Shown here in pieces: positions 1 through 64,000 of a DNA stretch of 64,000 bases. Both the position numbers and the translations under genes were made by a program. The notes beneath the pieces were generated by a model that saw only the letters and a list, made by a program, of their open reading frames with translations, ran no database searches and had not been told where the DNA came from. The stretch comes from a virus: IMG/VR virus record IMGVR_UViG_3300005842_000001, positions 8,806-72,805 of that record; one strand, 5' to 3'. Numbering within the stretch: the first letter of the stretch is position 1; every line of letters starts with the position of its first letter.

Positions 1-1
1 T

Positions 2-250
2 AACGGACACCGCAACGCCTGTTCGTTCCTCTACGCCAGAGCGACACACATTGCCCGGCTAATGGGCTTTAGAAGCATTCAGACTTTCACACTAGCCAGC
101 GAATCAGGATCGAGCATCAAAGCCCTAAAGGAACTTGGGTGGAAATGTCTTGGGCCAACGAAAGATGGCGGGTGGAAGACTAGAAGCGGAAGGCGCGACC
201 AGCTTGAAGAAAAAACGATCAAGTGGGAATGCCTTCTCAATGATACATAA
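2..250 (+). CDS. XF1762-like (Mom-related GNAT-fold) protein, 5'-truncated by the window edge
   Basis: Frame is open from base 2: NGHRNACSFLYARATHIARLMGFRSIQTFTLASESGSSIKALKELGW, matching the NACSxLY...GYxxxxTYTLxxExGxSL...GW pattern. Confidence 0.65.
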   Translation, partial: NGHRNACSFLYARATHIARLMGFRSIQTFTLASESGSSIKALKELGWKCLGPTKDGGWKTRSGRRDQLEEKTIKWECLLNDT

Positions 251-272
251 GCAAACTTATAGGACGTAACAC

Positions 273-518
273 ATGAGCAAGGGGTACTTTGTGGCGCTCG
301 AAAGCGAATCGAAACACCTGGAAAACAGAAACGCTGAACAGATCGCCAAAGAAAAAACAAAACTGATTGCACTGGCTGACAAGCTCATCCACATGAGCAA
401 CGGATTGTCATCTGAGCAGCGGGAAGACGTGATAGCAATCGCTGTCGAGTTCTATCCGCTTGCTCAGTACGTCATAGAGTCTTTGAAGGAACAACCCCGG
501 CCAGTGGCATCGTGTTGA
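273..518 (+). CDS. hypothetical protein
   Basis: 81-aa ORF with AGGA upstream. Confidence 0.6.
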   Translation: MSKGYFVALESESKHLENRNAEQIAKEKTKLIALADKLIHMSNGLSSEQREDVIAIAVEFYPLAQYVIESLKEQPRPVASC

Positions 519-612
519 TGCAACTGACAAGACTGCTATGCTTTTCTGTGAAGCAAAACGGGATGCCAGTTACGGAAACACTGGCCTGGGTTACTTTTGA
601 AAGGGTATCGAC

Positions 613-819
613 ATGGCACGGGTTCGCTTAATCGTTCTGGTCAGCTTCATTCGACTGATTTCAATCATGCTCTCCGCTTCGTTTATCACTGGCGCTGGCA
701 TGCTGTTCTGGTGGCATCCTATCGCTGCTGTCTATGTGGGGTCGTGGCTAATCGGATTTATCGCCCTTGGTGTGATTGCCATCGCTGTTGACAACGAAGC
801 CAAGCAGCAAAAGAAATAG
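613..819 (+). CDS. small two-TM membrane protein
   Basis: Two hydrophobic segments; AAGGG upstream. Confidence 0.6.
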   Translation: MARVRLIVLVSFIRLISIMLSASFITGAGMLFWWHPIAAVYVGSWLIGFIALGVIAIAVDNEAKQQKK

Positions 820-822
820 CTC

Positions 823-854
823 TTGCAAGTTGATCGATTGAAGCATATATCTAT
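823..854 (+). promoter_or_regulatory. putative promoter TTGCAA-N17-TATATCTAT
   Basis: Intergenic; the same motif recurs at 5229 and 7349. Confidence 0.55.
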
Positions 855-877
855 TGTCATCATCAAGGAATGATTCG

Positions 878-1102
878 ATGAAGAAAAAGCCAAGCGTGAT
901 CAAGCCGCCGACGTGGTGCAGCCACCCAACTGACCAGATTCTTGATGAAGACAAGAAGGATCGGGTAATGCGATGCGTTTATTGTGGCGATCCAATTATT
1001 TCATTCGATCAGTTTGATAAATGGAAAGGATTATTGCCCGGCTTATTTGTCAGTCGTTTTATGTATAGCTTCCACACCGCCATTGCTCGAATTGAGTTCT
1101 GA
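878..1102 (+). CDS. hypothetical protein with CxH/CxxC (possible Zn binding)
   Basis: ATG at 878 after AAGGA; WCSH...RCVYCG. Confidence 0.55.
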   Translation: MKKKPSVIKPPTWCSHPTDQILDEDKKDRVMRCVYCGDPIISFDQFDKWKGLLPGLFVSRFMYSFHTAIARIEF

Positions 1103-1104
1103 TC

Positions 1105-1392
1105 ATGACTGAAGAAACAATGGTAGCACGTCTCAGAGCGTTCGCAGATCGTCAAGGCATCAAGCTAAAAAGCTGGCATGGTGTCTATAAAGACAAAGCA
1201 GACAAGATCACGAGAATTGAAATAGCTCTTGCTTCTAATCTTGGCGATGCTGCTGCTCAGGCTATCGAATGGCAGACGATCAGACCGCACAGAGTAAGAT
1301 TGCTCTCCTGGGTAAAAGGCCGAACTACCGAAGTCGGTGGCGTTTCTCTATGTGAGACATTCGGACACAAGGAACGATCAGATGAAGAATAA
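1105..1392 (+). CDS. hypothetical protein
   Basis: ORF packed against its neighbours. Confidence 0.55.
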   Translation: MTEETMVARLRAFADRQGIKLKSWHGVYKDKADKITRIEIALASNLGDAAAQAIEWQTIRPHRVRLLSWVKGRTTEVGGVSLCETFGHKERSDEE

Positions 1393-1573
1393 CATCCCCA
1401 AGAAGATCGTGGCGGCGATCATCAATGAATTGACCGACCGAGTTGGACTCAGGCAGGCGATTGAAGACATTGACCGAGACACCTACGAAGAGCTTCAAGA
1501 AGAACTTGAGCGAATCGTTGACACAATTCTAACCAAAGCACAAAGGAACAAAAAACATGGGCGCAGCAACTAA
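1382..1573 (+). CDS. hypothetical protein
   Basis: ATG at 1382 after AAGGA; helical and acidic. Confidence 0.55.
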   Translation: MKNNIPKKIVAAIINELTDRVGLRQAIEDIDRDTYEELQEELERIVDTILTKAQRNKKHGRSN

Positions 1574-1607
1574 GATCGAGTGGACAGATATAGATGCCAC
1601 CAACTGA
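1557..1607 (+). pseudogene. orphan 5' fragment of a Gp37/Gp68 (DUF5131) gene: MGAATKIEWTDIDATN*
   Basis: AAGGA then ATG at 1557. TKIEWTD is the typical DUF5131 N-terminus and parallels TGIEWCN at 1982. Confidence 0.6.
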
Positions 1608-1992
1608 CAATAAGAAACTTGCTCGATACAAGGTCAACTTGGAAGTCATGACGGGAAGAATGACTAATCCAAATGATCTGAACTGTGTCGATTGTGGTCA
1701 CAAGGGAAATGATCGAAGACATGAATATGATCATCACCTTGGCTATGATGTATCTCATCACTTAGACGTTGAGGCAGTATGCACAATTTGTCATCACAAG
1801 AGAGATTGCCCAAAGGCGAATCAGACTCATTGCATTCATGGACACCTATTCGATTCAGCCAACACGATCATCAAAAGTAACGGCATGAGACAGTGCCGTG
1901 AATGTCGAAAAGCATTTGACAAGAAACGTGGAAGAGATGCTGCCTTCTGGCGAGCATACAGAGCTAAAAGGAGAAGCCGTTATGGGCCGTGA
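1594..1992 (+). CDS. HNH-type homing endonuclease with C-terminal Zn finger
   Basis: CVDCG...EYDHH..Y...VCTICH core, then THCIHGH...RQCREC. Confidence 0.75.
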   Translation: MPPTDNKKLARYKVNLEVMTGRMTNPNDLNCVDCGHKGNDRRHEYDHHLGYDVSHHLDVEAVCTICHHKRDCPKANQTHCIHGHLFDSANTIIKSNGMRQCRECRKAFDKKRGRDAAFWRAYRAKRRSRYGP

Positions 1993-2962
1993 AACAGGAA
2001 TTGAATGGTGCAACCATACCTTTAATTGTTGGATTGGTTGCGAGAAAGTCAGCCCAGCATGTACCAACTGCTATGCCGAGAACTCGACACCGGTTCGGGT
2101 GGCAGCCACCAAGTTCAGTCTGAAGCTCTGGGGCGCTGAGTCAACTGGCGCTGTCAGACGGGTGGCATCTGAAGCGATGTGGAAAGAGCCAGTGAAATGG
2201 AACAAAGAAGCACAGAAGCTCGGAGTCAGGCGTAAAGTGTTCTGTGCTTCGCTGGCAGACGTGTTTGAAGACTACAATGGTCCGATAACAACGCATGAAG
2301 GAGTTCAGTTGTTCAAATTGGCCGATGGATCGATTGGGCCTCTTCCCGATGACGTAACGGTCTACAGTGACACGATCAAGCCGTTGACACTGACTGACAT
2401 CAGACAACGCCTTTTTTCTCTAATCGATTCAACCCCTCACCTTGACTGGCTCTTGCTTACGAAGCGCCCAGAGAACGTACAGAAGCTCTGGCCGTTTGGT
2501 TGGTACTCTGATGAGTTCAGTTGGTCGAACGTCTGGATGGGAATCACTGTCGAGAATCAAAAGTATCTGGACGAACGCTTGCCCCATTTGCTCAGCATTC
2601 CTGCTGTCGTGAGATGGCTCAGTATCGAGCCAATGCTTGGGCCGATGCGATTGCCTTTCGGCAAGGTCTGGTGTCGTGCATGCAATCGCTATGAAGAGAA
2701 GTTGTGTATGGATCATGGTTCGCCTTGCTTCATTGGTCAGGCTTCAGCTACTGACCTGATTGATTGGGCCATTGTCGGCGGTGAAAGCGGTGATCATCGT
2801 AGGTCAATGAACCTCGACGATGCGCGCAGTCTTAGAGAACAATGCAAAGCAGCAGGCATTGCTTACTTTTTCAAACAAGTTGATAAGGTGATTGCTGTCC
2901 CGTCTGATCTTGAAATCAGGCAGTTTCCAAAAAGTGTTTACGTCGATTCCTTGGTGCATTGA
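1982..2962 (+). CDS. phage Gp37/Gp68 (DUF5131, radical-SAM-like) protein
   Basis: IEWCNHTFNCWIGCEKVSPACTNCYAE, FCASLADVF, LLLTKRPE, GITVENQ, WLSIEP, IVGGESG, FFKQ. Confidence 0.9.
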   Translation: MGRETGIEWCNHTFNCWIGCEKVSPACTNCYAENSTPVRVAATKFSLKLWGAESTGAVRRVASEAMWKEPVKWNKEAQKLGVRRKVFCASLADVFEDYNGPITTHEGVQLFKLADGSIGPLPDDVTVYSDTIKPLTLTDIRQRLFSLIDSTPHLDWLLLTKRPENVQKLWPFGWYSDEFSWSNVWMGITVENQKYLDERLPHLLSIPAVVRWLSIEPMLGPMRLPFGKVWCRACNRYEEKLCMDHGSPCFIGQASATDLIDWAIVGGESGDHRRSMNLDDARSLREQCKAAGIAYFFKQVDKVIAVPSDLEIRQFPKSVYVDSLVH

Positions 2963-3416
2963 GACGTGTGACCTTCTCCCAAAGTGCATGACGTTTTTTC
3001 GACAAAGCCGCTGGCACACGGTATGGCGGCTTCTGAGTTTTTTTTATTTTAATCCAGTCACTACGAATCATTCTAATCAGCTTCAGCGCCATGACCGCTT
3101 GCTTTCCCTTGTATCTAAGATACGGCATTATAGCCACTAATGCCTTTTCGGCATTCTTCCCATCAGCGTACCACGTCTCTGTTTTCTTGTGGTTCTTATT
3201 CTTCGGAGTGTAACTATATATACTCCCGCCAAAATGCTTTTTCAGAAGATCATGAACTTTCCTGCCAGACGTTCCAATGAACCCCATTTTGGCGATGTAA
3301 TAGATCGGATGGCTACCGTACCGTTTGCCGACAGTCCTCTTGAGTCTGCCAATTGTGATGAATCCATCGGCGTCGATTGCGCCAGCAAAATAAGCATAGA
3401 CAAGTTTGTTGTTCAT
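2916..3416 (-). CDS. LAGLIDADG homing endonuclease (single motif)
   Basis: YAYFAGAIDADGFITI, FGGSI, IMPYLRYK..QA; basic protein. Confidence 0.85.
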   Translation of the reverse strand: MNNKLVYAYFAGAIDADGFITIGRLKRTVGKRYGSHPIYYIAKMGFIGTSGRKVHDLLKKHFGGSIYSYTPKNKNHKKTETWYADGKNAEKALVAIMPYLRYKGKQAVMALKLIRMIRSDWIKIKKTQKPPYRVPAALSKKRHALWEKVTRLNAPRNRRKHFLETA

Positions 3417-3461
3417 CGATACAGTCTATTAGTGGGGTGAGTAGAAACAAGGAGCAGTCTC

Positions 3462-3986
3462 GTGTCTTCGATTATTCTGCGGGAAGTGCCTAAAGCCATT
3501 GCTGTTGATGAAACGAAAAGCAGGGCGACATTTTCACCGTGTCGCCTTTATCGTTATGAACTCTTCAGGCAGTGGGGCGGTAACTCACTGAACGCTGTCA
3601 TGTTTATCGGATTAAACCCATCGACTGCTGATGAAGTCAACAACGATCCAACTGTCAGGCGTTGCATGCGGTTCGCCTACGCTTGGGGCTTCGATGCAAT
3701 GTACATGATGAACGCCTACGCATTCAGAAGCACTGATCCAAAAGGTCTGAATCGTGCTGATGATCCAGTTGGGCCACGCAATGACCGATGGCTGACTGAT
3801 GCTCAGAGCTATTGCCATCTGGCGGTAGCATGTTGGGGCAATCATATCTGCGCTGATCGACATAAGCGGGTCATGCAGTTGTTCAGCTACTACACGCTTC
3901 AATGCCTGGGCGTCAATGCGAACGGAACGCCAAAGCATCCACTCTACATCGCTCACAAAACACCACTCATCGATTTCAAGGGATGA
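3462..3986 (+). CDS. DUF1643 family protein
   Basis: YRYEL.R.W, FIGLNPSTAD...DPTVRRC, NAYAFRSTDP, ACWG, PKHPLY. Confidence 0.9.
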   Translation: MSSIILREVPKAIAVDETKSRATFSPCRLYRYELFRQWGGNSLNAVMFIGLNPSTADEVNNDPTVRRCMRFAYAWGFDAMYMMNAYAFRSTDPKGLNRADDPVGPRNDRWLTDAQSYCHLAVACWGNHICADRHKRVMQLFSYYTLQCLGVNANGTPKHPLYIAHKTPLIDFKG

Positions 3987-4348
3987 TCATGAAACCTGTT
4001 GCAACTGACACTCAGAAGCCAAAGATACCAGCGCCCCAGAGAGAGAAGATCAAGCCTAAACAGCCCTGGCAACATCGAGAGCAGTTGCTCGACTCTCTGC
4101 TGGTGTTCATGGCCGAATTGAAACCATTCTGGGATGTATGCTTTCAGATGGGCGTTGGCGGCATCATAGTCAGGGTTAGAAAGGTCGATACTGTCAACTC
4201 AGCAGTAAAGGTCAATGATCGATCTTGCATCATCCAGAAGCACGAGCTAGAGACACTGAGCAAGCTCTCGCCAGATGCCTATCGTGAGTTTGAAATAAAG
4301 CTCATTCAAAACCTCAGAACGCTTGTCAGAGAGATTGAACTACAATAG
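3983..4348 (+). CDS. hypothetical protein
   Basis: ATGA overlap with the upstream stop. Confidence 0.6.
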   Translation: MIMKPVATDTQKPKIPAPQREKIKPKQPWQHREQLLDSLLVFMAELKPFWDVCFQMGVGGIIVRVRKVDTVNSAVKVNDRSCIIQKHELETLSKLSPDAYREFEIKLIQNLRTLVREIELQ

Positions 4349-4426
4349 ATATATACTTGCTGTCGTGGTCGTTCGGGTATGAGTGTGGTTACCCATCCGA
4401 TGATCACGACAGCAATTGGAGAAAAT

Positions 4427-4723
4427 ATGAGCAAGTATAATCGTCTGATCGGCACCGCAAAGAACACAACCGGCCACAAGGTTTCTGTTGACGTGTATGA
4501 CGTGCTGGTGGCGTTCGCTGTTACTTGCCCTGCTCGACAGCATGCGATCAAAAAGCTACTCTGCGCTGGCATGCGTGGAGGCAAGTCAGAACTACAAGAC
4601 CTTCAGGAAGCTGGGCAATCGGTAGCACGAGCTATCGAACTGGTTGAGTCTTATTCAACGTGCAAACGAGACGAATTAAGTTCGCCTATCAGTATGTCAG
4701 AGAATCGAGAGAACCCTTTATAG
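4427..4723 (+). CDS. conserved phage protein (DUF3310/T7 gp1.7-like, tentative)
   Basis: VDVYDVLVAF...QHAIKKLLCAGMRGGKS..DL; GGAG upstream. Confidence 0.55.
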   Translation: MSKYNRLIGTAKNTTGHKVSVDVYDVLVAFAVTCPARQHAIKKLLCAGMRGGKSELQDLQEAGQSVARAIELVESYSTCKRDELSSPISMSENRENPL

Positions 4724-4737
4724 GAATGGGGTGGACG

Positions 4738-5127
4738 ATGCCGATAGCACTTGAGCAGCCGCCATACCGCAAGCGGAGATTCTACAAAGAGCATCGGGTA
4801 AAAATCTGGAAACGAGCCGGATCATTCGCTGTCAATCCGAGAGGCATTCTCACTCATCGTGTGAAGCACGTTGTTACCTATCTTGACGCCAATGGAGAAA
4901 ATCGGCATCATCATGTCGATTACTGGTGTGGAAACGGCTGTTGCTTTGATGTTGGCTTTGAAAAAGAAGTGCTGACAGATAGCCCGCCAATAGATCGCAT
5001 GCTTTGCCATTTCTGTGAGAACAACGCGCAAGCGAAGGATCAACCGAATGCAGGCAAGTTGGCAGGGAGACACATTCACCGAGGCGTCTTGAAAGCTCAC
5101 CAGGTTTGTTGCGGGGGCTGTAAATGA
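4738..5127 (+). CDS. Cys/His-rich hypothetical protein
   Basis: YWCGNGC, LCHFCE. Confidence 0.55.
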   Translation: MPIALEQPPYRKRRFYKEHRVKIWKRAGSFAVNPRGILTHRVKHVVTYLDANGENRHHHVDYWCGNGCCFDVGFEKEVLTDSPPIDRMLCHFCENNAQAKDQPNAGKLAGRHIHRGVLKAHQVCCGGCK

Positions 5128-5222
5128 CGATTCTAGAAACAGGCATGTTGGCATTCGTGTTAGTTGTTTCAGTTGCTCTGCTGATTCTGACAGTGCTGGC
5201 ATTGTGGCTGAAAAGAAAATGA
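5124..5222 (+). CDS. 32-aa single-TM peptide
   Basis: MTILETGMLAFVLVVSVALLILTVLALWLKRK; start overlaps the end of the upstream gene. Confidence 0.45.
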   Translation: MTILETGMLAFVLVVSVALLILTVLALWLKRK

Positions 5223-5228
5223 TTGCTA

Positions 5229-5260
5229 TTGCAAATGCTCCCTAGCAAGCATATATCTAT
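5229..5260 (+). promoter_or_regulatory. putative promoter TTGCAA-N17-TATATCTAT
   Basis: Repeat of the motif at 823. Confidence 0.55.
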
Positions 5261-5285
5261 ATGCTACGCTAGGGAGTTCTCTTTC

Positions 5286-6059
5286 ATGGCTCAAGTGGTG
5301 GTGTTAGATGCTGAAACAACAGGCATTGATCCGGTGTATGATCGTCTTGTGTCTCTGGGGCTGTGCTTTCTCGACTGCCCTTTGGCTGGCGAGCAATCGC
5401 TATGGCCAGAAGAGTATCGATTCAATCCTGAAAAGGTCATGCCGCCTGAAGTGATCGCCATTCATGGCATCACGAACGAAGAGGCGACGACATATCCCAA
5501 GTTCGCTGAGCATGCTCAAGAGCTTTATGCTCGACTGATCAAAGTTGACGCTATCGCTGGCTTCAATCTCTTTGGACTCGACCTGCCTATTCTGTGGTCA
5601 GAGTTCAACAGGTGCGGGCTTGACTGGAACGCTCTCAGTTTCGTTGTCATTGATGCTGGCACGTTGTTCAAGAAGAGAGAGCCTCGAACCTTAAAAGCGG
5701 CTGTCGAGTTCTACCGCAACGATCCAGAATGGCAAGGCCATTCAGCGGGCGAAGATGCCAGCGCAACTGCCAACGTCTTAATCAGTCAGCTAGAGAGGTA
5801 CGGTCTGCTTAGCTCTGATCTTGAGAAGATCAGCGAAGAGAGCCTGTACCATCGGCCAGTAGATATGGGCGGCAAGCTGAAGCGGCGGGAAGATGGCATG
5901 ATCTGCTACGCATTCGGACAGCAGAAAGATGTACCAGTGATCGACAACCCTGGCTATGCTCGTTGGATGATCGATAAAGACTTCCACCCGCATACCAAGA
6001 AAGTGCTTCTGTCACTCATTGAGCCTGAAGAGTTCTCAGGCCGGGAAGGTGAGTTCTAA
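5286..6059 (+). CDS. DEDDh 3'-5' exonuclease (DnaQ/Pol III epsilon-like)
   Basis: LDAETTG, IHGIT, AGFN...DL, HSAGEDA. Confidence 0.9.
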   Translation: MAQVVVLDAETTGIDPVYDRLVSLGLCFLDCPLAGEQSLWPEEYRFNPEKVMPPEVIAIHGITNEEATTYPKFAEHAQELYARLIKVDAIAGFNLFGLDLPILWSEFNRCGLDWNALSFVVIDAGTLFKKREPRTLKAAVEFYRNDPEWQGHSAGEDASATANVLISQLERYGLLSSDLEKISEESLYHRPVDMGGKLKRREDGMICYAFGQQKDVPVIDNPGYARWMIDKDFHPHTKKVLLSLIEPEEFSGREGEF

Positions 6060-6427
6060 TGAAGTGGGATAACAGCAACACGCTCTGGCTTCACTTCCCG
6101 AAAACTGGCCCGGTTGTCATTGATCATGACTTGTATATGGTCTGTCTCGTCAAACGCTCAATCACAGTCGAGATGGACTATATGCAGTTCATGAAAATCA
6201 GATCACAGTGCCATTCTCTTGTGTACGTCTGGAACAAAGAGATTGATGGCACATATTTCCGTGTCAAGGACTATCGGTCTAGCTCGTGGCTTCGTCCCAT
6301 TGTCATTATCGAATTGGAACCTGACAGATCGCCGGTGGAAGAGTATTTGTTGAATCGGGCCATGTTGCGTGATGCAACGTGGTACATACCAGACCCCAGG
6401 ATTTTCATCAGAAACATCACGGAGTAA
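6059..6427 (+). CDS. hypothetical protein
   Basis: TAATG coupling to the upstream gene. Confidence 0.55.
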   Translation: MKWDNSNTLWLHFPKTGPVVIDHDLYMVCLVKRSITVEMDYMQFMKIRSQCHSLVYVWNKEIDGTYFRVKDYRSSSWLRPIVIIELEPDRSPVEEYLLNRAMLRDATWYIPDPRIFIRNITE

Positions 6428-6431
6428 GCAG

Positions 6432-7115
6432 ATGCGTGGAATCATGTTCAGCGACGAAATGGCGTTGGCGATCAAGACAGGAGAGAAGACTCAGACTAGG
6501 CGGCTGACTGGCCTTGATGCTCTCAACAAAACTACGAATACTCGCAACGCCATCAGATCGTCAAGCCTGTTCTATGATCGATGGGAGTTCTACAAGTTTG
6601 CCACCGATTCGATCATCAGCATGAAATGCCCGTATGGTCTGGAAGGCGACACGCTATATGTCAAGCAGCGCTGGCGAACTTATCAGCCGCCTGATCGTCC
6701 AGGTGGTATTCTCTTTGCTAACAACTCATTCGTGAAAACGCCCGACAACGTAATTGATCAAGCTCATTGGCTCAAGTTGCACCAAAAAAGAAATGGCGAC
6801 AACTTCAGGCCAGCAATGTTCATGCCTTCGCATTGGGCGCTACAGCATGTCAGGCTTGACAAGATCGAAGTGAAACGACTTCAATCTATTAGCTGGGGTG
6901 ATGCCGCTGCTGAAGGCGTGACAGCATGGGGTGAAAGATCATGCCCAGGTTGTGTAGGCAATCAATGCCCGAAGTATGTGACAGAATGCCCGATCTTTGT
7001 TCGGGGCTACATCGAAGAGTACCGCAAGCTCTGGAACAAAATCAATGGAGCGAAGATGCCTTGGGAATTGAACCCTTGGGTGTGGAAGCTCACTTTCACG
7101 AGGATGAAGCCATGA
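6432..7115 (+). CDS. ASCH/PUA-like phage protein
   Basis: IMFSDEMALAIKTGEKTQTRR, CPYG..GD.LYV, MFMP, LQSIS..DA.AEG, NPWVW. Confidence 0.8.
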   Translation: MRGIMFSDEMALAIKTGEKTQTRRLTGLDALNKTTNTRNAIRSSSLFYDRWEFYKFATDSIISMKCPYGLEGDTLYVKQRWRTYQPPDRPGGILFANNSFVKTPDNVIDQAHWLKLHQKRNGDNFRPAMFMPSHWALQHVRLDKIEVKRLQSISWGDAAAEGVTAWGERSCPGCVGNQCPKYVTECPIFVRGYIEEYRKLWNKINGAKMPWELNPWVWKLTFTRMKP

Positions 7116-7363
7116 TCATGTTCAGAGTTCAGAAGTGCTATCAACCATTCATCAACGGCAAGCACCACGACAGATTCACCAACGTGTTGAGAGCAGCACA
7201 GCGCTACACTCTCACGACAGGAAAACCTTGCATCTTCAAAGCTCATCAGCTTTACGTTGTAATCAGACGGAACAAACTTCAGAAGCACGAGCTAAGGCAC
7301 TCACTCACAGCATTCGGCATGGGGCTTGTTTGGCCCTGGCAAGCTCATTTGCAATTCAATTAG
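7112..7363 (+). CDS. hypothetical protein
   Basis: ATGA overlap with the upstream stop. Confidence 0.45.
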   Translation: MIMFRVQKCYQPFINGKHHDRFTNVLRAAQRYTLTTGKPCIFKAHQLYVVIRRNKLQKHELRHSLTAFGMGLVWPWQAHLQFN

Positions 7364-7379
7364 AATTGCATATATCTAT
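7349..7379 (+). promoter_or_regulatory. putative promoter TTGCAA-N16-TATATCTAT
   Basis: Third copy of the motif; AGGAG follows. Confidence 0.5.
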
Positions 7380-7401
7380 TGTCACCTAACAGGAGAGCAG
7401 T

Positions 7402-8631
7402 ATGAGCAGCGAAGTCAAAGGCGTATATCTGGGCGATTCATCCGGTAAACGTGTTGGCATCATCACGAGAGAGTATAAGGATGAGAATGGCAGGGATCGT
7501 ATTGATATTCAGATTGACAAAGAAGCGTATGAATACATCCAGCAAGTTTTGAATCATCCAGTGGTATCATTCAAAGCGAAAAAAAGAGACAATATCACAC
7601 TTGAGCCAGTGACGTTGCTTGGCGATCAGGTGCCTACGGTCGATTGGGACAGACCAGCAAAGTCAACACCGCTTGCAGACATTCAGAAGGCTGTCAAGGA
7701 TTCAGAGTTATACACCAGACCTGTCGAGCAATCATTTGAAACGATTACAGAACAGGACTTGGAAGAGATTGCCACCAACACGAATAATTACTTTGACAAA
7801 AACAAAGAGGGATTGCTATTAGCCCTGAAGGAAGAACTACTAGAAGCTCACAGAGAGCGTGGCGAGAGCTTCATTCACCTTTACCCGTTGGTTGAGTCAG
7901 CGATTCATCGTGAGCGCTACAGTAAGTTCCAGAAGCTCGTCGAAGGCCAATCGTTTGAAGCAACAGTCCAGACAGCGATGCAAGCATGGAACGAAGCGCT
8001 GATCGAGCTAGAGAAGGCTGGCGACATGCTGGCGAAAGAGCCGAAGCTCAAGAAGTTCAGCTACACCGATGAGGATGGTACTGAGATAGAAATTGCGCAT
8101 TGGGGCGTTCGTCATATTGCGGCCTCTGTGATCGACACTTTAAGTGATGCCAAAAACTATGTCACCGTTGAATTGCCATTTATTGACGGCTCTGGATATA
8201 TAGATGTTGTTGTTCAGCGACGAGGACATGAAACACCTGTAGAGCATCTCTACCATGCCCGCAGACTTATTGAAACAATTGTCAAGCTCTGCAACGATGG
8301 CAAGAGAGTTAGCTTCTCTGAAGACACAGGCGGCAATACTCTCACCGTCTCAATAAACGCTCGGCATTCGCATGTCGGTACTCACGAGTGTACTACTCAA
8401 GAATTGCTTGATCAACTGCATGGGCTGCTGGTAGAAGGTCGTGGGCTATCGTGGCATGATGAGACTGAAGAATATAAAGATTCAGGCCAGATGGCCTTGG
8501 CACTCAAGAATAGAATCGAGTCAGGCGATGAAATCACAGACGAGATGAGAAGGCAGATCGGCATTATGTTGATCTGCTACGAAGGCTTGATCTGTCAGCA
8601 GTTCTTACCGGAGAATCGAGACAATGTTTAA
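7402..8631 (+). CDS. acidic hypothetical protein
   Basis: 409-aa ORF with AGGAG upstream. Confidence 0.7.
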
Positions 8632-8920
8632 GATCAGTGGTGGTACTAGCGCAGGCAAGACAATGACACCTATGGAATGGGAGACATTCATGAACCGACA
8701 CCAGAGAATCCTACTTGATTGCGGTGTCCAGCACTCAGTAACTGTCAAGCAGCGTGTTGACACTTTCAAGAAGACTGGCCGACTGCCAATCCTCAATCGC
8801 TACACAGAGCCGGGCAGGAACGACCCATGCCCTTGCGAGAGTGGCAAAAAATATAAGCATTGCTGCATTGACAAGAATCGCCGCAACGTGGGAGTAGCCA
8901 ACTTCATCGCTAACCAGTAA
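8624..8920 (+). CDS. SEC-C motif protein
   Basis: [19 protein letters not shown]. Confidence 0.85.
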
Positions 8921-8977
8921 GGACGATCAATGTACTTTTCGACACGCTTCACAGCAGAGCATCGACAGGCGATCAGT

Positions 8978-9010
8978 AGCACAGCGCATCGCCGCTGTGC
9001 TTTTTTATTT
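8978..9010 (+). terminator. intrinsic terminator
   Basis: AGCACAGCG-catcgc-CGCTGTGCT followed by a T run. Confidence 0.75.
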
Positions 9011-9074
9011 TCGCTCATCTTCCAATCGGGCATGAAAGTTAGTACATTGTTGAACAACAAGGGGAGCCAGAAGC

Positions 9075-9500
9075 ATGGCGGCATCAGCGTGGGCATTCAC
9101 TGACACTGGACGGACAAGTCTACTCAATGGCACATTCGACATTGATTCTGACAGCTTCAAAATGGCTCTATTGCAGTCTACCAGCAATATCGGAGCATCA
9201 AGCACCACTCATGCTGGTGTTACAAACGAAGTGGCAAACGCCAACGGATACACTACTGGCGGCATAGCAGTAACCTTGACGCTGGCCGGTACTACCACAG
9301 TCACTGTTGACATATCGACTGACCCGGTGTGGACAGCTTCAGGCGGTTCGATCACTGCTCGGTTTGGTGAGATTTACGAAGTTGCTGGCAACGTGCTTTG
9401 CTACAGTACGCTTGACACGACGCCAGCAGATGTGTCAGCAACAACCGGCAACACGTTGACTGTTGCTGCCAATGCCAGCGGTGTCTTTACCTTAGCTTAA
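9075..9500 (+). CDS. putative virion structural protein
   Basis: FDIDSDSFKMALL...NEVA..NGYTTGG; T/A/G-rich, beta-strand-like. Confidence 0.65.
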   Translation: MAASAWAFTDTGRTSLLNGTFDIDSDSFKMALLQSTSNIGASSTTHAGVTNEVANANGYTTGGIAVTLTLAGTTTVTVDISTDPVWTASGGSITARFGEIYEVAGNVLCYSTLDTTPADVSATTGNTLTVAANASGVFTLA

Positions 9501-9501
9501 A

Positions 9502-10014
9502 GTGGGAGTCATCACCGTGAGAGAATCAGTATTGCGAACGCTGCCAGAAATGGCAAAAACAGAATCCGGCCCATTCTGCAAGCTGGCTCTCAGTTGCATG
9601 AAGGTTGACGTTAGAAACTATCCACGTTTTGAAAAGCTAGAAGACGTGATCAAGGCTGCTGGTCACAAGATCGATTACAAAGAGAAAGAAAACATCACCA
9701 TCTGTACCGTCAAGGGCAAGGGTGGTCACATTCGATCTGATGACAACGGCAATGAAGTCTTTCACGAAAATCCTGAAGCGCTATTGGCTCACGGCGTTGA
9801 CGTTGACAAAGATGAAGCATTGCTACAGGCTCTCTTGGGCGCTATGCGTGAAGAGATAGCACGAGCAGAGGTAGCCAAGGCTCTCGCTGACAAAGGGCAT
9901 AAGGTCAATCAGGAACTCAGGCAAGAGCTAGAGAGTCGATTTATTCAGAAGGGTGGACACGAGAGACTGAAAGCAGACATGGAAACTCTTGACGCTGCCA
10001 AGCCGGTCAGTTAA
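9502..10014 (+). CDS. hypothetical protein
   Basis: 170-aa ORF. Confidence 0.6.
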   Translation: MGVITVRESVLRTLPEMAKTESGPFCKLALSCMKVDVRNYPRFEKLEDVIKAAGHKIDYKEKENITICTVKGKGGHIRSDDNGNEVFHENPEALLAHGVDVDKDEALLQALLGAMREEIARAEVAKALADKGHKVNQELRQELESRFIQKGGHERLKADMETLDAAKPVS

Positions 10015-10029
10015 ACCAGCGGGGGCATC

Positions 10030-11889
10030 GTGGCTACTCGCTTCTATTTCTCAGCATCAACAACACCGACAAACAGTCCAGGCTTTGCCGCCTGGACTCG
10101 TACCTCTGAAGGTGTACGCCGCAAAATGTCGCCCACCAAAGATGGTAGCGCCATGACGGGGCTAACGACATTCGCCAACACTTCACCAGCAGCCAACGCC
10201 TCATCGTTAGTCGTCCAGTTTTCGAGTGATCCGCTGTCAGTCGGAATTGCTTTCTCTTCGCTCGATACTGTCAAGTGCCAGATACGTTGCAATGAATCAG
10301 CAGTCAATGACAACATCAATCGCGCTCCGATCTGTGTGAAGATTTACAACGGTACGACTCTGCAAGCAACGCTCTTGGCGTTGGCAGCAGTCGGCCCAAA
10401 CACGACTGAATGGCCTACTTCAGCCACCAATAAATCAGTTGCTGATGGTGATGCTTGCTCAGGTATTGCACCGAGCTACACAACGGTGGCCGGTGATTAT
10501 CTCGTCGTGGAAGTGGGAGCGCAAGTTGACGCCACTGGCGGTACGTCTGTCACTGGTACGATGAGCATCGGCTCGAATAGTGGCACTGATCTTGGTCAGA
10601 ATGAAACTGATACATCGGCTTTTAACCCTTGGTTTGAAATCAGTCGAACGCTCTCTTTCGATACGACGATTACCGTTCCAACTAAATCGCTGACACTGAC
10701 AAAGTTTGCACCGTTGGCCAACCTGACAGTGATTCCACCAGTGAAGTCGCTGACACTTACGAAGTTTGCGCCGACAGTCAGCGTACCTAACAATCAAACA
10801 GCAACGCCGCCAACAAAGGCACTGACACTTACCAAGTTTGCACCACAAGCCAATAAAGCGATCATCCCACCTGTGAAGGCATTAGCCACTACGAAGTTTG
10901 CACCTTCAGCGATCATCGGGCAGATCGTTACCGTTCCTGTCAAGACGCTGGCGCTCACCAAGTTTGCCCCTGCTACTGTCTTTGGTCAGTCAGTCATTGT
11001 GCCAGTCAAGACGTTGACACTGACAGCGTTTGCACCAACAGTACAGACGCCGAGACTCGTGACAGTGCCACTGAAGACGCTGACCACTGCAAGGTTTTCT
11101 CCTCAAGTCAACAAGGCGATCATCCCGCCAGTGAAGTCGTTGACCATCAGCACATTTGCTCCGAGCATCGGCAAAGGCTACATCGTTCCAGTGAAGCAAC
11201 TCACCATCACCAAGTTCGCTCCTTCGATTGGCAAGGGCTATGTGGTGCCAACGAAGTCACTCACGTTGAGTACATTCAGCCCGGCGATAGCGATGCCTAG
11301 AACAGTCACACCACCAACACAATCATTGCTGCTGACACGCTTTGCACCTACCGCATTTGCCAATGCTGGACTCACGATCACACCAGGAACAAAGAATCTG
11401 CTACTGACTCGGTTCGCTCCTGTTGTCGTCAATCCTCGAACGATCACGCCGAATACATCGTCTCTGAGTCTTACCCGCTTTGCCCCTGTGATCGCTGTAC
11501 CTCGCACAGTGACACCGGCAACAGCGTCTCTGTCTCTTGCTAGATTCTCGCCATCAGTGAATGTGCCTACTATGATCACGCCGCCCACACTGGCGATGCA
11601 CTTGGCTTTATATTCACCTGAAGCGTGGAGTCCTGTTAGAGTAATTCCTCTCCCTCTCAGCTTGACGATCAGCACCTTTTCACCTGTTATCACCGGCAGG
11701 ATTTATGAAACGTACATGGTGTATGGTGTGAGACTGACAAACGATCCTTTCAGGATGAGAGGTGTCTCTCTCGTCAATGATCCTATAATCATGACTGGCG
11801 TTTCACTGGCCAATGATTTATATATAGTCAGCCCGTTGCTAACTCATCTTAGGATAGTGACGGGTGGAGTGATGCCAGATGGAGGGTGA
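10030..11889 (+). CDS. repeat-rich putative fibre/structural protein
   Basis: N-terminal globular region, then 16 copies of xxPxKxLTLTxF[AS]P and 3 copies of xGVxLxND. Confidence 0.7.
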   Translation: MATRFYFSASTTPTNSPGFAAWTRTSEGVRRKMSPTKDGSAMTGLTTFANTSPAANASSLVVQFSSDPLSVGIAFSSLDTVKCQIRCNESAVNDNINRAPICVKIYNGTTLQATLLALAAVGPNTTEWPTSATNKSVADGDACSGIAPSYTTVAGDYLVVEVGAQVDATGGTSVTGTMSIGSNSGTDLGQNETDTSAFNPWFEISRTLSFDTTITVPTKSLTLTKFAPLANLTVIPPVKSLTLTKFAPTVSVPNNQTATPPTKALTLTKFAPQANKAIIPPVKALATTKFAPSAIIGQIVTVPVKTLALTKFAPATVFGQSVIVPVKTLTLTAFAPTVQTPRLVTVPLKTLTTARFSPQVNKAIIPPVKSLTISTFAPSIGKGYIVPVKQLTITKFAPSIGKGYVVPTKSLTLSTFSPAIAMPRTVTPPTQSLLLTRFAPTAFANAGLTITPGTKNLLLTRFAPVVVNPRTITPNTSSLSLTRFAPVIAVPRTVTPATASLSLARFSPSVNVPTMITPPTLAMHLALYSPEAWSPVRVIPLPLSLTISTFSPVITGRIYETYMVYGVRLTNDPFRMRGVSLVNDPIIMTGVSLANDLYIVSPLLTHLRIVTGGVMPDGG

Positions 11890-11892
11890 GCG

Positions 11893-12180
11893 ATGAGGCA
11901 GATCGTAGCTGAAGAGACTGGCAGAACTCTTGTTTTCGATGACTTCGGCATTGATTGGCAGGGGCTTGGCTACACACTGAAACTTGAAGCCACCGACGCC
12001 AACGAGGTTACAAGAATACATGCAATATCGCCAAGCGTGACTTACCCACACGGCGGGCAGATCGTCGGCACAGATGATATTATGCCGATTTCTGGTCGGT
12101 ACACTTGCGTTGTCTACGAAGAGAACAACCTCTACATCAGTAGCCGATTCACTGTTACAATTGGTCAGGGACATTATTAG
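11893..12180 (+). CDS. hypothetical protein
   Basis: GGAGG upstream. Confidence 0.55.
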   Translation: MRQIVAEETGRTLVFDDFGIDWQGLGYTLKLEATDANEVTRIHAISPSVTYPHGGQIVGTDDIMPISGRYTCVVYEENNLYISSRFTVTIGQGHY

Positions 12181-12227
12181 TAGGTTGGCATCTTCCAATT
12201 CAAACGGAAGAATATATCTATAGGCAA

Positions 12228-12875
12228 ATGAGCGAAGAATCACAGACACTGATTCCACCAAGAGAAGATCGACCGAAGCGCAAGCCTTCAGTTGACAAGA
12301 TGGTGATTGAGTACCGCAGAATGTTGGTGGCTCAAAAGTATTTGCGCGGGCAGTCAATGGACAAGATTGCTCAAGAGATGCCCCCAGAGTTGGCTTGCTC
12401 AAGAAGTTCTGTTTACCGTGACTTACAAGCGCTTCGTGAGATATGGCGAAAAGAAGCCAACCTGCCTATTGCAGACATGCGAGCAAAAGAACTCGCCAAG
12501 ATCGATGAGCTTGAACGAACTGCATGGGAAGCGTATGAGATAAGCAAGGGCGACAAGATCGTGTCTCGATTCGGTACAGTGCTGCCAGCGACTACAGCAG
12601 GAAGCAAGCCATCAGTGACTGGCGCCCACACTCGGACGATCACAAAATCAACCGCTGGTAATCCGCGCTTTCTAGAAATGATAGAAAAGTGCATCAATCG
12701 TCGGTGTGAAATCTTAGGTCTCAAACGTCAAACGACTCTCGATCCTATGGCTGACATGCCCATACTTGGCATATCATTCATCGTCCGTAAGCCACAAGAG
12801 CCAAAGCAGATCGAAGCAACACAATTGGATTCAATGGAACCAAGCAATGACGGCGAGAATGAACCAACTGCCTGA
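12228..12875 (+). CDS. putative terminase small subunit (HTH)
   Basis: YLRGQSMDKIAQE...SRSSVYRDL helix-turn-helix; overlaps the large subunit start. Confidence 0.65.
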   Translation: MSEESQTLIPPREDRPKRKPSVDKMVIEYRRMLVAQKYLRGQSMDKIAQEMPPELACSRSSVYRDLQALREIWRKEANLPIADMRAKELAKIDELERTAWEAYEISKGDKIVSRFGTVLPATTAGSKPSVTGAHTRTITKSTAGNPRFLEMIEKCINRRCEILGLKRQTTLDPMADMPILGISFIVRKPQEPKQIEATQLDSMEPSNDGENEPTA

Positions 12876-14325
12876 GCCGCCATTCTGGAACCCGCTGGCA
12901 ACTCAGAACGAAAAAGACCCAACCGTAAACCCCGGCAAGTTTTCGTGGATGGGTTCTGATGGTCGTGTGTACTTTGATCTACATGAGGGGCAAGAGAAAG
13001 CTCTTGAGAGTGAAGCAAGATTCATTGCGATCATTGCTGGCACTCAGTCGGGTAAGACAGAAAGTGGACCGCCTTGGCTCTATAACGAAATAGCAAAGCG
13101 TGGCCCTGGCGATTACATCGTTGCATCACCTACCTATCCGTTGCTTCAGAAGAAAGCTCTCCCAGCGTTCATTGAGCTATTCGATACCAAGCTGAAGCTC
13201 GGTCGATACTTTCCAGGTTCAAAGCAGTTCAAGTTTTCCAAAGAAGGATCGAGACGAATCTTTGGACGCTATGTCGACGAAAAGACCATCGTGTTCTTCG
13301 GTCATGCTCAAGACCCAGAGAGCTTGGAGTCAGCGACAGCGAAGGCAGCGTGGCTTGATGAAGCGGGACAACGCAAGTTCAAGCTGGCGTCATGGGAAGC
13401 GTTGCAGCGACGTTTGGCGATGCACATAGGCCGGGCGTTCATCACCACGACGCCTTACGATCTTGGCTGGCTCAAGAAGCAAATCTATGACCGCTGGAAA
13501 GCTGGCGACAAAGATTATGAAGTGATCAACTTCCGTTCGACGATGAACCCGGCTTTCAGTCTGAGAGAATACAACCGGGCAATGAAGACACTGCCCCGGT
13601 GGAAGTTCGATCTGTTCTATAACGGCATATTTACCCGCCCAGCCGGTGCGATCTATGATTGCTTTGAAGAGAAAAAGCATACTTGTCCACGGTTCGCCAT
13701 CCCTGATCATTGGGAGCGATTGCTCGGAGTCGATTTCGGCGGCATCAATACTGCTGGCGTGTTCTTTGCCAAAGAGCCGAATACGGGGCGGCTGTTCGGT
13801 TATCGAGAGTACAACAAAAACTATTTCAACGGTGTCTTGCACGAGGGACTACCTCACACTGGCGGCACTTTGTCATGCAAGAAGCACGTTGAGAATCTGC
13901 TCACTGGTGAAGTGATGATACCTTATGCCGTGGGCGGGGCTAAGTCAGAAAATCAATGGCGTGAAGAGATGCGAAGCGCTGGGCTTCCGGTTCGTGAGCC
14001 TGATCAGAACGAAGTAGAAATCGGCATTGGCCGGGTGTATGGCGGCATCAAAGAGAACCTGGTGGTGTTCTTCGATGATCTGATTTACACGCTTGATGAG
14101 TTTTCCACTTACTCACGAGAGATGGACGATCAGGGAGAAGTCACCGAAGAGATTGAAGATAAAGAAACGTATCACCATCTTGACGCCTGTAGATATATAT
14201 TAGGCGACGAGTTCAGAGACATACTGACATGGAAGGATATGAAGACTGGCGAAGATCATCAAGAATCTGTAAATCAATACACAGCGCATCGTCAATCGGC
14301 CAGTGAAATCCTGAAGACTCTCTAA
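12859..14325 (+). CDS. terL: terminase large subunit
   Basis: Walker A AGTQSGKT, Walker B WLDEAG, ITTTP; nuclease motifs GVDFG and HHLDACRY. Confidence 0.9.
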   Translation: MNQLPEPPFWNPLATQNEKDPTVNPGKFSWMGSDGRVYFDLHEGQEKALESEARFIAIIAGTQSGKTESGPPWLYNEIAKRGPGDYIVASPTYPLLQKKALPAFIELFDTKLKLGRYFPGSKQFKFSKEGSRRIFGRYVDEKTIVFFGHAQDPESLESATAKAAWLDEAGQRKFKLASWEALQRRLAMHIGRAFITTTPYDLGWLKKQIYDRWKAGDKDYEVINFRSTMNPAFSLREYNRAMKTLPRWKFDLFYNGIFTRPAGAIYDCFEEKKHTCPRFAIPDHWERLLGVDFGGINTAGVFFAKEPNTGRLFGYREYNKNYFNGVLHEGLPHTGGTLSCKKHVENLLTGEVMIPYAVGGAKSENQWREEMRSAGLPVREPDQNEVEIGIGRVYGGIKENLVVFFDDLIYTLDEFSTYSREMDDQGEVTEEIEDKETYHHLDACRYILGDEFRDILTWKDMKTGEDHQESVNQYTAHRQSASEILKTL

Positions 14326-14338
14326 GTCAGGAGCAATC

Positions 14339-14671
14339 ATGCAAGTTGTCGTCCTGCTCGTCAAGGATCACATTCAGTACAAGTGTCCTGCTTGCGGCTG
14401 GCATGATCTGCCTGTGAAGGTGAACGTAAAAGAAAACAGATCATGGGAATGGAACGGCGATTTAGAAAAGCCGACGATCACTCCATCAGTGAGGCACTTT
14501 CACAACGGCATGCCAGCAGAAGGCATCAAGCCTTTTTGTTGCCATTACTACATCAGAAATGGCGTGTTTGAGTTCCTGCCTGATTGCACTCACGACAAGG
14601 CCGGGCAAACTATTCCAATGACACCGTACACAGATGCGGAAGTTAAACTTCATTCACTCGAAACGAAATAA
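14339..14671 (+). CDS. DUF6527-like Cys/His protein
   Basis: CPACGWH...WEWNGDLEKPTITPS...CHYYI.NG..EFLPDCTH. Confidence 0.7.
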   Translation: MQVVVLLVKDHIQYKCPACGWHDLPVKVNVKENRSWEWNGDLEKPTITPSVRHFHNGMPAEGIKPFCCHYYIRNGVFEFLPDCTHDKAGQTIPMTPYTDAEVKLHSLETK

Positions 14672-14680
14672 GGGACAGTC

Positions 14681-17600
14681 ATGAATCAATTACCAATGAA
14701 TCCTGGCAACGACATGACCGACGTTCGCATCAAGTCGGGACTATTCGGCGGCATGGGCGGTATTGGCCGACAGATGGGCCGGGTGATGTACCGCACCGGG
14801 CAGTTCCTCGGTGTCATGCCTTGGGAGACGCCGAGACGTTCACAGATCGGGGTCGATCCCATCGGTGAAGAGTTCATGCTCAATGAGGATCAGCAAGCTA
14901 AGGCCCGCTTGATGGGTCAGAAAATCTATCACGAGTTTGTTGCTGGTCGTTTCAGCTTCTTGTCCAACGACGATGGCAAGAGCAACGAAACGCCTCAGAT
15001 GCGTGAAGAATACTGGAAGTTTGCAGTCACAGAGCCAGCGCTTGACGCTGCTCTGTGGACAAAGATCACCGCAGTCATCGCCAATGAATTGATCATCAAG
15101 CCATCATCGAAGTCAGGCTTTGATCGATACATTGCCGATTGGGTGCATGACTGCATTATCAGATGCAAGGGCGGCTTGCGCAACATCGGTGAGCAGATTC
15201 TCTTTCATGGTCAAGTGTACGGCAATGTGTTATGTGAACCGAAATGGAAGCACGAGCATCGGCAAGTCCACTCAACGATGTTCCCTTATGGTTTCTGGAC
15301 GCTGAAGGATTTCGTTGCAAAGCCACCGGGCGATTACAAATTGGAAATCGATGGCTTCAGAAACATCACCGGCGTCTGGTCGGCAAAAACTGCTGAATGG
15401 TTCGATCCTACTTACTTCGTTTATTGGGCTCACAAGCCGATCTATGGCAACATGGGCGGCACGTCGGGCGTTCGCAGTGTCAGACGAGCTTGCACTCTTC
15501 TAAAGCTGGCCCACAACTATCGAGGCATCTACCTTGAGCAGTTCGGCTTGCCGATGATCAAGGCGACTTACCCCCAGAACGATGACGACTCTCAGCGCAT
15601 CGCAAGAGCAGCGATTCAACACGCTCGATCACTCGGCTACATCTTGATACCAGAAGGTGTTGACGTTGAGGCATTGACACTGGCACAGCGCGGCGAGTCT
15701 GACTATCAGGATGCCATTGACGATTACCGAAAAGAAATCTTCCTTGGGCAGACAGGATCGTACCTGTATGCGATGGAAGGAAGCGTAGGTCATGCTGCTG
15801 GCAATTCAGAGACTCACCGCAGTACGCTTGATCTGTGGGTTGGGTATCTCAGCAAGATTCTGGAAGAGATTCTCAATGATCAGATCATTCCCTGGCTGAT
15901 CACGCTAAATATATACAACGCTGATCCGCCACGAGCTATGATCGGCGGCGTCAACGATGAAGATTTGAAAGCATCACTTGAGGTTGACGATAAATTGATT
16001 AGCTGGGGTGTTGAGCTTGATGAAGATGAACTACGAGATCGCTACCACCGATCAGCGCCAAAGAATGGCAAGGGCATTGGCGGCATGAATCGCTTGATGC
16101 TTGGGATGAACAATGGCATGGGAGCAAACAATGTACAAGGCAACCCGTTCGCTGGGCAAGCCGCTTCATTCCCGTTGCAGAATCAGGGGCAAGCCGCGAA
16201 TAACAATACACCGCCGCAAAGAGATGATCAGACAGTTAAGTTCTCAGCAGATGACGAGGACTTTACACAGCAGCAAAACTATACTTGCGGAACGGCATCA
16301 CTCCGATTCGCCATGAACCATTTTGGTGTCACTCCGCCTGAAGAAAGTGTGCTGTCCCTATTACTTGGTACGACACCAGCACAAGGCACGAATGCAGCCT
16401 CAATCGTGAGGCTGGCAAAGCAGAATGGGCTAGAGGCTGAAGGCCAGTCCAACATGACAATGCTCGAAATGTCAGAGCGTCTGAAGGATGGGGCAGTCGT
16501 ACTGGCTCCCATTCAGAAGTTCGGGTCACCTGAAGAGAAAGCGAAGAATCAGACTGGTCACTGGATCGCTGTAACACGTCTTGATGGTTCAAGCGGTATG
16601 CTTGAATACTTCGATCCAGTTTTGGGCAGTGACAAGCCCTGCTGGGAGTCGTTGCAGACGTTCGCTGCCAACTGGCATGATCGAGATGGTGATGGGAAGA
16701 TGTTGCCCAGGTATGCGATCACGATCAGCGAACCTAAAAAAAAAATGACATTCAGCACCGATGATCTGCAACTTGGATACATCTCGATTCCGCTGCCTGA
16801 GTTCGCTGAAGCAATCCAGAAGGTGCAAAGCGCGATCGATCCTGCTGACTTGATCAAGACTGAGAATGATCATCATATCACGTTGCTTTATGGTTGTGGC
16901 GCTGACAGCTTCGATGACAGCGTGAAGCTCTGCGCTAGCATTGCACCAATCAAGATGACTTTTGGCGGCACATTCACACTGTCGCCAAAAGATGCGGACC
17001 ATGACGTTCTGGCGTTCAAAGTCTATGGCGATGCTCTTGAGAAAGCAAACTACAGTCTCGCCAGCGGGTTAGAAGTCAAGCAAGACTACGATACCTTCCA
17101 GCCCCACGTCAAAATAGGGCGGCTCAAACAAGGGGCAGGGTCAAAATATACTTCACCATCATTTGCGGGCTTCTCAGCATTGCTGGGCGATTCCAAGGTG
17201 GCTGAGTCTGCTCAGTTCAAGGTAAAGGGTGGTGAAGCGTTAAGCCTCCCTTTTGCCGCAGTGTCTGATTTACCAGTTCTGAAGTTCTCAGAAGAGCCAG
17301 CAAGCGATGAAGTTGCCAAGCCGGGTAAAGATGGCGACAAAGCAGATAAGCTGCTACAGAACGTCAAGGAAGACGGTACAGCGATCCTGGCTCGACTTTG
17401 CAAAATGGCATATCGCCGCATGCTTGATAATGGCGTTGGTGGCAGTCAGCTATTCACGATGCAAGAGAGGAACGAACTCACCGAAGCATTCTTGGGCTGT
17501 GTGATCAATGCCAATCTGCTTGGTCGATCATCCACCATCAGCAAGTTCCTGAGAGACCAAGATGAATCGAGAGTTGATCGATTCGCTGATGAAACGCCAT

Positions 17601-18988
17601 TCGATGCGTTTTCATCTGCCCTTGATCCTTTGCGCCCTGAGCTAGCGATTGATTATTTCAAAAATCTGTTCCCGATGATCGGCGTTGATCCAGTGGCGTA
17701 CATTCCGCAGATGAGGCGATATGCCTTCACGTTGGCGGTTGCAACCGAGACAACTCTTCTTGGTAAGGTTCACGATCTACTGACTGATGCACTACACGAA
17801 GGAACGCTTGACACTCAATTCAAGATCGATGATCTGCTAAAGAAGACTGGCGTGGCTCCTGAAAACCCGCAGTACAGTGAAATGGTTTTCAGGACGAACA
17901 TGATGGACGCCTACACGACTGGCACGACAGATCAGGCAAAAGACCCGACCATTGCCGAAGCGTACCCGGTGTGGCGATACGATGGCATCGACGACGAACG
18001 CGCTGGGAAAGATCATCGCCCCAAGTTCGGGAAGTATTATCCATCGTCAGCAGAGTTTGCTGATGTTCGTGGTGATCGTCCTTATAACTGTGTTCTCCCT
18101 GGGCAGATGACACAGGGAAGAATCAATGGGGCATTAAAAGCCCACTATTCTGGCGAAGCGGTCGAGATTTATAGTGACAGTGGTGATATTATTTCCCTGA
18201 CCGTCAACCATCCCGTATTGACCGATAGAGGCTTTATTCGTGCTGGCGAAGTGAAGGAAGGAGATTATCTTGTCAGCTATTCCGGGGAACATCAAATCCC
18301 TGTTCTTGGTGAAGACTATCAATACTTTCCAACCTTGATCGAAGATGTATTTGAGACGATTAGTGTAGTTAAAGGTAGGTCGGCTAGGGCTTCTGCCCCA
18401 GTTTCCCTTTTCAAGCTCTATGGCGATGAGTTGTTCCTTGAAAGCAAGATCGACGTTGTAGGCTCCTATCGGGAATTGCTGTTCAATGGTGTGCCCCATG
18501 ATTCTGAGCGTGTTCGCAACTCTATCCTCTCTGGGGCTACGGTGAAGCTGCATGGCATACCACGAAGCAGCACGCTTCAATTTAACAGCCATGCTGTCAG
18601 TCATCCCTCTTCTAGCGGCGTGGGCCTTAGCGACTTGCTTGGCTCTGATGCGTTTGCTCATCAAACTCCATTTAGTCTTTTCTGCTTCGGATCGGCCTCG
18701 CACCTTTATTCCCAATTTGACGAATTGCTTTCTAAGACAACTTCTGTCGATGTTCAGTTTGTCGGCAAGAGCCTTCATGGAGGCACCGGCAAGGTAGCGT
18801 TTAGCAAGGCGAGAAAGATTAGGAATTTCCATTACGATGGTCCTGTGTTTGATTGCTCAACTGATGTTGGATATTTTATAGTAAATAACATCTTCATTTC
18901 AAATTGCCGCTGCTGTCCTACGATGATCTACAAGACAACATGGCAACAGTTGCAGGATCAAGGTAAGAGCGTAGAGACAAGCTGGTAG
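14681..18988 (+). CDS. fusion: Mu gp29/DUF935-like portal + C39-like Cys peptidase + 2H phosphoesterase + MuF head morphogenesis domain with intein
   Basis: Portal to about aa 470 (EQFGLP, IFLGQT, ILNDQII); peptidase QQQNYTCG...GHW...YFDP; 2H motifs HITL and PHVK; MuF VFRTNMMDAY..G, WRYDGIDD.R..DH, PYN/CRC. Confidence 0.85.
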   Translation: MNQLPMNPGNDMTDVRIKSGLFGGMGGIGRQMGRVMYRTGQFLGVMPWETPRRSQIGVDPIGEEFMLNEDQQAKARLMGQKIYHEFVAGRFSFLSNDDGKSNETPQMREEYWKFAVTEPALDAALWTKITAVIANELIIKPSSKSGFDRYIADWVHDCIIRCKGGLRNIGEQILFHGQVYGNVLCEPKWKHEHRQVHSTMFPYGFWTLKDFVAKPPGDYKLEIDGFRNITGVWSAKTAEWFDPTYFVYWAHKPIYGNMGGTSGVRSVRRACTLLKLAHNYRGIYLEQFGLPMIKATYPQNDDDSQRIARAAIQHARSLGYILIPEGVDVEALTLAQRGESDYQDAIDDYRKEIFLGQTGSYLYAMEGSVGHAAGNSETHRSTLDLWVGYLSKILEEILNDQIIPWLITLNIYNADPPRAMIGGVNDEDLKASLEVDDKLISWGVELDEDELRDRYHRSAPKNGKGIGGMNRLMLGMNNGMGANNVQGNPFAGQAASFPLQNQGQAANNNTPPQRDDQTVKFSADDEDFTQQQNYTCGTASLRFAMNHFGVTPPEESVLSLLLGTTPAQGTNAASIVRLAKQNGLEAEGQSNMTMLEMSERLKDGAVVLAPIQKFGSPEEKAKNQTGHWIAVTRLDGSSGMLEYFDPVLGSDKPCWESLQTFAANWHDRDGDGKMLPRYAITISEPKKKMTFSTDDLQLGYISIPLPEFAEAIQKVQSAIDPADLIKTENDHHITLLYGCGADSFDDSVKLCASIAPIKMTFGGTFTLSPKDADHDVLAFKVYGDALEKANYSLASGLEVKQDYDTFQPHVKIGRLKQGAGSKYTSPSFAGFSALLGDSKVAESAQFKVKGGEALSLPFAAVSDLPVLKFSEEPASDEVAKPGKDGDKADKLLQNVKEDGTAILARLCKMAYRRMLDNGVGGSQLFTMQERNELTEAFLGCVINANLLGRSSTISKFLRDQDESRVDRFADETPFDAFSSALDPLRPELAIDYFKNLFPMIGVDPVAYIPQMRRYAFTLAVATETTLLGKVHDLLTDALHEGTLDTQFKIDDLLKKTGVAPENPQYSEMVFRTNMMDAYTTGTTDQAKDPTIAEAYPVWRYDGIDDERAGKDHRPKFGKYYPSSAEFADVRGDRPYNCVLPGQMTQGRINGALKAHYSGEAVEIYSDSGDIISLTVNHPVLTDRGFIRAGEVKEGDYLVSYSGEHQIPVLGEDYQYFPTLIEDVFETISVVKGRSARASAPVSLFKLYGDELFLESKIDVVGSYRELLFNGVPHDSERVRNSILSGATVKLHGIPRSSTLQFNSHAVSHPSSSGVGLSDLLGSDAFAHQTPFSLFCFGSASHLYSQFDELLSKTTSVDVQFVGKSLHGGTGKVAFSKARKIRNFHYDGPVFDCSTDVGYFIVNNIFISNCRCCPTMIYKTTWQQLQDQGKSVETSW
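18089..18904 (+). mobile_element. intein (272 aa) inserted in the MuF PYN|CRC motif
   Basis: Starts CVLPG; block B LTVNHPVLT; block F/G YDGPVFD...YFIVNNIFISN; Cys at +1. Confidence 0.85.
18134..18832 (-). CDS. HTH + Vsr/DUF559-like PD-(D/E)xK endonuclease nested antisense within the intein
   Basis: RYLAGASMKALADKLNIDRSCLRK HTH; SPRE..V...L...G....QFPIGAYNVDLAF....IAIELE...W...R.KYIFDQGWKVLIV. Confidence 0.8.
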   Translation of the reverse strand: MEIPNLSRLAKRYLAGASMKALADKLNIDRSCLRKQFVKLGIKVRGRSEAEKTKWSLMSKRIRAKQVAKAHAARRGMTDSMAVKLKRAASWYAMQLHRSPREDRVANTLRIMGHTIEQQFPIGAYNVDLAFKEQLIAIELEKGNWGRSPSRPTFNYTNRLKYIFDQGWKVLIVFTKNRDLMFPGIADKIISFLHFASTNKASIGQYGMVDGQGNNITTVTINLDRFARIVGF

Positions 18989-19083
18989 CTGGTCATTGCC
19001 CAGAGTGTTCCTACTATGAAGACAACGCAACATGGCCCGGAGTTGCTGAAACGTGTCGAGGTAAGTTGGTAGCTTGGAGGCAA

Positions 19084-19437
19084 ATGATGCAAGCCTTACC
19101 GCCCCCGGACAATGATACATTCACCACTCTCTTGAGGGCATTAACTGCTGGTGTGCTGGGCATGATAGGTGCGAGCTTCTCTTCCTTAGATCGAGCAGTG
19201 AAGGGGAAAGAAATGTTCTGGCACCTGGGCTTGTCACTGTTTCTCTCTGGACTTACTTTTTGCACGTTGGTATCTATCTGGCCAGGTATTTATTGGATCG
19301 TGTGGCTTCTTCCTTCGTTCGTGATCGGCTTCTGTGTCTACGGCATTGCAGTTGCATTGAAAAAAAACAGCAAGTCTGCCGAAGACTTCGACGTTACTAA
19401 AGTCATCAAAAAGAAAACAGGCATAGAAGGAGATTAG
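19084..19437 (+). CDS. membrane protein (holin-like, tentative)
   Basis: Three hydrophobic segments, basic C-tail; GGAGG upstream. Confidence 0.55.
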   Translation: MMQALPPPDNDTFTTLLRALTAGVLGMIGASFSSLDRAVKGKEMFWHLGLSLFLSGLTFCTLVSIWPGIYWIVWLLPSFVIGFCVYGIAVALKKNSKSAEDFDVTKVIKKKTGIEGD

Positions 19438-19440
19438 GTC

Positions 19441-19821
19441 ATGTTCGTGATTCTCTGGGTGCTTGACAACATTGGAACCGCGCTCACAGTTGCAGCGGCT
19501 TTAGTAATCTTTGCGGTCGTTTGCGTACCGATGAGTCACCGACCTATAATTGAAAGAGTGTTCGGATTGTTCATCGGAATTTCGACGATGGGATCAGCAC
19601 TTGATCGTTTTGCGCAGGTCATGGCTCAATATGACGTAGATGGTAGCGTTCGTTGCGTGGCTATGCTCATCTTCGATATTTCAAAAATGGGCATCGTGAT
19701 TACAGGCGGCATGTTGCTCTATCGGTATATCGTGATGAAGAGAATGAACTGCGCTAGTGCTGATCGTTATGTGAAAAAATTGTCTGATCAAAAGACTCCA
19801 TTTTTTGCGGTGTCTCATTAA
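19441..19821 (+). CDS. membrane protein
   Basis: Three hydrophobic segments. Confidence 0.6.
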   Translation: MFVILWVLDNIGTALTVAAALVIFAVVCVPMSHRPIIERVFGLFIGISTMGSALDRFAQVMAQYDVDGSVRCVAMLIFDISKMGIVITGGMLLYRYIVMKRMNCASADRYVKKLSDQKTPFFAVSH

Positions 19822-19829
19822 GCTACGAA

Positions 19830-19857
19830 TCGTGCCAGTGGTAAAACGCTGGCACGA
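19830..19857. terminator. intergenic hairpin, possible terminator
   Basis: TCGTGCCAGTG-gtaaaa-CGCTGGCACGA. Confidence 0.5.
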
Positions 19858-19877
19858 ATTATGAAAGGTAGAAGTTG

Positions 19878-22800
19878 ATGCGAACTATTACGCAGTCAAT
19901 TGTGCGCAGGAGAGCGCAAAGTGCGATTCTAGGTCAACGTGGCTCCCTCACGCCGCCATTCTATGCCGGTGCTGTTTCAATCGCACCGCCACTGTCGTCA
20001 AGGTATCTTGCCTACCACGAAGGCTCCCTGGGCGTTCTCGATGGTAGCGGCAACCCGCAAACTACTGCGTTCGGCATCGTCGGCACATGGCAGGACCAGA
20101 GCGTCAACGGCAACCATCGCGTTCAGTCCAACAATGCTCTCCGCCCATTTGCCCGTACAGCCAGCACGCCTGGACTCAAAGTCGTACCAGCAGTCTACCC
20201 GTTCACAGATAACGCTAGAGCGCTTCCTTGTTCGACAATCATCATCGACAAACGAAACACGTCGTTCTATGCCATCGTCGACACCGATTATCAAGTTGCC
20301 TTCAATAATGCAGAATCAAGGGTACTTTGGTCAAGCAGTGCTGGCACGTTGCAATATGATTTAGCATCCTTGAGCTTTGGAAGGCTTCAATGGGTAGATG
20401 CCGGGGGAACGCACGATACTGGACTACGACTCTCGGCAGGATGGAATCTCGTTGGGGTGCAACTACTTGCAACAGCGGTCGTGGTCTGGGTCAACGATCA
20501 AAGCGTTTCTTATGCTGCTCTCAGTGCCGGCACGGTCACAGGCGACATACTGTTTAACAATGCTGGCGGGGTATCAAGTTGGAAGGGAAGTTGCCCGGTG
20601 GCTGTTCTGCACACTCCCGCCATTACTGCTGGCGAAAAGTCTTCCTTGATTGATCCGTGGGCCAGAAGCCGAAGAGTGAATTACACGACATCAACCACCC
20701 CGCTCTTGATCGGTTTCGGCAACTCGCTGGCTTCTGGATTATCCGCAAAAGATTGGCAGGGCTACCTCTGGCAGTGCGATTACGGCGACGCGCTTTACCA
20801 CAATGTTGCATTTGCCGGCAAGCAGTGGACTGATGCGAACGATCCACTGAATCTAAATGGCGTCAATCTTAATGACATTAACAGGCTTGGCATCTGTCTC
20901 GGTGATCTTGGGACAAATGATATATATTTAGGAGTCCCGGCAGCCACAGCGTTCGCCAATCGTTCTACTGTGATTGCCAGATTGCGTGCTGCTGGTCTGT
21001 TTTTCATTGAGCTATTACTCACCCCTTCTTTGGGGATTGTGAATGCAGGGCATGAGGCAGAGAGACTTGCCTATAATGCGTTGGTGCTGGCGGAAACTGA
21101 TAGGGTTCACAGTAACTATAAGATCGGCATTCCAGCTAATCTTGCTGACTATAGCAACCTTGATTATTACACTGTTGATGGTGTGCATTACACCAGGCTG
21201 GGGCATGCTCAGTATCCGCCTGAGTTCCAGTCTGCATTGAATTCAGTGCTTGCGTTGAGAAGCCAGGTCAGTACGCTGCAAGCTAAGTATTATTTCAATG
21301 GCGATTATTCTGACAGCACCATTTACACCAGAGACTTGACAGTCATCACAGGAAGTCCGTCTTTCAGTGCTGGGATTGGCGGACAACAGCGACTCACTCT
21401 CGTCAAGGCATCCAGTCAAAGCGTCTCCCACATTGTTGCCAGTAGTGGAAACAATCCGGGTGTCTTTGACTGGTATCCAATGACGATTGCGTTTTGGTTG
21501 ACTACGACCAATTCAACAAGTGGTACGATCATAGCCAACAGTGACAATGCCGGCGTTGGCTTCAATTGCTATCTCGATACGCATGGCCAGATTCATTTCG
21601 ACTTGGTTCGGCAAGCAGCGGCAGGCAGTGTCGCATCAGGGCCAACGTCATTTGCAGTTAATGACGGCGTGACACGGTTTGTTGCTATTGTCATTGATTC
21701 AGCCGGAGTGAGGATTTATGTCTCTCCTACCTCCAACCCTGCCCTTGCAGGACTGGAAACATCGACGGCATGGACTGGCACTCCTGGGAAGTTTGTGCCG
21801 TCCAGCCGGGCATTGCGTATAGGCGTGGATCAAGCCGGAACTACTTTCACCGACATGTCGATGCAGACGTGTTACTTCTTTGCGGAATCTAAGTCACTGG
21901 TAGACCTGCAAGCACTTCAGGCGATCCCCGGAACAGCAGCGCCAGAACCACCAGTTTTGACCACTGGTGTTTACACGACAGGAAGTATGCCGGTCACTGC
22001 ACTCCCACCGCTGAACCACAACAGTACAATTACGCTCTACAAGTTCTACATAGCTTTGCACAGCGGGGGAGCGCATCCTGATGATTTCACCCTTGCTGGC
22101 ACTTCTGTCACACCCAATTTCACATACACAGTTACTGACGGTCAGGACTACCACATCAGATGTACGGCAGTAAATGCAATTGGCGAAAGTGCCGATAGCA
22201 ATGTTGTGACGTTTACCGCTACCGCTGTTTCGTCAGTGGCCGGAGCTACAGTGATATTCGATGCCTGGGTTGGCCCTTACACTGACGATGGAGTAACGCT
22301 CTGCACTGCCAGCGGCGACAGGATTAAGCAACTCACGAATCAAGCCGTGGCTAACTACGGATCGCAGCCGACCGCCAACCTCCGGGGCGTCTACAAGATG
22401 TACCGGCAGAACGGGCGGCCAGCGATTCAGTTCAGCGGTGGCCAGTTCCTGAAGTTCTTGAACGCGATCAACACCTGGCCTTGCACGGTTGCTATCGCCG
22501 GGTATTGGCGGGACTTTACCGGCGTCAATGGTCGCATCTTGGGACTAGGCGGCCCGCAGAGCTTGTTCAGTACCGGCACCAACTGGACAGCCTACGCCAT
22601 ACCAGGCGGGTTTACTCAAGACCTGGGGGCCAGCGCATCAGTTCCTAAAGTAGCTGTCATCCGCTTCGATCATTCAGCGGCCTGGAAAGTTTGTTTCAAT
22701 GGTGTGCTTGGCGGCAACCTCCAATTTAACGCTGCGGCATCCGGCAATCTTGCTATCGGTGCTCACGGTGACGATGGCGGGGAATGGGCTGATGTTGAGT

Positions 22801-22892
22801 TTTATCGCTTCAAATTCTGGCCCAGCATTCTCAATGATGCCAATGTGCTGCTGGCCGCTGCCGAAATGAACAGCCTGCTGGCGATTTACTAA
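19878..22892 (+). CDS. multidomain virion-surface protein: LamG/ConA-like + SGNH esterase + LamG + FN3 + LamG-like
   Basis: GFGNSLASG, LGTND, DGVHY (SGNH); FN3-like YHIRCTAVNAIGESADSN; N- and C-terminal ends resemble each other. Confidence 0.7.
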   Translation: MRTITQSIVRRRAQSAILGQRGSLTPPFYAGAVSIAPPLSSRYLAYHEGSLGVLDGSGNPQTTAFGIVGTWQDQSVNGNHRVQSNNALRPFARTASTPGLKVVPAVYPFTDNARALPCSTIIIDKRNTSFYAIVDTDYQVAFNNAESRVLWSSSAGTLQYDLASLSFGRLQWVDAGGTHDTGLRLSAGWNLVGVQLLATAVVVWVNDQSVSYAALSAGTVTGDILFNNAGGVSSWKGSCPVAVLHTPAITAGEKSSLIDPWARSRRVNYTTSTTPLLIGFGNSLASGLSAKDWQGYLWQCDYGDALYHNVAFAGKQWTDANDPLNLNGVNLNDINRLGICLGDLGTNDIYLGVPAATAFANRSTVIARLRAAGLFFIELLLTPSLGIVNAGHEAERLAYNALVLAETDRVHSNYKIGIPANLADYSNLDYYTVDGVHYTRLGHAQYPPEFQSALNSVLALRSQVSTLQAKYYFNGDYSDSTIYTRDLTVITGSPSFSAGIGGQQRLTLVKASSQSVSHIVASSGNNPGVFDWYPMTIAFWLTTTNSTSGTIIANSDNAGVGFNCYLDTHGQIHFDLVRQAAAGSVASGPTSFAVNDGVTRFVAIVIDSAGVRIYVSPTSNPALAGLETSTAWTGTPGKFVPSSRALRIGVDQAGTTFTDMSMQTCYFFAESKSLVDLQALQAIPGTAAPEPPVLTTGVYTTGSMPVTALPPLNHNSTITLYKFYIALHSGGAHPDDFTLAGTSVTPNFTYTVTDGQDYHIRCTAVNAIGESADSNVVTFTATAVSSVAGATVIFDAWVGPYTDDGVTLCTASGDRIKQLTNQAVANYGSQPTANLRGVYKMYRQNGRPAIQFSGGQFLKFLNAINTWPCTVAIAGYWRDFTGVNGRILGLGGPQSLFSTGTNWTAYAIPGGFTQDLGASASVPKVAVIRFDHSAAWKVCFNGVLGGNLQFNAAASGNLAIGAHGDDGGEWADVEFYRFKFWPSILNDANVLLAAAEMNSLLAIY

Positions 22893-22901
22893 GGAACCGT
22901 C

Positions 22902-25208
22902 ATGAAAACATTACTTTCCTTGCTGCTGATTCTTTTCAGTAGCACCGTTGCAGCCCAATCCCCCATCGCCTTATCGACGAGCGATCCCAAGTTTGCGCCA
23001 CACTCAGAGATCATACCAAAACCGATAGCAGCGCTGGCGTTTGGCACTAGAGGCCCAGGCTATGCTAACGGTTCACGTCCTGCTGGCCGATTCGATGTTG
23101 CGTATGCTCTCGTCGATGAACAAAGCAAGCTGTCGCCACTGTCAAAGCCAGTAACAATTGCATCATCGTCATCCGACTGGGATATTGTGGTGTCGACGCC
23201 GGTGCTTGATCTGTGGACACGCGCGATCGGAACGATGTGGGTATACAGAGCAACAGGAACAGCCGAATGGAAGTCTCTCGGTTGCAATCGTAACTGTGTA
23301 GTGCCATGGGCAGCGACTCGACCATTTATGCCGCTTGTAGGTTGGGATCATTCGTTGGGTGGCTTTCAACTCTTCTCAACACAAAACTTCTGGCCGACAT
23401 TCAGTGATGTTTACTGGAAACAAACATCGACGCTGGCACAACCACCACCGCCATCGGTTCGTTTGCTTTCATGCCCGAACATTGCTTTAGAAGCTGCCTA
23501 TTCGTGGGCATGCAATGAAGGAGAGACGCCGTTATCAGACGTAACAAGTATCGCTGCTGTTCCTGGCAATCCTGCAACGATTCATGCACCATGTCAGTTG
23601 TACCGCAACATTATACCACCACAAGGCGCTCTCGGTTCTTACGTCTATTTGAGAGTGCCGGGTGGTCAGTGGCATCGTCAAAAATCCCATCAATCAGCAG
23701 ACAGCTATCTATGGCCGATTGACTCAAATCAATTACCGATCAATGAATATGTTGAAACAGGCGTCAAGCCCAGCGGCATCGTCGGCAAGTCATGGCTTAG
23801 TTCAATCCATCTGGCGATGCGTGATTGGCGACGAGACGTGATCATTGACACCGATCAGACTATTTGCTGCCCGGTAATTTCAGCTTATGATGGGCCAAGT
23901 TGGGTATATGACCCACGCAATCAGCAGATCGCTTTTGGTGTGAATGCTTTTGCTTACCCCAACGAAGGATGGACTCTATCAATTGATGGTGTCACAAGCG
24001 GCTACCTTCGCCCTACGTCCGGCTGGCAAACTTGGCAGCAAGTCGCTGATACTGCATTTGGCCCCGGTAATGTTGAGCTTCGATATGGTAGCGGCTTTGG
24101 TGGCGTGGTGATCGTTTTCACTGGCAAGTATGCAGCGACAGACATGACGAATCGCATCAAGACTGATTTCACGAAACTTTATCAGATCAACAACAACGAT
24201 GCTAGCAAGCCGCTAATGGATACATCAGTACCGCCAAAGCCGATTCCTTTTGCAGTTCCTATAGTCGATTCCTATACTCAGTCAGCGCGTAGTTGGTACA
24301 TGTCAGCAGGTGGTCAGAAGTTCAATCGAACGATTGCAACAGGAAATGGCGGTGGGTGGGTTCTCAGTGACACAGCGACGACGCCAGAAGGCAAGTCGAG
24401 CTATCCTGGTGACTGGCCTTTGTGGGTAGAGAACAGCCAGCGAACTCGACTGATCGGTTGCAAGATGACACGGAACCAGTCCAATTGTGGAATAGCTTTT
24501 ATAGATCATTCAGGCGGCGGTGCTTTTTCATTCACAGCGAAAGATTGTGCTTGCTCTGCTGGCGTAGGAAATAATGGCAACACTTATGGAGTTCGATGTA
24601 CCTGGACAAGCAGAGGGCCAGCTTGGAACAACCATTCAGCGTCTGAGCCATATTTTGAAAACTGTTCTTTCCAAGCGAAACACTGCATAGTCTGTGAAGG
24701 TGGCCAGTCAGTCAACTGGTTATTCAACACTACCTACGGCGCTGGTGATGGCACCATTGAATCTTCAATCGTCACACAAGCCAACTCAGGGGCTATGTCT
24801 TTCAAAGGCAGAACAAACGTCGATAACTCACGCACCATCGGCGCTATGACATGGGCAGGAAAGGTTGACATTGAAGGCATTTGGCTCGATCAGGGTGTAC
24901 CGTGTTGGTTTACGATCACCGGCAACACGTTCCCAGCCATGTCGATCAATGGTACCAAGATCAATCAGTGGCGTGATTGGCTACATGTCATCGAAGCGCC
25001 GACAGGCAGCATAGGCTATCCGGTCAATTTGACGTTGAGCAATCTCGATTCTCAGTTCAATGGCCAGCCGGTAACAATGCTTGCATCGACTCGTGACATG
25101 CTTACCGTCACTCAGAAAGACCCGGTGAACTTGCTTGCAAATCTTGTGAAGACGGGACTTGTCACGATTCCAGTACCTGTTAAAAAGCAAATGCTACGAA
25201 GCAGATGA
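22902..25208 (+). CDS. large protein with predicted signal peptide and possible beta-helix C-terminal half
   Basis: MKTLLSLLLILFSSTVAAQ; FENCSF-type strands. Confidence 0.6.
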   Translation: MKTLLSLLLILFSSTVAAQSPIALSTSDPKFAPHSEIIPKPIAALAFGTRGPGYANGSRPAGRFDVAYALVDEQSKLSPLSKPVTIASSSSDWDIVVSTPVLDLWTRAIGTMWVYRATGTAEWKSLGCNRNCVVPWAATRPFMPLVGWDHSLGGFQLFSTQNFWPTFSDVYWKQTSTLAQPPPPSVRLLSCPNIALEAAYSWACNEGETPLSDVTSIAAVPGNPATIHAPCQLYRNIIPPQGALGSYVYLRVPGGQWHRQKSHQSADSYLWPIDSNQLPINEYVETGVKPSGIVGKSWLSSIHLAMRDWRRDVIIDTDQTICCPVISAYDGPSWVYDPRNQQIAFGVNAFAYPNEGWTLSIDGVTSGYLRPTSGWQTWQQVADTAFGPGNVELRYGSGFGGVVIVFTGKYAATDMTNRIKTDFTKLYQINNNDASKPLMDTSVPPKPIPFAVPIVDSYTQSARSWYMSAGGQKFNRTIATGNGGGWVLSDTATTPEGKSSYPGDWPLWVENSQRTRLIGCKMTRNQSNCGIAFIDHSGGGAFSFTAKDCACSAGVGNNGNTYGVRCTWTSRGPAWNNHSASEPYFENCSFQAKHCIVCEGGQSVNWLFNTTYGAGDGTIESSIVTQANSGAMSFKGRTNVDNSRTIGAMTWAGKVDIEGIWLDQGVPCWFTITGNTFPAMSINGTKINQWRDWLHVIEAPTGSIGYPVNLTLSNLDSQFNGQPVTMLASTRDMLTVTQKDPVNLLANLVKTGLVTIPVPVKKQMLRSR

Positions 25209-25262
25209 CGCTATATATGTGTTTCGGTATCATGTCAACAACTCTGTTTCAAGGAGAGGCTC

Positions 25263-25499
25263 ATGAATTGTTTACTCGGCTGTCTGATGACAGTCATCTG
25301 TTTCTTGCTCGTCGGCGCTGATGCTGAGGCATCTCGTCGGCATCGAAGTAAGAATCAATGCAACGGCGAGACGTGTTCTTCGCCTGTAGTCAACTCTGCT
25401 CAATGCAGCAAGCCAGCGCAAGCAGTCAAGAAGGATTGCCCATGCGATAACTGCAAGTGCCAGCAGTGCGAATGCGACAAGAAGTCGAAAAAGAAGTAA
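25263..25499 (+). CDS. small secreted Cys-rich peptide
   Basis: Signal peptide ending AEA; CPCDNCKCQQCEC. Confidence 0.6.
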   Translation: MNCLLGCLMTVICFLLVGADAEASRRHRSKNQCNGETCSSPVVNSAQCSKPAQAVKKDCPCDNCKCQQCECDKKSKKK

Positions 25500-25519
25500 G
25501 CCACTCTGAGAGGTGCGCT

Positions 25520-25987
25520 ATGTCGTGTGTTATCAAAGTCATCGTGGAAGGGTGTCACTGTGATTGCAAACCTGCAACACCACCCGCCCCGAAAATCGGT
25601 AAGGGAGATTCAGTTACCATGGAAAAGATGCAATACCCCATTTTCGCCATTCCTGAAAAAACAAAGGAGGATGTGACCAAGATCACATTCAACTATCAAT
25701 CGGATGGCGAGCCTCAACAAACTCTTGAACTTGCTGGGCAAGTTGCAACCCCTGAAGCCCCTCAGTTCTTCTATGTCACTCCGAACATTCCTGGTAAGTG
25801 TTGGTGGACTGAGCGTGACAAGAGTGGGCTGGAATCTTTACCAAGTCCCGCCGCTGATTACACTGGCACTGATGAAACACCGCCGCCAGCAGTTGCAGGA
25901 GCGCCAAGCATCGGGAAAGGCGACACGATTGAACTTCCTGATCCACCCGCCCCACCTGAACCGCCGCCACCGGCCCCGCCAGTCTAA
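25520..25987 (+). CDS. Pro-rich hypothetical protein
   Basis: GAGG upstream; APxIGKGD occurs twice. Confidence 0.6.
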   Translation: MSCVIKVIVEGCHCDCKPATPPAPKIGKGDSVTMEKMQYPIFAIPEKTKEDVTKITFNYQSDGEPQQTLELAGQVATPEAPQFFYVTPNIPGKCWWTERDKSGLESLPSPAADYTGTDETPPPAVAGAPSIGKGDTIELPDPPAPPEPPPPAPPV

Positions 25988-26010
25988 ATGAACATGGTTC
26001 AAATGAACTC

Positions 26011-26045
26011 AACGCCGTACACTTCTCAAGGTGTACGGCGTTTTT
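26011..26045 (+). terminator. intrinsic terminator
   Basis: AACGCCGTACACTT-ctc-AAGGTGTACGGCGTT followed by Ts. Confidence 0.75.
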
Positions 26046-26063
26046 CCATGTAGAGACCTGCTG

Positions 26064-26279
26064 ATGATTTATCGATTGATCGTGATTCTACTGGCTAGTT
26101 TTGGCTTCTCTATCATCACTTCTTTTTTTTGGTTTCATTTCGCCACTTTGCATATCTATACGCAACATGGCCCGATCTTCATTCTGGCACAAGATCAAAA
26201 AGCAGTGCTGATCGTCGGCGGCTGTGCTTTTGTTGTGGGTCTGGTACTGTTTGGAAGAATAGATAAACTCAAAAGGTAA
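26064..26279 (+). CDS. small two-TM protein
   Basis: Hydrophobic ORF. Confidence 0.45.
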   Translation: MIYRLIVILLASFGFSIITSFFWFHFATLHIYTQHGPIFILAQDQKAVLIVGGCAFVVGLVLFGRIDKLKR

Positions 26280-26284
26280 CTACG

Positions 26285-26758
26285 ATGGAATTGCTCAACA
26301 AAGCTGTGAACGCCTTCGTCCTGATGCTTTTCGGGTTCATGTCAGGCGTTCTGTTGGGGCCATTCGTCATTCAGTGGATCAAGGGATACTTCATCTCTGT
26401 AGATGCTGCTGATTTAATTCTTTCAATCGAAGGTGTGAATATGTTCAATCAGATGAAGATCGGGACTCCTGGTCGGATCAGCTTGAAGCCGGTCGATGCT
26501 ATCGGCACTCTACTTGCATCGCCGCCGCCGATAACTTTTGACACAGCGCCGTCATGGACGTGCGTTCCTGCTGAACAGGCAAAACTTATTCCAAGTCCAG
26601 ATGGGTTATCATGCTCTATCGTACCATCGGGACTGGGTGATCTTCAGATTGGTGTTGCCTTCAAGCTGACTGGCAAAACCGCTGCAACAAAGCAAGTCAC
26701 TGTCACGATCACTCCGGGCGATGTTGCCGATCTGTCGCCAGTGTTTGAAGCCAACTAG
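26285..26758 (+). CDS. membrane-anchored Ig-like protein (tentative)
   Basis: N-terminal TM; PVDAIG...PSW....A.L.PSPDGLSC. Confidence 0.55.
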   Translation: MELLNKAVNAFVLMLFGFMSGVLLGPFVIQWIKGYFISVDAADLILSIEGVNMFNQMKIGTPGRISLKPVDAIGTLLASPPPITFDTAPSWTCVPAEQAKLIPSPDGLSCSIVPSGLGDLQIGVAFKLTGKTAATKQVTVTITPGDVADLSPVFEAN

Positions 26759-26801
26759 GTTCTGAGTTGGTAGAATTGATTCAACTTGCCAGGAGAGAGA
26801 C

Positions 26802-27464
26802 ATGACTTCCCAGCTACAACGTCCAATCATTTCTACCAAACTCCTGTTGCAAGTTGCCGCCGTTGGTGGCACATTACCTCAGACATTCAAATCGTCTCTA
26901 TACCCTTCGCTCTTTGCCATGGCGAAGGGTGCAGTAGCGAACATCACTGATAACAGTTCTAATTTCTGGGCAGTTCGATTGTGGGAACGTGAGAAAGTAT
27001 CCTCATTGCGCTGGCTGGCGATTGAAGGTGTTACCCCTGGCGCTGGCACTATCGGCATTGCTATTGCTTTGGTGCCTCGAATCACACCGATTCACGGCAT
27101 TGCCGCTGCTGATGCTGCTGACAATAAGGCAGTTATCGGGTCTGGCAGGTCATTGGCTCGAATTGCACGAGCCACATTAACTGTCGATTCAGCGTTGATT
27201 ATTCCTTCCGATTCGTATGAACCATTTACAGGTGCAACTCTCTTGGGTTCGCCGCCGAGAGCTTTACGGCCATTCTCAGGCATCACATGGGCAAGACGTG
27301 ATTCTTCTATCCAGTTTGCCGATGATGGTTTTGCCACTGGAAACATCGGGCAAATCAATCTCGATCTGAGCTATACCGAGTTCGTTTGTGTGTCAGTCGA
27401 AGCCATCTCTTCGGGTACTCCGATTGGTGGCGTTGCTTGCGGCATCGACATTGAATCTCAGTAG
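26802..27464 (+). CDS. hypothetical protein
   Basis: AGGAG upstream; 220 aa. Confidence 0.65.
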   Translation: MTSQLQRPIISTKLLLQVAAVGGTLPQTFKSSLYPSLFAMAKGAVANITDNSSNFWAVRLWEREKVSSLRWLAIEGVTPGAGTIGIAIALVPRITPIHGIAAADAADNKAVIGSGRSLARIARATLTVDSALIIPSDSYEPFTGATLLGSPPRALRPFSGITWARRDSSIQFADDGFATGNIGQINLDLSYTEFVCVSVEAISSGTPIGGVACGIDIESQ

Positions 27465-27475
27465 CAGGTGAGAAC

Positions 27476-29023
27476 ATGCCAGCGGTTTTGGACAACGAAA
27501 AAATAAAAAATCAGGAAATTGTCAAGCCCTCAAAGATGTACCGGGTTGAGCGTGTTCGTCTATTTGAATCAGGCAACCACAAGGGCATCGTCTACGAAAA
27601 AAAAGACATTGATGATGCTGTTAATAATTTCAACGCATTCAGCACACCAGAAGTACACAAGCTGGAAGTTCCAATTGTTCTCGGACACGAGGAAGCGCAA
27701 GTCCTACTTGATATGACTGGCCACCCTGCGGCGGGCTGGATCGAATCAGTTTGGGCCGAATTAGAGGGCATTGAAGAGCCTTTCATCGACGACAATGGCA
27801 ATGTGAAATGGCGTCAACGTGAAGCCTATTTTCTGTACGGGAACTTTTACAAAGTCCCTGAAGATGTAGCACAGTGGATCGTGGATGGAGCATATAGATA
27901 TTTATCTTGCGAGTTCAGCAAACGAGAGAAGCCACCCGCTGGCGTCCCGGCGATTGGCCCGATGCTGCTGCGCGTTGCGATTCTTGGTGCTACACAGCCT
28001 CACGTCAAAAGTTTAGGACCACTGCCCTCCCCGATTCCTGATTACTCTGTAAACTTGTTTTCAGACAGTGATTCAGCAGCCTGTGACATTGTAACTTTGC
28101 TACTCCCCATCAAGGGAGCAACTTGCTTCAGTGAGGATAAAGCCATGAACGATGCGATGATGAACGCTCTTGCTGCTCAAGGTATCCCTCCTGAAGCCTG
28201 TAAAGTTTTGGCTTCTATCGATCCCACCAAGTATGCTTCAGTCGGCAAGGCTTTCTCTGAAGCTGGCAATCCTCAACCGCCTCAACCCGGTGGTCAGGCT
28301 GGCTCTTTTGATCGTGCTGCTACGATTGAAAAGCTCAGCGCATTGCCCAACGCTGATCGTGACGCCATCGGCAAGATGAGTGATGATGAACTCAAGTCGA
28401 TGTACAGCAAGTCCAAGTTTGCTGATGGCGGTGGCAACAATGCTCCTGGCAACAATGACGTTGCCAATCCTGGCACCGGTGGCAATGGCACTCAGAAGCC
28501 ATCTTTTGCCGCTGATGACAAGAAGGACGATCAGAAGTTTTCAGTGATCAACCAAAAGACCAAGGAACTCGAAAGCGAAATGATCGAGTTCCGGAAGTGG
28601 CGTCAAAGCACTGAGGGCAAGTTGAACGCTGAAGCGAAACAACGTGCTGATGCCGAATACGCTGCAACGTGCAAAGAGATTGATAAGTTTTGCACCGATC
28701 AAGTTGCTGCTTTCCGCATTACTGCTCGTGAGGCTCCGCTTCACGCTAATGCAATGAAGGAGATGGCAAAACTGCCAACCTTCAAGACGGATGTGGTCAA
28801 GTTCAGCGACGACAAGGGCAAAGAAGTTACTGGTAATCCTGTTGAGGCGTACAAGGCGACAATTCTTGCCCGTAGTGTGATGAAGTTTTCTCAAGATCGA
28901 ATTGTCTCACCTGCCCCAGGTGGCAAGGAACTCACCCGCGCTCAACGCATGATCGCCGGTTCACGAATCGGCAAAGATATTGCCGAGATGAACCGTAAGA
29001 AGGCAGCGACTGCTACCAAGTAA
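27476..29023 (+). CDS. Mu-like prohead protease/scaffold
   Basis: PIVLGH, PAAGWI, GAYRYLSCEF, LLRVAILGATQPHVK; helical C-terminal scaffold region. Confidence 0.85.
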   Translation: MPAVLDNEKIKNQEIVKPSKMYRVERVRLFESGNHKGIVYEKKDIDDAVNNFNAFSTPEVHKLEVPIVLGHEEAQVLLDMTGHPAAGWIESVWAELEGIEEPFIDDNGNVKWRQREAYFLYGNFYKVPEDVAQWIVDGAYRYLSCEFSKREKPPAGVPAIGPMLLRVAILGATQPHVKSLGPLPSPIPDYSVNLFSDSDSAACDIVTLLLPIKGATCFSEDKAMNDAMMNALAAQGIPPEACKVLASIDPTKYASVGKAFSEAGNPQPPQPGGQAGSFDRAATIEKLSALPNADRDAIGKMSDDELKSMYSKSKFADGGGNNAPGNNDVANPGTGGNGTQKPSFAADDKKDDQKFSVINQKTKELESEMIEFRKWRQSTEGKLNAEAKQRADAEYAATCKEIDKFCTDQVAAFRITAREAPLHANAMKEMAKLPTFKTDVVKFSDDKGKEVTGNPVEAYKATILARSVMKFSQDRIVSPAPGGKELTRAQRMIAGSRIGKDIAEMNRKKAATATK

Positions 29024-29103
29024 AAAAACGAATCGGTTCTCAGATGCCCAACGGTGGGCATCTTCTCTGGTAAAACAAGGCATCTTGATTCGGAGAAACG
29101 CAA

Positions 29104-29829
29104 ATGGCAACTTCAGCACTCAAAACATTCAGCCCCCGAATCACCCCAGCTTGGCCCGCTGGCAAGGTGCCTGTCGCCACACAGCCTGTTAAACTTGCTG
29201 CCAGCACTTCATACACTGCGGGTGCGATTCTTGGCGAATTGCTCGGCACGAATGAAGTGCAAATCCTGACTCCTGGCGGCACGATTTCAGGTGGAACCTG
29301 GACGATCACCTATAGCGGTCAAACGACTTCCGCTTTGGCTTACAACGCAACAGCAGCCACCATCCAGACAGCCCTTGAAGCACTGTCGAATGTTGGTGCT
29401 GGCAACATTGCTGTTACCGGTGGGCCTATCTCTTCTGGTGTTGTCACTCTGACATTCCAGAACGATCTGGGTTATCAGAACGTGGCAGCAGTGACCGTGG
29501 GTACTGGCTCACTCACTGGATCATCGCCAACTCTCACGCCTTCGACGACTACCCAAGGCGCTACGGGTACAGATGGCGGCTACGATACTTACAGTGCTTC
29601 ATCTGTGACTGGCCTTCAAACTCCGAAGGCGATCTTGGCTGACACTGTGACCACTGACTCTAACGGCAAGGTCATCAATGATGACGGAACCACGTCAACG
29701 CATGCAACAGCATACTTGACTGGCTCTTTCAGGTCTGATGACGTGCCGACGATCACCGATGCGATCTTGACTGCCAAGGGTGGCCGATGGCTTGTCGGCA
29801 ACTCTGCTGGCGGCATCTTCCAGTGGTAA
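29104..29829 (+). CDS. head decoration protein with inserted NEVQ-type domain
   Basis: YTAGAILG...PKAILAD...AYLTGSF; lies just before the major capsid gene. Confidence 0.7.
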   Translation: MATSALKTFSPRITPAWPAGKVPVATQPVKLAASTSYTAGAILGELLGTNEVQILTPGGTISGGTWTITYSGQTTSALAYNATAATIQTALEALSNVGAGNIAVTGGPISSGVVTLTFQNDLGYQNVAAVTVGTGSLTGSSPTLTPSTTTQGATGTDGGYDTYSASSVTGLQTPKAILADTVTTDSNGKVINDDGTTSTHATAYLTGSFRSDDVPTITDAILTAKGGRWLVGNSAGGIFQW

Positions 29830-29907
29830 GAGAAATCAACGCTGTACCTGTGCTGTAACGAAAAGTTGCAGCACTCAACTTTGGAACTGAATTGAGGAGA
29901 ACGGCAC

Positions 29908-30960
29908 ATGGCATACGACATTCCCGATCTGGTAGCGTTGCAGGAAGTCGAGCAAGAAATCCTGCCCGTTCTCACGATGAATGATCCTTTGTTTGATCTG
30001 TTCCCTATCGACAGCGAAAATGCTTCGATGATCGAATGGGAACAGAAGGACAACTTTGCTGGCCTGATGGCTGTCCGTGGCATCAATGGCAACCCTGGCC
30101 GAGTCCAGAAAGTGGGTTCAAAGACCTACTCAATGGAACCCGGCTACTACGGTGGCTTCACTCCGCTTGACGAGAAGGAACTCACCAAGCGAAGATCGCT
30201 CGGCACGTTTGATGAGCCGATCAACATTGATGATCTGATCACAGAAGCTCTTGAGCATCTGATGACTCAGCAGATCAACCGACAGCGGAAGATCATCGCT
30301 GATCTGATCACCACTGGCACGTTCAGCGTCACGAACGAATTGACTGGCTCAATCGATCACACTGACAGCTTCACGCTGCCAGCTTCGACCGCTTCGATTC
30401 CTTGGACGACTGTTGCAACTGCAACTCCTTTGCTCAACATTCGTGCTGCCATTGCTACCCGCATTGGTTACAGCTACGATTTTGGCAAAGAAGCCATCAT
30501 GTTGATGAATCAGAACACCTACAACAATTTCATCAACAACGCCAACAGCGCTGATCTTGCTGGCAAGCGGGCTTCGTATGGTCAGACTTATCAGAGTGTC
30601 GGTAATCTCAACGACTTGCTGGCGGCTGACAACCTGCCTCAGATTCTGGTCTATAACGAATCTTACTTGGCTACCCCAAGCTCAACGCCTACGCTGTTGA
30701 TTCCTGATGGTAAGGTTGTGATCTGCGGCAAGCGAAAGACTGGGCGCTCTCTCGGTAACTTCACAGTGACGAGGAACGCCAATCACCCTGACATGGCGGC
30801 TGCACCTTACTTGTGGATCGTTGACCCGTTCCAAGCTGCCTCTGGCAACATCCTTCCTTCGTCTGGGTCGATTCCTCGAACCATCGAAGTTCACCGGGGC
30901 TTCAATGGTGGCGTCAAGTTGCCCTTCCCTGGTGGCATCTATGTCTTGACCGCCTACTAA
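29908..30960 (+). CDS. major capsid protein (lambda gpE-like)
   Basis: 350 aa; DLFP, IEWE, W.TVATATPL..I, LIPDGKV; gene position. Confidence 0.85.
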   Translation: MAYDIPDLVALQEVEQEILPVLTMNDPLFDLFPIDSENASMIEWEQKDNFAGLMAVRGINGNPGRVQKVGSKTYSMEPGYYGGFTPLDEKELTKRRSLGTFDEPINIDDLITEALEHLMTQQINRQRKIIADLITTGTFSVTNELTGSIDHTDSFTLPASTASIPWTTVATATPLLNIRAAIATRIGYSYDFGKEAIMLMNQNTYNNFINNANSADLAGKRASYGQTYQSVGNLNDLLAADNLPQILVYNESYLATPSSTPTLLIPDGKVVICGKRKTGRSLGNFTVTRNANHPDMAAAPYLWIVDPFQAASGNILPSSGSIPRTIEVHRGFNGGVKLPFPGGIYVLTAY

Positions 30961-31038
30961 TCTGATCACTCTCTAATACACTGTACAGCGGATTGGTGAT
31001 CATCATCAATCCGCTTTCTCTTTTCAAGGAACTGTGTC

Positions 31039-31614
31039 ATGGCTTCAGCAACAGCGCCCGTAGCATCCCAAAAGAAGTTGGTAGCCATTCAGGATATCAA
31101 TGGGGCCAGAATGATTTTCAAGGATGCTTTATTCTCAATGAATGAGCTTCCGGAAGGATCGAGCGAAGATCACTTGATTGCCAGCGGTGCTGCTCGTGTC
31201 GCCAGCTTAGCAGAGCTTCACGCTGGCCGGGCGAATGTCGCCAATTCTGACATGATCACTGAGCTTGATGGACTGAGAGCGCAGGTAAACGCTCAGAAAG
31301 CGATTATAGCGACTCAGAGCGCCGACCTCGCAAAGATGCGAAGCCTCGGTAATAATGTCTCTCCTGAGCTTCAGGCAGCGAATAAGGCCGATGCCGAGAG
31401 ACTTCAGAAGATGATCACAGAACTGCAAAACAAGCTCAACACGAGCGAACAACAGAGATTTACGCTCCAAGCTCAATTCAATGATCAAGAGACTCGACTC
31501 AAGAAGATCAGAGATGAGCATGCGAAAATGCAGGAAGAGAATGGACACCTACAGCAAGCGCTTGACGAGGCGACGAGTGACAAGCCAGCAGAGACAAAGA
31601 CTGGCGGGAAGTAG
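31039..31614 (+). CDS. coiled-coil protein
   Basis: Q/E/K-rich heptad region. Confidence 0.65.
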   Translation: MASATAPVASQKKLVAIQDINGARMIFKDALFSMNELPEGSSEDHLIASGAARVASLAELHAGRANVANSDMITELDGLRAQVNAQKAIIATQSADLAKMRSLGNNVSPELQAANKADAERLQKMITELQNKLNTSEQQRFTLQAQFNDQETRLKKIRDEHAKMQEENGHLQQALDEATSDKPAETKTGGK

Positions 31615-31643
31615 GGCGATCAAGTAAACTATCGAAGAACAGC

Positions 31644-31675
31644 AGCCCGGCTGGATCAGCCGGGCTTTCTTTTTT
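31644..31675 (+). terminator. intrinsic terminator
   Basis: AGCCCGGCTG-gat-CAGCCGGGCT followed by a T run. Confidence 0.8.
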
Positions 31676-31687
31676 ATGGTGATGATC

Positions 31688-32167
31688 ATGGCGACTTATG
31701 TTGATGACGTTGTTCTAAAAACGCTATGCGCCAACCTGTACAGTAAAGCAACTTCAGCCGATCTTGCTCCTCATCAAGTCGCCCAGGTTCTTGAGGCGAA
31801 CTTGCAAGCATACTCTCAGATCAATCAGTTCCTGAATGATCGTGGCTTCACTGATGCCCAAATATCGACTTGGCGTGATGTTGCTCAGTGCAACAAAGAA
31901 CTCGGTGCCTATTGCTTCATCTTGCTTGCGAACATCGGCAAGCGATTAGCGCGCAGTCAGCTTGATCACTTGGGGCGATGGGTAAAGGTTCCAGAGAACT
32001 CGCCGGTCAAGCAACCAATGCTGGTAACAATCAGTCTCTATGACAGCGGTGGCAATAGGATCGAGCCAGAGAATAAAAAGGACGCCAAGTATTACGGTGA
32101 GATTTCATTCGACCCGCCTTCATCAAGTAGCTGTGGATATGTGATGAGTCCCGACAAGGAATGGTAA
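31688..32167 (+). CDS. putative head-tail adaptor (Mu gp36-like)
   Basis: MATYV...A.SQINQFL..RG; gene position. Confidence 0.55.
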   Translation: MATYVDDVVLKTLCANLYSKATSADLAPHQVAQVLEANLQAYSQINQFLNDRGFTDAQISTWRDVAQCNKELGAYCFILLANIGKRLARSQLDHLGRWVKVPENSPVKQPMLVTISLYDSGGNRIEPENKKDAKYYGEISFDPPSSSSCGYVMSPDKEW

Positions 32168-32168
32168 C

Positions 32169-32873
32169 ATGCAAATTGGCGGCACTATCGATCTGAACAA
32201 TCTGGTGCCATACTTGAAGAAAGAGCTTGGCGCTGTCTTCACTCTCGACACGACAGCGATCTGGAAGAAAGTGGCAGTCGCCTTAGAGACGGGGGCGAAG
32301 AACTCTTTTAACTCATCGACGAGTCCAGACGGGGCGCCCTGGACGCCATTGAAGCATAGGCGAATCAGGGGCGGTGATAAGCCTCTATTAGATCGTGGGC
32401 TGTTGCGGGCCAGTCTCACGAGCAATGCACCTTTCCACATTGTGCGCGCTATCGGCAACACGCTCGAATGGGGTACTAACCTCATCAGCGCTGCTGTACA
32501 TAACTTCGGTGCTGTGCTTCGTCCGAAAACTGGTAAGTGGTTGTGCATTCCAGCCAGTATTGATGCTTTGCAAGTAGGGAGCCCGACGAGGTTCCCAGAC
32601 GCCAAGAATCGTCTCAGATGGGCGATGGGTAAAACCAGCGGCATTGTCTATGAAGACTTAAACAAAACGCCGAAGCGCGTCAAAGGATTCAAACGCAAGA
32701 AGCACAAAGCAGATAAGATGATCGGGAAGAACATTATCATCCACTACTATTTGACAAAGCAAGTAACTATTCCTGCTCGTCGTTTCATCGGCATCAGCGC
32801 CCAGACGAATGAAGAAATAAGGCATATCATTCAAGAGGAAGTATTCAAAGCACTCAAGGTGAAGCTCTTGTAG
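32169..32873 (+). CDS. virion morphogenesis protein (Mu gpG/P2 S-like)
   Basis: SPDGAPWTPLK, LLDRGLLRASL, GTN...AAVHNFG, IPARRFIGIS. Confidence 0.85.
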   Translation: MQIGGTIDLNNLVPYLKKELGAVFTLDTTAIWKKVAVALETGAKNSFNSSTSPDGAPWTPLKHRRIRGGDKPLLDRGLLRASLTSNAPFHIVRAIGNTLEWGTNLISAAVHNFGAVLRPKTGKWLCIPASIDALQVGSPTRFPDAKNRLRWAMGKTSGIVYEDLNKTPKRVKGFKRKKHKADKMIGKNIIIHYYLTKQVTIPARRFIGISAQTNEEIRHIIQEEVFKALKVKLL

Positions 32874-32894
32874 AGTTTTCTGGGAGTATGATCG

Positions 32895-33659
32895 ATGCCA
32901 GCAACGCCTACCTTGACTGTGACGAATAACAGCGACGGAACTGCCACGTTTGAAATAGCTGACAGTTCTGGCGGTAGCAGCAATGCAATCTATTGGTCAA
33001 GAATCGAGCTTCCTGAAGCGGGCTGGACGCTGGTAACAACGATTACTGGCGATGGCTTGGCAACTGTTGCAGTGCAAGCAGGTCTCAAGTGGTTCTACTG
33101 TGCATCGACACTGACAGGCAGCGTGGCGGCTTGCCCGCCTGTTCCTGCTGTGATCACAACAAATGTTCTGGCGGTGTACGAACGCTTGTTGCAAGCAGTC
33201 GGCACGACGATTCAAGGCGCTGTGGTTGCCGGTAGCATCGACCTCATCGATTCTGCTGATCGAGTGCAACGCATGGATTATATTGCTGACCCAACGAGGT
33301 TTGACACTGCTGATCTGAAGTGTGATCTTCCTTGCATCATCTATGGCCCTGGACTCATGGAAAACTTTGTGGTCGGTACGAGCTTGAGCGCTAGCGATGA
33401 CTTCGATTATCCGATTCTGGTTTCAATCATTGATCGCAAAGAAGCGCGATACATGGCTAACAATCCGGTCTACCTGCAAGGGCGTGAAGTGGTTCGACAG
33501 TTGTTCAATCAGCGCAGAGTGTCAGGCGTTTTTGAGAGCAAGACGAGCCAAGTTCAGTTTGAAATTGCACTTGATCACTCGAAAGAGGAAGAGAACTGGC
33601 ATCAGTTCGCATCGGCTCTTCGCCTCATTTGCTCTACCAGAGAGTTGCGTTGGTCATAA
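32895..33659 (+). CDS. putative tail terminator/completion protein
   Basis: Position before the tail tube gene. Confidence 0.5.
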   Translation: MPATPTLTVTNNSDGTATFEIADSSGGSSNAIYWSRIELPEAGWTLVTTITGDGLATVAVQAGLKWFYCASTLTGSVAACPPVPAVITTNVLAVYERLLQAVGTTIQGAVVAGSIDLIDSADRVQRMDYIADPTRFDTADLKCDLPCIIYGPGLMENFVVGTSLSASDDFDYPILVSIIDRKEARYMANNPVYLQGREVVRQLFNQRRVSGVFESKTSQVQFEIALDHSKEEENWHQFASALRLICSTRELRWS

Positions 33660-33701
33660 ACTAGATTTCAAGTCACGATCTGCCAAGCTGGGGGATGATC
33701 C

Positions 33702-34577
33702 ATGTCAGCTAACATTACCACATATCGTAAAGTAGCATTCGGCACAGCCAACCCCCCGGTGAATGCGCTCGAATGGTTTGGCGATCTGAACTTTGGTAAG
33801 CGTGGCACTGTGATTGTGCTAGAAGGCGTTCGTGGCACAAGAAGCCGAATTGTCGAGCGTACCCGTGATGGTCTCTATACTGTCGGCGGTGTGCTTCAGC
33901 TTCAGCCTTGCTATCTCGATCTTGATACGATTCTTCCGCTGATCGCTGGCGGCACGAAAAGCACGAACAACATTCCATTCACTGAGTTGCTACCCACGTT
34001 CTATGTCGGCATCGACAAGGGCGCTGCTCATTATCTTTACAGCGGCTGCAAAACTTCTGTAGCTGTGTTCTCTGGCTCGACTGGCAATCCACTATCGCTG
34101 CAATGGGGTATCGAAGGGCTGACCGAGACGCCCGGCACGATCAGCGGTTTAACTGCATTGACGCCAAGCGTTGTTACGCCGTATATGTTCCATGACGCTG
34201 TGCTGACCATCGCCAGCACTTCTTATGAGTTCAGGGAATGCCAAGTCTCTATCGATCATCACTTGATCCTTGATCGATTCATGAACAGCCAGAGCAGGAC
34301 TGAGCTACCTGAAACTGATCGCACAGTGACAGTTGCTTTGTCGCTGCCTTACAATTCGACGACTCTTGCTCTGTATGACACCGGCGTGTCTAGCGCTGCT
34401 GTGGTGCTCACCTGGACGAATGGATCGCTATTCTTCAAGATCACTCTCCCTGCTGTTCAATTCCCTGCTCAACCGCCTCAGATGCCAGCACGAGGCGAAG
34501 CAATGCTTCCTCTCGTTGGCGTGGCCCGCAAGACTGGCTCAACTCTGGAAATCACCTTCGATAACAAGAGCAGCTAA
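33702..34577 (+). CDS. tail tube protein
   Basis: GVRGTRSR, VGGVLQLQP, FKITLPAVQF; position; no sheath gene seen. Confidence 0.7.
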   Translation: MSANITTYRKVAFGTANPPVNALEWFGDLNFGKRGTVIVLEGVRGTRSRIVERTRDGLYTVGGVLQLQPCYLDLDTILPLIAGGTKSTNNIPFTELLPTFYVGIDKGAAHYLYSGCKTSVAVFSGSTGNPLSLQWGIEGLTETPGTISGLTALTPSVVTPYMFHDAVLTIASTSYEFRECQVSIDHHLILDRFMNSQSRTELPETDRTVTVALSLPYNSTTLALYDTGVSSAAVVLTWTNGSLFFKITLPAVQFPAQPPQMPARGEAMLPLVGVARKTGSTLEITFDNKSS

Positions 34578-34714
34578 TGACATACCTGATGTACATCATG
34601 GCAATCGCAATGCTCTTGCTTTTCACCATCAAGCCTAGACCCAAGTTAAGTTTCATTGAATTGGCAATGCTGACAGTGGGATATGCCTTGCTTTCTTTCA
34701 TGGTATGGCAATGA
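34577..34714 (+). CDS. 45-aa membrane peptide
   Basis: MTYLMYIMAIAMLLLFTIK...; coupled to genes on both sides (TAATG, ATGA). Confidence 0.45.
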   Translation: MTYLMYIMAIAMLLLFTIKPRPKLSFIELAMLTVGYALLSFMVWQ

Positions 34715-35091
34715 AACCTCCCTTGTTGATGCGGGCAAAAGCGGGAATGTCGAGATTCATTCCCGCCCAGAGTCCCGCTGAAAGGCATCGTCAACGTCTC
34801 TCTTGGGCGCTCAAGTGTCAAGAAGAGATGCAATCATTCTGTAATCGATACGGCATCACCTTCACGCTCATTGATCATGAGCGTTTTGTATTTGTCAAGC
34901 GATCACGCCGCATCGACTGGTGGCCTCAAATAGCTCACCTGATGCTTGACGAAAAGTGGACGGATGTTGTTCAGGTGCATGATTGGGATCAGTGCAAATA
35001 TATACTCAATCAGTACCTCGTGAAAAAAGTGAAGGGGAATAATCGTAAGTGGTTCATCACAAAGAGAGCCAATATAAAGTCAGACAGCTAG
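34711..35091 (+). CDS. hypothetical protein
   Basis: ORF with ATGA overlap. Confidence 0.55.
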   Translation: MKPPLLMRAKAGMSRFIPAQSPAERHRQRLSWALKCQEEMQSFCNRYGITFTLIDHERFVFVKRSRRIDWWPQIAHLMLDEKWTDVVQVHDWDQCKYILNQYLVKKVKGNNRKWFITKRANIKSDS

Positions 35092-35129
35092 GCGATCACC
35101 ACACTTTCCATAAGCAAAGGACAACGATC

Positions 35130-35363
35130 ATGGACAACACTCTTGCCACTGCTGAACACGTTGAAATCAATGCAGCAACGCTGATGAGACGTGGAACAGA
35201 ATTAGGCATCTCATCGTCTTCGATGGAGTTGTGCCACAAGACGGAAGGAATCGACGCCCTTTCCAAGATGATCGAACAAAAGGCGTCACAGAAAAAGGAT
35301 GAAGAACATGAGCGCAGAACAGACAGCACAGCAGAGCCAATCACAGAAGACAGCACCTCTTGA
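35130..35363 (+). CDS. hypothetical protein
   Basis: AAGGA upstream. Confidence 0.45.
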   Translation: MDNTLATAEHVEINAATLMRRGTELGISSSSMELCHKTEGIDALSKMIEQKASQKKDEEHERRTDSTAEPITEDSTS

Positions 35364-35697
35364 TGAGATGCCTGAGTTCATTGATGATGGGTGGAATGCA
35401 GATGCTACTATTGATCCAGTTCCCAACCTTCATCGTGGAATGAAGTTCAAGTATCGCCCTCTCGGCTTTTTCAAACGTCGTCAAGAGTCTCGTGACTACG
35501 AAAAAATCACCGATGAAGACGCCAGAGACATGAAACGCGCTGAGCAGATGAAGACTCGACTCATTAGCTGGTCTTACAATGCTCCGATCACGATTGAAAA
35601 CATTCTCAACTTGCCGCCTGTCGTGTTCGTGAGATTGGAAGCGATCATGAACGGTATGCAGCCCGGCGATAGCGTGGTGATCGAAAGAAAAAACTGA
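35308..35697 (+). CDS. tail assembly chaperone (G-like)
   Basis: Lies before the tape measure gene; ends at slippery A AAA AAC. Confidence 0.7.
   Translation: MSAEQTAQQSQSQKTAPLDEMPEFIDDGWNADATIDPVPNLHRGMKFKYRPLGFFKRRQESRDYEKITDEDARDMKRAEQMKTRLISWSYNAPITIENILNLPPVVFVRLEAIMNGMQPGDSVVIERKN
35688..35694 (+). promoter_or_regulatory. -1 programmed frameshift heptamer A AAA AAC
   Basis: A -1 shift joins the chaperone to the open frame running to 36101 (KLRRALYVSLVH...). Confidence 0.75.
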
Positions 35698-36101
35698 GAA
35701 GAGCCTTGTATGTATCTCTCGTACACTCGTACCTGCCGACATGCGAGGAATGCAAGGCTTATATCTACAACATCAAAACAGGGGAGCCTTTAGTTCGTGG
35801 TGGTCAAAAGTGCAAGCGATCATTCGGAGTAAAGACCCCCTGCCATGAATGCCCGAAGTTAAGCAGGTCAGATCAGTTGACAGATCCACGCCCAGAGAGG
35901 GCAGTAGAGCCAACTGATCGAGTGAAGCAGAGCTATTACTACTATCGCCATTGCGAAGTTGACAAGCATAACATGATGCCTGTCGATAGTCTTGTCCTCG
36001 AAACGAACGCAATCTGTAGAATGGCGGAGGAAGATGCTCGTGCTGCCCAGGCACCGCCGATCATCTTGGCGGCTTCAATGTCTAACTCAGGCGGCGAATA
36101 A
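35694..36101 (+). CDS. tail chaperone frameshift extension (T-like)
   Basis: -1 frame with no good start of its own; two CxxC motifs. Confidence 0.65.
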   Translation: MRRALYVSLVHSYLPTCEECKAYIYNIKTGEPLVRGGQKCKRSFGVKTPCHECPKLSRSDQLTDPRPERAVEPTDRVKQSYYYYRHCEVDKHNMMPVDSLVLETNAICRMAEEDARAAQAPPIILAASMSNSGGE

Positions 36102-38062
36102 TGTTTCCATCAGGCGGGCAGGAAGTCACTGTCAAGGTCAACCTGAAACTTGATCAGGACTCCTTGTCTGCGCTGAACCCTATTGGTAGTGCTGCAAAGA
36201 ATCAGCAGCAAACAATCCGACAAGCAACTGGCGGCAACTCAATGACCGCCGCCATGTCTGCTTATTCAGCAGTGAGCTACCCCAAGCATGGTAGCTTCAA
36301 TATGCCTGCGCTGTCGAGCCAAGGCGACTACGAAAATACTCCCTATAGTCTCTCGCCTCATATCGTTGCTCAGAAGAAACAGAGAGCGTGGGACAACTAC
36401 GCCATGAACATTGCTGGCGGGACTGGCAATGCAGCAAGTCTGGGCTGGGGTGGGCTGTCAGAAGAAAGCGCGTTGAACCCTTCAAAGAATCGTGGTGGTG
36501 CAACGATAGCAGAAATCAATGGAACAAAAGAGCATCTGAAAAGTTTTGGTAAAGATGTAACGAAAGCAGCCGCCAGCCTCACTTACTTAACGTCTCAATC
36601 GCATGGCTTCGCCGCTGCCATGCAAAGAGCAATCAGCGTGTTGGCGACAGTTCAAACGATTTCCAGCAGTGCCAGCGCTCTTGGATCGCTTGGCAGTGCT
36701 TTGTCGAGTGGTGGGGTAAGGGGCTTGATCGGTGCTGCTGGCGGCGCTGGTAGCATGCTCACTGCTGGTGCTACGCTTGGCGTTGGGCTTGCTGGCTATG
36801 GTCTCTATCACGGTACTGAAAGCGGCGACAGCTATTTTGGTAGTCTGCGGCGAACCTATGCAGACATTTTTGGTGGCGGTCGTGTCAATAGTCGGGGGAT
36901 GTGGATCAGCCAAGATCGACAGCAAGGGAACACGAACTATCGTTTCTCTGAGAGCATGCGTAGGACTGCCATGCAAGCTCCTGGCCAGTCGATTCAAGCC
37001 GAAGCGATGGAAGGCCGGTTCTACAACCAACAGAGCTTTGATCGATCACAGAATCCCTACGGCGGTTTTATCGGCTACTCATCGAACCCATTCAGCAGAG
37101 CGTATCAGGGCAACCTTGCTGGCATTTCAGGCATCATCGGGCAGGGCATGTCTGGCGCTGCTCTCAATCCGTTGCAAGCAGAGTTCCAGCAGTTGGGTCT
37201 ACAGCAGCAAGTAGAACAGCAGAGCTACGCTTTTGGCAACAAGGCTGCTGGACTCAATAGAGACTTGAAGTCCAACAGCAGACTGAAAGCGCAAGTCAAC
37301 GCTGAAATAGATCAGACGAAAGAAGCCTATGCCGCATTCAGCAATGCACGTCAGGGCGGCGACAAAAACCGTGTCACTGATCAGATGGTTGAACAGGCAG
37401 GGAGGTATGTGGCTGCTCTCGAAAAGATGAAGCAACTAGAGGAAGATCGTGTAGGCATTGAGTCGAAAATTGCTGAACTGAATCGAAGCCAGATACAAGA
37501 CGCTATCGAGTTGGTGAAGATCAGGCGTGATCAAGTCAATGCTCAACTTGCTGGCGAGAAAGGTCAGTATCAGAGTGGCGTAGAAAACTATGGCATGATG
37601 GACGTGGGCCAGCGTTCGCTATTGGCGATGGTGGGCAGAAAGTACAAGCAAGGCGGCTTTGACAGCTTGACGCCTGAAGAGTCTCGTATGCTACTTCAGA
37701 CGCCGCTTGCTGAAGACGTGAAGAAAGATTCACGAGAGAAGTTCGGCAAAGAATATGAGGACATTTTCTACAAAGGATCAGCACAGGAAAAAAGAATCAA
37801 TGCTCTACAAGGCGAGCAAGGCCAGTTGGGTCAGATACAAGTTCAGCTTCAAACAAAACTCGACGCCCGCATTGAAGCGGACGCCGATGAATTGTCAGGT
37901 AAAATTGTCGAGCGACTAGCGCCATGGATCAGAAAGATTGAATGGGCCATCACTGCTGTCGAAGGTCTGAAGCAACAGCGTCAAGATGACGCCAACCGCA
38001 AGATCGGTCAAGATGCTCAGAACAACAACAACGCTAGAGCCGCTGGGGGTGGAGGCTGGTAG
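36101..38062 (+). CDS. tape measure protein
   Basis: A/G/S/Q-rich helical protein of 653 aa after the chaperones. Confidence 0.75.
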   Translation: MFPSGGQEVTVKVNLKLDQDSLSALNPIGSAAKNQQQTIRQATGGNSMTAAMSAYSAVSYPKHGSFNMPALSSQGDYENTPYSLSPHIVAQKKQRAWDNYAMNIAGGTGNAASLGWGGLSEESALNPSKNRGGATIAEINGTKEHLKSFGKDVTKAAASLTYLTSQSHGFAAAMQRAISVLATVQTISSSASALGSLGSALSSGGVRGLIGAAGGAGSMLTAGATLGVGLAGYGLYHGTESGDSYFGSLRRTYADIFGGGRVNSRGMWISQDRQQGNTNYRFSESMRRTAMQAPGQSIQAEAMEGRFYNQQSFDRSQNPYGGFIGYSSNPFSRAYQGNLAGISGIIGQGMSGAALNPLQAEFQQLGLQQQVEQQSYAFGNKAAGLNRDLKSNSRLKAQVNAEIDQTKEAYAAFSNARQGGDKNRVTDQMVEQAGRYVAALEKMKQLEEDRVGIESKIAELNRSQIQDAIELVKIRRDQVNAQLAGEKGQYQSGVENYGMMDVGQRSLLAMVGRKYKQGGFDSLTPEESRMLLQTPLAEDVKKDSREKFGKEYEDIFYKGSAQEKRINALQGEQGQLGQIQVQLQTKLDARIEADADELSGKIVERLAPWIRKIEWAITAVEGLKQQRQDDANRKIGQDAQNNNNARAAGGGGW

Positions 38063-38468
38063 AGCCACTGAAGCAAGCGTAGCCGATGCTGTAAAGAGTG
38101 TCGGCATATTTCATCGCTGCCTCATTCAGCTTGCGCCCACTCTGGCTTGGCGGCTTCGATTCTTTGTTGCAGAGTGCATCCTCATATCCTTGGCGAAGGA
38201 AAGAGAAGTAGCTGACGCCTGAAGTGAGCTTGAGCCAGAACTCATCAGCGATCCACTCGTGGTTGTCGCTGAGCTTCAGCGTCTTGCACCACAAGAGCAT
38301 CAACAGACCTTGGACGGTAACTTCGCCCTTGTCAGTGGGGGCAGTCATTGGAGAAGCCATCATAGACCATGATCGACCGTTGCCGGTTCCAATTGCAACA
38401 TCTGCATAGAGCAGTTCACAATTAGGGTAACGATCAGGAGTTTGGGTAAAGAAAATGCGATTGATCAT
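38034..38468 (-). CDS. opposite-strand moron-like hypothetical protein
   Basis: ATG MINRIFF after AAGGA; AT-rich TATATAT motif upstream; fills an otherwise empty gap. Confidence 0.6.
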   Translation of the reverse strand: MINRIFFTQTPDRYPNCELLYADVAIGTGNGRSWSMMASPMTAPTDKGEVTVQGLLMLLWCKTLKLSDNHEWIADEFWLKLTSGVSYFSFLRQGYEDALCNKESKPPSQSGRKLNEAAMKYADTLYSIGYACFSGSTSLHPQRL

Positions 38469-38615
38469 GTTGATGTTCCTTTGTTTGAGAAGCCCCCTTG
38501 TGTAAGACACTGGCGAGTCATATTGGCTCACCTATCTATAAATATATATGCGCTGATGCCAATAGTAAAATAAAGCTACGTGGAAACTTGGGTGAATCTT
38601 TGTAAAATTGCGGTC

Positions 38616-39350
38616 ATGCAACTGTTCCTGTCAAACGGGTACGCGCACCAACCCAATGAAGTCAAGGTGCTGTCGATGCAACGCCGGGAAGAAAAAAACC
38701 CCGGCGATCAGCGGACAGCTACTATTGAAACAATGGAGTTGGAAGGCTACCTATTTGCAGTTGATCAGCCTTCTTTGACACTTGGACTGTTGCGACTGAA
38801 AGCAGCGTACAGCCTCAATGGGTTCGAGGCAGTCTTCCTCGACAATTCAGGGAACAATTCAGCTTATCATCTTGGCGGGCCGACGAGTCGGGGAGGTTGT
38901 GACGTGATCGCCGGGCCTACTCTCATTGCTCAGTATGGCTCTGACTACACGAACTACCACACCTATCGAATCACTCTTGAGGCTGCATACGATTCTATCT
39001 TTGCCGACATTTGGGACTTTCATGAAACGCTGTCATGGACTGGCGACGGGAGCCCTGAAGTTATCTGGATGCCGAATCTCAACATGAAGCCACAGAAGCA
39101 AATAACGTGGGACTCTACCACGTTTCAATGCGTTCAAAAAGGTGTTGTGGTCGGCATGTTTCGTTATGTCAATCCTCCCCCGCCGATCTTTCCTCAGTAC
39201 CTCAAGGGTCGAATGACTCAGCAAGAAGAGGATGCTCCAAGGCGCTATGGGCCTCTAGGTCGTCCGTATTATCGTGAGTTCGCTCTCAGGTATTCTTACA
39301 CTTTTGAATCAGATGTACCGTTGCTAGGTCATCCTAACAGGTGGGTCTAA
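38616..39350 (+). CDS. putative distal tail protein
   Basis: First + strand gene after the tape measure gene. Confidence 0.55.
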   Translation: MQLFLSNGYAHQPNEVKVLSMQRREEKNPGDQRTATIETMELEGYLFAVDQPSLTLGLLRLKAAYSLNGFEAVFLDNSGNNSAYHLGGPTSRGGCDVIAGPTLIAQYGSDYTNYHTYRITLEAAYDSIFADIWDFHETLSWTGDGSPEVIWMPNLNMKPQKQITWDSTTFQCVQKGVVVGMFRYVNPPPPIFPQYLKGRMTQQEEDAPRRYGPLGRPYYREFALRYSYTFESDVPLLGHPNRWV

Positions 39351-39351
39351 T

Positions 39352-40623
39352 ATGCCTTCGACGATTCTTTTTCGTGCTGATGCCACCAAAGTTGCTGGCC
39401 AATCATCGATCACGATCACTGGCTATGACGTGGCAACTACCTACAGCTTGACGATTGGTAACAAGGTTGTCAGTACGCTCGGCGTGGGCGGCACAGCGGC
39501 AACGACTGCGGCGGCGCTGCAAGCGTTGGCAGCGGCATCACAAGACCCAGAGTTCCTTGAACTTAATTTCACTGTTATCAGTGCAACGATCTTTTGGACT
39601 GCCAAAGTTGCTGGTGTGGCGTTCAATGTAACTGGAGCGCCGACGGGTGGCGCTGGAACCATGTCAGGCGTTTCTATCGTTATTGCGAGCAGTGGCCCTG
39701 GCGATCTTAGCGTGTTGGCTAATTACAGCGGCGGTGCATTGCCAGCCGCTGGCGATACTTTGATTTTTGAAAATCTGAGAACTGCCTCAACAGACATTCG
39801 ATATGGTCTTTCAGCGCTATCAGGCATTGCGCTGGCTAAGATCATCTTCAGAAATTGCAGCATCGATTTTGGTTTGCCACAACTCAATCAACTTGGCTAT
39901 TTTGAATATCGCCCTCAGTACCTCACTTTGAATGCTGCCATCATTGAGTTCGATTGTCCTGAGTGTCAGCTTGGACGACTTGATACAGGAGCAAATCAAG
40001 TTGCGATCACAGTAAAAGCAACAGGCACCAGCAAGGTCAATGGGCTAAAAACTCTGCTCTGGAAAGGCACGCATGCTTCTAATGTCTGTTATTTCGATAG
40101 GGGTCAGATTGGTGTAGCTGTGCTGGCTGGCGAGACTGCTGTGATCGCTACGATGAATTGCGGATATGTTGTCTCGGCTACATCTGATTCAGTTGTCCAG
40201 ATCGGATCGAATGCAAGCACCGTAACTCTTGGAACAGTTAATCGAACTGGTGGAACGCTCGACCTCTATTGCGGTACAAGCGGCACGATCACCAGCAAAG
40301 AGAGCGCTGGCTTGATCAGACTGTTCACGAGCAGCACGACAGCATTCCTCTTGAGCTATGCTGGTAGCATTCAGCATTTCGGAAGCGGCACGATCACCAA
40401 CATGACTCTCGGCAATAATGTTTCTTTTGACAGCACTCAGAATGAATATGGCTTCCAGATTACTAACGTGGTGCAAGGGTATAAAGGCTGTTCGTTCATT
40501 GATCCATTCAAGCGGGCTGTTGCTCCTGCGGCGGCTGTTTGGCTTGGCATCAAGGGCAATGGTTGTAAGAATAAGGACATGACCGTAGACCGGGGCGAAG
40601 ATTGCATCATCCAGGCTGCTTAA
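39352..40623 (+). CDS. putative tail protein
   Basis: T/G/A-rich and beta-strand-like. Confidence 0.6.
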   Translation: MPSTILFRADATKVAGQSSITITGYDVATTYSLTIGNKVVSTLGVGGTAATTAAALQALAAASQDPEFLELNFTVISATIFWTAKVAGVAFNVTGAPTGGAGTMSGVSIVIASSGPGDLSVLANYSGGALPAAGDTLIFENLRTASTDIRYGLSALSGIALAKIIFRNCSIDFGLPQLNQLGYFEYRPQYLTLNAAIIEFDCPECQLGRLDTGANQVAITVKATGTSKVNGLKTLLWKGTHASNVCYFDRGQIGVAVLAGETAVIATMNCGYVVSATSDSVVQIGSNASTVTLGTVNRTGGTLDLYCGTSGTITSKESAGLIRLFTSSTTAFLLSYAGSIQHFGSGTITNMTLGNNVSFDSTQNEYGFQITNVVQGYKGCSFIDPFKRAVAPAAAVWLGIKGNGCKNKDMTVDRGEDCIIQAA

Positions 40624-40627
40624 TTCT

Positions 40628-42538
40628 ATGCCACATTTCGAGCAAGGTACTGTCAACTTCCCTGGCATACTCGCCCCCGTAGGGGGGCGATATGCTTTGA
40701 CGAGAGGCATCAACCCTGGCATCATTGAGATTCATTGTTGCAATCAGAGAATTGAAAACTTCCGTGGTGCCACTGGCTCTGTTATCTTTCAGCATCAGTC
40801 CACCGGGTTCTACTTAGAGTTGATCAATTGCAGAGTGTTCCATCACGATCTGATGATTGGTGGAACCAACAAAGAACTCACGATAGCTCTTGAGGATCGG
40901 CGCTGGCTCTGGCGGTTCCCTAGCATCAGCGGCTGTTACAATCGCAAGACAGCCGATCAGACGATTTACAAAAACTATCGAAAGAATCCGCAAGAGTTGG
41001 CGAAGTTATGCCTTGAAGCGATGGACGAAAAAGGCTATGACGTGTCAGCGCTTCCCACCAACGACTACCCCCCTATTGAGTGGTACGCCAGTAATGCAGC
41101 GGCGGCGCTGGAGAATCTTGTCAACCTTTATGGTTGCTGTACGACGCTGAACCTCAATGGTTACGTCGTCATCTGCAAGATCGGCGTGGGCAATCCTCTT
41201 CCTCTCAATCTACCATACGACACCAACAACGAAGCGATCATAGCCCCTATACTTCCTGATAGTTACGAAGTGCATTTCGGGCCGACAAAGTATCGGGTAA
41301 ATTCCCTGCTACAGTCAGTGGCCATTGACGTGGATGGCGTGATCAAAGGTGCGAACGAAGTAAGCTACAAACCAAAGGTAACAGAAACTGGCGGCACTCC
41401 TCAATACGCCTGGGACACTGAGATTCCTGGCACGTTCCCTGTGCTGCTTACAAAAGAACTTGAAGGCAACGCTCACTCTGGCCAGCGCCTATTCATTATG
41501 GACTTGGCCCGAAAGAGCATGTTCAAATACTTCCAGATCAGCACATATCAGCCTGATCCTTCTGCTAGCGACCAGAGCCGTGGCGCTCCGATGGAGATAC
41601 CGGGTTGCAAAATCAAGATCGAGGATATTGATCAGTTGTTGCCAATCGACGACACGCTTTACAATGTGTGTCTCGATCCTAGTGCTACTGCTCAAGACCT
41701 GAAGAATAATCGATTCAACCAAGTGTCAGATACCAATTCGATTTCTGAACGGTTGTGGGATGTTGTTGATCTAAGTTTGGTTTGGGGGACGTTCTTCAAG
41801 TCCCTTGGCCACTTCATTGGCACTGCAAAGCAAACAAGTGAGATTGCTTTCAAAAAACCTGAAGGCGAAAACAGTTACAATGCTGGCGGTTATCAGATCG
41901 ACAAAGAGCGTGGCATCGTCATGTTCGATGATTATGTGTACAAGATGACTAACCCTGATGATGTAAATAATTCAAAGAGGACTTTTCCCGATCTGGCATT
42001 GAGCTTCATGACCTCAGTGCGTGACAGGAAAACAGGGGCATTCGACCACTATACATATAAACGAGACAGCAAGATCACCAAGAAGAATGGCACCAAACCT
42101 CAAGTGATCATGAAGCCAGAGTATCAACTCGTGGTGACTCACGAGATGTTGAACGGTGGCAACCCTGGCCCGGCAAAACAAGTCAACAAAAAGATGCTCG
42201 ATCAGATCGCTGAATACTACATCAACTTCGTTGAGCAGACTTCCTTGCTTCAGAATCCACAAACGATCAGATACAATGGGCTGCAAGCTGTCAACCCTGA
42301 TGGTGCGGTCGTGAGCGTGACATTTGAAGTGGGCGGCGGCGGTGCGAAGACGACAGCAAGCTACAATGATGAACGCCATCCGTGGCTTCAGCCTTATGAA
42401 ACTCGCCGCCTGAATGAGCGAACTCGACAAGGAATCAATCAGTTCGGCTTTATTCCACCAGCTTTCTTTTTTGCTCCTCGTGCCTTTCCTTATAACATGG
42501 GTTCTGTATTCTCAAATGTGCAGCCATCAAGGCGCTAA
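40628..42538 (+). CDS. putative tail tip/hub protein
   Basis: 636 aa; LEDRRWLW, IDKERGIVMF; gene position. Confidence 0.6.
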   Translation: MPHFEQGTVNFPGILAPVGGRYALTRGINPGIIEIHCCNQRIENFRGATGSVIFQHQSTGFYLELINCRVFHHDLMIGGTNKELTIALEDRRWLWRFPSISGCYNRKTADQTIYKNYRKNPQELAKLCLEAMDEKGYDVSALPTNDYPPIEWYASNAAAALENLVNLYGCCTTLNLNGYVVICKIGVGNPLPLNLPYDTNNEAIIAPILPDSYEVHFGPTKYRVNSLLQSVAIDVDGVIKGANEVSYKPKVTETGGTPQYAWDTEIPGTFPVLLTKELEGNAHSGQRLFIMDLARKSMFKYFQISTYQPDPSASDQSRGAPMEIPGCKIKIEDIDQLLPIDDTLYNVCLDPSATAQDLKNNRFNQVSDTNSISERLWDVVDLSLVWGTFFKSLGHFIGTAKQTSEIAFKKPEGENSYNAGGYQIDKERGIVMFDDYVYKMTNPDDVNNSKRTFPDLALSFMTSVRDRKTGAFDHYTYKRDSKITKKNGTKPQVIMKPEYQLVVTHEMLNGGNPGPAKQVNKKMLDQIAEYYINFVEQTSLLQNPQTIRYNGLQAVNPDGAVVSVTFEVGGGGAKTTASYNDERHPWLQPYETRRLNERTRQGINQFGFIPPAFFFAPRAFPYNMGSVFSNVQPSRR

Positions 42539-42547
42539 CTTGGGGAA

Positions 42548-42865
42548 ATGATCATGAAAGCTGGCACTGTTTTTCCAAAAGATCACGAGACGTTTGGAGC
42601 TTGGGTAGGCAAAGCTGCTACCTACATTTCAAAAGATCAGGGCGTGGTGATCGCAAAGAGCGTGGTAGTTGATAATGGTTTTGAAATTGCTCTGAGTGTC
42701 GGAACCGACGACAAGATCACTCTTCAGCACATTGGGGCAGATGGTAGACTTCATTGGGCTGTTGTGTCACCAGAAGCATACGAAAGAGCAGTCGTCGAAA
42801 TGCTCGAAACGCTCAAGGGGAAGGTGAAGCTCATTCCTAAAGACACTGAAGAGGTCGTGTCTTAG
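42548..42865 (+). CDS. hypothetical protein
   Basis: GGGG upstream. Confidence 0.55.
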   Translation: MIMKAGTVFPKDHETFGAWVGKAATYISKDQGVVIAKSVVVDNGFEIALSVGTDDKITLQHIGADGRLHWAVVSPEAYERAVVEMLETLKGKVKLIPKDTEEVVS

Positions 42866-42871
42866 AAACTT

Positions 42872-42943
42872 CGCGGGGTGGACCAGCGGTAGGTCGTCGG
42901 GTTCATAACCCGAAGGTCGTGAGTTCGATTCTCACCCCCGCAA
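42872..42943 (+). tRNA. initiator tRNA-fMet(CAT), CCA not encoded
   Basis: CGCGGGG...TCGGG-TTCATAA-CCCGA...GTGAG-TTCGATT-CTCAC-CCCCGCA-A; C1:A72 mismatch and three G-C pairs in the anticodon stem. Confidence 0.92.
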
Positions 42944-42955
42944 TTTTGGTGAGCC

Positions 42956-43390
42956 ATGCTCGATAGAGAACAATCAACCCCTCATACTGATTTTCAGCGC
43001 AAGATACCTTGCTTCAATAATAGTGAGACCGTCACACTCCCAGCCTTCGGTAGCTGCTCTGCAATTGATATGGATGTGGATGACACTTCAGGCGAGGGAT
43101 CGTTGACTGTAGACGTGCCAGCGAACGATAACGACAAGCTGGCTTACTTCGTGACTGAAGCTGCTATCCCACCCCAAAGTTCTGGATTCGTTCAAGTCGA
43201 TTTCCCTGCTCTTGCTCTGTATGACGATGCTGATGGCACTCCTGGCTTGGATGAGCAGTGGGGGACAAAAGCTGGTGAGGTCAAGCTCAGAAAGGGCAAG
43301 ACGGGATTCCTAACCCGCCCTTGGGCTGCTGGCGTGACTCCTAGAATCTCTAACTCAGTGGTAGTAGAGAGGGAAGTATGCCGGTTCTAA
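42956..43390 (+). CDS. putative tail-associated protein
   Basis: Paralogous to the N-terminus of the next gene. Confidence 0.6.
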   Translation: MLDREQSTPHTDFQRKIPCFNNSETVTLPAFGSCSAIDMDVDDTSGEGSLTVDVPANDNDKLAYFVTEAAIPPQSSGFVQVDFPALALYDDADGTPGLDEQWGTKAGEVKLRKGKTGFLTRPWAAGVTPRISNSVVVEREVCRF

Positions 43391-44478
43391 TCGGCCCTGA
43401 TATGTGTCTGAGACGACTTCCAGTGATCAACAACACTGCTGAAGACTGTCCTGTGTATGGCGCGTGTGAGATTTCTAGGCCAGATGAAAACGGTGTTTAT
43501 CAACTTAGGAAGCCTGACAAAGATGATTCAGGCACCGCCTACATCAATACAGAATCAGTGATCAAAGCTAATGGCGGTAGAGGGTATGTTTGCCGCCAAA
43601 CTCCGACGTGGGCTTTATATCATGCTGCCGATGGCGATCCTGACAACAGGGAGAGCATAGGCACTCGATCTGGCTTCTGGGAATTGCACCGGGGGTACGA
43701 AGGGTTCATAGTTATTGGTGGTGCTGATGGAACCAAAGTCTATGTAGAAAGAGACGTAACGTGTCGTGATTTAGTGAGCGGTGGGTATTACGGGTATTAT
43801 CCAGCAGGTCGTCCAGCTTCCAATCCATCAGATTGCCCCTCATGCCCAGGAGGAATCGGACCATCACAGATCATTGTTGACGTATTATTTTCTGGCAGTT
43901 GCTCTGGGAATTACACAATAGACGAACACGCCACAGGAACATCTTTATCTTTCTCATGTACTTCAGCAGGAATAGTTGAGCCTGTTTGCTTGCCACCGAC
44001 AGCGCCATCGTCGCATCGCAGCAAAATACAAAGTGTTGTCGAAGAACATTCGTGCTTTTCTAATGTGACGATAACATACACGCACGTTGGTGGTAATGTT
44101 TTCGTTCCCGATGTGTCAACTCTGCATGGTTGCAAGTTGCATTTCTACGGGAAGATGTGCAACAGCCTTGGCGTGCCAGAGTCATACGATTTTACTGCTG
44201 AAACTATTTTAACAGTCGAGAATATCACACTAAACGCTGGCTGCACTTCTGCAACCATAGCGTTCACAGGAAGTATCATTTATACTCCGGCGACAATAAC
44301 TTTGATGTTTGCCACCTTTACAGTGCCCACTGATTTCTGCGTATCTATTTGCCCCGAAAACTATTCAAAGACAATTACTGGCTCGCCGTTGTGCATTGGT
44401 TCTGCAAGCCCGTTCCCGACGGCCCCTCTCTTTACTTGCGATTGCCACATGGCATCTATTGCGTGGAGGCTGGCTTAA
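43378..44478 (+). CDS. Cys-rich putative tail/fibre protein
   Basis: Shared N-terminal domain plus Cys-rich C-terminal half. Confidence 0.6.
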   Translation: MPVLIGPDMCLRRLPVINNTAEDCPVYGACEISRPDENGVYQLRKPDKDDSGTAYINTESVIKANGGRGYVCRQTPTWALYHAADGDPDNRESIGTRSGFWELHRGYEGFIVIGGADGTKVYVERDVTCRDLVSGGYYGYYPAGRPASNPSDCPSCPGGIGPSQIIVDVLFSGSCSGNYTIDEHATGTSLSFSCTSAGIVEPVCLPPTAPSSHRSKIQSVVEEHSCFSNVTITYTHVGGNVFVPDVSTLHGCKLHFYGKMCNSLGVPESYDFTAETILTVENITLNAGCTSATIAFTGSIIYTPATITLMFATFTVPTDFCVSICPENYSKTITGSPLCIGSASPFPTAPLFTCDCHMASIAWRLA

Positions 44479-44479
44479 A

Positions 44480-45679
44480 ATGAAAATAAGTCTGCCATCA
44501 TGTTCTTACCAAGGAGAGATTACAGAGGGACGATTTTTTTGCTCGAATCCACATGTTGTGTCTCGCCTGCCTGATGGCAAGCATGACATATCTATTTGCG
44601 ACAAATGTAATCGACACTCGGAGAGGCCGCAAGAGAAACCGCATGCACCTCAAAACAAATCTAGCAGCAATCTTCTTCGCTCACTTCCTATCGCCAAGCA
44701 ATGCAAGTATTTAGGCGACCGGCTCACGCCGGAGGAAGTCAAAGAAAAGCAGTTGACGGGATGCCGAACTTGTAGCGGTGAAGTACCTGCGTTTCATTGC
44801 AAGTTTCCCGGCATGAAGAAGTTTAATGACGGGCCGTATACTCGGATTGCTGAGTGCATGAACTGCACGGACTGGAAAGGCAAAGACACCATCATCGAAT
44901 CTCCTGCTTACGGCAAGCACGGCGTGGTCATAGGCTCCTACGGCATGCCGGGTGTGGTTGAGCTCTCCATCGCCATGATCCGTGAGACCTGCGGCCCGGA
45001 CATACCCATACTCATTGCCGACGACTGCACTCCTGAATCGATGGGCAGGCAGCGGCTACTCTCGCTTCCCACAAAATACCCTGGTGTTTCACTACACATG
45101 ACTGGCGAGAACTTGGGGCACGCGCCGGGCGATATCCGTGCCTACCGCAACGGTATCAGATGGGCCGAAAAGCACGGCATCAAATACATCTGCAAACTCT
45201 CCCAGCGGTTCATCTTTTTGTCTGATCGCTGGCTTCAAGATGTTGTTAGGGAGATGGAGATTCACGGATATGCTACGTCTAGCCAACGAGCGGTGCATCT
45301 TCACATGCAGTTCGCTATCCGGTCAGAGTGCGTGTTCATGGATGTGAAGAAATGCGTAAATAGTCCAGGGTTAATGGCGAGGCTCGATCCTCCTGGCGGT
45401 AAAATACCAACTTCAGCAGAGAGTTGGTTGCATGCTGGAATTAACGAAGGTAAATTATTACCGGTCATGCGATGCCGCCTGATGCCGGTAGACAGGTTTG
45501 GAAAACACAGCTCTGTTCTTTGGCACAACTCAGATGCCGATGATAGTTGTCAGGGGGGGGCTGAAGCATATCATAATCTTGCAAAAGAAATGGGCATTGA
45601 CCTTGGGCCTGAGTTTAGTGGCGCTGGCTGGCATGTCATCGCATCAATGCGGCCCGATGCTAATTATAAAATGCTTTAG
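44480..45679 (+). CDS. Cys-rich N-domain + GT-A (family 2-like) glycosyltransferase
   Basis: VVIGSYG...SIAMIR...ILIADDCT...NLGH..G...NGI. Confidence 0.65.
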   Translation: MKISLPSCSYQGEITEGRFFCSNPHVVSRLPDGKHDISICDKCNRHSERPQEKPHAPQNKSSSNLLRSLPIAKQCKYLGDRLTPEEVKEKQLTGCRTCSGEVPAFHCKFPGMKKFNDGPYTRIAECMNCTDWKGKDTIIESPAYGKHGVVIGSYGMPGVVELSIAMIRETCGPDIPILIADDCTPESMGRQRLLSLPTKYPGVSLHMTGENLGHAPGDIRAYRNGIRWAEKHGIKYICKLSQRFIFLSDRWLQDVVREMEIHGYATSSQRAVHLHMQFAIRSECVFMDVKKCVNSPGLMARLDPPGGKIPTSAESWLHAGINEGKLLPVMRCRLMPVDRFGKHSSVLWHNSDADDSCQGGAEAYHNLAKEMGIDLGPEFSGAGWHVIASMRPDANYKML

Positions 45680-45734
45680 TCTTGACCTTTCTCACGCAAT
45701 GTGTATATGGTTAGCCAATAAGGGGAATCACGCC

Positions 45735-45923
45735 ATGTCGAAAATCTTTACAGTCCTGTCATTATTACTGCTCATCGGCTGTAACCAGCAGCCTACGACA
45801 GCACAGATCGCTGAAGGCATCATGATAGCCGAGAAAGAAAAGAAGCTCGACAACATGCTTGATCGGCTTAAATCAATGAAGGCACACGCTCAGAGCATTA
45901 AGGATATTTCAGCAAGTAAGTAA
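45735..45923 (+). CDS. small lipoprotein
   Basis: MSKIFTVLSLLLLIG-C lipobox. Confidence 0.6.
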   Translation: MSKIFTVLSLLLLIGCNQQPTTAQIAEGIMIAEKEKKLDNMLDRLKSMKAHAQSIKDISASK

Positions 45924-45988
45924 TGCGGCATCCTTGCCGACAGTTCTCAATCTCCTAGCTATATGCTACACGGCCAGGAGATAGATAT

Positions 45989-47140
45989 ATGTTTCGGTTC
46001 AAGATGGTTGCTTTTGCCTTTTTAATTCTTTGCGGGCAAGCATTCGGGCAAAACAAAATCAGAATGAGTGTTGTGCCGACTGGATCGCCAGCACCAATAA
46101 CCTACAAGGAAGTAACGCTTGAACTTGGCCAGATGTATACTGTTGAGTTCGCTACAGCAGACAATAAAGCTCCTTTTGGTGGCCAGCCTTATTCGGTCGA
46201 ATGCGAAGCGGTTGGAAGTAATACACCTTCGACCTGGATTCGTGGCCTTGTGCCTCTCGACAACAACTACAAGAACCTTGCTCCTGAAAATCTGATCGAC
46301 ACTGCAACAGTATTTGTCAGCGATGAAACTCCTGATGCCATGGTGTTGCGAGCAGTCTGCAATAACAGAACAGTTTTCAGGGCGAACATCACGGCGATCA
46401 AGAAAAAGAAACCGCCACAACCTAGCCCCTATCTTGCTGCGCTCACCACTGCGGCTGCTCTTGATCATGCCCAGCCAGTCGAGCTATCGACGCTGGCGAT
46501 GGCGTATAAAAACGTTGCTGGCATGATGGGTTCACTAAAGACTGGCCGGGACGTTTGGTCAGCAATCGGTATTGAGTACCTAAAAATATCTGCTGGCAGT
46601 TTGATTCAGACACGAGATGCCATCAGCAAGATTCTGATGAGCGATACGGTGCGGTATTACGATCTACAGTTGACAGCAGACGACTCGAAAGCGCTCAAGC
46701 TCATTCTGGTAAACATTGAGACAGCACTTGAGGCGTTGGCAGCAGGGCCAACGCCTTCGCCGCCGACGCCCGGCCCGCCTACCCCTAATCCTGTTTCCCC
46801 TTCGCCTTTCTCTGATCCTGGCTTCAGGGTGCTAATCGTTTACAAGACAGCAGACAAAGGAAAGATTCCACAGTCTCAGGATATAGCACTCAGGGCGGCT
46901 GCTCTGAGGACGTATCTCAATGCAAAGTGTGTCAAGGTCGATTCAACTCCTGAATGGCGAATCTGGCCGGATGATGTTGACACAGCGAACGAAAAACCGA
47001 TCTGGCAGAATGCTATGAAGCTACCTCGTGCCAGCACTCCTTGGATTTACATTGGCGACGGTCAAAAGGGAATCTCTTGCGCTCTGCCCGCTGACACAGA
47101 TGGCGTTCTAAAGCTATTGCAGCAATATGGTGGGCAATGA
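45989..47140 (+). CDS. secreted Pro-linker protein with thioredoxin-like C-terminal domain (tentative)
   Basis: Signal peptide ending AFG; PTPSPPTPGPP linker; RVLIVY...PWIYI. Confidence 0.6.
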   Translation: MFRFKMVAFAFLILCGQAFGQNKIRMSVVPTGSPAPITYKEVTLELGQMYTVEFATADNKAPFGGQPYSVECEAVGSNTPSTWIRGLVPLDNNYKNLAPENLIDTATVFVSDETPDAMVLRAVCNNRTVFRANITAIKKKKPPQPSPYLAALTTAAALDHAQPVELSTLAMAYKNVAGMMGSLKTGRDVWSAIGIEYLKISAGSLIQTRDAISKILMSDTVRYYDLQLTADDSKALKLILVNIETALEALAAGPTPSPPTPGPPTPNPVSPSPFSDPGFRVLIVYKTADKGKIPQSQDIALRAAALRTYLNAKCVKVDSTPEWRIWPDDVDTANEKPIWQNAMKLPRASTPWIYIGDGQKGISCALPADTDGVLKLLQQYGGQ

Positions 47141-47250
47141 GATTATTCGGTTACTTGCTCGAATTGATTGCCTTTTTTGTTCGCTGTCGTTTTACGATAG
47201 AGAACTGGAAGCAAAGTAGAAAGCGAAGCCAACGCATAGGAGCTTGAATC

Positions 47251-48063
47251 ATGGCTGAAGAAATCATCATACACGATGGCAACTACACCGACTTCATCGA
47301 TTGTGAAGTGAACGGCGAAAAGAAACACCGTGGGCTGAAGCCTCGTAACTATGCTATCCACCCGGTAGGCTGCTTTGCGTTCGCTCCACGCTTTAGCCTT
47401 GACATTATTCCTGAATCACAGTGGCAATCACGTCTTGATGAATTGATCGCCCGCAAAGCTCAGCTATCAGATATTCGCAACACCGGTATGAACGGCTCAA
47501 GGATTCCTTCTCGTGATCAAAACGGAAGAGGGTACTGCTGGGGGCATAGCTCGACGAGCGTAGCGATGATCTGGCGGGCGTTAATGGGGCTGCCTTATGC
47601 TGATCTGTCGGCATATGCCGTTTGTTGCATCATCAAACGGTTCAGAGACGAGGGCGGCAATGCAATCGATTCTCTATCGTTCATGGCTGACAGGGGCATA
47701 CCTACCAGTCAGTATTGGCCTCAGCAGTCAACCAACAGATCGAACGATAATCCGCAAACGTGGGCCAATGCTGCTCTGCATAAGTTCGCTCCTAACTGGA
47801 TGGACTTAGACACTGATCAGGATCAGATGCGAGCGCAGTTGGTAACGTGTCTGCTACTTGGCATTCCTGTTGCCACTGATTTCGATTGGTGGGGACATTC
47901 GGTTGCTTCTATCGATCTTGTCAGTGTCAGACCATTCAGAACACGCATCTGGAACTCTTGGGGCGACGATTGGAGCGATAACGGCATGGGCCTACTCGAA
48001 GGATCGAAGGCGATTCCCAATGGTGCTGTAGCTGCCTTAACGATGAGCGCTTCGTACAACTAA
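47251..48063 (+). CDS. papain-like C1 cysteine peptidase
   Basis: DQNGRGYCWGHS, WWGHSV, IWNSWG..W.DNG. Confidence 0.85.
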   Translation: MAEEIIIHDGNYTDFIDCEVNGEKKHRGLKPRNYAIHPVGCFAFAPRFSLDIIPESQWQSRLDELIARKAQLSDIRNTGMNGSRIPSRDQNGRGYCWGHSSTSVAMIWRALMGLPYADLSAYAVCCIIKRFRDEGGNAIDSLSFMADRGIPTSQYWPQQSTNRSNDNPQTWANAALHKFAPNWMDLDTDQDQMRAQLVTCLLLGIPVATDFDWWGHSVASIDLVSVRPFRTRIWNSWGDDWSDNGMGLLEGSKAIPNGAVAALTMSASYN

Positions 48064-48124
48064 ATAGATATAAAGTCCGTTGGCGGCACAACGCCGCCAA
48101 GTTCTTTCTTTTGTGGAGTCTGAC

Positions 48125-48736
48125 ATGATGAATTGCATCCGTTTTCTTCTGAGCAACGCTGACCGCATTGGCGGTGACGTTTCTGATGTTGCTGTCACCC
48201 CTTCGCCGCTGGCCACTGATATTGATCACACTACTCTTGTCCTGGCGAACGGGCAAAAGATAGTTGGCTCTGATCTGTCTGTGTTCATCAATAGCCTTGG
48301 TGGACTTTCGACGATCTTCAGCCCTGCCAACATCATCGCTTTGCTCAATCTGTTCTTCCGTCCAACGCCAGCGCCAGCCCCGACACCTGTACCGCCATCA
48401 CCAGCGCCAGCGCCGTTCAATCTGGCAGCGTTGCTTACTGGCCTCCTACAGTTGCTTCAGCAGTTCCAGCCTGTCGCCCCGGTTGTTCCCGGCCCGACGC
48501 CTACCCCTTCGCCGGTGCCTACGCCACCTAAGATGATGGCGTTGCCTGTCGAGAAGCGTCCTTCCAAGGAAGACGTGTTGAATGATCTGAAGGCGAAGGG
48601 CGTTGCTGTTGGGATGATTCCGATTCCTCTCTTGGTGATGCTCATTCAGTTGGCGATTCAGTTTGGCTTGCCATTCATCCAAAGTTGGTTGAAGCCATTC
48701 ACGCCAGCAGCGAACGGCCCGAAGGTCACTCACTAA
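48125..48736 (+). CDS. Pro-rich amphipathic/membrane protein
   Basis: Repeated hydrophobic helices (IIALLNLF, LLQLLQQF, LIQLAIQF) separated by Pro linkers. Confidence 0.6.
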   Translation: MMNCIRFLLSNADRIGGDVSDVAVTPSPLATDIDHTTLVLANGQKIVGSDLSVFINSLGGLSTIFSPANIIALLNLFFRPTPAPAPTPVPPSPAPAPFNLAALLTGLLQLLQQFQPVAPVVPGPTPTPSPVPTPPKMMALPVEKRPSKEDVLNDLKAKGVAVGMIPIPLLVMLIQLAIQFGLPFIQSWLKPFTPAANGPKVTH

Positions 48737-48818
48737 GATTGGCAGCGATCAACTCACGAGGTCAAGAGATGGCTCTTGACCTTCTTTTAGGCTCACACTT
48801 TTCAACAGGGAGGTAGCT

Positions 48819-49346
48819 ATGAAGACTCTAATCTTTCTACTGCTTGCTGTCTTATGCTCTCCAATTGCAGCAAACGACATTCCCACGCCGCCCGGTTATA
48901 TACCACGTCCGCCCGGCTGGATCGCTCCCAAGCCAGAAGCGAAGATCACGCCTAAGCAAGACATGCTGGAAGATCAAATTGTTACAGCTACTCCACTATC
49001 TGTAAAAGCTGGCAGCGGCATTGCTTCTTATGAAGTGCATTGCGATGAAGACGCCGAAATCTTTATCGGTGGCTATCCGACGACTCTGAAAGGCACAGTC
49101 AGGGTATTCGAGACCCACCCAAACCTGAGCAATGCAACAGGGCATTACATTTTCAAGATGCGTGTTTTCAGGAACGGTGTATACTTTGAATCTGAGAAGA
49201 CGGTTGACCACAAGCCCGGTGAGCGCCAAGTTGTGACGTTTGATGAACAAGTTAAGCAAGCCAGATCATTGGACAACTATCGCAATTACAGCCCTGCCAT
49301 GTCTTATTCACCGTCGATGGTGAGTAGCGATGAATGCAGCACTTGA
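48819..49346 (+). CDS. secreted TIGR03000-like (Planctomycete) domain protein
   Basis: Signal peptide; VHCDEDAEIFIGG.PT..KGTVRVFETHPNL....HY.F.....V..KPGE..VVTF. Confidence 0.7.
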   Translation: MKTLIFLLLAVLCSPIAANDIPTPPGYIPRPPGWIAPKPEAKITPKQDMLEDQIVTATPLSVKAGSGIASYEVHCDEDAEIFIGGYPTTLKGTVRVFETHPNLSNATGHYIFKMRVFRNGVYFESEKTVDHKPGERQVVTFDEQVKQARSLDNYRNYSPAMSYSPSMVSSDECST

Positions 49347-49362
49347 GGGCGACGATAAACCC

Positions 49363-49390
49363 AAGCCCCCAGTTCGGGGGCTTTTTCTTT
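49363..49390 (+). terminator. intrinsic terminator ending the late operon
   Basis: AAGCCCCC-agttc-GGGGGCTT followed by Ts. Confidence 0.8.
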
Positions 49391-49450
49391 GTTGACTCTT
49401 TACGGCAAGCGTGTAAGCTCATATATATATGTGAGCAGTAAACGGGAGAA

Positions 49451-49663
49451 GTGGCAATGGCTAGCAGATACACGATCTTCAGCTTGGATGACAAGACGGT
49501 AAAAAAGCTGAATGAGATAACAAGAAAAGTGAAACTTGGCAAGCGTAATAATCGGAGCTTCGCCGTTCGCGCTCTGATCGACTATTGCAGTGACCCGAAG
49601 ATCACCGCACTGGTAGCAAAGAAAGTCAAGGAAATAGCTGAATTGGAGTTGGCTAAAGCGTAG
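49451..49663 (+). CDS. ribbon-helix-helix-like regulator
   Basis: YTIFSLDDKTVKKL...NRSFAVRALI. Confidence 0.6.
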   Translation: MAMASRYTIFSLDDKTVKKLNEITRKVKLGKRNNRSFAVRALIDYCSDPKITALVAKKVKEIAELELAKA

Positions 49664-49680
49664 CACTTTTTCTTGGTGTC

Positions 49681-50070
49681 ATGATGACAAAGGCAGATAA
49701 GCAACCGACATTGTTTGGTGATTTTGACAATGCTGCAAAAGCACAAGCAGCAAAAAGAAATCAGGTGGTGGCAGATGCTGCCAAGCAACAGCGGCTGGTG
49801 TATGGTTTCATCACCAGCAAAGGGCTGATCGGTGCGACTGACAACGAAGGCATTGAGTATTTCAGAGAGCATTTCAAAGCAGAATGGCCCACTGTCGAGA
49901 ATGGCTACCGTGCGAGACGTGGCGAGCTAGCTGAAGACACTTTTATTGAAAAACATCCCATTCCACGCATAGCGGGCCGACGATCACATACCGTCTGGAT
50001 CGATGCAAAGTTGCTGCCTGATGCTATCAGAGCAGCCGAGTTAGTTTCTACCCCAAGCAAGGAGGACTGA
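49681..50070 (+). CDS. winged-helix-like hypothetical protein
   Basis: GATDNE...RARRGEL...VW. Confidence 0.55.
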   Translation: MMTKADKQPTLFGDFDNAAKAQAAKRNQVVADAAKQQRLVYGFITSKGLIGATDNEGIEYFREHFKAEWPTVENGYRARRGELAEDTFIEKHPIPRIAGRRSHTVWIDAKLLPDAIRAAELVSTPSKED

Positions 50071-50072
50071 GT

Positions 50073-50267
50073 ATGCTCGTGCTAAGCCGAAAAAAACATG
50101 AAGCGATCATCATCAATGACAACATCACAATCAGTGTGGTTGAGATACGGGGCGACAAAGTGAGGATCGGTATCGTTGCGCCGAAAGAAGTGCCAGTGCA
50201 TCGTCAAGAAGTGTATGAGGCGATTCACGAAAAAGAATCTTCCAGAAATCTGTTGCAGCCTGCCTGA
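50073..50267 (+). CDS. csrA: carbon storage regulator CsrA
   Basis: MLVLSRKKHEAIIINDNITISVVEIRGDKVRIGIVAPKEVPVHRQEVYEAI. Confidence 0.95.
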   Translation: MLVLSRKKHEAIIINDNITISVVEIRGDKVRIGIVAPKEVPVHRQEVYEAIHEKESSRNLLQPA

Positions 50268-50480
50268 CTAGATATATATTTAGTCGCAAGGTCTGGAAGG
50301 CATGAAAAACGCACCCCCTCTTGCCGATTCATGGTGATTGGTATTGCTCAGTCCGTGAGATGTAAAAGCCCCCATGAATACGATCAAGCGAATCCTTCGA
50401 CGACTGCAAAGCACGGTCGGCAATCGTGCCTCTTCAGTGGGTGTGGATCAGACCTTTTACACTTTTCATAAAGGGACAAA

Positions 50481-51386
50481 ATGCTAACAGGAGAAGATAG
50501 GCTAGCATGGCTCATTGAGCGACGAAAAGGCATCGGGGCATCTGATGCCGCTAGCATCATGGGTGTAGGTAAATGGGGAACTGCCCTCAGTGTGTGGCTC
50601 GACAAGACGAGCGATGAACCACCGAAGGAAGAGAGTGAAGAGACTCAATTCCAGCGGGGTAATTTTTTTGAGCCAGTCTGTGCAAGGCTCTATGCCAACA
50701 AGACTGGCGAAGACTTATACAAGCCAGCGCCGATACTCTGGCACGACGATCTGGACTGGATGTATGCTTCACTTGATTATCGCCGCAAGAGCGATCACCG
50801 GCCTATCGAGTGCAAGACGACACGAACTATGGAAGAGTTCGGAGAGCCTGATTCAGATCAAGTGCCAGCCTATTATGCGATTCAAGCCCAGCAGCAAATG
50901 GAAGTTGCCGACCAGCCGTTTGTAGACTTCTCTGTTCTCTGCGGGTTCGATCACTTCATTTACACAGTGAAGCGAAACTATGAAATTGCCGCCATGATCA
51001 TCGAAGTAGGAGGGCAGTTCTGGGAGAACGTCAAGTCAAGAATTCAGCCCGATATAGATTGGGCTCACAAAACCACGCCAGAACTGATGAAGACGCTGTA
51101 CCAAAAGGTAAAGCGCCGTACCATCACACTCGGCGGCGAAGCCGTCTTGCTTCACGATCAGTATGAGCAACTGAAGCTGGAAGAGAAGACAGCAAAGGAA
51201 GCAAAGGAATTGATACATGCGAAGATGAAGGCTTTGATGGGTGAAGCCGATGTAGCCGAGTTGTCAGACGGATCGAAATGGACTAGGGCTGAAATCAAAA
51301 ACCCAGGGTACACGGTTGCACCGTTTACCTACATCACTCTTACCCCAAGACGTTCTAAAGCACAGAAAGCGAACGGTGGCCAATGA
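50481..51386 (+). CDS. YqaJ/lambda-exonuclease-like recombination nuclease
   Basis: WL..RRKGIGASDAASIMG, ASLD, IECKT, YAIQAQQQM. Confidence 0.9.
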   Translation: MLTGEDRLAWLIERRKGIGASDAASIMGVGKWGTALSVWLDKTSDEPPKEESEETQFQRGNFFEPVCARLYANKTGEDLYKPAPILWHDDLDWMYASLDYRRKSDHRPIECKTTRTMEEFGEPDSDQVPAYYAIQAQQQMEVADQPFVDFSVLCGFDHFIYTVKRNYEIAAMIIEVGGQFWENVKSRIQPDIDWAHKTTPELMKTLYQKVKRRTITLGGEAVLLHDQYEQLKLEEKTAKEAKELIHAKMKALMGEADVAELSDGSKWTRAEIKNPGYTVAPFTYITLTPRRSKAQKANGGQ

Positions 51387-52780
51387 GTTCAGGTAATCAG
51401 AATGTGAACGCCAACGAGCCAGATCAGGATTTCATTGATGCTGAGCATACTGTCTCAGATTCTATCGTTCAGCTTCCAAGTAACCTTGGGACGATCCAGC
51501 GGGCTGAAATCGATCAGCAGATTGCTACCGCCAAGCGATACCCACGCAAGGTAAGCGAAGTTCTGAAAGAAGCTCAGTCGATGGCATGCGAAGACGAGAA
51601 AACCGCCATGACGATGTATTACAACATTCCACGAGGCGGGAAGAATATCGAAGGCCCAAGCATTCGACTTGCTGAAGTGATTGCTTCAACGTGGGGCAAC
51701 TTGCGGGTACAAGCTCGAATCGTTGAAAGCTCTGATGACTTCGTAACTGTTCAAGCAATGTGCCACGATCTTGAGCGCAATACCGCAGTGAGTGTTGAGA
51801 AGAGAAGACGTGTCACGAAAAAGAAAACAGCGAAGCGCCCAGACGCTGATGATATTAACATTGCCGGGCTTGCTGGTATGTCGATAGCTTTAAGGGATGC
51901 TGTCTTCAAAGTTGTGCCAAGAGTGTATGTTGATCGAATCATGTTAGCTGCTCAGCGCGTTGGCCTGGGAGACGCCAAGAGCGTTTCAGCAAGTCGTCAA
52001 ACATGGTTTGAATACTTTGCCAAAATGCGGATAAAGCCAGAGCAGATTTTCGCTGCTCTTGGTGTTGCAGGCATGGAGGATGTTGGCGTGGAAGAGATGG
52101 TCAAGTTGAGGGGTTATGCTACAGCGATCAAAGATGGTGAAGCGAAGCTAGAAAACGTGTTTCCGCCTCTTGAGCTTCCCAATGACAAGCCCAAGGGCAA
52201 TGATGCCACGTTGAATGCCATCAAAGAAAAGCAGCCAGCGAAGCCAGCAGAGACAGCCACCAAACCTGCTACGCCAGCGCCAGAAGCTGAGAAGCCGAAG
52301 GAAGCAGCAAAGATGCCTCCTGTTCAAAAACCTGCCCCTAAACAAGAGCCAGCGAAGCCAGCACCGACGCCAGCGCCAGTCAAAGAGCATGAGCCGCCGC
52401 CCGTTGCTGAAGTGGCATCGCCGAAAGAGGTAGAAGAATCGCCTAGCGAGATTGATGACAGAGAAGAGACGCCAGCTTGGTATGATAACTGGATCACTAC
52501 TATTGCCGCCATGTCTCCGAAGACCTGGGAGAGGACAAGGCAATGTCTAAATACTCTTGTTGGGCAGATTAAAGAAGAAATCAATGCTCACCAGAAGCCG
52601 CACTACGAAGAGCTTATCAAGCTCTGGGCTGAGCGTGTCGCTGAAATGTGCGACAAGCCAAGTATGCTCCTCGTTGCTGAATCAGTAGTCAAGCCTTTAG
52701 AGAAAGTCTTGACGCCGGCAAGTTATGCCCATGTGGTCGACGTTCTGGCAAAGAAGAAAGCGGCTGCAAGTCAATCGTAG
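51383..52780 (+). CDS. putative ssDNA-annealing recombinase partner
   Basis: EIDQQIATAKRYPR, IEGPSIRLAE, WGNL, DLERN; follows the YqaJ-like gene. Confidence 0.65.
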   Translation: MSSGNQNVNANEPDQDFIDAEHTVSDSIVQLPSNLGTIQRAEIDQQIATAKRYPRKVSEVLKEAQSMACEDEKTAMTMYYNIPRGGKNIEGPSIRLAEVIASTWGNLRVQARIVESSDDFVTVQAMCHDLERNTAVSVEKRRRVTKKKTAKRPDADDINIAGLAGMSIALRDAVFKVVPRVYVDRIMLAAQRVGLGDAKSVSASRQTWFEYFAKMRIKPEQIFAALGVAGMEDVGVEEMVKLRGYATAIKDGEAKLENVFPPLELPNDKPKGNDATLNAIKEKQPAKPAETATKPATPAPEAEKPKEAAKMPPVQKPAPKQEPAKPAPTPAPVKEHEPPPVAEVASPKEVEESPSEIDDREETPAWYDNWITTIAAMSPKTWERTRQCLNTLVGQIKEEINAHQKPHYEELIKLWAERVAEMCDKPSMLLVAESVVKPLEKVLTPASYAHVVDVLAKKKAAASQS

Positions 52781-52807
52781 TTCAGCAGGGGTGCCTCTCT
52801 GCTGTCG

Positions 52808-52843
52808 AGGGTGGGAGCGTTTTAATAGCGGCGCTCCCACCCT
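52808..52843. terminator. strong intergenic hairpin
   Basis: AGGGTGGGAGCG...CGCTCCCACCCT. Confidence 0.55.
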
Positions 52844-52873
52844 TCCAGCTTCTCAAAAACAAGGATGATCGAC

Positions 52874-53797
52874 GTGGCATTCGTTGACTGGATCAAAGTC
52901 GAACACACGACACCGAACAAGCAAGAGCTTTTCAAAATTGCAAAAATACTGAAGCTCGAACCCGATAGCGTTCTGGGAAAGGTCGTTCGTTTCTGGATAT
53001 GGGCTGATCAGAACACCGAGGACGGTAACACAATTGTAACAGATTTATGTTACATAGATCATGTGGTTAACTTCAATGGTTTTGGTTCAGCACTTCTTGA
53101 GACTGGATGGATTGAACGCCTGGGCGAAAACTTCGTCATTCCTAGATTCGATAGACATAACTCGGAATCAGCTAAAAAACGAGCTAATACTCTTAGAAGA
53201 GTGCAAAAGCATAGATCGGCTGGTAACGCTTCTGTAACAAAACCGACGTTACAAAAACCTCAGAAAAATGTTACACTCTCTTCGTCTCCGTCTCCGTCAG
53301 TGTCTCCGTTAGAAAAAGAGGAAGAAAAAATACCAATCACAGATGATGAATTTAAAAAAACGGTCGATCAGTTTGAAACTTACACGGAAGACGAGTTTAC
53401 TGGTAAGCCGCCAGCACCGCCGCAAGATCGCCAGGGTGAGCCAGAATCGACGTACCACCCGATCATCGCTGAGTTCGACGACGAGACGAAAGAACAGGCT
53501 ACAGCGTTCGTGGTGTGGTATCAGGAGCGAAGATTTTGCCAGCCGATCACACACACTGAGCAGTACCGCCGAGACTTGCGATCTGTCGCCGGTGCCATTC
53601 GAGCGTTCAAAAAACAAAAGCCTTGGGAGAAGTTGGCCGGTTACATGGCGAACCCGCCCGACGATCACCCGACCGACGTTAAGATTTTCCAGATTCTTGG
53701 TTATCTCGGGCTCGTCACTTCGCTACCAACTCAGAACACTCGACAGCAGGACGACGAGGCGAAGGCCATGGCGATCTTGAAAGGGGGCAAGTCATGA
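52874..53797 (+). CDS. phage replication initiator-like protein
   Basis: DWIK...LGKVVRFWIWADQ...GF..AL...GW....PRFDRHN.ESAKKRA...RVQKHR; likely GTG start. Confidence 0.75.
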   Translation: MAFVDWIKVEHTTPNKQELFKIAKILKLEPDSVLGKVVRFWIWADQNTEDGNTIVTDLCYIDHVVNFNGFGSALLETGWIERLGENFVIPRFDRHNSESAKKRANTLRRVQKHRSAGNASVTKPTLQKPQKNVTLSSSPSPSVSPLEKEEEKIPITDDEFKKTVDQFETYTEDEFTGKPPAPPQDRQGEPESTYHPIIAEFDDETKEQATAFVVWYQERRFCQPITHTEQYRRDLRSVAGAIRAFKKQKPWEKLAGYMANPPDDHPTDVKIFQILGYLGLVTSLPTQNTRQQDDEAKAMAILKGGKS

Positions 53798-54558
53798 CGA
53801 GCGAAGAGCTGATGGAGTTCAACAAACTCTATGCTTCACAGATGAACACAACACTTGAGACAGCAGCGAAGGTCATGGAACCTTGGCTACATCGATTCAA
53901 TCAATGCACGTTCTCTGCTGTCAAAGATGCGTTCATGGCGTTGCTGATGGAAGAGAGCATGCCGAAAGAAAATCATCAGCGCATGGTTGCACTGATCAAG
54001 AGAGTCAGAAAAGAAGTGCCGAGAGAGGAAGAGTCACCAGACAAGAATGCTCGCGCCCCCGACGACAGCTATTCGACGTGGTGCAATCGCTGCTATGACG
54101 GCATTATCTATGTCCCGCATCTTCACAACTTTGTCAACGGCCAGTGGTGGAAGGGCGAGTATGACATGGTGGTGAGATGCGTTTGCAGTCGTGGGTGGAA
54201 GTACGGCAAGATGATGAACATCGACGACTATGAACGCCAGCGCCCAAACTGGCGAGATGAAGTACCGATCAGGAAGATGGACTTCAGAATCAAATACACA
54301 CAAGCACGCCTTCAAGAAGTGATCGGCGGCAACGACAGAGTGGCTATCGAGCATTGGGAGTCGAGATGTGTCATTGCTGGTCGTGAGTACGATATATATA
54401 CAGAAGAACAGAAAAAGAAAGCACGAGTAGACGAACCAGTTCCTATGTTCCTTCAAGGAGAGTTAGATGAGCAGCAAGAAAGCCAAGCCAGCGAAAGTGG
54501 ATCAGCACACCGAGAAGCTGACACGCAAAATGAAAATCATAAGGAGCTTGCAAGCTGA
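53794..54558 (+). CDS. replication-associated protein with Zn finger (helicase loader/inhibitor-like, tentative)
   Basis: CNRCYDG...RCVC; follows the initiator gene. Confidence 0.5.
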   Translation: MTSEELMEFNKLYASQMNTTLETAAKVMEPWLHRFNQCTFSAVKDAFMALLMEESMPKENHQRMVALIKRVRKEVPREEESPDKNARAPDDSYSTWCNRCYDGIIYVPHLHNFVNGQWWKGEYDMVVRCVCSRGWKYGKMMNIDDYERQRPNWRDEVPIRKMDFRIKYTQARLQEVIGGNDRVAIEHWESRCVIAGREYDIYTEEQKKKARVDEPVPMFLQGELDEQQESQASESGSAHREADTQNENHKELAS

Positions 54559-55294
54559 TCTGGTATCACTCGACAAAGAGCAAGAGGAGAAAGATGCTGC
54601 CATAGCGTCTGCTACCGAAGAGCTTCACAAGTTCTCTGAAGCTGATCTTGAAGGCGATGAGCTATTTCGAGTGAAGTTCAAACACAAGAAACAACTCTTG
54701 CAGCGAACGAAGCGCGCCATGGACGTAGCCAAGAGCAAATGGGAGAAGCTCAAGAAAGATCGCAATCAGTTGATCGATGATCTGATTGAACTCGACAAGG
54801 GTTCGCTGGAAGATTCGTTGCCACTGATCGTGCAAAGCAAGTTGACGAAAGACCCTGACAACGCCTGGAAGGATGTGCCAGTCTCGCATCTCAAACAACA
54901 TGGGCTGGCAGAGTCGATCATCGAACATTTTCAGACTCACGGCATCGACACACTCGGCAAGGTCGAAGAGTTCAGAAAAAAGCACGAGGTCAGCACTCTC
55001 GACAACATCACTGAGACGATGGAAAAGAAGTTCGACGCTGCACGAGATGAGTTTCTTGAAGCCTACAACTCTTTCCTGACCGGCGAAGAGGAAGGGGATG
55101 AAGCTGAAGCGGAGAAGAAGGAACTCACCATCGACGATCTGAAGCTGTCAGAAGACGTGATCGACAAGCTGAAAGCTGAAGGCATCGCCAGCGTCAAAGA
55201 CATGACCGAGTATCTCAAGAAACACGGTCAAGACGAACTCAAGAAGATGCTCGGTTCCCGTTCATTTGAGAAACTCAAGGAAGCGATCAAGTAA
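54467..55294 (+). CDS. coiled-coil protein with two HhH/alpha-CTD-like repeats
   Basis: VPVSHLKQHGL...HGIDTLGKV and LTIDDLKLS...LKAEGIASVKDM; GGAG upstream. Confidence 0.6.
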   Translation: MSSKKAKPAKVDQHTEKLTRKMKIIRSLQADLVSLDKEQEEKDAAIASATEELHKFSEADLEGDELFRVKFKHKKQLLQRTKRAMDVAKSKWEKLKKDRNQLIDDLIELDKGSLEDSLPLIVQSKLTKDPDNAWKDVPVSHLKQHGLAESIIEHFQTHGIDTLGKVEEFRKKHEVSTLDNITETMEKKFDAARDEFLEAYNSFLTGEEEGDEAEAEKKELTIDDLKLSEDVIDKLKAEGIASVKDMTEYLKKHGQDELKKMLGSRSFEKLKEAIK

Positions 55295-55295
55295 C

Positions 55296-56117
55296 ATGAC
55301 AAACAATCGTAGGGCGATGTTGTATTGCGGCGATGCTGAGCATCTGCCCTACCCCGATAAATCTGTTGACCTTGTGTTTGGTAGCCCGCCATACACTGAT
55401 GCCCGCAAACTTGCGGGCATGACGGTCTATAAGTGTGAGCAGTGGATTGAATGGATGCTCAGAGTCACTAAGGAAGCGTGTCGAGTCAGTCGAGGTCTGG
55501 TCGTCTGGGTAGTCGCTGGCAATTCTCGCAAGTGGAAGTACCAGCCAGCGCCAGAGGGACTGCTCTATCGCTGGTACGCTCAAGGCGGCGTGGCGTGGTG
55601 TCCTGCTTACTGGTACGCATCTGCTCGAAACATTGGCAGCGGCGGGCCTCAGTGGTTGCGGCGTGATGTTGAATACTGTCTAGCGTTCACTGACAAGCAA
55701 GGGCCGATACCATTTGCTGACAACAAAGCGAACGGAGCGCCATGCGTGTACAAGCCGGGTGGCGAGTTCAGCAATAGAGAGCAGTCAGGCAAGCGAACGA
55801 ACGAAGGTAAAAAAGGCAAGAAAGCATACACGCCGCCGAAGATCGCCAACCCTGGAAATCTATTGCACATTAACGTAGGCGGCGGTCATCTCGGTAGTGA
55901 GCTTGCTCACAAGAATGAAGCACCGTTCCCAGAATCGCTGGCTGATTTCTTCATCAAGCATCTTGTACCGCCGAACGGAGTTGTATGCGATCCCTTTGTG
56001 GGATCGGGAACCACGATCATTTCAGCACTGAAGAATGGTAGACGAGCGATAGGAGTTGACATACGACAGTCACAGATCGATCTTTGTCAAGAAAGGCTGG
56101 CGAAGTATGGAACCTAG
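55296..56117 (+). CDS. DNA methyltransferase, N4/N6 beta class (SPPY suggests N4-cytosine)
   Basis: DLVFGSPPY, APFPE.L, VCDPFVGSGTT. Confidence 0.9.
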   Translation: MTNNRRAMLYCGDAEHLPYPDKSVDLVFGSPPYTDARKLAGMTVYKCEQWIEWMLRVTKEACRVSRGLVVWVVAGNSRKWKYQPAPEGLLYRWYAQGGVAWCPAYWYASARNIGSGGPQWLRRDVEYCLAFTDKQGPIPFADNKANGAPCVYKPGGEFSNREQSGKRTNEGKKGKKAYTPPKIANPGNLLHINVGGGHLGSELAHKNEAPFPESLADFFIKHLVPPNGVVCDPFVGSGTTIISALKNGRRAIGVDIRQSQIDLCQERLAKYGT

Positions 56118-56205
56118 AATCATAGCTCTGATCTTCATCATGTCCATCGGGGTACTTTGGTTTTTCATTTACAACTTCTCTAAGATGCCGCCACCACGAT
56201 TATGA
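56107..56205 (+). CDS. 32-aa single-TM peptide
   Basis: MEPRIIALIFIMSIGVLWFFIYNF...; overlaps both neighbours. Confidence 0.4.
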   Translation: MEPRIIALIFIMSIGVLWFFIYNFSKMPPPRL

Positions 56206-56657
56206 TCAGCAAGACATACAAAGCATGCGGACACACGGTAGAAGACACTCAGAGGCCACCGCTTCGCTGTCCGATCTGCAAGCTGATGAATAGTGAAGTG
56301 AGGTCGTCACAGCGCACCACGATCAACTTGCCGCCTGAAGACGAGCTAGCTAGTCAGATCGAGCATGCTGAAGAGTTCAAAGACCTACGGCCGCTACGCC
56401 AATACAAGTTCGCTGAATATCACGGAAGGAAGTTTGCTTTTGATTTCTGTTGGCCCCAGTCAATGGTGGCAGTCGAGGTAGATGGTGGAACAACCAAGAA
56501 GGGCGGCGGGCGTCACAATCGAGCGAAGGGCTATCGTAAAGACACTGAGAAGCTCAACCTAGCTGGACAAATGGGATGGACTGTCTACCGTTATGTGAGT
56601 CAAGATATATATAACGGCACGGCCCTCAAAGACCTCAAGAGGATATTTGCACAATGA
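56202..56657 (+). CDS. DUF559/Vsr-like PD-(D/E)xK nuclease (possible resolvase)
   Basis: RKFAFDFCWP...VAVEVDGG...GGRHNR..GY.KD.EK.N.A...GW. Confidence 0.8.
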   Translation: MISKTYKACGHTVEDTQRPPLRCPICKLMNSEVRSSQRTTINLPPEDELASQIEHAEEFKDLRPLRQYKFAEYHGRKFAFDFCWPQSMVAVEVDGGTTKKGGGRHNRAKGYRKDTEKLNLAGQMGWTVYRYVSQDIYNGTALKDLKRIFAQ

Positions 56658-57181
56658 ACGAAGCAAACGAACTCAGTCACATAGAAGAAGGTCTACAGCA
56701 GTTCGCTGTAGAAATCGACACTATTCAACTTGATCCCGCCAATGCCAGAAAGCACAACGAAAAGAACTTGGCGGCTATCCGTGGTTCACTCAGCGCATAT
56801 AAGCAACGTAAGCTGGTGATCGTCAACAAAAACACTAATTGCATTGAGGCTGGCAACGGCACATATACAGCAGGCAAGGCGCTCGGATGGAAGTGGATCG
56901 CCGTTCTCTTTGTCGATGATGATCCAATGACTGCCACTGGTTTTGCCATTGCAGACAATCGCACAAGTGAATTGGGAACCTGGGATCAGGAAGTTCTATC
57001 TCAGCAACTTGATGCGATGGCGTTGCCGGGCATAGAAGAACTTGACGAGATGTTCACCGATCTAATTGAAGCTCACCAGACTCCTGACTTCACCCCAGCC
57101 CCTTTGAGCGATCAAGGCAAGTTGGACGAAATGAAAATGATCCATTGTCCTGAGTGCGGTCATGAGTTCCACAACAAATAG
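56654..57181 (+). CDS. ParB-like N-domain protein with C-terminal CPxCG
   Basis: DPANARKH, IEAGNG...A..LGW, AIADNRTSEL..WD, CPECGHEF. Confidence 0.85.
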   Translation: MNEANELSHIEEGLQQFAVEIDTIQLDPANARKHNEKNLAAIRGSLSAYKQRKLVIVNKNTNCIEAGNGTYTAGKALGWKWIAVLFVDDDPMTATGFAIADNRTSELGTWDQEVLSQQLDAMALPGIEELDEMFTDLIEAHQTPDFTPAPLSDQGKLDEMKMIHCPECGHEFHNK

Positions 57182-57773
57182 TCTGAAGCTCGATTGGTGC
57201 AGCTATCAAGCGGCCAAGCATGCTGTTCTGAACTGGCACTATTCAAAAGCGATGCCCAACGCCAAGCTAGCGCGAATTGGTGTCTGGGAAGATGGCAAGT
57301 TCATCGGGGTGATTCTCTACGGGCGAGGGGCCACTTCAGCACTCGTGCAACGCTTTGGACTCAAGATGGAAGAAGGATGCGAGTTGGTTCGCATCGCCAT
57401 CAAAAGTCACAAAACACCAATTTCTCGAATGGTGGCGATTGCAAACAAAATGCTGAAGAAAGCATTTCCTAAGTTGAGGCTCATTGTGTCATTTGCAGAC
57501 ACGAGCCAAGGGCATCATGGCGGCATCTATCAGGCGGGCGGCTGGGTGTATTCGGGAATGTCCACACCAGCAAAGGAATATATAGTCGGCAAGAAACGCT
57601 ATCACGGCAGATCATTCAGAAACAGCCCCTACAAAAACATGGAAGGCCACCCTTCTGTTAAAATCGTGATGGGGAGTGCCAAGCATCGCTACTTAATGGC
57701 CCTGGACGATCAAATGAAAGCTCATATAGAAAAGACGAGGAAGCCATATCCGAAACGCGCGCCTGTAGTGTAA
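57162..57773 (+). CDS. Mom-like GNAT DNA-adenine modification protein
   Basis: WHYSK, GVWE.GKFIG...YG, ELVRIA, IVSFAD..QGH.G.IYQA.GW.Y.G, KHRY, PYPK. Confidence 0.8.
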   Translation: MSSTTNSLKLDWCSYQAAKHAVLNWHYSKAMPNAKLARIGVWEDGKFIGVILYGRGATSALVQRFGLKMEEGCELVRIAIKSHKTPISRMVAIANKMLKKAFPKLRLIVSFADTSQGHHGGIYQAGGWVYSGMSTPAKEYIVGKKRYHGRSFRNSPYKNMEGHPSVKIVMGSAKHRYLMALDDQMKAHIEKTRKPYPKRAPVV

Positions 57774-57829
57774 TGAAGCACGGCGAGCCCACCAGCCCGC
57801 AAGCGACGATCAACCCCGATCCAGGCGCT
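57759..57829 (+). ncRNA. tRNA-Gly-like RNA (non-canonical) overlapping the end of the Mom-like gene
   Basis: Acceptor GCGCCTG/CAGGCGC with U73, U8-A9, D stem GTGT/GCAC, anticodon arm GCGAGC/GCCCGC around CCACCA, degenerate T arm. Confidence 0.65.
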
Positions 57830-57832
57830 CTC

Positions 57833-57866
57833 AGCACCCCGCCAACTATGGCGGGGTGCTTCATTT
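57833..57866 (+). terminator. terminator-like hairpin
   Basis: AGCACCCCGCCA-acta-TGGCGGGGTGCT. Confidence 0.7.
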
Positions 57867-57894
57867 CTATCGTCTGAAATAATTTCAGTAAAAT

Positions 57895-57956
57895 CCAAGA
57901 TTCTGGCTTGCACCTGCCAGCCAGTAGAGTATATATATATTATGTCAGTAACAACG
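57895..57956 (+). repeat. 62-bp promoter repeat, copy 1
   Basis: CCAAGATTCTGGCTTGCACCTGCCAGCCAGTAGAGTATATATATATTATGTCAGTAACAACG, identical to 59404-59465. Confidence 0.9.
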
Positions 57957-57982
57957 CTGGCACAACGAGCCGGAGAAAGAAC

Positions 57983-58177
57983 ATGTCAGCCGCTGAAACT
58001 AACAGAAAACTGCTTGATTATGCGATCAATCACCTTACCAAGGCAGCGACTCATCTGAGACACGCCAAGATCATCAAAAATGAGTCATCGGTGTTTTCAG
58101 AAGAGATAGCCCGGAAAATTGAATCCATAGATGCCGATCTTGACTTTATCATTGACTACCTGACTACGCCAGAATAG
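57983..58177 (+). CDS. hypothetical protein
   Basis: GGAG upstream, just after the repeat. Confidence 0.6.
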   Translation: MSAAETNRKLLDYAINHLTKAATHLRHAKIIKNESSVFSEEIARKIESIDADLDFIIDYLTTPE

Positions 58178-58212
58178 CTTTCTCCCCTCATCTCTTCCAC
58201 AAGGATAGAAAC

Positions 58213-59352
58213 ATGCCAGCACTCGTCACAACATCCAAGAAGCAATCAGCCCTGCAACTCAAGTTCGCTGAGGCTGCTCAGATCATCAACAGCGCTCTGA
58301 TCGAGAGACACAACGAAGTCGAGCTAGCCCTAACTGGGCTGCTCGCTAATGAGCATGTCCTCTTTGTCGGCCTTCCCGGTACTGCCAAGTCAATGCTTCT
58401 TGATTCAATCATCCGATGGATCGGCTCATCTGAGCAAGCATTCAGCGAACTGCTCGGCAAGTTCACTACGCCAGAAAATGTGTTCGGGCCGATCAGCTTA
58501 TCAGGGATGAAGAAAGACGACTACCGCCGAGTAACGACGGGCTACCTGCCTTCTTGCCACTTTGCTTTCTTGGATGAAATCTTCAAAGCATCAAGCGCCA
58601 TCCTCAACACCATGCTCAAGGTTCTGAATGAGCGAACCTTTCGCAACGGGTCGATGGGTGTCACGAAATGCCCTCTCCGCTTCTGTGTTGCAGCATCGAA
58701 CGAATGGCCGGGCGGCGAAGGCCAGGACTCACTTGCTGCTCTCTTTGATCGCTTTGTGATCAGGAGCAAAGTTGCCCCTATCGCAACAATGAGTGGCATG
58801 GAGAAACTGCTCTTCAGCGACAACCTCACACCTGAGTTTAATGATCACCTGACTCTTGAGGAGCTTGATGATGCTCGTGCTGAAGTGACGGCACTGCCTT
58901 GGTCAGAAGACGCCAAAAAGGGCATCATCGATATCCTGATGAAGCTCAAGGGCGCTGGCATCATTCCTGGTGATCGACGGAAGAGAAAGTGCATCAACAT
59001 TGCTCGTGCCTATGCTTGGCTCAATGGTGCTGATCAAGTCGAGGTCGATCATCTGATGGTTCTGTCCAACGTGCTGTGGGACGATCCTATCGAGCAGCCA
59101 GCGAAGGCAGAAGAAATCATAGCTCAGATCGCCAACCCGCTGAAGTACGCTCTCAAGAGCAAGCTCCAAGAAGCCCACGGCATCATGTCTGCTTGCAACA
59201 CTTCAGACTATGCCGACAGTGTGACAGCTACTGCCAAGCTGACAGAGATACTGAAGGGGCTGAAGAACATGAAAGACAGCCCCCAGACTGTGCAAGCTGT
59301 CGAGCATGTTCAGTCACTGATCAGAGACATTAAGATAGCCCAGAACGTCTAA
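58213..59352 (+). CDS. MoxR/RavA-like AAA+ ATPase
   Basis: GLPGTAKS, TTPE.VFGP, FLDEIFKASSAILN, ASNE, ALFDRF, DRR. Confidence 0.9.
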   Translation: MPALVTTSKKQSALQLKFAEAAQIINSALIERHNEVELALTGLLANEHVLFVGLPGTAKSMLLDSIIRWIGSSEQAFSELLGKFTTPENVFGPISLSGMKKDDYRRVTTGYLPSCHFAFLDEIFKASSAILNTMLKVLNERTFRNGSMGVTKCPLRFCVAASNEWPGGEGQDSLAALFDRFVIRSKVAPIATMSGMEKLLFSDNLTPEFNDHLTLEELDDARAEVTALPWSEDAKKGIIDILMKLKGAGIIPGDRRKRKCINIARAYAWLNGADQVEVDHLMVLSNVLWDDPIEQPAKAEEIIAQIANPLKYALKSKLQEAHGIMSACNTSDYADSVTATAKLTEILKGLKNMKDSPQTVQAVEHVQSLIRDIKIAQNV

Positions 59353-59403
59353 AAGAGCTTGATTCCAAGCATCATCCAGCAAGCCAGAAATCTTGAAAAT
59401 AAA

Positions 59404-59465
59404 CCAAGATTCTGGCTTGCACCTGCCAGCCAGTAGAGTATATATATATTATGTCAGTAACAACG
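59404..59465 (+). repeat. 62-bp promoter repeat, copy 2
   Basis: Identical to copy 1. Confidence 0.9.
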
Positions 59466-59493
59466 ATGACACCAAACGAACCGGAGACAGAAC

Positions 59494-59886
59494 ATGCCAG
59501 CTACAGAAAAGAAAGTCACACGAGCCACCCTGATCAATGCAGCCAAGAAGGGTTCGCTCTTCATCAAGTGCAAATACCACTACACCGACGACTACGCTGG
59601 CGATGCTGCCAGCAACTTCGGCAAGATGGATGATTTCTGCCAAGTGTACATCGAAGCTGAATACGTTCGACCAGCAAATTATGACAGCATGACTCACGAG
59701 CAGCAAGACGAGACCTACCGCAATCATTGTGAAGCTCAGCGACAGATCGCCAACGGGCGTTCGATGCACCGCATGAGTGACTTCCGTACCAAGAGTGGCT
59801 GTGTCTGGGGCGACAAGACCAAAGGCACTTTCTTGATTCATAGCAACCTGAGCTATGAATATGAAATCCGCACCAACGCCAACTAA
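59494..59886 (+). CDS. hypothetical protein
   Basis: GGAG upstream. Confidence 0.65.
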   Translation: MPATEKKVTRATLINAAKKGSLFIKCKYHYTDDYAGDAASNFGKMDDFCQVYIEAEYVRPANYDSMTHEQQDETYRNHCEAQRQIANGRSMHRMSDFRTKSGCVWGDKTKGTFLIHSNLSYEYEIRTNAN

Positions 59887-59956
59887 GTTCGACACAGTTT
59901 CAGCCCCTCTCATCAAGAGGGGCTTCCCTTCTCAACACTCTTTCAGGATACATGCC

Positions 59957-61390
59957 ATGACCAGCGAATATGCAGAGCTTGCGGCGTTGCTCGGAATCAC
60001 AGAGAAAGACTCAGAGACGGGTGCCAGCATCGGGCCTTCTTTTGATGACGCCATCAAGCTCAAGAAAGGCGGCACTGGCAAAGTCAAGCGAATCAGTGAC
60101 ACAGTTTTTGAGCAAGATGCTTGGGGGCTTCGCAAGGGACGTGATCTGATCGAGAGCGAAGAGAATGAACGCATCAAGAAGGCGAACCTCGACGAGCTAG
60201 AGGCTGCTGATCTTTTCGGCATGGCGTTCATGCCCCGACCGATCTTTGAAGAGAATCCTCGTGATCAGTTGCGCCAGCAGTTCTGCCAGCAGTTGATGGA
60301 CACCGCAGAGTATATGTCTCTTCATCGCTCAACCATGCTCAATGACATTGCCAGCGAAATTGCTGCAACCGCCTTCGCTGAACAGTTCATAGCACTCAGA
60401 ACACGGGAAGAAAAGACAGAGAGTGATTGCTCGAAAAAAGGAAAGCCCTACCCCGGCCCTTCGATGGGTTCGATGATGAGTGCTGTCTCCTCTGCGCTGG
60501 CTGGCGCTAAAGAGGAAGTAAGTGACATGGATGAAGCGTGTAAAGCGTTCGGGATGGGCGAAGGCAAGCCGGGCGGCAAGATGGACAGCAAGCGTGTCAT
60601 GAGCTTAATGAAGACAGTGAACAAGTCAGAGACACTCAAAAACATTATGAAGCTGGCGGGCAAGTTTCGACGAGTTGCACAGAGTCAGCAGCGATTGAAA
60701 GTCGGCCACGGCATTGATGACACTATCGGCGTTGTGCCGGGTTCTGATCTGTCTCGGTTGCTTCCAGTCGAGCTAATGAAGATGGGAGATGCCACCTTTG
60801 AGGATGACACGCTTCGCCGCTTCATCGAAGGCGAAACGCAATGCTGGGAACTGCAAGGCGTCATACCTGCTGGGCGCGGGCCAATCATGGTAGTAGTCGA
60901 TGAGTCAGGCAGCATGCAAGGCGAGCCAATCGAGACTGCCAAAGCTCTGTGCCTTGCTATGGCCTGGATCGCTCGAAAGCAGAAACGCTTCATCATGTTC
61001 ATCGCCTATAGCGGTCGAACTGGTGAGCGCCTAATGCACTTCCCGACTGGCCAATGGAATGACACTCAGATGGTCGAATGGCTAGAAGACTTCATCGGCG
61101 GCGGCTCTGATCTTGACGTTCCTTTGGTCAAGACGCCAAACTATTATGACAGCATGAACGCTCCGAAGGGCAAGACTGACATGCTCTTGATCACTGATGC
61201 CATCGTTCATGCACCTGAAGCAATGGGCAACTCATTCATGGAGTGGAAGAAACGCGCTCAATGCAAGATGACAACCATAGTGATCGGTCAAGATGACGCT
61301 GGCGACTTGAACCGCCTCAGTGATCAAGTGTATTGTGTACCCACCATCCAAGCAGATGGCGAAGCGGTAGCCGCTGCTGTCTCAATCTAA
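59957..61390 (+). CDS. ViaA-like von Willebrand A domain protein
   Basis: G.DLSRLLP.E, RGPIMVVVDESGSM (MIDAS), GGSD, LLITDA. Confidence 0.9.
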   Translation: MTSEYAELAALLGITEKDSETGASIGPSFDDAIKLKKGGTGKVKRISDTVFEQDAWGLRKGRDLIESEENERIKKANLDELEAADLFGMAFMPRPIFEENPRDQLRQQFCQQLMDTAEYMSLHRSTMLNDIASEIAATAFAEQFIALRTREEKTESDCSKKGKPYPGPSMGSMMSAVSSALAGAKEEVSDMDEACKAFGMGEGKPGGKMDSKRVMSLMKTVNKSETLKNIMKLAGKFRRVAQSQQRLKVGHGIDDTIGVVPGSDLSRLLPVELMKMGDATFEDDTLRRFIEGETQCWELQGVIPAGRGPIMVVVDESGSMQGEPIETAKALCLAMAWIARKQKRFIMFIAYSGRTGERLMHFPTGQWNDTQMVEWLEDFIGGGSDLDVPLVKTPNYYDSMNAPKGKTDMLLITDAIVHAPEAMGNSFMEWKKRAQCKMTTIVIGQDDAGDLNRLSDQVYCVPTIQADGEAVAAAVSI

Positions 61391-61400
61391 AGGAGTATGT

Positions 61401-61679
61401 ATGAAGACGATTTACAAAGAAGTCATCCATCCCAACTCTGCGCGGGGCGATGTTTATAGATGCGAGTTCATCGCACCTAAAGGAGCAAGACCGGTCAGTG
61501 TCGGCAAGCAAGGCGACAATGTTTGCGTTTGGTTTGAATGCTCTATCGGTAACACATTTGAGCCAATAGCTGTCTATTGCGTGGGAACTGGCTTAGGAAG
61601 AGTTCCTGACGATTGTCGTTTCCTTGGAACGGTGGTCGATGGCAACTTTGTTTGGCACTTCTATTCTCCCGTTCTCTAA
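61401..61679 (+). CDS. conserved small phage protein
   Basis: MKTIYK...P.GA..VSVG.Q...VW...VGTG....FLGTV....VWHFY. Confidence 0.7.
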   Translation: MKTIYKEVIHPNSARGDVYRCEFIAPKGARPVSVGKQGDNVCVWFECSIGNTFEPIAVYCVGTGLGRVPDDCRFLGTVVDGNFVWHFYSPVL

Positions 61680-61692
61680 ATGGAGTTGAACC

Positions 61693-61914
61693 ATGCAGAA
61701 CTGTGAAGGATGCGGACGTGATTGCCGGGGCAGGTTGTGTCATACCTGCTCAGGCAAAAAGAGATTCAACGCCGCTGGCAAAGGGCGTGGCGAAAAGAAC
61801 ACAAGACGATCTGACTCAGACTATGACACAGTTGATCAGTCTTTGCGCAATGATGACGATGGCTGGCCCTACCCTGACCGAGATGCTACCGAGATTCTCG
61901 GCGGCTTGATCTAA
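61693..61914 (+). CDS. Zn-ribbon hypothetical protein
   Basis: CEGCG...LCHTC; GGAG upstream. Confidence 0.55.
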   Translation: MQNCEGCGRDCRGRLCHTCSGKKRFNAAGKGRGEKNTRRSDSDYDTVDQSLRNDDDGWPYPDRDATEILGGLI

Positions 61915-61926
61915 AGGAGAACGAAC

Positions 61927-62223
61927 GTGGCAAAGAAACCTTGGCCCAACGATGCAATCATGATCACCGCTTCTCTTGCTGGCAAAGAGAATGTCGCTGA
62001 CATGCTCAATCCTTACCCTGCAAATTGTCGAGAGTGCGGGGCTGCTCTGATGGCATGCAGTCGAACGCTAGAGGCTGCATGCAATCTCAGTGAGCAATAC
62101 GGCATCCCGATCAAATACTTTTGCATGGCATGTCACGCAAAGCACGATATGGAAATGTGCGATTTAGTCGTGGATCAGTCACAAAAGAGAGACGACTGGT
62201 ATGCCAAAATAATTCCAAAATAA
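61927..62223 (+). CDS. CxxC hypothetical protein
   Basis: CRECG...CMAC; AAGGAG upstream. Confidence 0.6.
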   Translation: MAKKPWPNDAIMITASLAGKENVADMLNPYPANCRECGAALMACSRTLEAACNLSEQYGIPIKYFCMACHAKHDMEMCDLVVDQSQKRDDWYAKIIPK

Positions 62224-62272
62224 GGCTTGCACCTTCCTGCCAGTAGAGTATATATATATTATGTCAGTAACA
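62224..62272 (+). repeat. promoter repeat, copy 3 (slightly diverged)
   Basis: GGCTTGCACCTTCCTGCCAGTAGAGTATATATATATTATGTCAGTAACA. Confidence 0.85.
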
Positions 62273-62327
62273 GCGCTGACACAAACGAACGTGTCTCTTC
62301 ACGAACCTCAACACAGGAATACATGCC

Positions 62328-63215
62328 ATGATCAACGAAGGAACACAAAAGCTATTGAGTGCAAAAGAAGCTGGCGTACCGCTGCTCGGTGAAATCGTCA
62401 CTTGGAGCATCGGTAACAACGGATCGAGAATCGATCATACCAAGATCACTTCAGCACTCACGACGATCTTTGACGAAAAGACAGCGAAGCGGGTTGCCAA
62501 AGACTTCGCTCCCAAGTCTGCATTCGTTCGCGCTTGCCGCAAGATGAGCAAGGAAAAAGTGATCAACATCCTCGATCAGAACGCCTCAAGTGTCATCTTC
62601 CAATTCAACAGGATCGAGCGAAACGCTGAACAGATCGACTACGGTTATGAGGCGAAGCTCACTCTTGACAAGCATACCGGGCATATCGATTGCACTGACA
62701 CAGCGTTGGCAGAGAGAGCTACCGGGCTGCTGGCTCATGAGATGGCGAACCGCAACGCCATGGACATTACCACGATGGTACAGAAGCTCATGAGAGAGAA
62801 TGCCGATCTGTTTAGCGTTCGTGATCAAGGCGGCTGCTATTTTGTTCCACAGATGCACTGTGATTATGTCGATAAAGTGGAAGGCTTTGTCAAGCAGATC
62901 GGCGGGCGAATGAATCGCCTTCCCATCGCTGACTTCACACAACGTGGCAAGCTGGCTGTGAAAGAAATCATCAACCTGGGGCTTGATGACATGGTGGCTG
63001 ATCACGTCAAAGCAGTTGACAAGTTCGATGAGGACACACGAGTATCGACGATGAAGCGGCGAGCAGAGATCATCAAGAAAACCGAGTTCAAGCTCGAATG
63101 CTACGCCGAGTTCCTGCAAGAGCGCAAGGAGCATATCGTCAAGCAGATCAAAGAAGCCAAGAAACTGCTCTCGAATAAGCTGGCCAGCGCCGCCGCCAAG
63201 TCGATGAGCAAGTAG
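62328..63215 (+). CDS. conserved protein (DUF6744/DUF3150-like, tentative)
   Basis: LLGEIVTWS, AF.RA, VRDQGGCYFVP, Y.E.L. Confidence 0.65.
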   Translation: MINEGTQKLLSAKEAGVPLLGEIVTWSIGNNGSRIDHTKITSALTTIFDEKTAKRVAKDFAPKSAFVRACRKMSKEKVINILDQNASSVIFQFNRIERNAEQIDYGYEAKLTLDKHTGHIDCTDTALAERATGLLAHEMANRNAMDITTMVQKLMRENADLFSVRDQGGCYFVPQMHCDYVDKVEGFVKQIGGRMNRLPIADFTQRGKLAVKEIINLGLDDMVADHVKAVDKFDEDTRVSTMKRRAEIIKKTEFKLECYAEFLQERKEHIVKQIKEAKKLLSNKLASAAAKSMSK

Positions 63216-63220
63216 AGCAA

Positions 63221-63326
63221 GGGGCATCGTGAAAGCGTTGTGGGCTTGCACGGCATGGGCTCACAATGCGATGGCGGGCGACCTGAGAAGAGCAGATCGC
63301 CGGGGTTCAACTCCTCAGATGCCCCC
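63221..63326 (+). ncRNA. tRNA-like structured RNA
   Basis: GGGGCATC/GATGCCCC closing stem, T-arm GGGG-TTCAACT-CCTC and two long internal hairpins. Confidence 0.6.
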
Positions 63327-63348
63327 TTTCACAGTCACGAGAGAAGCA

Positions 63349-63768
63349 ATGAAGCTCACACACTTGCAACAGCAGTTGATTGACTATCTCAGCAAAGGAG
63401 GGCGTATCAAGTTCCTGCCTTCAAACGGGACACGATCAAGCCCGCAATCGTTCTGGATCACTGATCATAACTGGCGTTGCTCTCAGCAAGTGGAAGGGCT
63501 TCTGAAGCGTGGCTACCTGAAGCTGAGCAGAGATAAGAACACGGCGACACTCTCAGCGAAAGCACAGACCAAAACAACCGAGATACGCAACGACACGACC
63601 GACCGCATGGAGGCTTACTGTCGAAAGCGCGGAGCTAATTGGACGATCAGGAAGATTGAGAAGCGCAAGGATGGGCTGTTCTTCTATGTCGATAAACACG
63701 GATGGCTACCACTTGGGTTTACAGTGACTGAATCATATCAGTCGTTGCGAGATTTAGGAGTGACGTGA
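63349..63768 (+). CDS. hypothetical protein (winged-helix-like N-terminal half)
   Basis: MKLTHLQQQLIDYL...LLKRGYL. Confidence 0.6.
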   Translation: MKLTHLQQQLIDYLSKGGRIKFLPSNGTRSSPQSFWITDHNWRCSQQVEGLLKRGYLKLSRDKNTATLSAKAQTKTTEIRNDTTDRMEAYCRKRGANWTIRKIEKRKDGLFFYVDKHGWLPLGFTVTESYQSLRDLGVT

Positions 63769-64000
63769 TGGCAGAGTACCACATGAGAGAGCATCGATTC
63801 AGCATGAGTGCTGTACTGAAAGACTTGTACGCTGCTGAGATGAAGCGGCGGGCCAGCTTCGATGATCAGAATAGGACAATGCACGAGGCAATAGCCCCGG
63901 TCGTGCCAGAAGATTTCACGTTGGTAGCTGATCTGAAAATCAGTCTGCCATTCGGCATGACACCGGAAGAAACTGCTCTCGTTGCGCCGATCATTGAGAG
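63768..64000 (+). CDS. hypothetical protein, 3'-truncated by the window edge
   Basis: AGGAG upstream; open to the end of the window. Confidence 0.5.
   Translation, partial: MAEYHMREHRFSMSAVLKDLYAAEMKRRASFDDQNRTMHEAIAPVVPEDFTLVADLKISLPFGMTPEETALVAPIIE

Follow-up and report, generated by a model that had tools for sequence, protein, structure and literature searches.

The question raised by this locus was whether one phage gene encodes a portal, two enzymes, and a MuF head protein in a single chain and, if it does, what becomes of the enzymes during assembly and infection. The window (the whole stretch of DNA that was analyzed, 64,000 nt, to which all positions below refer) derives from a soil-phage genome record that is complete, 72.8 kb in length, and furnished with terminal repeats. 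The ORF in question, P0001, occupies 14681..18988 (+ strand) and encodes, in order, a portal, a linker, a C39-like peptidase, a 2H phosphoesterase, and an intein-bearing MuF. One 1435-aa ORF had been called here in the initial annotation, and this was borne out: the translation is uninterrupted, with zero internal stops, and L002, an independent IMG/VR contig and 97% identical relative, likewise has an intact ORF of 1435 aa. Upstream lies the gene for the large terminase subunit (12766..14325, + strand; phrog_2 E 7e-29; PF03237), followed by a DUF6527 gene and then by the polyprotein ORF, an order that places the latter in the packaging module; genes for a prohead protease and the major capsid protein are also nearby. 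The downstream ORFs at 19066-19821 had no family matches. Naming of the host was attempted and abandoned, as the sole match among genome contigs (a 1.7-kb Limnoglobus MAG contig with 29% identity to the portal) was too weak.

The four domain identities proposed initially (portal, C39-like, 2H, and MuF) hold, the coordinates given for the two middle domains were off by no more than a few codons, and conservation of the fusion is evident: six relatives at 43-68% identity feature the same order of portal, C39-like peptidase, 2H phosphoesterase, and MuF. The full-length protein, submitted as one sequence, had 0 matches in the PDB. Residues 1-465 (14681..16075, + strand) form the Mu-type portal domain (PF06074 E 1e-38; phrog_113 portal E 1.2e-29). 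The Portal_Mu (PF06074) match covers residues 118-455 and profile positions 10-334 of 336, with 134 bits against a cut-off of 23.9. A flexible linker rich in N, Q, and G follows (residues 466-525; 16076..16255, + strand); these three residue types make up 42% of it, compared to 17% of the whole protein. The linker was modeled by AlphaFold2 with a pLDDT of 54-55, and its pN/pS versus L002 was 0.38, compared to 0.03 for the portal part. Unfused close portals were sought as shorter proteins containing residues 1-465, and none was found at E <= 0.001 among 8000 word-sharing candidates, a word-limited search that constitutes weak evidence.

Residues 526-690 (16256..16750, + strand) were assigned as a C39-like cysteine peptidase using Pfam C39 families, Foldseek, and profile matches. 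When the domain was scanned alone, it scored above the cut-offs of PF03412 (26.9 vs. 22), PF13529 (26.7 vs. 24), and PF11814 (27.3 vs. 25); in the whole-protein scan, the C39 scores were just under cut-off (PF03412, 21.0; PF13529, 21.4). The candidate catalytic residues are C536 (16286-16288), H627 (16559-16561), and D645 (16613-16615). They align with the Cys, His, and Asp of the ComA peptidase domain (C-G, H-Y, and D-P in ComA) and show little or no variation across alignments of 41 and 56 sequences. Foldseek matched the domain to that of ComA (3k8u/5xe9, TM by target 0.83), LahT150, and PCAT1, and the family profile matched PeiR (E 4.8e-15) and ComA (1.2e-10), again with Cys, His, and Asp aligned. 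The pN/pS of this domain versus L002 was 0.05. No ABC transporter domain is present in the polyprotein. The C39-like domain recurs in portal- and MuF-bearing proteins, across three portal families and often with a 2H domain: among 56 relatives scanned, MuF was found in 13, a portal of one of the three families in 13, and 2H in nine, and the partner enzymes comprised 2H, ART, InPase, NUDIX, and SET. Using local HMMs, 2H was also detected in 20/141 C39-like proteins, in differing domain orders. Double-glycine cleavage sites were considered and rejected; GG was seen by eye in the linkers of 5/7 relatives, at unaligned positions and in a G-rich context.

The 2H phosphoesterase domain (residues 691-865; 16751..17275, + strand) was assigned from an AlphaFold2 model and Foldseek. 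The model, of residues 505-875, had a mean pLDDT of 88.6 and features two confident domains with low-confidence junctions between them. For its 2H part, Foldseek returned drCPDase (5h7e, TM by target 0.68), Usb1, TT0787, LigT, and phage Acb1, and the BFVD fold matches include phage 2H proteins, models of Acb1 among them. The first 2H motif is present as H732-I-T734 (16874-16882). The second, H809-V-K811 (17105-17113), is an atypical H-x-K: 33 of 34 aligned 2H domains, including those of L002 and L003, have H-x-T at this position, and the window copy is the sole exception (codon 811 is AAA in the window and ACG in L002 and L003). The window copy thus has the 2H fold and lacks the pair of H-x-T/S motifs. 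Because H-x-K stands in its second motif where all 33 other aligned relatives have H-x-T, the activity of the window enzyme appears doubtful from its sequence, and it may be lost or altered. The pN/pS of the domain versus L002 (0.17) indicates the weakest constraint among the folded domains, yet it is not neutral. The substitution T811K provides a natural active/inactive pair (L002 and the window, respectively) that could be used in enzyme assays.

The comparison with the anti-CBASS enzyme Acb1 that had been drawn for this domain stood in part. It gained some sequence support from the family profile, which matches Acb1 of Burkholderia phage BCSR5 (PDB 9q2g) at E 4.5e-5. Against it, the window copy carries H-V-K in its second motif and falls below two cut-offs, both of 27 bits: that of PF13563 (2_5_RNA_ligase2; window, 21.3), which is exceeded by L002 (31.5), P0003 (32.0), and P0004 (30.5), and that of Acb1 (PF23474), which is reached neither by the window (12.3) nor by L002 (20.4) or P0004 (17.4). 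The clade that contains this 2H domain lies near the LigT/2'-5' RNA ligase and Acb1 families. The 2H domains of the relatives probably hydrolyze nucleotide second messengers or 2',3'-cyclic or 2'-5' RNA ends.

The remainder of the ORF encodes MuF in two parts. A spacer and the MuF N-extein occupy residues 866-1136 (17276..18088, + strand); PHROG 220, “minor head protein and DNA pilot”, matches residues 945-1121 at E 4e-17. Phage_Mu_F (PF04233) gave 22.3-25.4 bits in the window (25.4 for the N-extein part) against a cut-off of 29.6, compared to 31.3 for P0003, and the weakness of these Pfam scores is explained by an intein that splits the domain. The intein had been missed in the initial annotation. 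It comprises 272 residues (1137-1408; 18089..18904, + strand) within the conserved MuF motif N|CRC, such that N1136 precedes it and C1409-R-C follows; N-C-R-C is uninterrupted in the intein-free homologues P0002 and P0004-7. The C-extein (residues 1409-1435, C-R-C-C-P-T-M..., with the stop codon; 18905..18988, + strand) aligns with the C-termini of these same homologues. The assignment draws on PF14890 (Intein_splicing; E 5.6e-7, 29.9 bits, below the cut-off of 35.8), on the alignment of homologues, and on an intein-free allele: a contig from rhizosphere run X3 skips exactly 816 nt net, leaving N-C-R-C in frame (translated by hand). The diagnostic residues are Cys1 (C1137), T-V-N-H in block B, a C-terminal S-N (N1408), and Cys1409 at +1; a penultimate Ser replaces His in 8/8 aligned members of the family. 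Judged by these sequence features, residues 1137-1408 are a class-1 intein of MuF, which is predicted to splice and would have to be spliced out to restore the N|CRC motif.

The intein was modeled with a pLDDT of 61.8; the N- and C-terminal splicing parts were confident, and the middle was disordered. All Foldseek matches listed for this model are inteins or Hint domains (best E 3.8e-3), and no homing endonuclease domain was recognized in the Pfam scan or the structure model. Seven other proteins contain members of the same family, distributed over two MuF sites (N|CRC and NPQY|C), and Cronobacter phage ES2 has the same intein, unannotated, in its MuF gene. A literature search yielded no description of MuF inteins. 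Homing was considered because the window and L002 show 100% identity over the intein and C-extein and diverge in the rest of the gene. The tract of identity begins at 17663, however, and continues through the downstream genes as far as L002 extends (at least 3.96 kb); it marks a mosaic boundary. As the tract is not specific to the intein, the identity was dropped as evidence for homing.

A short motif, F-[S/A]-acidic, marks each flexible domain junction of the polyprotein. Its copies are F521-S-A-D at the end of the linker (16241-16252, + strand), F691-S-T-D at the start of the 2H domain (16751-16762, + strand), F869-S-E-E in the spacer before MuF (17285-17296, + strand), and F968-A-D-E in the region of the spacer and MuF N-extein (17582-17593, + strand). 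These four copies compare to 0.44 expected, and the p-value for the polyprotein itself is inflated, as the pattern was defined after this protein had been inspected. The motif is also carried by P0169 (27476..29023, + strand), a prohead protease-scaffold protein similar to Mu gpI and P2 gpO (phrog_976 E 5.5e-22), in which three copies were found versus 0.18 expected (p 6.5e-4); 61 other ORFs contain five versus 3.1 expected, and the major capsid protein has zero. The F-S/A sites of the protease are invariant in 3/3 homologues. Because the motifs recur at conserved positions in this Mu gpI-like protein, those of the polyprotein are regarded as candidate processing sites. The more distant relatives P0004-P0007 have a single strict copy apiece. 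The strict motif was rejected as a general mark of proteins with a C39 domain, since 31 copies versus 24.3 expected in 147 proteins (141 of them C39-like) is no enrichment. No relatives of the prohead protease were found in IMG/VR, and a scan of metagenome contigs returned one short locus only (L006).

On balance, we favor the view that P0001 represents a conserved phage “polyvalent” head protein, composed of a Mu-type portal, a C39-like peptidase, a 2H phosphoesterase, and an intein-split MuF, that undergoes assembly, cleavage, and injection. The polyprotein would assemble into the portal vertex such that its C-terminal cargo comes to lie inside the prohead. Cleavage at the F-[S/A]-acidic motifs of the flexible junctions would then release the cargo. 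The likeliest cutter is the Mu gpI-like prohead protease, whose own scaffold half contains these conserved motifs too; alternatively, the cutter could be the C39-like peptidase embedded in the polyprotein. The freed peptidase, phosphoesterase, and MuF would exit together with the DNA and take effect as infection begins. If this is true, the locus provides a clean natural case of portal-vertex cargo with a defined stoichiometry and built-in release sites, and a counter-defense enzyme would enter alongside the DNA, ahead of all phage gene expression. A more detailed proposal is offered as speculation that is probably wrong in at least some part: the C39-like and 2H domains would constitute a conserved two-enzyme counter-defense module, covalently anchored between portal and MuF and hence present in twelve copies per virion, freed within the prohead at the F-[S/A]-acidic sites by the Mu gpI-type protease, and injected along with the DNA. 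The peptidase would attack proteins of a nucleotide-signaling defense (e.g. conjugated or primed ones), the 2H enzyme would destroy the signal, and maturation would require the undescribed MuF-specific intein family.

Two alternatives concern the gene product itself. The source record is a metagenome assembly, and a mosaic boundary lies at 17662 relative to L002, features that might suggest that the long ORF is an artefact of assembly, a chimera, or a pseudogene that is read through. This is scarcely credible. The same ORF is present on L002 and, open at its 3' end, on L003 and L006; six more distant protein clusters from other sources contain the fusion; the portal/linker, C39/2H, and 2H/MuF junctions are each bridged by contigs from other rhizosphere samples, with no indels listed; and the portal, C39, and MuF parts are under strong purifying selection (pN/pS 0.03-0.05). 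The fusion ORF is therefore genuine and conserved, and the assembly artefact that the initial annotation had named as grounds for refutation was not encountered. It is also very unlikely that the HINT domain only cleaves, as an autoproteolytic domain of the pre-toxin-HINT or bacterial-intein-like type would, and thereby trims MuF. A weak PT-HINT Pfam match (E 0.0031), the sub-threshold Intein_splicing score, the penultimate Ser, and MuF proteins in which toxins follow the same HINT (e.g. P0020, with an ADP-ribosyltransferase-like C-terminus) point in that direction. However, the insertion falls exactly in N|CRC, and the 27-residue C-extein completes the MuF C-terminus of the intein-free homologues. 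Moreover, the domain has Cys1, T-x-x-H, and the terminal Asn and is followed by the +1 Cys, a natural allele lacks exactly 272 codons with the motif intact, and the second MuF site follows the same logic, with the +1 Cys in place of S/G/A.

The other two alternatives accept the protein and differ as to the function of its middle domains. The C39-like domain could be an effector, not a processing enzyme: either a peptidoglycan or isopeptide hydrolase that aids DNA entry or a protease that acts on host (defense) proteins after injection, with the junctions left uncut or cut by the prohead protease alone. Its closest sequence match in the PDB is the cell-wall-directed pseudomurein endoisopeptidase PeiR, ahead of ComA; among the BFVD fold matches are Lysin A, endolysin, lysozyme-annotated, and tape-measure proteins; 36/56 of the C39-like relatives match Pfam C70 (the AvrRpt2 effector protease); and 39/147 matches in the representative search are shorter than 300 aa. 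Five listed stand-alone C39-like proteins have no obvious signal peptide. This alternative is nevertheless judged unlikely, if the strongest of those considered, as the domain rides on anchors of the head interior (portal and MuF), with no tail family among the 24 listed for the 56 relatives scanned, and its varied enzyme partners are those expected of a hub or releasing domain. Still less probable is a role in head assembly alone, with the peptidase serving prohead maturation, the 2H domain a decaying passenger, and only the DNA, perhaps with MuF, delivered. The broken second motif and relaxed constraint of the window 2H domain would fit, portal and MuF are assembly proteins, and the phage has a dedicated maturation module. 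Against this, both H-x-T motifs are kept in the relatives (33/34), the window 2H domain is not evolving neutrally, and the recurrence of 2H with the C39-like domain in 20/141 proteins, in varied orders, argues for a selected activity. The polyvalent head protein with releasable cargo is thus retained as the preferred reading.

Several of its elements resemble known systems. Prohead protease-scaffold proteins of the Mu gpI and P2 gpO type process the portal. The N-terminal domain of P0169 matches the PF10123 (Mu-like_Pro) and PF05929 (Phage_GPO) clusters in features and structure, which makes it a plausible cutter of the portal fusion; the F-[S/A]-acidic specificity is a proposal of the present analysis only. 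Inteins in structural and packaging genes of phages are known from terminases and portals. In common with these, a HINT splicing domain interrupts a strongly conserved motif of a late protein that is essential, and its presence is sporadic among relatives; in contrast to them, the interrupted protein is MuF, which has two insertion sites (N|CRC and NPQY|C), and the C-terminus is S-N, not H-N. Known Acb1 proteins are small and free and are not known as portal fusions. The phage-encoded 2H fold is common to Acb1 (PF23474; PDB 9q2g, 7t26) and the polyprotein, whose 2H domain fits PF13563 and LigT_PEase better and, in the window copy, is without the second H-x-T. The C39-like domain shares a papain-like fold and an aligned Cys/His/Asp triad with the exporter peptidases ComA, LahT, and PCAT1 and with PeiR (a C71-type isopeptidase), and with the latter also the N-Y-T-C motif around the catalytic Cys. 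Unlike the C39 domains of ABC exporters and PeiR, the phage domain has no ABC transporter, leader-peptide substrate, or cell-wall-binding repeats and is embedded in a head protein.

As in the MuF polymorphic toxins described by Jamet et al. 2017 (PMC5576092) and Zhang et al. 2012 (PMC3482391), MuF appears here as a head-packaging handle for enzymatic cargo. In those accounts, a variable toxin lies C-terminal to MuF and is accompanied by immunity genes; here, the cargo is N-terminal, the portal is part of the chain, and nothing follows MuF, as the polyprotein terminates within that domain, 27 residues beyond the intein. The proteins described by Zhang et al. (PMC3482391) include MuF fusions with papain-like (Tox-PL1) peptidases; Tox-PL1 has an N-C motif, compared to the C39-type Q...T-C-G motif of the phage domain. 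The closest precedent is the account by Iyer et al. (2017, J Bacteriol; PMC5512222) of phage “polyvalent proteins”, in which unrelated enzymatic domains are tied to MuF or portal packaging domains. In its Fig. 5B, a 2H phosphoesterase is fused to MuF or portal; the enzyme is predicted to act as an RNase or to degrade defense nucleotides. Embedded peptidases are proposed in the article to release domains, and four peptidase superfamilies (zincin-like, assemblin-like, DD, and LonC) are listed. The terms “C39”, “papain”, and “intein” occur 0 times in the main text of that article, whose supplementary architecture lists may hold C39-like or portal-cargo-MuF entries, and a literature search for portal and MuF-like fusions or for C39 with portal found nothing relevant.

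With a peptidase and a phosphoesterase joined to portal and MuF beside a terminase gene, P0001 is a polyvalent protein as Iyer et al. outline them. Virion cargo fused to portal or MuF, including a 2H enzyme directed at defense nucleotides, is a published concept (PMC5512222), and the present finding therefore refines a known kind. It differs from the polyvalent proteins of that article in that the cargo is flanked by portal and MuF within a single chain, the peptidase is C39-like, and MuF contains an intein. New are this portal-cargo-MuF sandwich, a C39-like peptidase as partner, an intein family in MuF, and the motif at the junctions. The polyvalent picture thereby gains three elements: a clade of C39-like peptidases found repeatedly alongside portal and MuF domains, in three portal families; an intein family whose insertions are specific to two conserved motifs of MuF and which at least one cultured phage (Cronobacter phage ES2) carries without annotation; and a junction motif that the prohead protease shares, from which a directly testable cleavage hypothesis follows.

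The ORF at 14681-18988 (plus strand) encodes 1435 residues without an internal stop codon, in agreement with the single ORF described in the initial annotation. A word-indexed search returned 21 proteins at E ≤ 0.001, and six of these (P0002-P0007, 43-68% identical to the polyprotein and of differing source) also contained portal, C39, 2H, and MuF domains. An intact 1435-aa ORF with 97% identity to that of the window was found in the IMG/VR contig L002. Copies that were open at the 3' end were located in another IMG/VR contig (L003, 935 aa) and in a metagenome contig (L006, 958 aa, 43% identity). Part or all of the ORF was present in 13 rhizosphere sequencing runs, two of which may be the source of the window. 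In the runs X3, X4, and X5, three junctions (portal/linker, C39/2H, and 2H/spacer) were spanned by contigs for which no indels were listed. Given these contigs, together with L002, L003, L006, and P0002-P0007, the notion that the fusion is an assembly artefact was not borne out.

Values of pN/pS were calculated by region for the window versus L002. They were 0.03 for the portal, 0.38 for the linker, 0.05 for the C39 domain, 0.17 for the 2H domain, 0.04 for the spacer, and 0.03 for the N-terminal part of MuF. All 272 nucleotide differences between the two sequences occurred before 17663, and the remaining ca. 3.96 kb of L002 was identical to the window. Because of this identity, 17662/17663 was taken as a mosaic boundary that is not specific to the intein described below; it reflects either a recent exchange by recombination between strains or an assembly in which co-occurring strains were joined into a chimera.

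An intein located inside MuF had been overlooked in the initial annotation, which featured a plain MuF segment. The Pfam family Intein_splicing was flagged at residues 1147-1406. In the alignment with the six relatives, P0002 and P0004-P0007 read R-P-x-N-C-R-C-S-P uninterrupted, and the window protein had 272 additional residues between N1136 and C1409 compared to the intein-free relatives. The insert starts with Cys, contains the block B sequence T-V-N-H, and has S-N as its last two residues, with Cys at the +1 position. The strongest evidence for the intein was a contig (depth 12) from X3, a different rhizosphere sample, in which 18072 was joined to 18926 via 37 other letters. The net loss was 816 nt, or exactly 272 codons, and in-frame translation of the 37 letters by hand yielded A-R-V-F-N-C-R-C-A-P-S-L. 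This contig is thus an intein-free allele, with its motif intact, from a diverged co-occurring strain.

The same intein family was present at the N/CRC site (the slash denotes the point of insertion) in P0008, P0011, P0012, P0013, and P0020, which are MuF proteins joined to a portal of one of three families or to no portal. A second insertion site in MuF, N-P-Q-Y/C-E-M-V, was occupied in P0003 and P0010; intein-free proteins had S, G, or A in place of the +1 Cys. The cultured Cronobacter phage ES2 (JF314845.1) encodes a 591-aa “head morphogenesis protein” (1772-3544 of the locus) that carries an unannotated intein of the same family, bounded by …N/C-Y-L-P…A-S-N/C-K-C…. Within the structural model of the window's intein, only the splicing parts at the N- and C-terminal ends were confident (pLDDT was below 50 for residues 128-223), and no endonuclease family was detected within the intein by Pfam at E ≤ 5. 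All matches listed by Foldseek were inteins or Hint domains, the best having an E-value of just 3.8e-3. The intein was the single copy of its family in the window. A literature search on MuF inteins found nothing relevant.

The other domain assignments of the initial annotation held up under Pfam, PHROG, structure prediction, profile comparisons, and alignment to relatives. Portal_Mu (Pfam) covered residues 118-455 (E = 1e-38), and the content of N, Q, and G in the linker (residues 466-525) was 42% versus 17% overall. MuF matched PHROG 220 (E = 4e-17); its Pfam matches were weak, and the assignment was also backed by alignment to relatives that exceed the Pfam cut-off (e.g. P0003, 31.3 bits). 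Three C39-type families of Pfam matched residues 526-690 above their curated cut-offs when this stretch was scanned alone. Residues 505-875 were modelled with AlphaFold2 from a 41-sequence alignment; the model had a mean pLDDT of 88.6 and two confident domains, and low confidence was confined to the N-terminal linker, the junction between the domains (block 181-190, pLDDT of 58), and the C-terminal end. Foldseek matched the first domain to PDB entries for the ComA peptidase domain (TM-score by target of 0.83), LahT150, PCAT1, PeiR, and phytochelatin synthase. A family profile compared with PDB sequences matched PeiR (E = 4.8e-15) and ComA (1.2e-10), as well as LahT150 and PCAT1, and the catalytic positions of ComA were aligned with Cys, His, and Asp residues found in T-C-G, G-H-W, and D-P, respectively.

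For the second domain, the Foldseek matches in the PDB were the 2H enzymes drCPDase, Usb1, TT0787, LigT, a phage Acb1, and rotavirus VP3, and fold and relatives together made membership in the 2H superfamily clear. The initial annotation's 2H assignment stood. The profile matched Acb1 of Burkholderia phage BCSR5 (E = 4.5e-5), YjcG (6.6e-4), and the Acb1 entry 7t26 (0.075), yet neither the window nor L002 reached the Pfam cut-off for Acb1. For PF13563, the window fragment scored 21.3 bits against a cut-off of 27; L002 scored 31.5 and also exceeded the cut-off for LigT_PEase. The window's motifs are H732-I-T (first) and H809-V-K811 (second); L002 and L003 have ACG (Thr) where the window has AAA at codon 811. 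Among 35 2H-domain matches, taken from the proteins collected in this analysis and put into a local HMM alignment, 34 were aligned at the second motif, which was H-x-T in 33, the window being the sole exception. Judging from this substitution, activity of the window's copy is doubtful.

The source record (72,805 bp, with direct terminal repeats) is rated 100% complete in IMG/VR, and the window covers its bases 8806-72805. The large terminase (12766-14325) is upstream of the polyprotein ORF, and a DUF6527/phrog_3362 gene (14339-14671) lies between the two, as it does in L002 and L003. The listed 5' end of the large terminase gene shares ca. 110 nt with a 215-aa ORF at 12228-12875 (phrog_645, weak HTH). 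This ORF is a candidate small terminase; alternatively, the large terminase may have been given the wrong start. Downstream are the prohead protease/scaffold P0169 (27476-29023; 515 aa, Mu gpI/P2 gpO-like, with a G/N/P-rich middle), a Phage_cap_E-type major capsid protein (29908-30960), and genes for the neck and tail. The polyprotein ORF thus occupies the usual place of separate portal and MuF genes; in phage ES2, the portal and head morphogenesis genes are separate and in that order. Immediately 3' of the polyprotein are two small ORFs, followed by two large ones without clear families: 19875-22892 (1005 aa, weak GDSL-lipase and Laminin_G_3 matches) and 22902-25208 (768 aa, no family match). 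These two separate the portal fusion from the prohead protease, are odd content for a head module, and could encode more virion cargo or fibres.

Residues 505-875 served as the query of an exhaustive HMMER search (E ≤ 0.001), which returned 1807 representatives, nearly all via the C39 part. Fifty-six of the top 62 matches were scanned with Pfam, six proteins longer than 1500 aa being left out. Peptidase_C39_2 was found in 54 of the 56, Phage_Mu_F in 13, any portal in 13 (Phage_portal in 6, Phage_portal_2 in 4, and Portal_Mu in 3), 2_5_RNA_ligase2 in 9, Acb1 in 4, ADP-ribosyltransferase in 2, and InPase, NUDIX, and SET in one each. Arrangements included C39-MuF (P0025), C39-MuF-intein (P0027), 2H-C39 (P0026), and C39-2H (P0070); P0022, a giant polyvalent protein of 2883 aa, combines 2H, sigma-70 (regions 2 and 4), C39, MuF, and HNH in a single chain. 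With local HMMs, C39 was detected in 141 of the 147 listed matches outside the close family, and 20 of those 141 also had 2H. P0008 (2051 aa) comprises a portal, a G/P-rich linker, MuF with the same intein, and then ca. 940 residues; its portal-MuF interval contains neither C39 nor 2H, and the position of cargo therefore varies among relatives. The distribution of the C39-like domain fits a putative peptidase that serves as a hub for head-anchored cargo or releases it. The profile match to PeiR and the BFVD fold matches to lysins and tape-measure proteins point to a possible function of this domain at the cell wall or as an effector. Five stand-alone C39-like relatives that were inspected had acidic N-termini and no obvious signal peptide.

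Inspection of the polyprotein's alignment with its six relatives revealed that every domain boundary carries the motif F-[S/A]-x-acidic. The pattern was fixed as F[SA][ADEST][DE], and its occurrences were compared to those in shuffled sequences. In the polyprotein, from which it was derived (and where the test is thus post hoc), it occurs at residues 521, 691, 869, and 968 (4 observed versus 0.44 expected, p = 0.0012); the first three are in low-confidence linkers of the model. P0169, which was tested with the pattern already fixed, had 3 versus 0.18 expected (p = 6.5e-4), the ORF directly upstream of P0169 had 1 versus 0.05 (p = 0.05), 61 other ORFs had 5 versus 3.1, and the major capsid protein had 0 versus 0.07 (p = 1.0). 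Three copies were found in P0002 (0.37 expected, p = 0.01), two in P0003, and one strict copy in each of P0004-P0007, which retained the looser F-[S/A] at the aligned junctions. There was no enrichment across C39-bearing proteins in general. By language-model features and predicted structure, P0169 is similar in its N-terminal domain to the Mu gpI and P2 gpO proteases. Two diverged, non-identical homologues of P0169 were available (66% and 40% identity). In the alignment of the three proteins, five F-S/A sites (F195-S196, C217-F-S-E220, F344, F443-S444, and F471-S472) were invariant, and some of them fall in otherwise variable low-complexity stretches. That the motif marks candidate processing sites common to the polyprotein and a self-processing protease/scaffold is a possible reading of these sequences, though somewhat less likely than not.

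The portal C-terminus points toward the inside of the capsid; proteins of the MuF/gp7 type are bound to the portal and exit with the DNA, and head components are processed by gpI/gpO-type prohead proteases. Alongside the observations on the gene, its conserved domains, the intein and the allele that lacks it, and the statistics of the motif, a delivery scheme may be proposed. Twelve copies of the cargo would enter each prohead along with the portal. Splicing of the intein would restore the MuF motif, and the chain would be cleaved at the domain junctions. The peptidase, phosphoesterase, and MuF would then be ejected and could act ahead of phage gene expression.

The interpretation of the initial annotation, a packaged counter-defence fusion, was supported in part, and its concept is already in print. 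Polyvalent proteins were defined by Iyer et al. 2017 (PMC5512222), who described 2H domains fused to MuF or portal domains and proposed that they are RNases or degrade the nucleotides of nucleotide-activated defence systems. According to a 2025 preprint (10.1101/2025.07.23.666291), an ejected virion protein can inhibit CBASS, which is a precedent for virion-borne counter-defence. A papain-like Tox-PL1 fused to MuF appears in Zhang et al. 2012 (PMC3482391), which has a separate entry for the Tox-PL-C39 toxin domain; C39 and inteins are both unmentioned in the accessible part of Jamet et al. 2017 (PMC5576092). The observation of the fusion itself was confirmed; the additions to it are an intein, the substitution T811K, a motif at the domain junctions, and the repeated occurrence of the C39-like clade. 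In the available text of Iyer et al., the four peptidase superfamilies named for polyvalent proteins include none that is C39-like and inteins are absent from the main text, whereas the window protein has a C39-like peptidase and an intein within its MuF domain.

Follow-up and report, generated by a model that had tools for sequence, protein, structure and literature searches.

A short motif made up of phenylalanine, serine or alanine and an acidic residue recurs in two unlike proteins of this virus, a portal fusion protein carrying several enzyme domains and a prohead protease fused to a scaffold part. Does it serve as the signal by which the protease cuts both? The window analyzed is a 64,000-nt stretch (positions 8,806 to 72,805) of the IMG/VR record IMGVR_UViG_3300005842_000001, and coordinates refer to this window. 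All 12 motif positions given in an earlier sequence-only reading, four in the fusion protein and eight in the protease–scaffold protein, were confirmed on re-translation.

The polyvalent portal fusion protein (P0001, 1435 aa; 14681..18988, + strand) was defined by translation, Pfam and PHROGs. Its domains are, in order, a Mu-type portal, a C39-like peptidase, a 2H-like phosphoesterase, a helical segment and an intein-interrupted MuF core. Portal_Mu covers residues 118–455 (Pfam, E 1e-38) and the Pfam C39 match begins at residue 529. The piece spanning residues 692–869 is 2H-like, with 2_5_RNA_ligase2 matching at 3.3e-4, below the Pfam cut-off; phmmer of this piece against PDB sequences returned nothing useful. 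MuF was detected by phrog_220 at residues 945–1121 (E 4e-17), the Pfam MuF envelope starting at residue 1029. With Portal_Mu, C39, 2H-like, MuF and intein segments in one chain, P0001 falls under the definition of a polyvalent protein as one having at least two unrelated domains that include portal or MuF. PADLOC returned no match for any of the C39, 2H and helical pieces, nor for two large neighboring ORFs. Close homologues were few (one for P0001, two for the protease–scaffold protein P0002), and an independent homologue, P0006, has an intein-free version of the fusion.

An AF2 model of P0001 residues 440–1000, built from a two-sequence alignment, was unusable for linker definition (pLDDT 29.9), so linkers were judged from gaps between domain matches and from divergence from P0006. 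The first site, F521-S-A-D-D (TVKFSADDE; 16241..16255, +), is found where the low-complexity portal tail ends, and it precedes the C39 match by 8 aa. Its surroundings are the stretch of P0001 that diverges most from P0006 (7–13 of 19–20 residues identical in the blocks covering 461–540, with 33 gap columns), and P0006 keeps SFADD at this position (F521) in spite of the divergent flanks. The second site, F691-S-T-D-D (KMTFSTDDL; 16751..16765, +), separates the C39 and 2H-like domains; the block 681–700 is identical to P0006 at 9 of 20 residues and includes a 3-aa indel, and QFSDD is kept. Following the 2H-like domain and preceding a charged low-complexity stretch is the third, F869-S-E-E (VLKFSEEPA; 17285..17296, +), kept as KFSDD in P0006, where the flanks are likewise conserved. 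The fourth, F968-A-D-E (VDRFADETP; 17582..17593, +), is inside the phrog_220 match, with 61 aa separating it from the Pfam MuF core downstream, and has RFTDE as its counterpart in P0006. A comparable F-A-[DE] occurs about 36–71 aa before the Pfam MuF start in five relatives (L005, L026, L035, L003 and L039). Retention of motif sites where flanking sequence diverges was seen in P0004 and P0005 as well as in P0006.

Two further P0001 matches came in addition to the four reported earlier: F708 (LPEFAEAIQ), inside the 2H domain and lost in P0006, and F1126 (SAEFADVRG), inside the MuF core and kept there. The sequence-only reading had placed a motif at each domain border of P0001. This was borne out for F521, F691 and F869, which fall in gaps between domain matches. 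F968 lies inside the phrog_220 (MuF) match, so that its position before the MuF core holds only relative to the Pfam envelope from residue 1029.

The C39-like domain itself may offer another route to processing, in which this embedded cysteine peptidase would cut the polyprotein in cis and the border matches would be unrelated. The piece spanning residues 522–691 scored over the Pfam cut-offs for Peptidase_C39 (26.8 bits; cut-off 22), C39_2 (26.7; 24) and DUF3335 (27.2; 25). Its Q530/C536/H627/D645 pattern, which we take to be the catalytic residues with C536/H627 as the Cys/His pair, is conserved in P0006. C39 enzymes cleave after Gly-Gly, and a conserved K-I-G-G follows the portal domain; Gly-Gly pairs of P0001 are at residues 467–468, 850–851 and 920–921, but none is at the C39/2H border. 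Self-processing of polyvalent proteins by built-in peptidases has been proposed in the passages available from Iyer et al. 2017 (PMC5512222).

The prohead protease fused to a scaffold part (P0002, 515 aa; 27476..29023, + strand) was assigned from phrog_976, an AF2 model and structure comparison. The protease occupies about residues 17–190, with an assemblin fold, and the scaffold part about 224–515. P0002 matched phrog_976 (head maturation protease) over residues 17–472 at E 5.5e-22. In the AF2 model, residues 20–193 have pLDDT>90. VIA-align of this model gave Z 9.2 for VZV protease (rmsd 2.9, 116 aligned), Z 8.4 for T4 gp21 (5jbl; rmsd 3.5, 115 aligned) and Z 7.0 for HCMV protease, the next, unrelated row being helical at Z 5.8. 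Herpesvirus proteases also scored best in a Foldseek comparison of the model with pdb, none of them at E<=0.001. Among 127 BFVD matches at E<=0.001, the named top rows were mostly prohead protease, peptidase or scaffolding protein. All 50 family members compared have H71 and S144, and hhalign pairs these two residues with the His and Ser of Mu I. As modeled, the catalytic domain shares the assemblin fold of capsid maturation proteases. P0002 matched no Pfam family at E<=0.01 and hence not Mu-like_Pro (PF10123); one of 20 relatives reached 24.4 bits against this family, under its cut-off of 25.2. A distant kinship of P0002 to Mu-like_Pro is plausible.

Eight motif sites lie in P0002 (28058..28900, +): F195 (28058), F218 (28127), F260 (28253), F315 (28418), F344 (28505), F405 (28688), F443 (28802) and F471 (28886), F405 being the variant F-C-T-D. 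The major capsid protein (Phage_cap_E by Pfam and PHROGs; 29908..30960, +) had no match in a motif scan, and it is probably not processed.

The predicted structure of P0002 bears on whether the motif is cut or instead stays intact as a short linear motif for docking or assembly, acting in scaffold–capsid or scaffold–portal contacts, in capsid targeting or as a protease exosite. Scaffold proteins must bind capsid and portal, and such a need would suit the docking explanation. F405 is in a helix (352–411) of the AF2 model and F443 in a beta-hairpin with pLDDT of about 80; these instances have a structural look, unlike exposed cut sites. Against this, six of the eight sites are in or adjoin predicted disordered segments: F195, F218 and F344 are within segments of pLDDT<50, and F260, F315 and F471 at the edges of such segments. 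A binding motif would also be unexpected directly upstream of unrelated cargo (C39, His-phosphatase, 2H) or of a protease domain, and cargo fused to the portal is already targeted to the capsid. Taken with the subsite-like degeneracy of the motif described below, this makes docking an unlikely explanation, if one that deserves to be kept in mind.

Enrichment was measured by counting F[SA](x)?[DE] in each protein and in 3000 composition-preserving shuffles of it. P0002 has 7 matches against a shuffle mean of 0.91, and none of the 3000 shuffles reached 7. P0001 has 6 against a mean of 2.48, a count reached by 120/3000 shuffles, so its enrichment is marginal taken alone. Across the 72,805-bp genome, the other 111 ORFs from the greedy caller total 21,483 aa and contain 36 matches (1.68 per 1000 aa). 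The enrichment that the sequence-only reading had named as a check is thus strong in the protein at 27476 and marginal in the polyprotein.

A family comparison extended these counts. With hmmsearch, 1380 relatives of P0002 were found at E<=0.001. P0002 and 150 relatives among the matches listed contain 689 motif matches, against 131 expected. A de novo tripeptide scan of these 151 proteins returned FSE as the most over-represented tripeptide (389 vs 12.6 expected), the next related ones being FCE (59 vs 1.8) and FAE (166 vs 26.6). Alignment was restricted to the 111 members of 430–620 aa, 40/151 being left out for length. Six conserved columns carry [FYHM]-[SAGC]-E, and another 227 strict matches are spread over 57 other columns, compared with 53.8 expected for whole proteins. 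The family signal comes largely from these six homologous columns, and the relatives are mutually dependent. Column 443, V-x-K-F-S-E-x-G-K, is the most conserved instance, and within the motif Glu varies least. Where the columns vary, each position stays within one chemical class (F/Y/H/M, then S/A/G/C, then E/D), a pattern that fits a specificity pocket and looks more like protease subsites than a docking surface. The 50-sequence family alignment held no stretch conserved enough for searching. A scan of viral contigs with P0002 alone found 0 relatives, and no match to P0002 turned up by tblastn among 50,697 phage records.

The motif flanks the protease domain on both sides in the family. The first protease-domain strand could be located by pattern in 105/151 proteins; 24 of these have an N-terminal extension of >45 aa, and in 18 of the 24 F[SAC][DE] occurs in the 25 aa directly upstream of the protease domain. 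The N-terminal RFSEGG element may be a single inherited feature of one subfamily.

One conserved column coincides with a nucleotide signal. GAGGA, in the codons of S219-E220-D221, is followed by a 7-nt spacer and the ATG of M224 (28133..28147, +), and M224 is likely the internal start of a nested scaffold protein. This Met is at least 90% conserved in the family alignment. Among 11 related loci with F[SA]E...M.R, the Glu codon is GAG in 10 and is then followed by GTN in 9. Conservation of the F218 column is therefore confounded by GAGG(T)-N7-ATG, in which a Shine–Dalgarno-like GAGG is embedded at the Glu codon and the ATG encodes the conserved internal Met. More generally, the pattern might be mostly no protein signal at all, arising from chance, from acidic Ser/Ala-rich linkers or from nucleotide constraints such as this ribosome-binding site at F218-S-E. 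The overlap at column 218 speaks for such an origin, as do the marginal enrichment in P0001 and the looseness of a motif that permits the acid at +2 or +3. The ribosome-binding-site argument, however, touches one of the six conserved columns and needs neither Phe nor Ser, and the shuffles of P0002, the family excess and the top rank of FSE all run counter to chance. We regard this origin as very improbable.

Related loci provided a further view of the fusion proteins. There were 37, namely one from viral contigs (alignment A5), two from genome contigs (A6) and 34 from metagenome contigs (A6), and genomic context was read in the 13 that are 12 kb or longer. Strict matches per 1000 aa were 6.65 for protease ORFs, 2.04 for 11 portal/MuF/C39 fusion ORFs and 0.84 for 258 other ORFs in these 13 loci; in L012 and L016 the greedy caller chose an overlapping minus-strand ORF, leaving both proteases absent from the protease class, and part of the L012 protease match coincides with a minus-strand ORF of 309 aa that went into the class of other ORFs. 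Eighteen of the 20 matches in the 11 fusions are outside Pfam envelopes, a location that is not equal to a linker. In L035, YAE is found about 10 aa before a His-phosphatase domain and FAE after the same domain. In L039, FAE directly follows MuF and HAE precedes C39 by about 9 aa, and in L023 FAE is 7 aa before C39. In the L005, L026, L016 and L028 fusions, FAE occurs in the stretch leading from the low-complexity portal tail to the following domain. Strict matches numbered 0 in the L026 protease ORF and 1 in that of L025, and 0 in the portal fusions of L004 and L025.

These loci also weigh on cis cleavage by the C39-like domain. The fusions of L005, L026, L035, L016 and L028 have no Pfam C39 match, yet carry the motif between domains nonetheless. 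The motif follows the protease–scaffold family rather than C39 and is densest in the protease–scaffold protein. Processing by the embedded peptidase with a coincidental border motif is accordingly a decidedly unlikely account of the pattern.

The motif thus recurs in the protease–scaffold protein, at fusion-protein borders and across related proteases, and it is most likely a protease cut signal. We consider it probable, judging from these sequence comparisons, that F-[SA]-acidic is a cleavage signal of the head protease of this phage. The sequence-only reading had proposed just such a signal; its tie to the protease–scaffold family stands by comparison. Its application to every instance does not, since F405, F443, F708, F968 and F1126 are in predicted or homology-defined folds and not all can be accessible sites. 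A host protease might cut the motif instead of the phage enzyme. Phe followed by Ala or Ser resembles the site of Prp, the host protease that trims the capsid and scaffold proteins of staphylococcal phage 80alpha after Phe. This phage, however, encodes a protease of its own whose His and Ser are invariant, and the motif co-occurs with the P0002 protease family across diverse metagenomic lineages, so cleavage by a host enzyme seems extremely improbable.

If the phage protease reads the motif, maturation could proceed as follows. Inside the procapsid, the protease would trim itself off the scaffold part at F195 and/or F218. The scaffold would then be chopped at the remaining P0002 sites into fragments that leave the capsid. 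On each of the twelve portal subunits, the C-terminal extension, which faces the interior, would be cut at F521, F691, F869 and perhaps F968. A C39-like peptidase, a 2H-like phosphoesterase and, following intein splicing, a MuF protein would be freed in this way and may become internal or ejected proteins.

We infer that the motif is cut and that the P0002 protease cuts it, as well as the location of the scissile bond, for which two registers come into question by analogy. The cut could follow the acidic residue, matching T4 gp21; Glu is the position that varies least in the family. It could alternatively follow Phe, matching P2 gpO, F-[SAC] being the sole part common to 12/12 sites of this phage, in which the acid is at +2 or +3. 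In P2, gpQ is also cut after Phe26.

The segments between portal and MuF differ among the fusions: this phage has C39 plus 2H, L035 has a histidine phosphatase, and both L039 and L023 have C39. We tentatively put forward, at somewhat less than even confidence, that the portal is a twelve-copy cargo carrier. Swappable enzyme cassettes would be inserted between portal and MuF, each bracketed by a portable [FYHM]-[SAGC]-[ED] cut signal that is read by a previously uncharacterised family of >1000 protease–scaffold proteins. Were this so, maturation would free a fixed effector dose beside the portal channel, from where it could be ejected together with the DNA, and the composition of the mature virion and its ejected proteins would be predictable from sequence across this phage group. 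A cut signal readable from sequence would turn polyvalent annotations into predicted mature internal or ejected enzymes with a copy number of twelve per virion. It would also provide a direct handle for mutational study of head maturation in these phages. Foreign proteins have been packaged into capsids with the T4 system before, and the signal might supply a natural targeting-and-release module for this purpose.

Short-motif prohead proteases are already known for T4-like and giant phages, and the motif variant here reads as new. No F-[SA]-E signal, and no specificity for this large, mostly metagenomic protease–scaffold family related to Mu gpI, was found in the titles, abstracts and keyword passages of the literature searched. 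The closest parallels are T4 gp21, phiKZ gp175 and SPN3US gp245, which are likewise short-motif prohead proteases; P0002 shares the assemblin fold with T4 gp21, though without detectable membership of its sequence family. In the passages available, T4 gp21 cleaves after L/I-X-E and fragments both the scaffold and the packaged enzyme Alt (PMC9026906), and SPN3US gp245 cleaves after A-X-E (PMC10052503). As far as these passages go, both systems have a 3-residue motif with a terminal acidic residue, preceded by a hydrophobic or small residue, and in T4 the motif is repeated in scaffold/core proteins and in packaged enzymes such as Alt. The family described here differs in having F/Y/H/M two positions before the acid and a middle position limited to S/A/G/C; the motif of this phage can also end in Asp and can have one extra residue ahead of the acid. 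Unlike T4-type enzymes, the protease is fused to its own scaffold, and a portal fusion protein takes the place of N-terminal propeptides among its candidate substrates.

Like P0002, P2 gpO is a single protein with a serine protease at its N-terminus and a scaffold at its C-terminus. According to the sections of PMC7552001 at hand, gpO takes off the first 31 aa of gpN (SKKF|TVEPS), and its substrates are gpO itself, the capsid protein and presumably also the portal. The gpN cut thus follows Phe31 and precedes a small residue and then Glu (SKKF|TVE), and the protease domain of gpO also ends on Phe, at residue 141 (EYLEF|CRT). Differences are that gpO has no repeated F-S-E and that processing in P2 extends to the capsid protein, while the capsid protein of this phage is free of the motif. 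An hhalign comparison of the family with gpO gave a probability of 1.6% over 21 columns, a weak comparison with a single sequence on the gpO side, so the P2 precedent is an analogy only.

The head module as a whole is Mu-type, with Portal_Mu, MuF and a Phage_cap_E capsid protein. The P0002 family has a weak profile match to Mu I (hhalign E 1.9e-4, probability 47%). Mu also has a protease, gpI, with a nested scaffold, gpZ, and a nested scaffold start is likely here too. The last 124 aa of the Mu portal gp29 are missing from the virion cryo-EM structure, a loss of the portal C-terminus that the authors credit to protease I in the part of PMC11915804 consulted. Unlike here, portal and MuF are separate genes in Mu, without inserted enzymes. 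No F-[SAC]-[DE] was seen in the Mu I translation read by eye, and no repeated F-S-E in gpI, gp29 or gp30 on inspection.

Finally, P0001 resembles the polyvalent proteins of Iyer, Burroughs, Anand, de Souza and Aravind (2017; PMC5512222), in which virion-structural domains (portal, MuF) and enzymes (peptidase, 2H phosphoesterase) share one polypeptide. In the portions of that paper available, such proteins are predicted to be packaged and delivered, and their processing is proposed, including by assemblin-like peptidases. The processors described in those portions are peptidase domains inside the polyvalent protein, and no cleavage motif is defined there. The candidate processor of P0001, in contrast, is a separate prohead protease with a definable border signal.

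The candidate protease/scaffold protein (27476 protein; 515 aa, ORF 27476-29023) matched phrog_976, 'head maturation protease' (E 5.5e-22); a Pfam family match was looked for and none was found. Its AF2 model comprises a confident domain (residues ~17-190) followed by helices linked by low-confidence segments. As modelled, the N-terminal domain has a capsid maturation protease fold. VIA-align of this domain scored VZV protease at Z 9.2, T4 gp21 at Z 8.4 and HCMV protease at Z 7.0; the row that followed scored 5.8. Herpesvirus proteases were also best in Foldseek against the PDB, yet none reached E<=0.001; BFVD gave 127 matches at E<=0.001, and its named top rows were mostly prohead protease, peptidase or scaffolding protein. 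H71 and S144 were invariant across 50 family members, and a weak profile match to Mu gpI (E 1.9e-4, probability 47%) pairs them with a His and a Ser of that protein. The major capsid protein (Phage_cap_E) is encoded one gene downstream. Between the two genes lies a 241-aa ORF (29104-29829, + strand) that matches Ig-like regions of PHROGs for tail and sheath proteins at residues 42-148 and possibly encodes a head decoration protein.

The sequence-only reading had placed F-[SA]-acidic sites in this protein and in the portal fusion polyprotein (1435 aa on translation, ORF 14681-18988, + strand), and all were located correctly on the sequence (8/8 and 4/4). The motif was coded as F[SA](x)?[DE] and compared with composition-preserving shuffles (n=3000). 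Seven instances were observed in the 27476 protein versus 0.91 shuffled, a number reached by 0/3000 shuffles; permitting Cys as well gave 8 versus 0.98. The polyprotein was less clear-cut, with 6 observed versus 2.48, but 120/3000 shuffles reaching 6. The remaining 111 ORFs (greedy ORF call) held 36 hits in 21,483 aa. Recurrence in the 27476 protein is far beyond chance, whereas the polyprotein count alone is not, and the polyprotein case depends on where its sites fall. Between the portal fusion and protease genes lie two very large ORFs, an unusual location for them within a Mu-type head module. The first (19875-22892, + strand; 1005 aa) matches GDSL-lipase-like and Laminin_G_3 families, and the second (22902-25208, + strand; 768 aa) matches no family. 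Each contains only one motif hit. A single tRNA-Met gene (anticodon CAT) is found at 42871-42944 (+ strand).

Searching 1.84 billion representatives with a profile recovered 1380 relatives of the 27476 protein at E<=0.001, and family statistics were drawn from this protein and the best 150 of them. This set contained 689 motif hits versus 131 expected. An unbiased tripeptide scan of the same set ranked FSE as most over-represented (389 versus 12.6), with KFS, FCE and FAE likewise high. Among 111 aligned members, [FYHM]-[SAGC]-E occurred at six columns, with Glu the most invariant position; another 227 strict hits were spread over 57 further columns, versus 53.8 expected for whole proteins. Two close relatives (66% and 40% identity) retained F-S or F-C at positions 195, 218, 344, 405, 443 and 471, and differed in the surrounding residues. 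Because relatives are not independent of one another, the family-wide numbers exaggerate how many evolutionary events lie behind them; even so, the motif clearly characterises this family. No comparable repeat was seen by eye in Mu gpI or P2 gpO. A cultured phage, cyanophage S-TIM5, has a distantly related protein annotated as head maturation protease (gp151, L040:5947-7773), which shares 25.7% identity with family member P0017 across one third of P0017 and has 3 strict hits versus 0.63 expected. One of these, N-F-S-E-T-G-K, resembles in an unaligned comparison the K-F-S-E-x-G-K that the family conserves, and gp151 is a possible experimental model.

As modelled by AF2, F195, F218 and F344 of the 27476 protein lie within low-confidence segments and F260, F315 and F471 at segment edges. 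F405 falls within a long helix and F443 within a hairpin. Some instances may instead have a docking role, notably F443, where a conserved motif sits in a predicted hairpin. The motif also recurs upstream of the protease domain. Pattern matching placed the first strand of this domain in 105 of 151 family proteins. In 18 of the 24 among these with >45 preceding residues, F[SAC][DE] was present in the 25 residues directly upstream, typically as R-F-S-E-G-G about ten residues ahead of the strand; two of the other six had F-R-E or F-N-E at the same spot. The longer form H-A-E-R-F-S-E-G-G, again ~ten residues before the strand, is common to long-extension members including P0020, P0024, P0027, P0055, P0056, P0068, P0090, P0104, P0108, P0143 and others. 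The N-terminal extensions of P0056, P0090, P0108 and P0143 had no Pfam family.

Conservation at column 218 alone is confounded because its Glu codon overlaps a GAGGA/GAGGT ahead of a downstream start codon. In this phage, codons S219-E220-D221 contain GAGGA, and 7 nt separate it from the ATG of M224 (28133-28147, + strand), a Met with at least 90% conservation. Of 11 related loci with F[SA]E...M.R, 10 use GAG for the Glu, and 9 have GTN directly after the Glu codon. Since the Glu codon thereby joins GAGGA/GAGGT 7 nt before a conserved ATG, a nested scaffold gene likely starts at M224, an arrangement similar to Mu I/Z.

The polyprotein combines a Mu-type portal (residues 118-455; Portal_Mu, E 1e-38), a C39-like cysteine peptidase (piece 522-691; above the Pfam cut-offs of three C39 models), a 2H-like phosphoesterase (residues 692-869, 16754-17287, + strand; 2_5_RNA_ligase2 at 3.3e-4, below cut-off, and phrog_755 at 6e-4), a helical segment that matches no family, and a MuF core (residues 945-1121; phrog_220, E 4e-17). 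The phage genome is a 72,805-bp single contig, of which the window covers 64 kb. The fusion does not stem from misassembly, as the homologue P0006 (1195 aa) carries it on another contig. A 272-aa intein (residues 1137-1408, 18089-18904, + strand; Cys1 to Asn, with Cys at +1) splits the MuF core at its conserved N-C-R-C element; Pfam Intein_splicing scored 7.7e-7 on this piece, below cut-off. P0006 lacks the intein and has RPYNCRC unbroken at this position; splicing is predicted to give the junction RGDRPYN|CRCCPTM. The 2H-like piece also faintly matches the anti-CBASS protein Acb1 (Pfam, E 0.15), and its second H-x-T/S motif is H809-V-K, where P0006 has H-A-T. The piece may be an enzyme that is packaged and degrades cyclic nucleotides, or it may be partly degenerate.

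The proposal that a motif marks each domain border held for F521, F691 and F869, which fall in gaps between domain matches, but not for F968, inside the phrog_220 match. The three gaps (residues 465-528, 666-696 and 818-944 by Pfam/PHROGs envelopes) total ~222 aa, for which we calculate ~0.4 hits from the background rate. Two further hits had been missed, F708 within the 2H domain and F1126 within the MuF core. P0006 has SFADD, QFSDD, KFSDD and RFTDE at the four sites; the first two sites lie where the alignment diverges most, in two stretches that contain indels.

Thirteen related loci, each 12 kb or longer, out of 37 fetched, were compared for context. The density of strict hits was highest in the 11 protease ORFs (6.65 per 1000 aa), lower in 11 portal/MuF/C39 fusion ORFs (2.04) and lowest in 258 other ORFs (0.84). 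In the fusion ORFs, 18/20 hits fell outside Pfam envelopes, which cover 60% of the length. F-A-E or F-S-E is present between the low-complexity portal tail and the domain that follows in L005, L026, L016 and L028. In a portal-histidine phosphatase-MuF fusion (L035:5178-8672), Y-A-E lies ~ten residues ahead of the phosphatase domain and F-A-E behind it. A MuF-C39 fusion (L039:3458-6046) has F-A-E directly past MuF and H-A-E ~nine residues ahead of C39, and an unknown domain followed by C39 (L023:5223-6980) has F-A-E seven residues ahead of C39. Strict hits were absent from the L004 and L025 portal fusions and the L026 protease ORF. In L004 (8878-13626), the protease-scaffold itself makes up the N-terminal portion of a protein of 1582 aa. 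By domain matches, related phages differ in cargo. The C39 domain, in which Cys536 and His627, which we take to be the catalytic pair, are retained, could also self-process the polyprotein; however, portal fusion ORFs of five related loci have no Pfam C39 match and still carry the motif.

Recognition of the motif by the 27476 protease is the best-supported reading, unproven and in our judgement reasonably probable. The portal C-terminus points into the capsid interior, so the appended enzymes would share the protease's compartment. A cut after the acid would be favoured by the gp21-like fold and by the invariant Glu. Conversely, F-[SAC] is the sole part common to 12/12 sites in this phage, with acid at +2 or +3, and would favour cleavage behind Phe, the position used in P2.

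P2 gpO, like the 27476 protein a protease-scaffold fusion, takes 31 residues off gpN (PMC7552001). The P2 record places this cut after Phe31 (SKKF|TVEPS), and the gpO protease domain also ends in Phe (residue 141). The last 124 residues of the Mu portal are absent from the virion map, which the authors credit to protease I (PMC11915804). Mu gp29 (L002:555-2093) has F412 in GDEAVF|TIQPV, 24 residues beyond the last modelled residue (512 - 124 = 388); its Phe-Thr speculatively resembles the gpO sites. Polyvalent proteins of the portal/MuF fusion kind were described by Iyer et al. 2017, who propose processing by built-in peptidase domains, assemblin-like included; a cleavage motif is absent from the available part of that account (PMC5512222). 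Nothing listed in a literature search described an F-[SA]-E signal. What may be new is the specificity proposed here for a large and uncharacterised family of protease-scaffold proteins, and its putative use in dismantling portal-fused polyvalent proteins. Among known systems, SPN3US gp245 cleaves after A-X-E (PMC10052503), and T4 gp21, which cleaves after L/I-X-E, both fragments scaffold and trims packaged enzymes such as Alt (PMC9026906).

What the first reader, a model, noticed from the sequence alone, without database searches (positions are those of the whole stretch)
18089..18904. Intein whose endonuclease appears to be encoded on the antisense strand
Seen: the 272-aa intein has splicing blocks, but its middle has no recognisable endonuclease motifs on the + frame. 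The minus strand holds a complete 232-aa ORF (18832-18134) with an HTH, a basic linker and a Vsr/DUF559-like nuclease. It is exactly codon-aligned with the + frame, fully nested, and overlaps block B. Both frames are open, which requires avoiding in-frame TTA/CTA/TCA on each strand. Established: bifunctional inteins normally carry the endonuclease in frame. Inference: a dual-coded mobile element in which protein splicing removes the antisense-derived filler while a separately expressed nuclease provides homing.
Basis: partly seen in the sequence, partly recalled or inferred. Interest (0 to 1): 0.9.

Follow-up and report, generated by a model that had tools for sequence, protein, structure and literature searches.

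The report
Intein with antisense homing-endonuclease gene
A self-splicing protein insert in a phage head-assembly gene carries the gene for its DNA-cutting spreading enzyme on the opposite DNA strand, codon against codon; this is real and under selection, but a 2025 preprint already described the layout.

Summary
Window 18089-18904 (+) is a 272-aa class-1 intein in the NCRC motif of a portal-MuF fusion gene. The minus strand (18832-18134) holds a codon-aligned 232-aa ORF with an HTH and a Vsr-like nuclease.

- The antisense protein matches I-Bth0305I and DUF559 structures. It folds at pLDDT 92.7, while the sense-frame middle folds below 50.
- Both frames stay open in nearly all 92 related loci.
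- Codon-position variability switches from sense-constrained (splicing lobes) to antisense-constrained (middle) and back.
- Synonymous codons in splicing blocks F and G supply an ATG, a Shine-Dalgarno sequence and sigma-70-like promoters for the antisense gene.
- Intein-less alleles exist at exactly the predicted junction, in Gordonia phages and in a sibling strain of this phage.

The layout is not new. Gosselin, Arsenault and Gogarten (bioRxiv 10.1101/2025.01.02.630785) report antisense VSR-like endonucleases in full inteins of actinophage minor capsid proteins. This scan had already noted the layout in at least 146 other genomes.

Not in that preprint's main text:
- the spread beyond actinophages;
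- the constraint switch;
- the expression signals embedded in blocks F and G.

One caveat: the window's copy lacks the family's catalytic histidine.

The parts
14681..18988 (+). Host gene: a portal - C39-like - MuF fusion ORF (1435 aa) that the intein interrupts.
   Evidence: ORF. Pfam: Portal_Mu E 1e-38, Phage_Mu_F E 2.3e-4 (below cut-off), Peptidase_C39 weak.
18089..18904 (+). Class-1 intein, 272 aa: Cys1 ... Asn272, followed by Cys+1, inserted in the MuF motif N|CRC.
   Evidence: In alignment A4, C1, T38, N40, H41, P42 and N272 are invariant. An intein-less contig skips 18073-18925 and holds 37 letters in their place, which equals the 37 non-intein letters of the skipped part.
18089..18283 (+). 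HINT N-lobe (residues 1-65, blocks A and B). This part is sense-constrained.
   Evidence: AF2 pLDDT 93-98 for residues 1-60. Sense codon position 3 is the most variable here in 29 of 30 independent pairs, tested on residues 1-54.
18200..18214 (+). Block B, T-V-N-H-P. Its antisense shadow is the conserved G-x-Y-x-V-I-R-G tail motif of the nuclease.
   Evidence: Alignments.
18794..18904 (+). HINT C-lobe (residues 236-272, blocks F and G). This part is sense-constrained.
   Evidence: AF2 pLDDT 92-98. Sense position 3 is the most variable in 29 of 30 pairs, tested on residues 247-272.
18134..18832 (-). Antisense ORF of 232 aa plus stop (stop at 18136-18134, the antisense of sense Leu16 TTA). It encodes an HTH plus a Vsr-like nuclease and is the candidate homing endonuclease.
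18716..18817 (-). Three-helix HTH DNA-binding module (nuclease residues 6-39).
   Evidence: AF2 helices 6-14, 19-26 and 30-39. Across relatives: HTH_7 in 8 of 13 and HTH_58 in 7 of 13.
18239..18535 (-). Vsr-like nuclease core (residues 100-198), holding E102, Q119, Y125, N126, D128, E139 and R159.
   Evidence: Profile hit to 3r3p and 3hrl over this part. Residue conservation in A3.
18841..18844 (-). Shine-Dalgarno-like AGGA, 8 nt before the ATG at 18832-18830. The ATG is the antisense of a His CAT codon.
   Evidence: Read. The family-wide equivalent is GGAG(G) 8 nt before the ATG, inside block F.
18873..18902 (-). Sigma-70-like promoter TTGAAA-18-TAAAAT (10 of 12 matches). The -35 hexamer lies on the intein's last codons I-S-N.
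   Evidence: the only such site in 17900-19500, but its count is not above chance on its own. Family-wide enrichment at the same place is shown.

Best explanation
The stretch is a mobile class-1 intein in the conserved N|CRC motif of a phage MuF head-morphogenesis domain. Its homing-endonuclease gene is a separate ORF on the opposite strand, in the same codon register.

On the + strand the ribosome reads straight through. The two HINT lobes (residues about 1-65 and 236-272, perhaps with strands from 100-125) fold and splice out the whole 272-aa insert. The middle of that insert is an unstructured 'shadow' of the antisense gene.

On the - strand, a transcript probably starts from a promoter that lies on block G and the splice junction. 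It is translated from an ATG and Shine-Dalgarno sequence written into the block-F region. The product is a 232-aa protein with an N-terminal HTH module, a helical linker and a Vsr-like (I-Bth0305I-related) nuclease domain.

By inference, this protein cuts intein-less MuF alleles of co-infecting relatives at or near the NCRC-coding site. Recombinational repair then copies in the intein together with the nuclease gene.

Shown here: both reading frames; both folds; family-wide purifying selection partitioned between the strands; synonymous-site selection for antisense start signals; intein-plus and intein-minus alleles with exact boundaries.

Inferred: transcription, translation, cleavage, splicing, and the advantage of uncoupling nuclease expression from a late structural gene.

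In this particular phage the nuclease lacks the family's general-base histidine, so its activity is uncertain.
For: **Antisense protein is a real protein.**
- Pfam gives MTES_1575 E 7.6e-6 and DUF559.
- Across 13 members: HTH_7 in 8, HTH_58 in 7, MTES_1575 in 7.
- Profile against the PDB: 3r3p I-Bth0305I E 5.5e-7, 3hrl E 2.5e-6.
- AF2 with 52 sequences: pLDDT 92.7, pTM 0.79.
- Foldseek top hits: 3r3p, 1vsr/1cw0 and 3hrl.

**Sense frame is a real intein with a filler middle.**
- AF2 gives high confidence only for residues 1-65 and 236-272, and below 50 for 128-220.
- All listed top Foldseek hits are inteins or HINT domains.

**Conservation.**
- tblastn with the antisense protein hits 51 phage records, 48 of them at 80% coverage or more, best E 2e-24. 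The sense intein hits 43 records, none at 80% coverage.
- The annotated MuF CDS is on the other strand in 12 of 12 loci fetched.
- The nuclease HMM hits the antisense strand in 80 of 80 IMG/VR loci.
- 0 of 92 sense segments holds a stop.
- Only 2 loci (L017, L021) have stops inside the nuclease part.
- A profile search of 1.84 billion representatives gives 1682 clusters at E <= 1e-30.

**Strand-specific selection, in 30 independent pairs.**

| Region (residues) | Pairs with sense pos1 > pos3 | Wilcoxon p |
|---|---|---|
| 1-54 | 1 of 30 | 9.65e-6 |
| 67-234 | 28 of 30 | 2.4e-6 |
| 247-272 | 1 of 30 | 7.19e-6 |

The alignment was guided by the sense protein, which biases against this result.

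**Start and promoter signals.**
- Block-F His codon is CAT in 49 of 59, against 37% in exteins (p 8e-13).
- Block-F Leu codon is CTC in 52 of 61, against 29.5% in exteins (p 2e-19). Together these give an ATG and GGAG on the antisense strand.
- A sigma-70-like site scoring 9 of 12 or better lies in the 130 nt upstream in 33 of 75 loci. Controls: 2.7% of 1838 other antisense windows, 6 of 75 on the sense strand of the same DNA, and 5.9% of shuffles.
- Ile codon ATA is 36 of 100 in block G against 15.6% in exteins.

**Mobility.**
- Of 152 Gordonia phage records with a similar MuF, 7 hold this intein. Geodirt lacks exactly the 948-bp intein, with flanks 97.5% identical.
- In run X4, one contig (depth 12) lacks exactly the window's intein, while another (depth 4.4) holds it.
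Against: There is no expression evidence: no RNA run is listed for this DNA.

The window's nuclease has Gly146 where the EDxHD family's general-base His lies, in the GGxWH motif. Its closest subtype has a variable loop there, so catalysis may be impaired or may work differently.

The Pfam nuclease matches are below the curated cut-offs (26.4 against 38.2 bits; 16.4 against 20.6). The Foldseek E-values are weak (3.6e-3), although the hits rank first.

The promoter-like site in the window is not above the chance count for its region (1 found, 2.0 expected).

The loci compared are related, so the counts are not fully independent events.

In-phase antisense ORFs are the commonest kind of spurious long ORF in GC-rich DNA. 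This would explain openness alone, but not the fold, the profile hits or the position switch.

No free-standing member of this exact family was shown: 8 of 8 database proteins inspected carry the block-B shadow tail and so are intein-embedded.
Confidence: 0.85

Rival explanations
1. The antisense ORF is intact and selected, but in this lineage it is no longer a homing nuclease. It would be catalytically dead, or re-used as a DNA-binding or regulatory protein or a nickase, and the intein would now be inherited vertically.
For: The window's subtype lacks the GGxWH histidine that is the predicted general base in I-Bth0305I: Gly146 here, with a variable loop in the closest relatives (passages of PMC3239194). 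According to the passages read, the 2025 preprint says most VSR-like cases look vertically inherited.
Against: E102, D128, E139 and R159 are kept in 50 to 52 of 52 sequences. An intein-less sibling allele co-occurs with the intein-plus allele in one sample, which is the setting for homing. The middle region remains under antisense-frame constraint across the family.
Confidence: 0.12
2. The antisense ORF is a chance or 'shadow' ORF. On this view its conservation only mirrors conservation of the sense protein, and the in-phase antisense frame is open because of codon bias.
For: In-phase antisense frames are statistically the most open (general knowledge). Some conserved antisense motifs are indeed shadows, such as the tail G-x-Y-x-V-I-R-G, which is the antisense of block B.
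Against: The antisense frame hits independent HTH and nuclease families and solved structures and folds at pLDDT 92.7. In the middle, sense position 1 varies more than position 3 in 28 of 30 pairs. P(open by chance) is 4e-6 in the window alone.
Confidence: 0.02
3. The + frame middle is itself a novel in-frame endonuclease or other domain, and the antisense ORF is secondary.
For: Residues 81-127 of the sense model have moderate confidence (pLDDT 75-94). Columns 103-114 are conserved at all three codon positions.
Against: Pfam finds no endonuclease or other non-HINT family on the sense frame. pLDDT is below 50 for residues 128-220. The conserved sense motifs D-F-H-G-D and I-x-V-V are the exact antisense of the nuclease motifs V-A-V-E and Y-N-x-D. 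The codon-position signature favours the antisense frame.
Confidence: 0.01

Closest known systems
Anti-sense VSR-like homing endonucleases in full inteins of actinobacteriophage minor capsid (MuF-like) proteins: Gosselin, Arsenault and Gogarten, bioRxiv 10.1101/2025.01.02.630785. I read the abstract, sections 15 and 28, and passages; the supplements were closed.
   Same: A full intein in a minor capsid / MuF protein. The endonuclease ORF lies on the antisense strand inside the intein. The in-frame middle has no recognisable structure. The antisense protein matches Vsr (1CW0) and 3R3P. Gordonia phages of the same group appear among my loci.
   Different: The window is from a rhizosphere-metagenome phage of unknown host. 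Relatives infect Pseudomonas, Vibrio, Klebsiella, Aggregatibacter and others, so the layout is not confined to actinophages.

The preprint's main text has no occurrence of 'promoter', 'start codon', 'ribosome binding' or 'codon position'. [quoted passage not shown] Here the ORF overlaps block B and starts in the block-F region.
Anti-sense LAGLIDADG endonucleases in inteins (Gorbalenya 1998; Gogarten et al. 2002; Ssp DnaX and Chloroflexus SpoVR-like inteins), known to me only as cited in the preprint passages. I did not read these papers.
   Same: The homing-endonuclease ORF lies on the strand opposite to a continuous intein reading frame.
   Different: The nuclease family is different (LAGLIDADG, not Vsr-like), as are the host genes. 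A LAGLIDADG-like antisense ORF also sits in a second, unrelated intein at the same MuF site in Gordonia phage Nordenberg.
'Fractured genes': split inteins with a free-standing Vsr-like endonuclease gene between the halves (Dassa et al. 2009, PMC2677866; passages read).
   Same: A Vsr-like nuclease with N-terminal DNA-binding modules is associated with an intein in phage genes. The nuclease is a separate translation unit.
   Different: In fractured genes the endonuclease is on the same strand and the intein and host gene are physically split. Here the intein is continuous and the nuclease is antisense and dual-coded.
I-Bth0305I, prototype of the EDxHD homing endonucleases (Taylor et al. 2011, PMC3239194; passages read; PDB 3r3p).
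   Same: It is the best sequence-profile and fold match for the nuclease core. It has the same bipartite build: N-terminal HTH/NUMOD-like modules plus a C-terminal Vsr-like domain.
   Different: I-Bth0305I is encoded in a group I intron on the sense strand. The window's protein lacks the His of the EDxHD motif.
Hidden out-of-frame HNH endonuclease in an in-frame insertion of a phage methylase (Arsenault et al. 2025, PMC11855218; abstract and passages read).
   Same: An endonuclease is read in a frame other than that of the host-gene insertion, which itself stays stop-free.
   Different: That case is on the same strand, involves an HNH nuclease, and has no splicing domain.

Membership tests
Class-1 intein (HINT splicing domain) | N-terminal Cys/Ser nucleophile, and Cys/Ser/Thr at +1 after a C-terminal Asn. 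| tested here: met
   Cys1, Asn272 and Cys+1. C1 and N272 are invariant in 41 sequences.
Class-1 intein (HINT splicing domain) | Block B T-x-x-H. | tested here: met
   T38-V-N-H41-P. T38, N40, H41 and P42 are invariant.
Class-1 intein (HINT splicing domain) | HINT fold. | tested here: met
   Pfam Intein_splicing E 5.6e-7, but 29.9 bits is below the 35.8 cut-off. The AF2 lobes have pLDDT above 92. Foldseek hits are Mtu RecA and other inteins, with probability 1.00.
Class-1 intein (HINT splicing domain) | Precise presence/absence at the extein junction, with the host motif restored. | tested here: met
   Geodirt reads ...N-C-R-C... without the 948-bp insert, and Phage_Mu_F E 1.2e-13 spans the site. 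The X4 contig lacks exactly 816 nt.
Class-1 intein (HINT splicing domain) | Protein splicing activity. | not testable with these tools
   Needs expression of the precursor.
EDxHD / Vsr-like homing endonucleases (I-Bth0305I family) | Vsr-like nuclease fold. | tested here: met
   Profile hit to 3r3p E 5.5e-7. Foldseek ranks 3r3p first, then 1vsr/1cw0; 3hrl ranks 8th.
EDxHD / Vsr-like homing endonucleases (I-Bth0305I family) | Conserved acidic residues (E and the metal-binding D). | tested here: met
   E102 in 50 of 52, D128 in 51 of 52, E139 in 52 of 52. D128 aligns with D196 of I-Bth0305I.
EDxHD / Vsr-like homing endonucleases (I-Bth0305I family) | General-base histidine (H213 of I-Bth0305I, in the GGxWH motif). 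| tested here: not met
   The window has G-N-W-G146. Many relatives have GGxWH, but the window's subtype has a variable loop.
EDxHD / Vsr-like homing endonucleases (I-Bth0305I family) | N-terminal HTH/NUMOD-like DNA-binding modules. | tested here: met
   One HTH in the window and 1 to 5 repeats in relatives.
EDxHD / Vsr-like homing endonucleases (I-Bth0305I family) | Site-specific cleavage of the element-less allele. | not testable with these tools
   Needs an in-vitro cleavage assay.
Pfam MTES_1575 / DUF559 | Score at or above Pfam's gathering cut-off. | tested here: not met
   26.4 against 38.2 bits, and 16.4 against 20.6 bits. The protein is therefore related at clan level only.
Inteins with anti-sense VSR-like HEN (Gosselin et al. 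2025) | A continuous intein with a VSR-like ORF on the antisense strand within it, in a minor capsid / MuF protein. | tested here: met
Inteins with anti-sense VSR-like HEN (Gosselin et al. 2025) | Actinobacteriophage host (the scope of the original description). | tested here: inconclusive
   The host of the window's 72.8-kb phage is unknown; the phage comes from rhizosphere metagenomes. Relatives infect both Actinobacteria and Proteobacteria.

The most novel reading that the evidence does not exclude
The whole expression cassette of the antisense endonuclease gene is written into the codons of the intein's own splicing blocks.

- The -35 hexamer lies on the terminal V/I-S-N|C junction, or the -10 hexamer on the G-I-I codons of block G.
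- The Shine-Dalgarno sequence lies on the Leu-Gln/Glu codons of block F.
- The ATG lies on the His codon of block F.

The splicing domain and the nuclease gene would then be physically inseparable and would co-evolve as one bidirectional unit. This unit is one of the commonest intein types in tailed phages across bacterial phyla (more than 1,600 clusters at 50% identity), not a rarity of actinophages.
Probability: 0.55. Interest if true: 0.6.

Novelty: new member of a known kind. Interest (0 to 1): 0.38.

Why it matters
About 700 bp here encode two functional proteins on opposite strands, and selection is cleanly partitioned between them. That makes the element a clear natural example of antisense dual coding.

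Standard annotation misses the nuclease gene: it was annotated in none of the 12 phage records inspected. Intein surveys that look only in frame would class these elements as endonuclease-less.

The layout also shows how a free-standing homing endonuclease gene and a splicing element can fuse into one mobile unit without a protein fusion. It gives testable sites for this: an ATG, a Shine-Dalgarno sequence and a promoter inside splicing blocks.

The concept has been published as a preprint, so the value here lies in breadth and mechanism rather than discovery.

Tried and rejected
- **Word-based protein search.** The search for homologous proteins with the antisense protein gave nothing at E <= 1e-3. 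The full HMMER profile search later found thousands.
- **The search for related loci with the single protein.** It found only the same phage's IMG/VR copy.
- **RNA evidence.** No RNA holder is listed for this DNA, so expression could not be examined.
- **Free-standing members.** Of the database proteins, 8 of 8 fetched carry the block-B shadow tail, so they are intein-embedded. This does not show that free-standing members are absent.
- **Window promoter and terminator scan.** It gave one promoter-like site and three terminator-like sites, none above the shuffled expectation. I rely on the family-wide test instead.
- **Crude histidine count.** My count of 'His within +3..+10 of E139' (41 of 52) is too loose to say how many members keep the catalytic His. 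I use only the aligned motif as seen.
- **Rows left out of the codon-position analysis.** L013 is identical to the window. L017 and L021 have broken nucleases. L043 has a large extra insertion. L089's segment was mis-set. L064 and L085 are cut by contig ends. L019 and L081 have odd C-termini. Nine duplicates were also removed. This left 76 of 92 segments.
- **Literature searches.** Searches found no report of the antisense layout. One search found the preprint that does report it.
- **Supplements.** The preprint's supplementary tables and figures, which list which phages carry VSR-like cases, could not be seen.
Full report
**1. What is there**

The window is part of a complete 72,805-bp virus record with direct terminal repeats. 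A 1435-aa + strand ORF (14681-18988) joins a Mu-type portal (Pfam E 1e-38), a weak C39-like peptidase match and a MuF domain.

Residues 1137-1408 (18089-18904) form a 272-aa insert. It begins with Cys, has block B T-V-N-H-P, and ends in Asn before Cys+1. Pfam finds only HINT and intein families on this frame.

The minus strand holds a complete ATG-to-stop ORF, 18832-18134 (232 aa). It is in the same codon register as the + frame and nested in the insert. It overlaps block B, and its stop is the antisense of sense Leu16 (TTA).

**2. The antisense frame encodes a real protein**

- On its own the protein hits the MTES_1575 restriction-endonuclease family (E 7.6e-6), DUF559 and weak HTH families. 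All are under Pfam's cut-offs.
- Among 13 family members scanned singly, 8 hit HTH_7 (best E 3.5e-9), 7 hit HTH_58 (7.6e-12), 7 hit MTES_1575, 3 hit DUF559 and 1 hits Vsr.
- A profile of the 13 hits two solved structures: the I-Bth0305I homing endonuclease catalytic domain (3r3p, E 5.5e-7) and a DUF559 protein (3hrl, E 2.5e-6).
- AlphaFold2 with 52 sequences, taken from the window and IMG/VR loci, gives mean pLDDT 92.7 and pTM 0.79. The model has a three-helix HTH, a helical linker and an alpha/beta nuclease core. Foldseek's best PDB matches are 3r3p, Vsr (1vsr, 1cw0) and 3hrl.
- The sense frame behaves differently. With 41 sequences it is confident only for residues 1-65 and 236-272. Confidence is moderate for about 81-127 and below 50 for 128-220. 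All its listed top PDB matches are inteins or HINT domains.

**3. The layout is conserved and widespread**

- tblastn of the antisense protein against 50,697 phage records finds 51 records, 48 at 80% coverage or more, with best E 2e-24. The phages infect Pseudomonas, Gordonia, Klebsiella, Vibrio, Aggregatibacter/Haemophilus, Cronobacter, Pantoea and others.
- The sense intein finds 43 records, none at 80% coverage, and mostly only through its N-terminal half.
- In 12 of 12 loci fetched, the annotated MuF or head gene is on the other strand and the antisense ORF is not annotated.
- In 13 of 13 loci (window included) both frames are open and in the same register.
- A scan of IMG/VR with the sense intein returned 513 relatives, of which 80 were fetched. 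All 80 carry a strong nuclease-HMM hit on the antisense strand, with E from about 1e-30 to 1e-87.
- None of the 92 sense segments has a stop.
- The antisense frame is interrupted inside the nuclease part only in L017 and L021. There the sense frame is still open, as expected if the nuclease can decay while the intein must stay readable.
- A profile search of 1.84 billion representative proteins gives 25,887 hits at E <= 1e-3, 5,233 at <= 1e-10 and 1,682 at <= 1e-30, with one to five HTH repeats. The 8 sequences I fetched all carry the block-B shadow tail, so they are intein-embedded copies.

**4. Which strand is under selection, and where**

In-register antisense coding pairs sense codon position 1 with antisense position 3. 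I used a codon alignment guided by the sense protein, which biases against the antisense frame. It covered 76 non-redundant loci and 90 pairs of 55-98% nucleotide identity. The excess of position-1 over position-3 mismatches came out as follows:

| Intein residues | Pos1 minus pos3 mismatch | Frame constrained |
|---|---|---|
| -5 to 54 | -0.11 to -0.27 | sense |
| 55 to 234 | about 0 to +0.23, mostly positive | antisense |
| 247 to 270 | -0.19 to -0.25 | sense |

In 30 independent nearest-neighbour pairs, position 1 exceeds position 3 in 1 of 30 (N-lobe), 28 of 30 (middle, Wilcoxon p 2.4e-6) and 1 of 30 (C-lobe).

The conserved sense motifs in the middle, D-F-H-G-D and I-x-V-V, are the exact antisense of the nuclease motifs V-A-V-E and Y-N-x-D. 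Conversely, the nuclease's conserved tail G-x-Y-x-V-I-R-G is the antisense of block B. So each protein has a functional part and a 'shadow' part.

Columns 103-114 are conserved at all three positions. This region may serve both frames.

**5. Expression signals hidden in the splicing blocks (inferred function)**

- In most loci the nuclease ATG is the antisense of the His codon of block F (G-H-V-Y-D/N-L-Q/E). A GGAG(G) lies 8 nt upstream and is the antisense of the Leu-Gln/Glu codons.
- The synonymous choices are strongly skewed. His is CAT in 49 of 59, against 37% in the exteins of the same loci (p 8e-13). Leu is CTC in 52 of 61, against 29.5% (p 2e-19).
- A sigma-70-like promoter scoring 9 of 12 or better lies in the 130 nt upstream on the antisense strand in 33 of 75 loci. 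The controls are 2.7% of 1,838 other antisense windows, 6 of 75 on the sense strand of the same DNA, and 5.9% of shuffles. Two loci match 12 of 12.
- The -35 hexamer clusters on the intein's last codons or 11-14 nt into the C-extein.
- The rare Ile codon ATA is enriched in block G: 36 of 100 against 15.6%.
- In the window, block F has Pro in place of His. The ATG is the antisense of a His four codons earlier, with AGGA 8 nt upstream. A TTGAAA-18-TAAAAT site lies on the I-S-N junction, 40 nt upstream.
- No RNA data exist for this DNA, so all of this is inference.

**6. Mobility**

Among 152 Gordonia phage records with a similar MuF, 7 records (4 phages) hold the Fosterous-type intein. Geodirt lacks exactly its 948 bp, with flanks 97.5% identical, and reads ...N-C-R-C... 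A Phage_Mu_F match (E 1.2e-13) spans the site.

For the window's own phage, a 655-nt contig of run X4 (depth 12) joins 18072 to 18926 with 37 letters in between. That is the length of the non-intein part of the skipped stretch, and the letters keep N-C-R-C in frame. Another contig of the same run (depth 4.4) holds the intein without a difference. So intein-plus and intein-minus alleles co-occur, and the boundaries are as predicted.

**7. A caveat for this copy**

The I-Bth0305I family (EDxHD) uses D196 and H213. The crystallised protein carried D196A and H213A (passages of PMC3239194). The window keeps E102, D128, E139 and R159 but has Gly at the His position. Its nearest subtype has a variable loop there, while many other members have GGxWH. 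The protein may be a weaker, different or inactive nuclease. I therefore do not file it as an EDxHD member, only as Vsr-like and related to that family.

**8. What is known**

My first five literature searches found no report of the layout. The sixth found Gosselin, Arsenault and Gogarten, bioRxiv 10.1101/2025.01.02.630785.

- Its main text does not mention promoters, start codons, ribosome binding or codon positions. I could not see its supplements.
- Other related work: split 'fractured genes' with same-strand Vsr-like endonucleases (PMC2677866); I-Bth0305I (PMC3239194); and a hidden out-of-frame HNH in a methylase insertion (PMC11855218).
- This scan's own notes list the same layout in at least 146 other genomes. 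Several follow-ups name the same preprint. I reached the preprint before that look-up.

**9. Verdict**

The element is a new member of a known, recently described kind.

The parts that go beyond the preprint's main text are the spread across phages of several bacterial phyla and thousands of metagenomic clusters, the strand-switching constraint, and the promoter, Shine-Dalgarno sequence and ATG embedded in blocks G and F. These parts are computational and need bench confirmation.

Noticed in passing
L096:701-1525 (+) and L096:815-1402 (-), Gordonia phage Nordenberg: A different 275-aa intein sits at the same MuF N|CRC site. It has a 196-aa in-register antisense ORF with a LAGLIDADG-like motif. 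That ORF weakly hits I-MsoI (E 1.3e-3). It also hits annotated endonuclease genes of Cyanophage PP and Caulobacter phage CcrRogue (E 2e-6 to 8e-6), but has no Pfam hit. It is probably the antisense LAGLIDADG type described in the 2025 preprint.
   Followed up: partly
window 14681-18988: Portal (Portal_Mu E 1e-38), a weak C39-like peptidase match (E 3e-4) and MuF are fused in one 1435-aa ORF, whereas portal and MuF are usually separate genes. Earlier notes of the scan also flag this.
   Followed up: no
proteins P0003-P0152; P0054, P0049 and P0006: Family members carry one to five tandem HTH repeats before the nuclease core (230-446 aa). The intein's filler middle grows with the DNA-binding array of the antisense gene.
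   Followed up: partly
L017 and L021 (IMG/VR loci): The antisense nuclease frame has two stops in L017 and one in L021, in otherwise well-conserved sequence, while the sense intein stays open. These are candidate freshly decayed endonucleases, or sequencing errors.
   Followed up: partly
L043 (IMG/VR locus): The sense intein segment is 476 codons long, with an extra stretch of about 150 codons on the C-terminal side. That stretch is not part of the intact nuclease ORF, and its nature is unknown.
   Followed up: no
window 18072-18926 against the contig of run X4: The intein-less sibling allele is about 96% identical in the flanks. It differs at most of the 37 letters right around the insertion site. 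This could be a co-conversion tract or a cleavage-resistant target variant.
   Followed up: no
window 18395-18430 (intein residues 103-114): Across the family this segment is conserved at all three codon positions (mismatch 0.23 / 0.12 / 0.24). On the sense strand it encodes a moderately confident beta strand, and on the antisense strand the V-A-V-E active-site strand. Both frames may be constrained here.
   Followed up: partly
window 17944-17959 (-): A weak terminator-like hairpin with a T run lies on the minus strand, 175 nt downstream of the nuclease stop. It is not above the chance count for the region.
   Followed up: no
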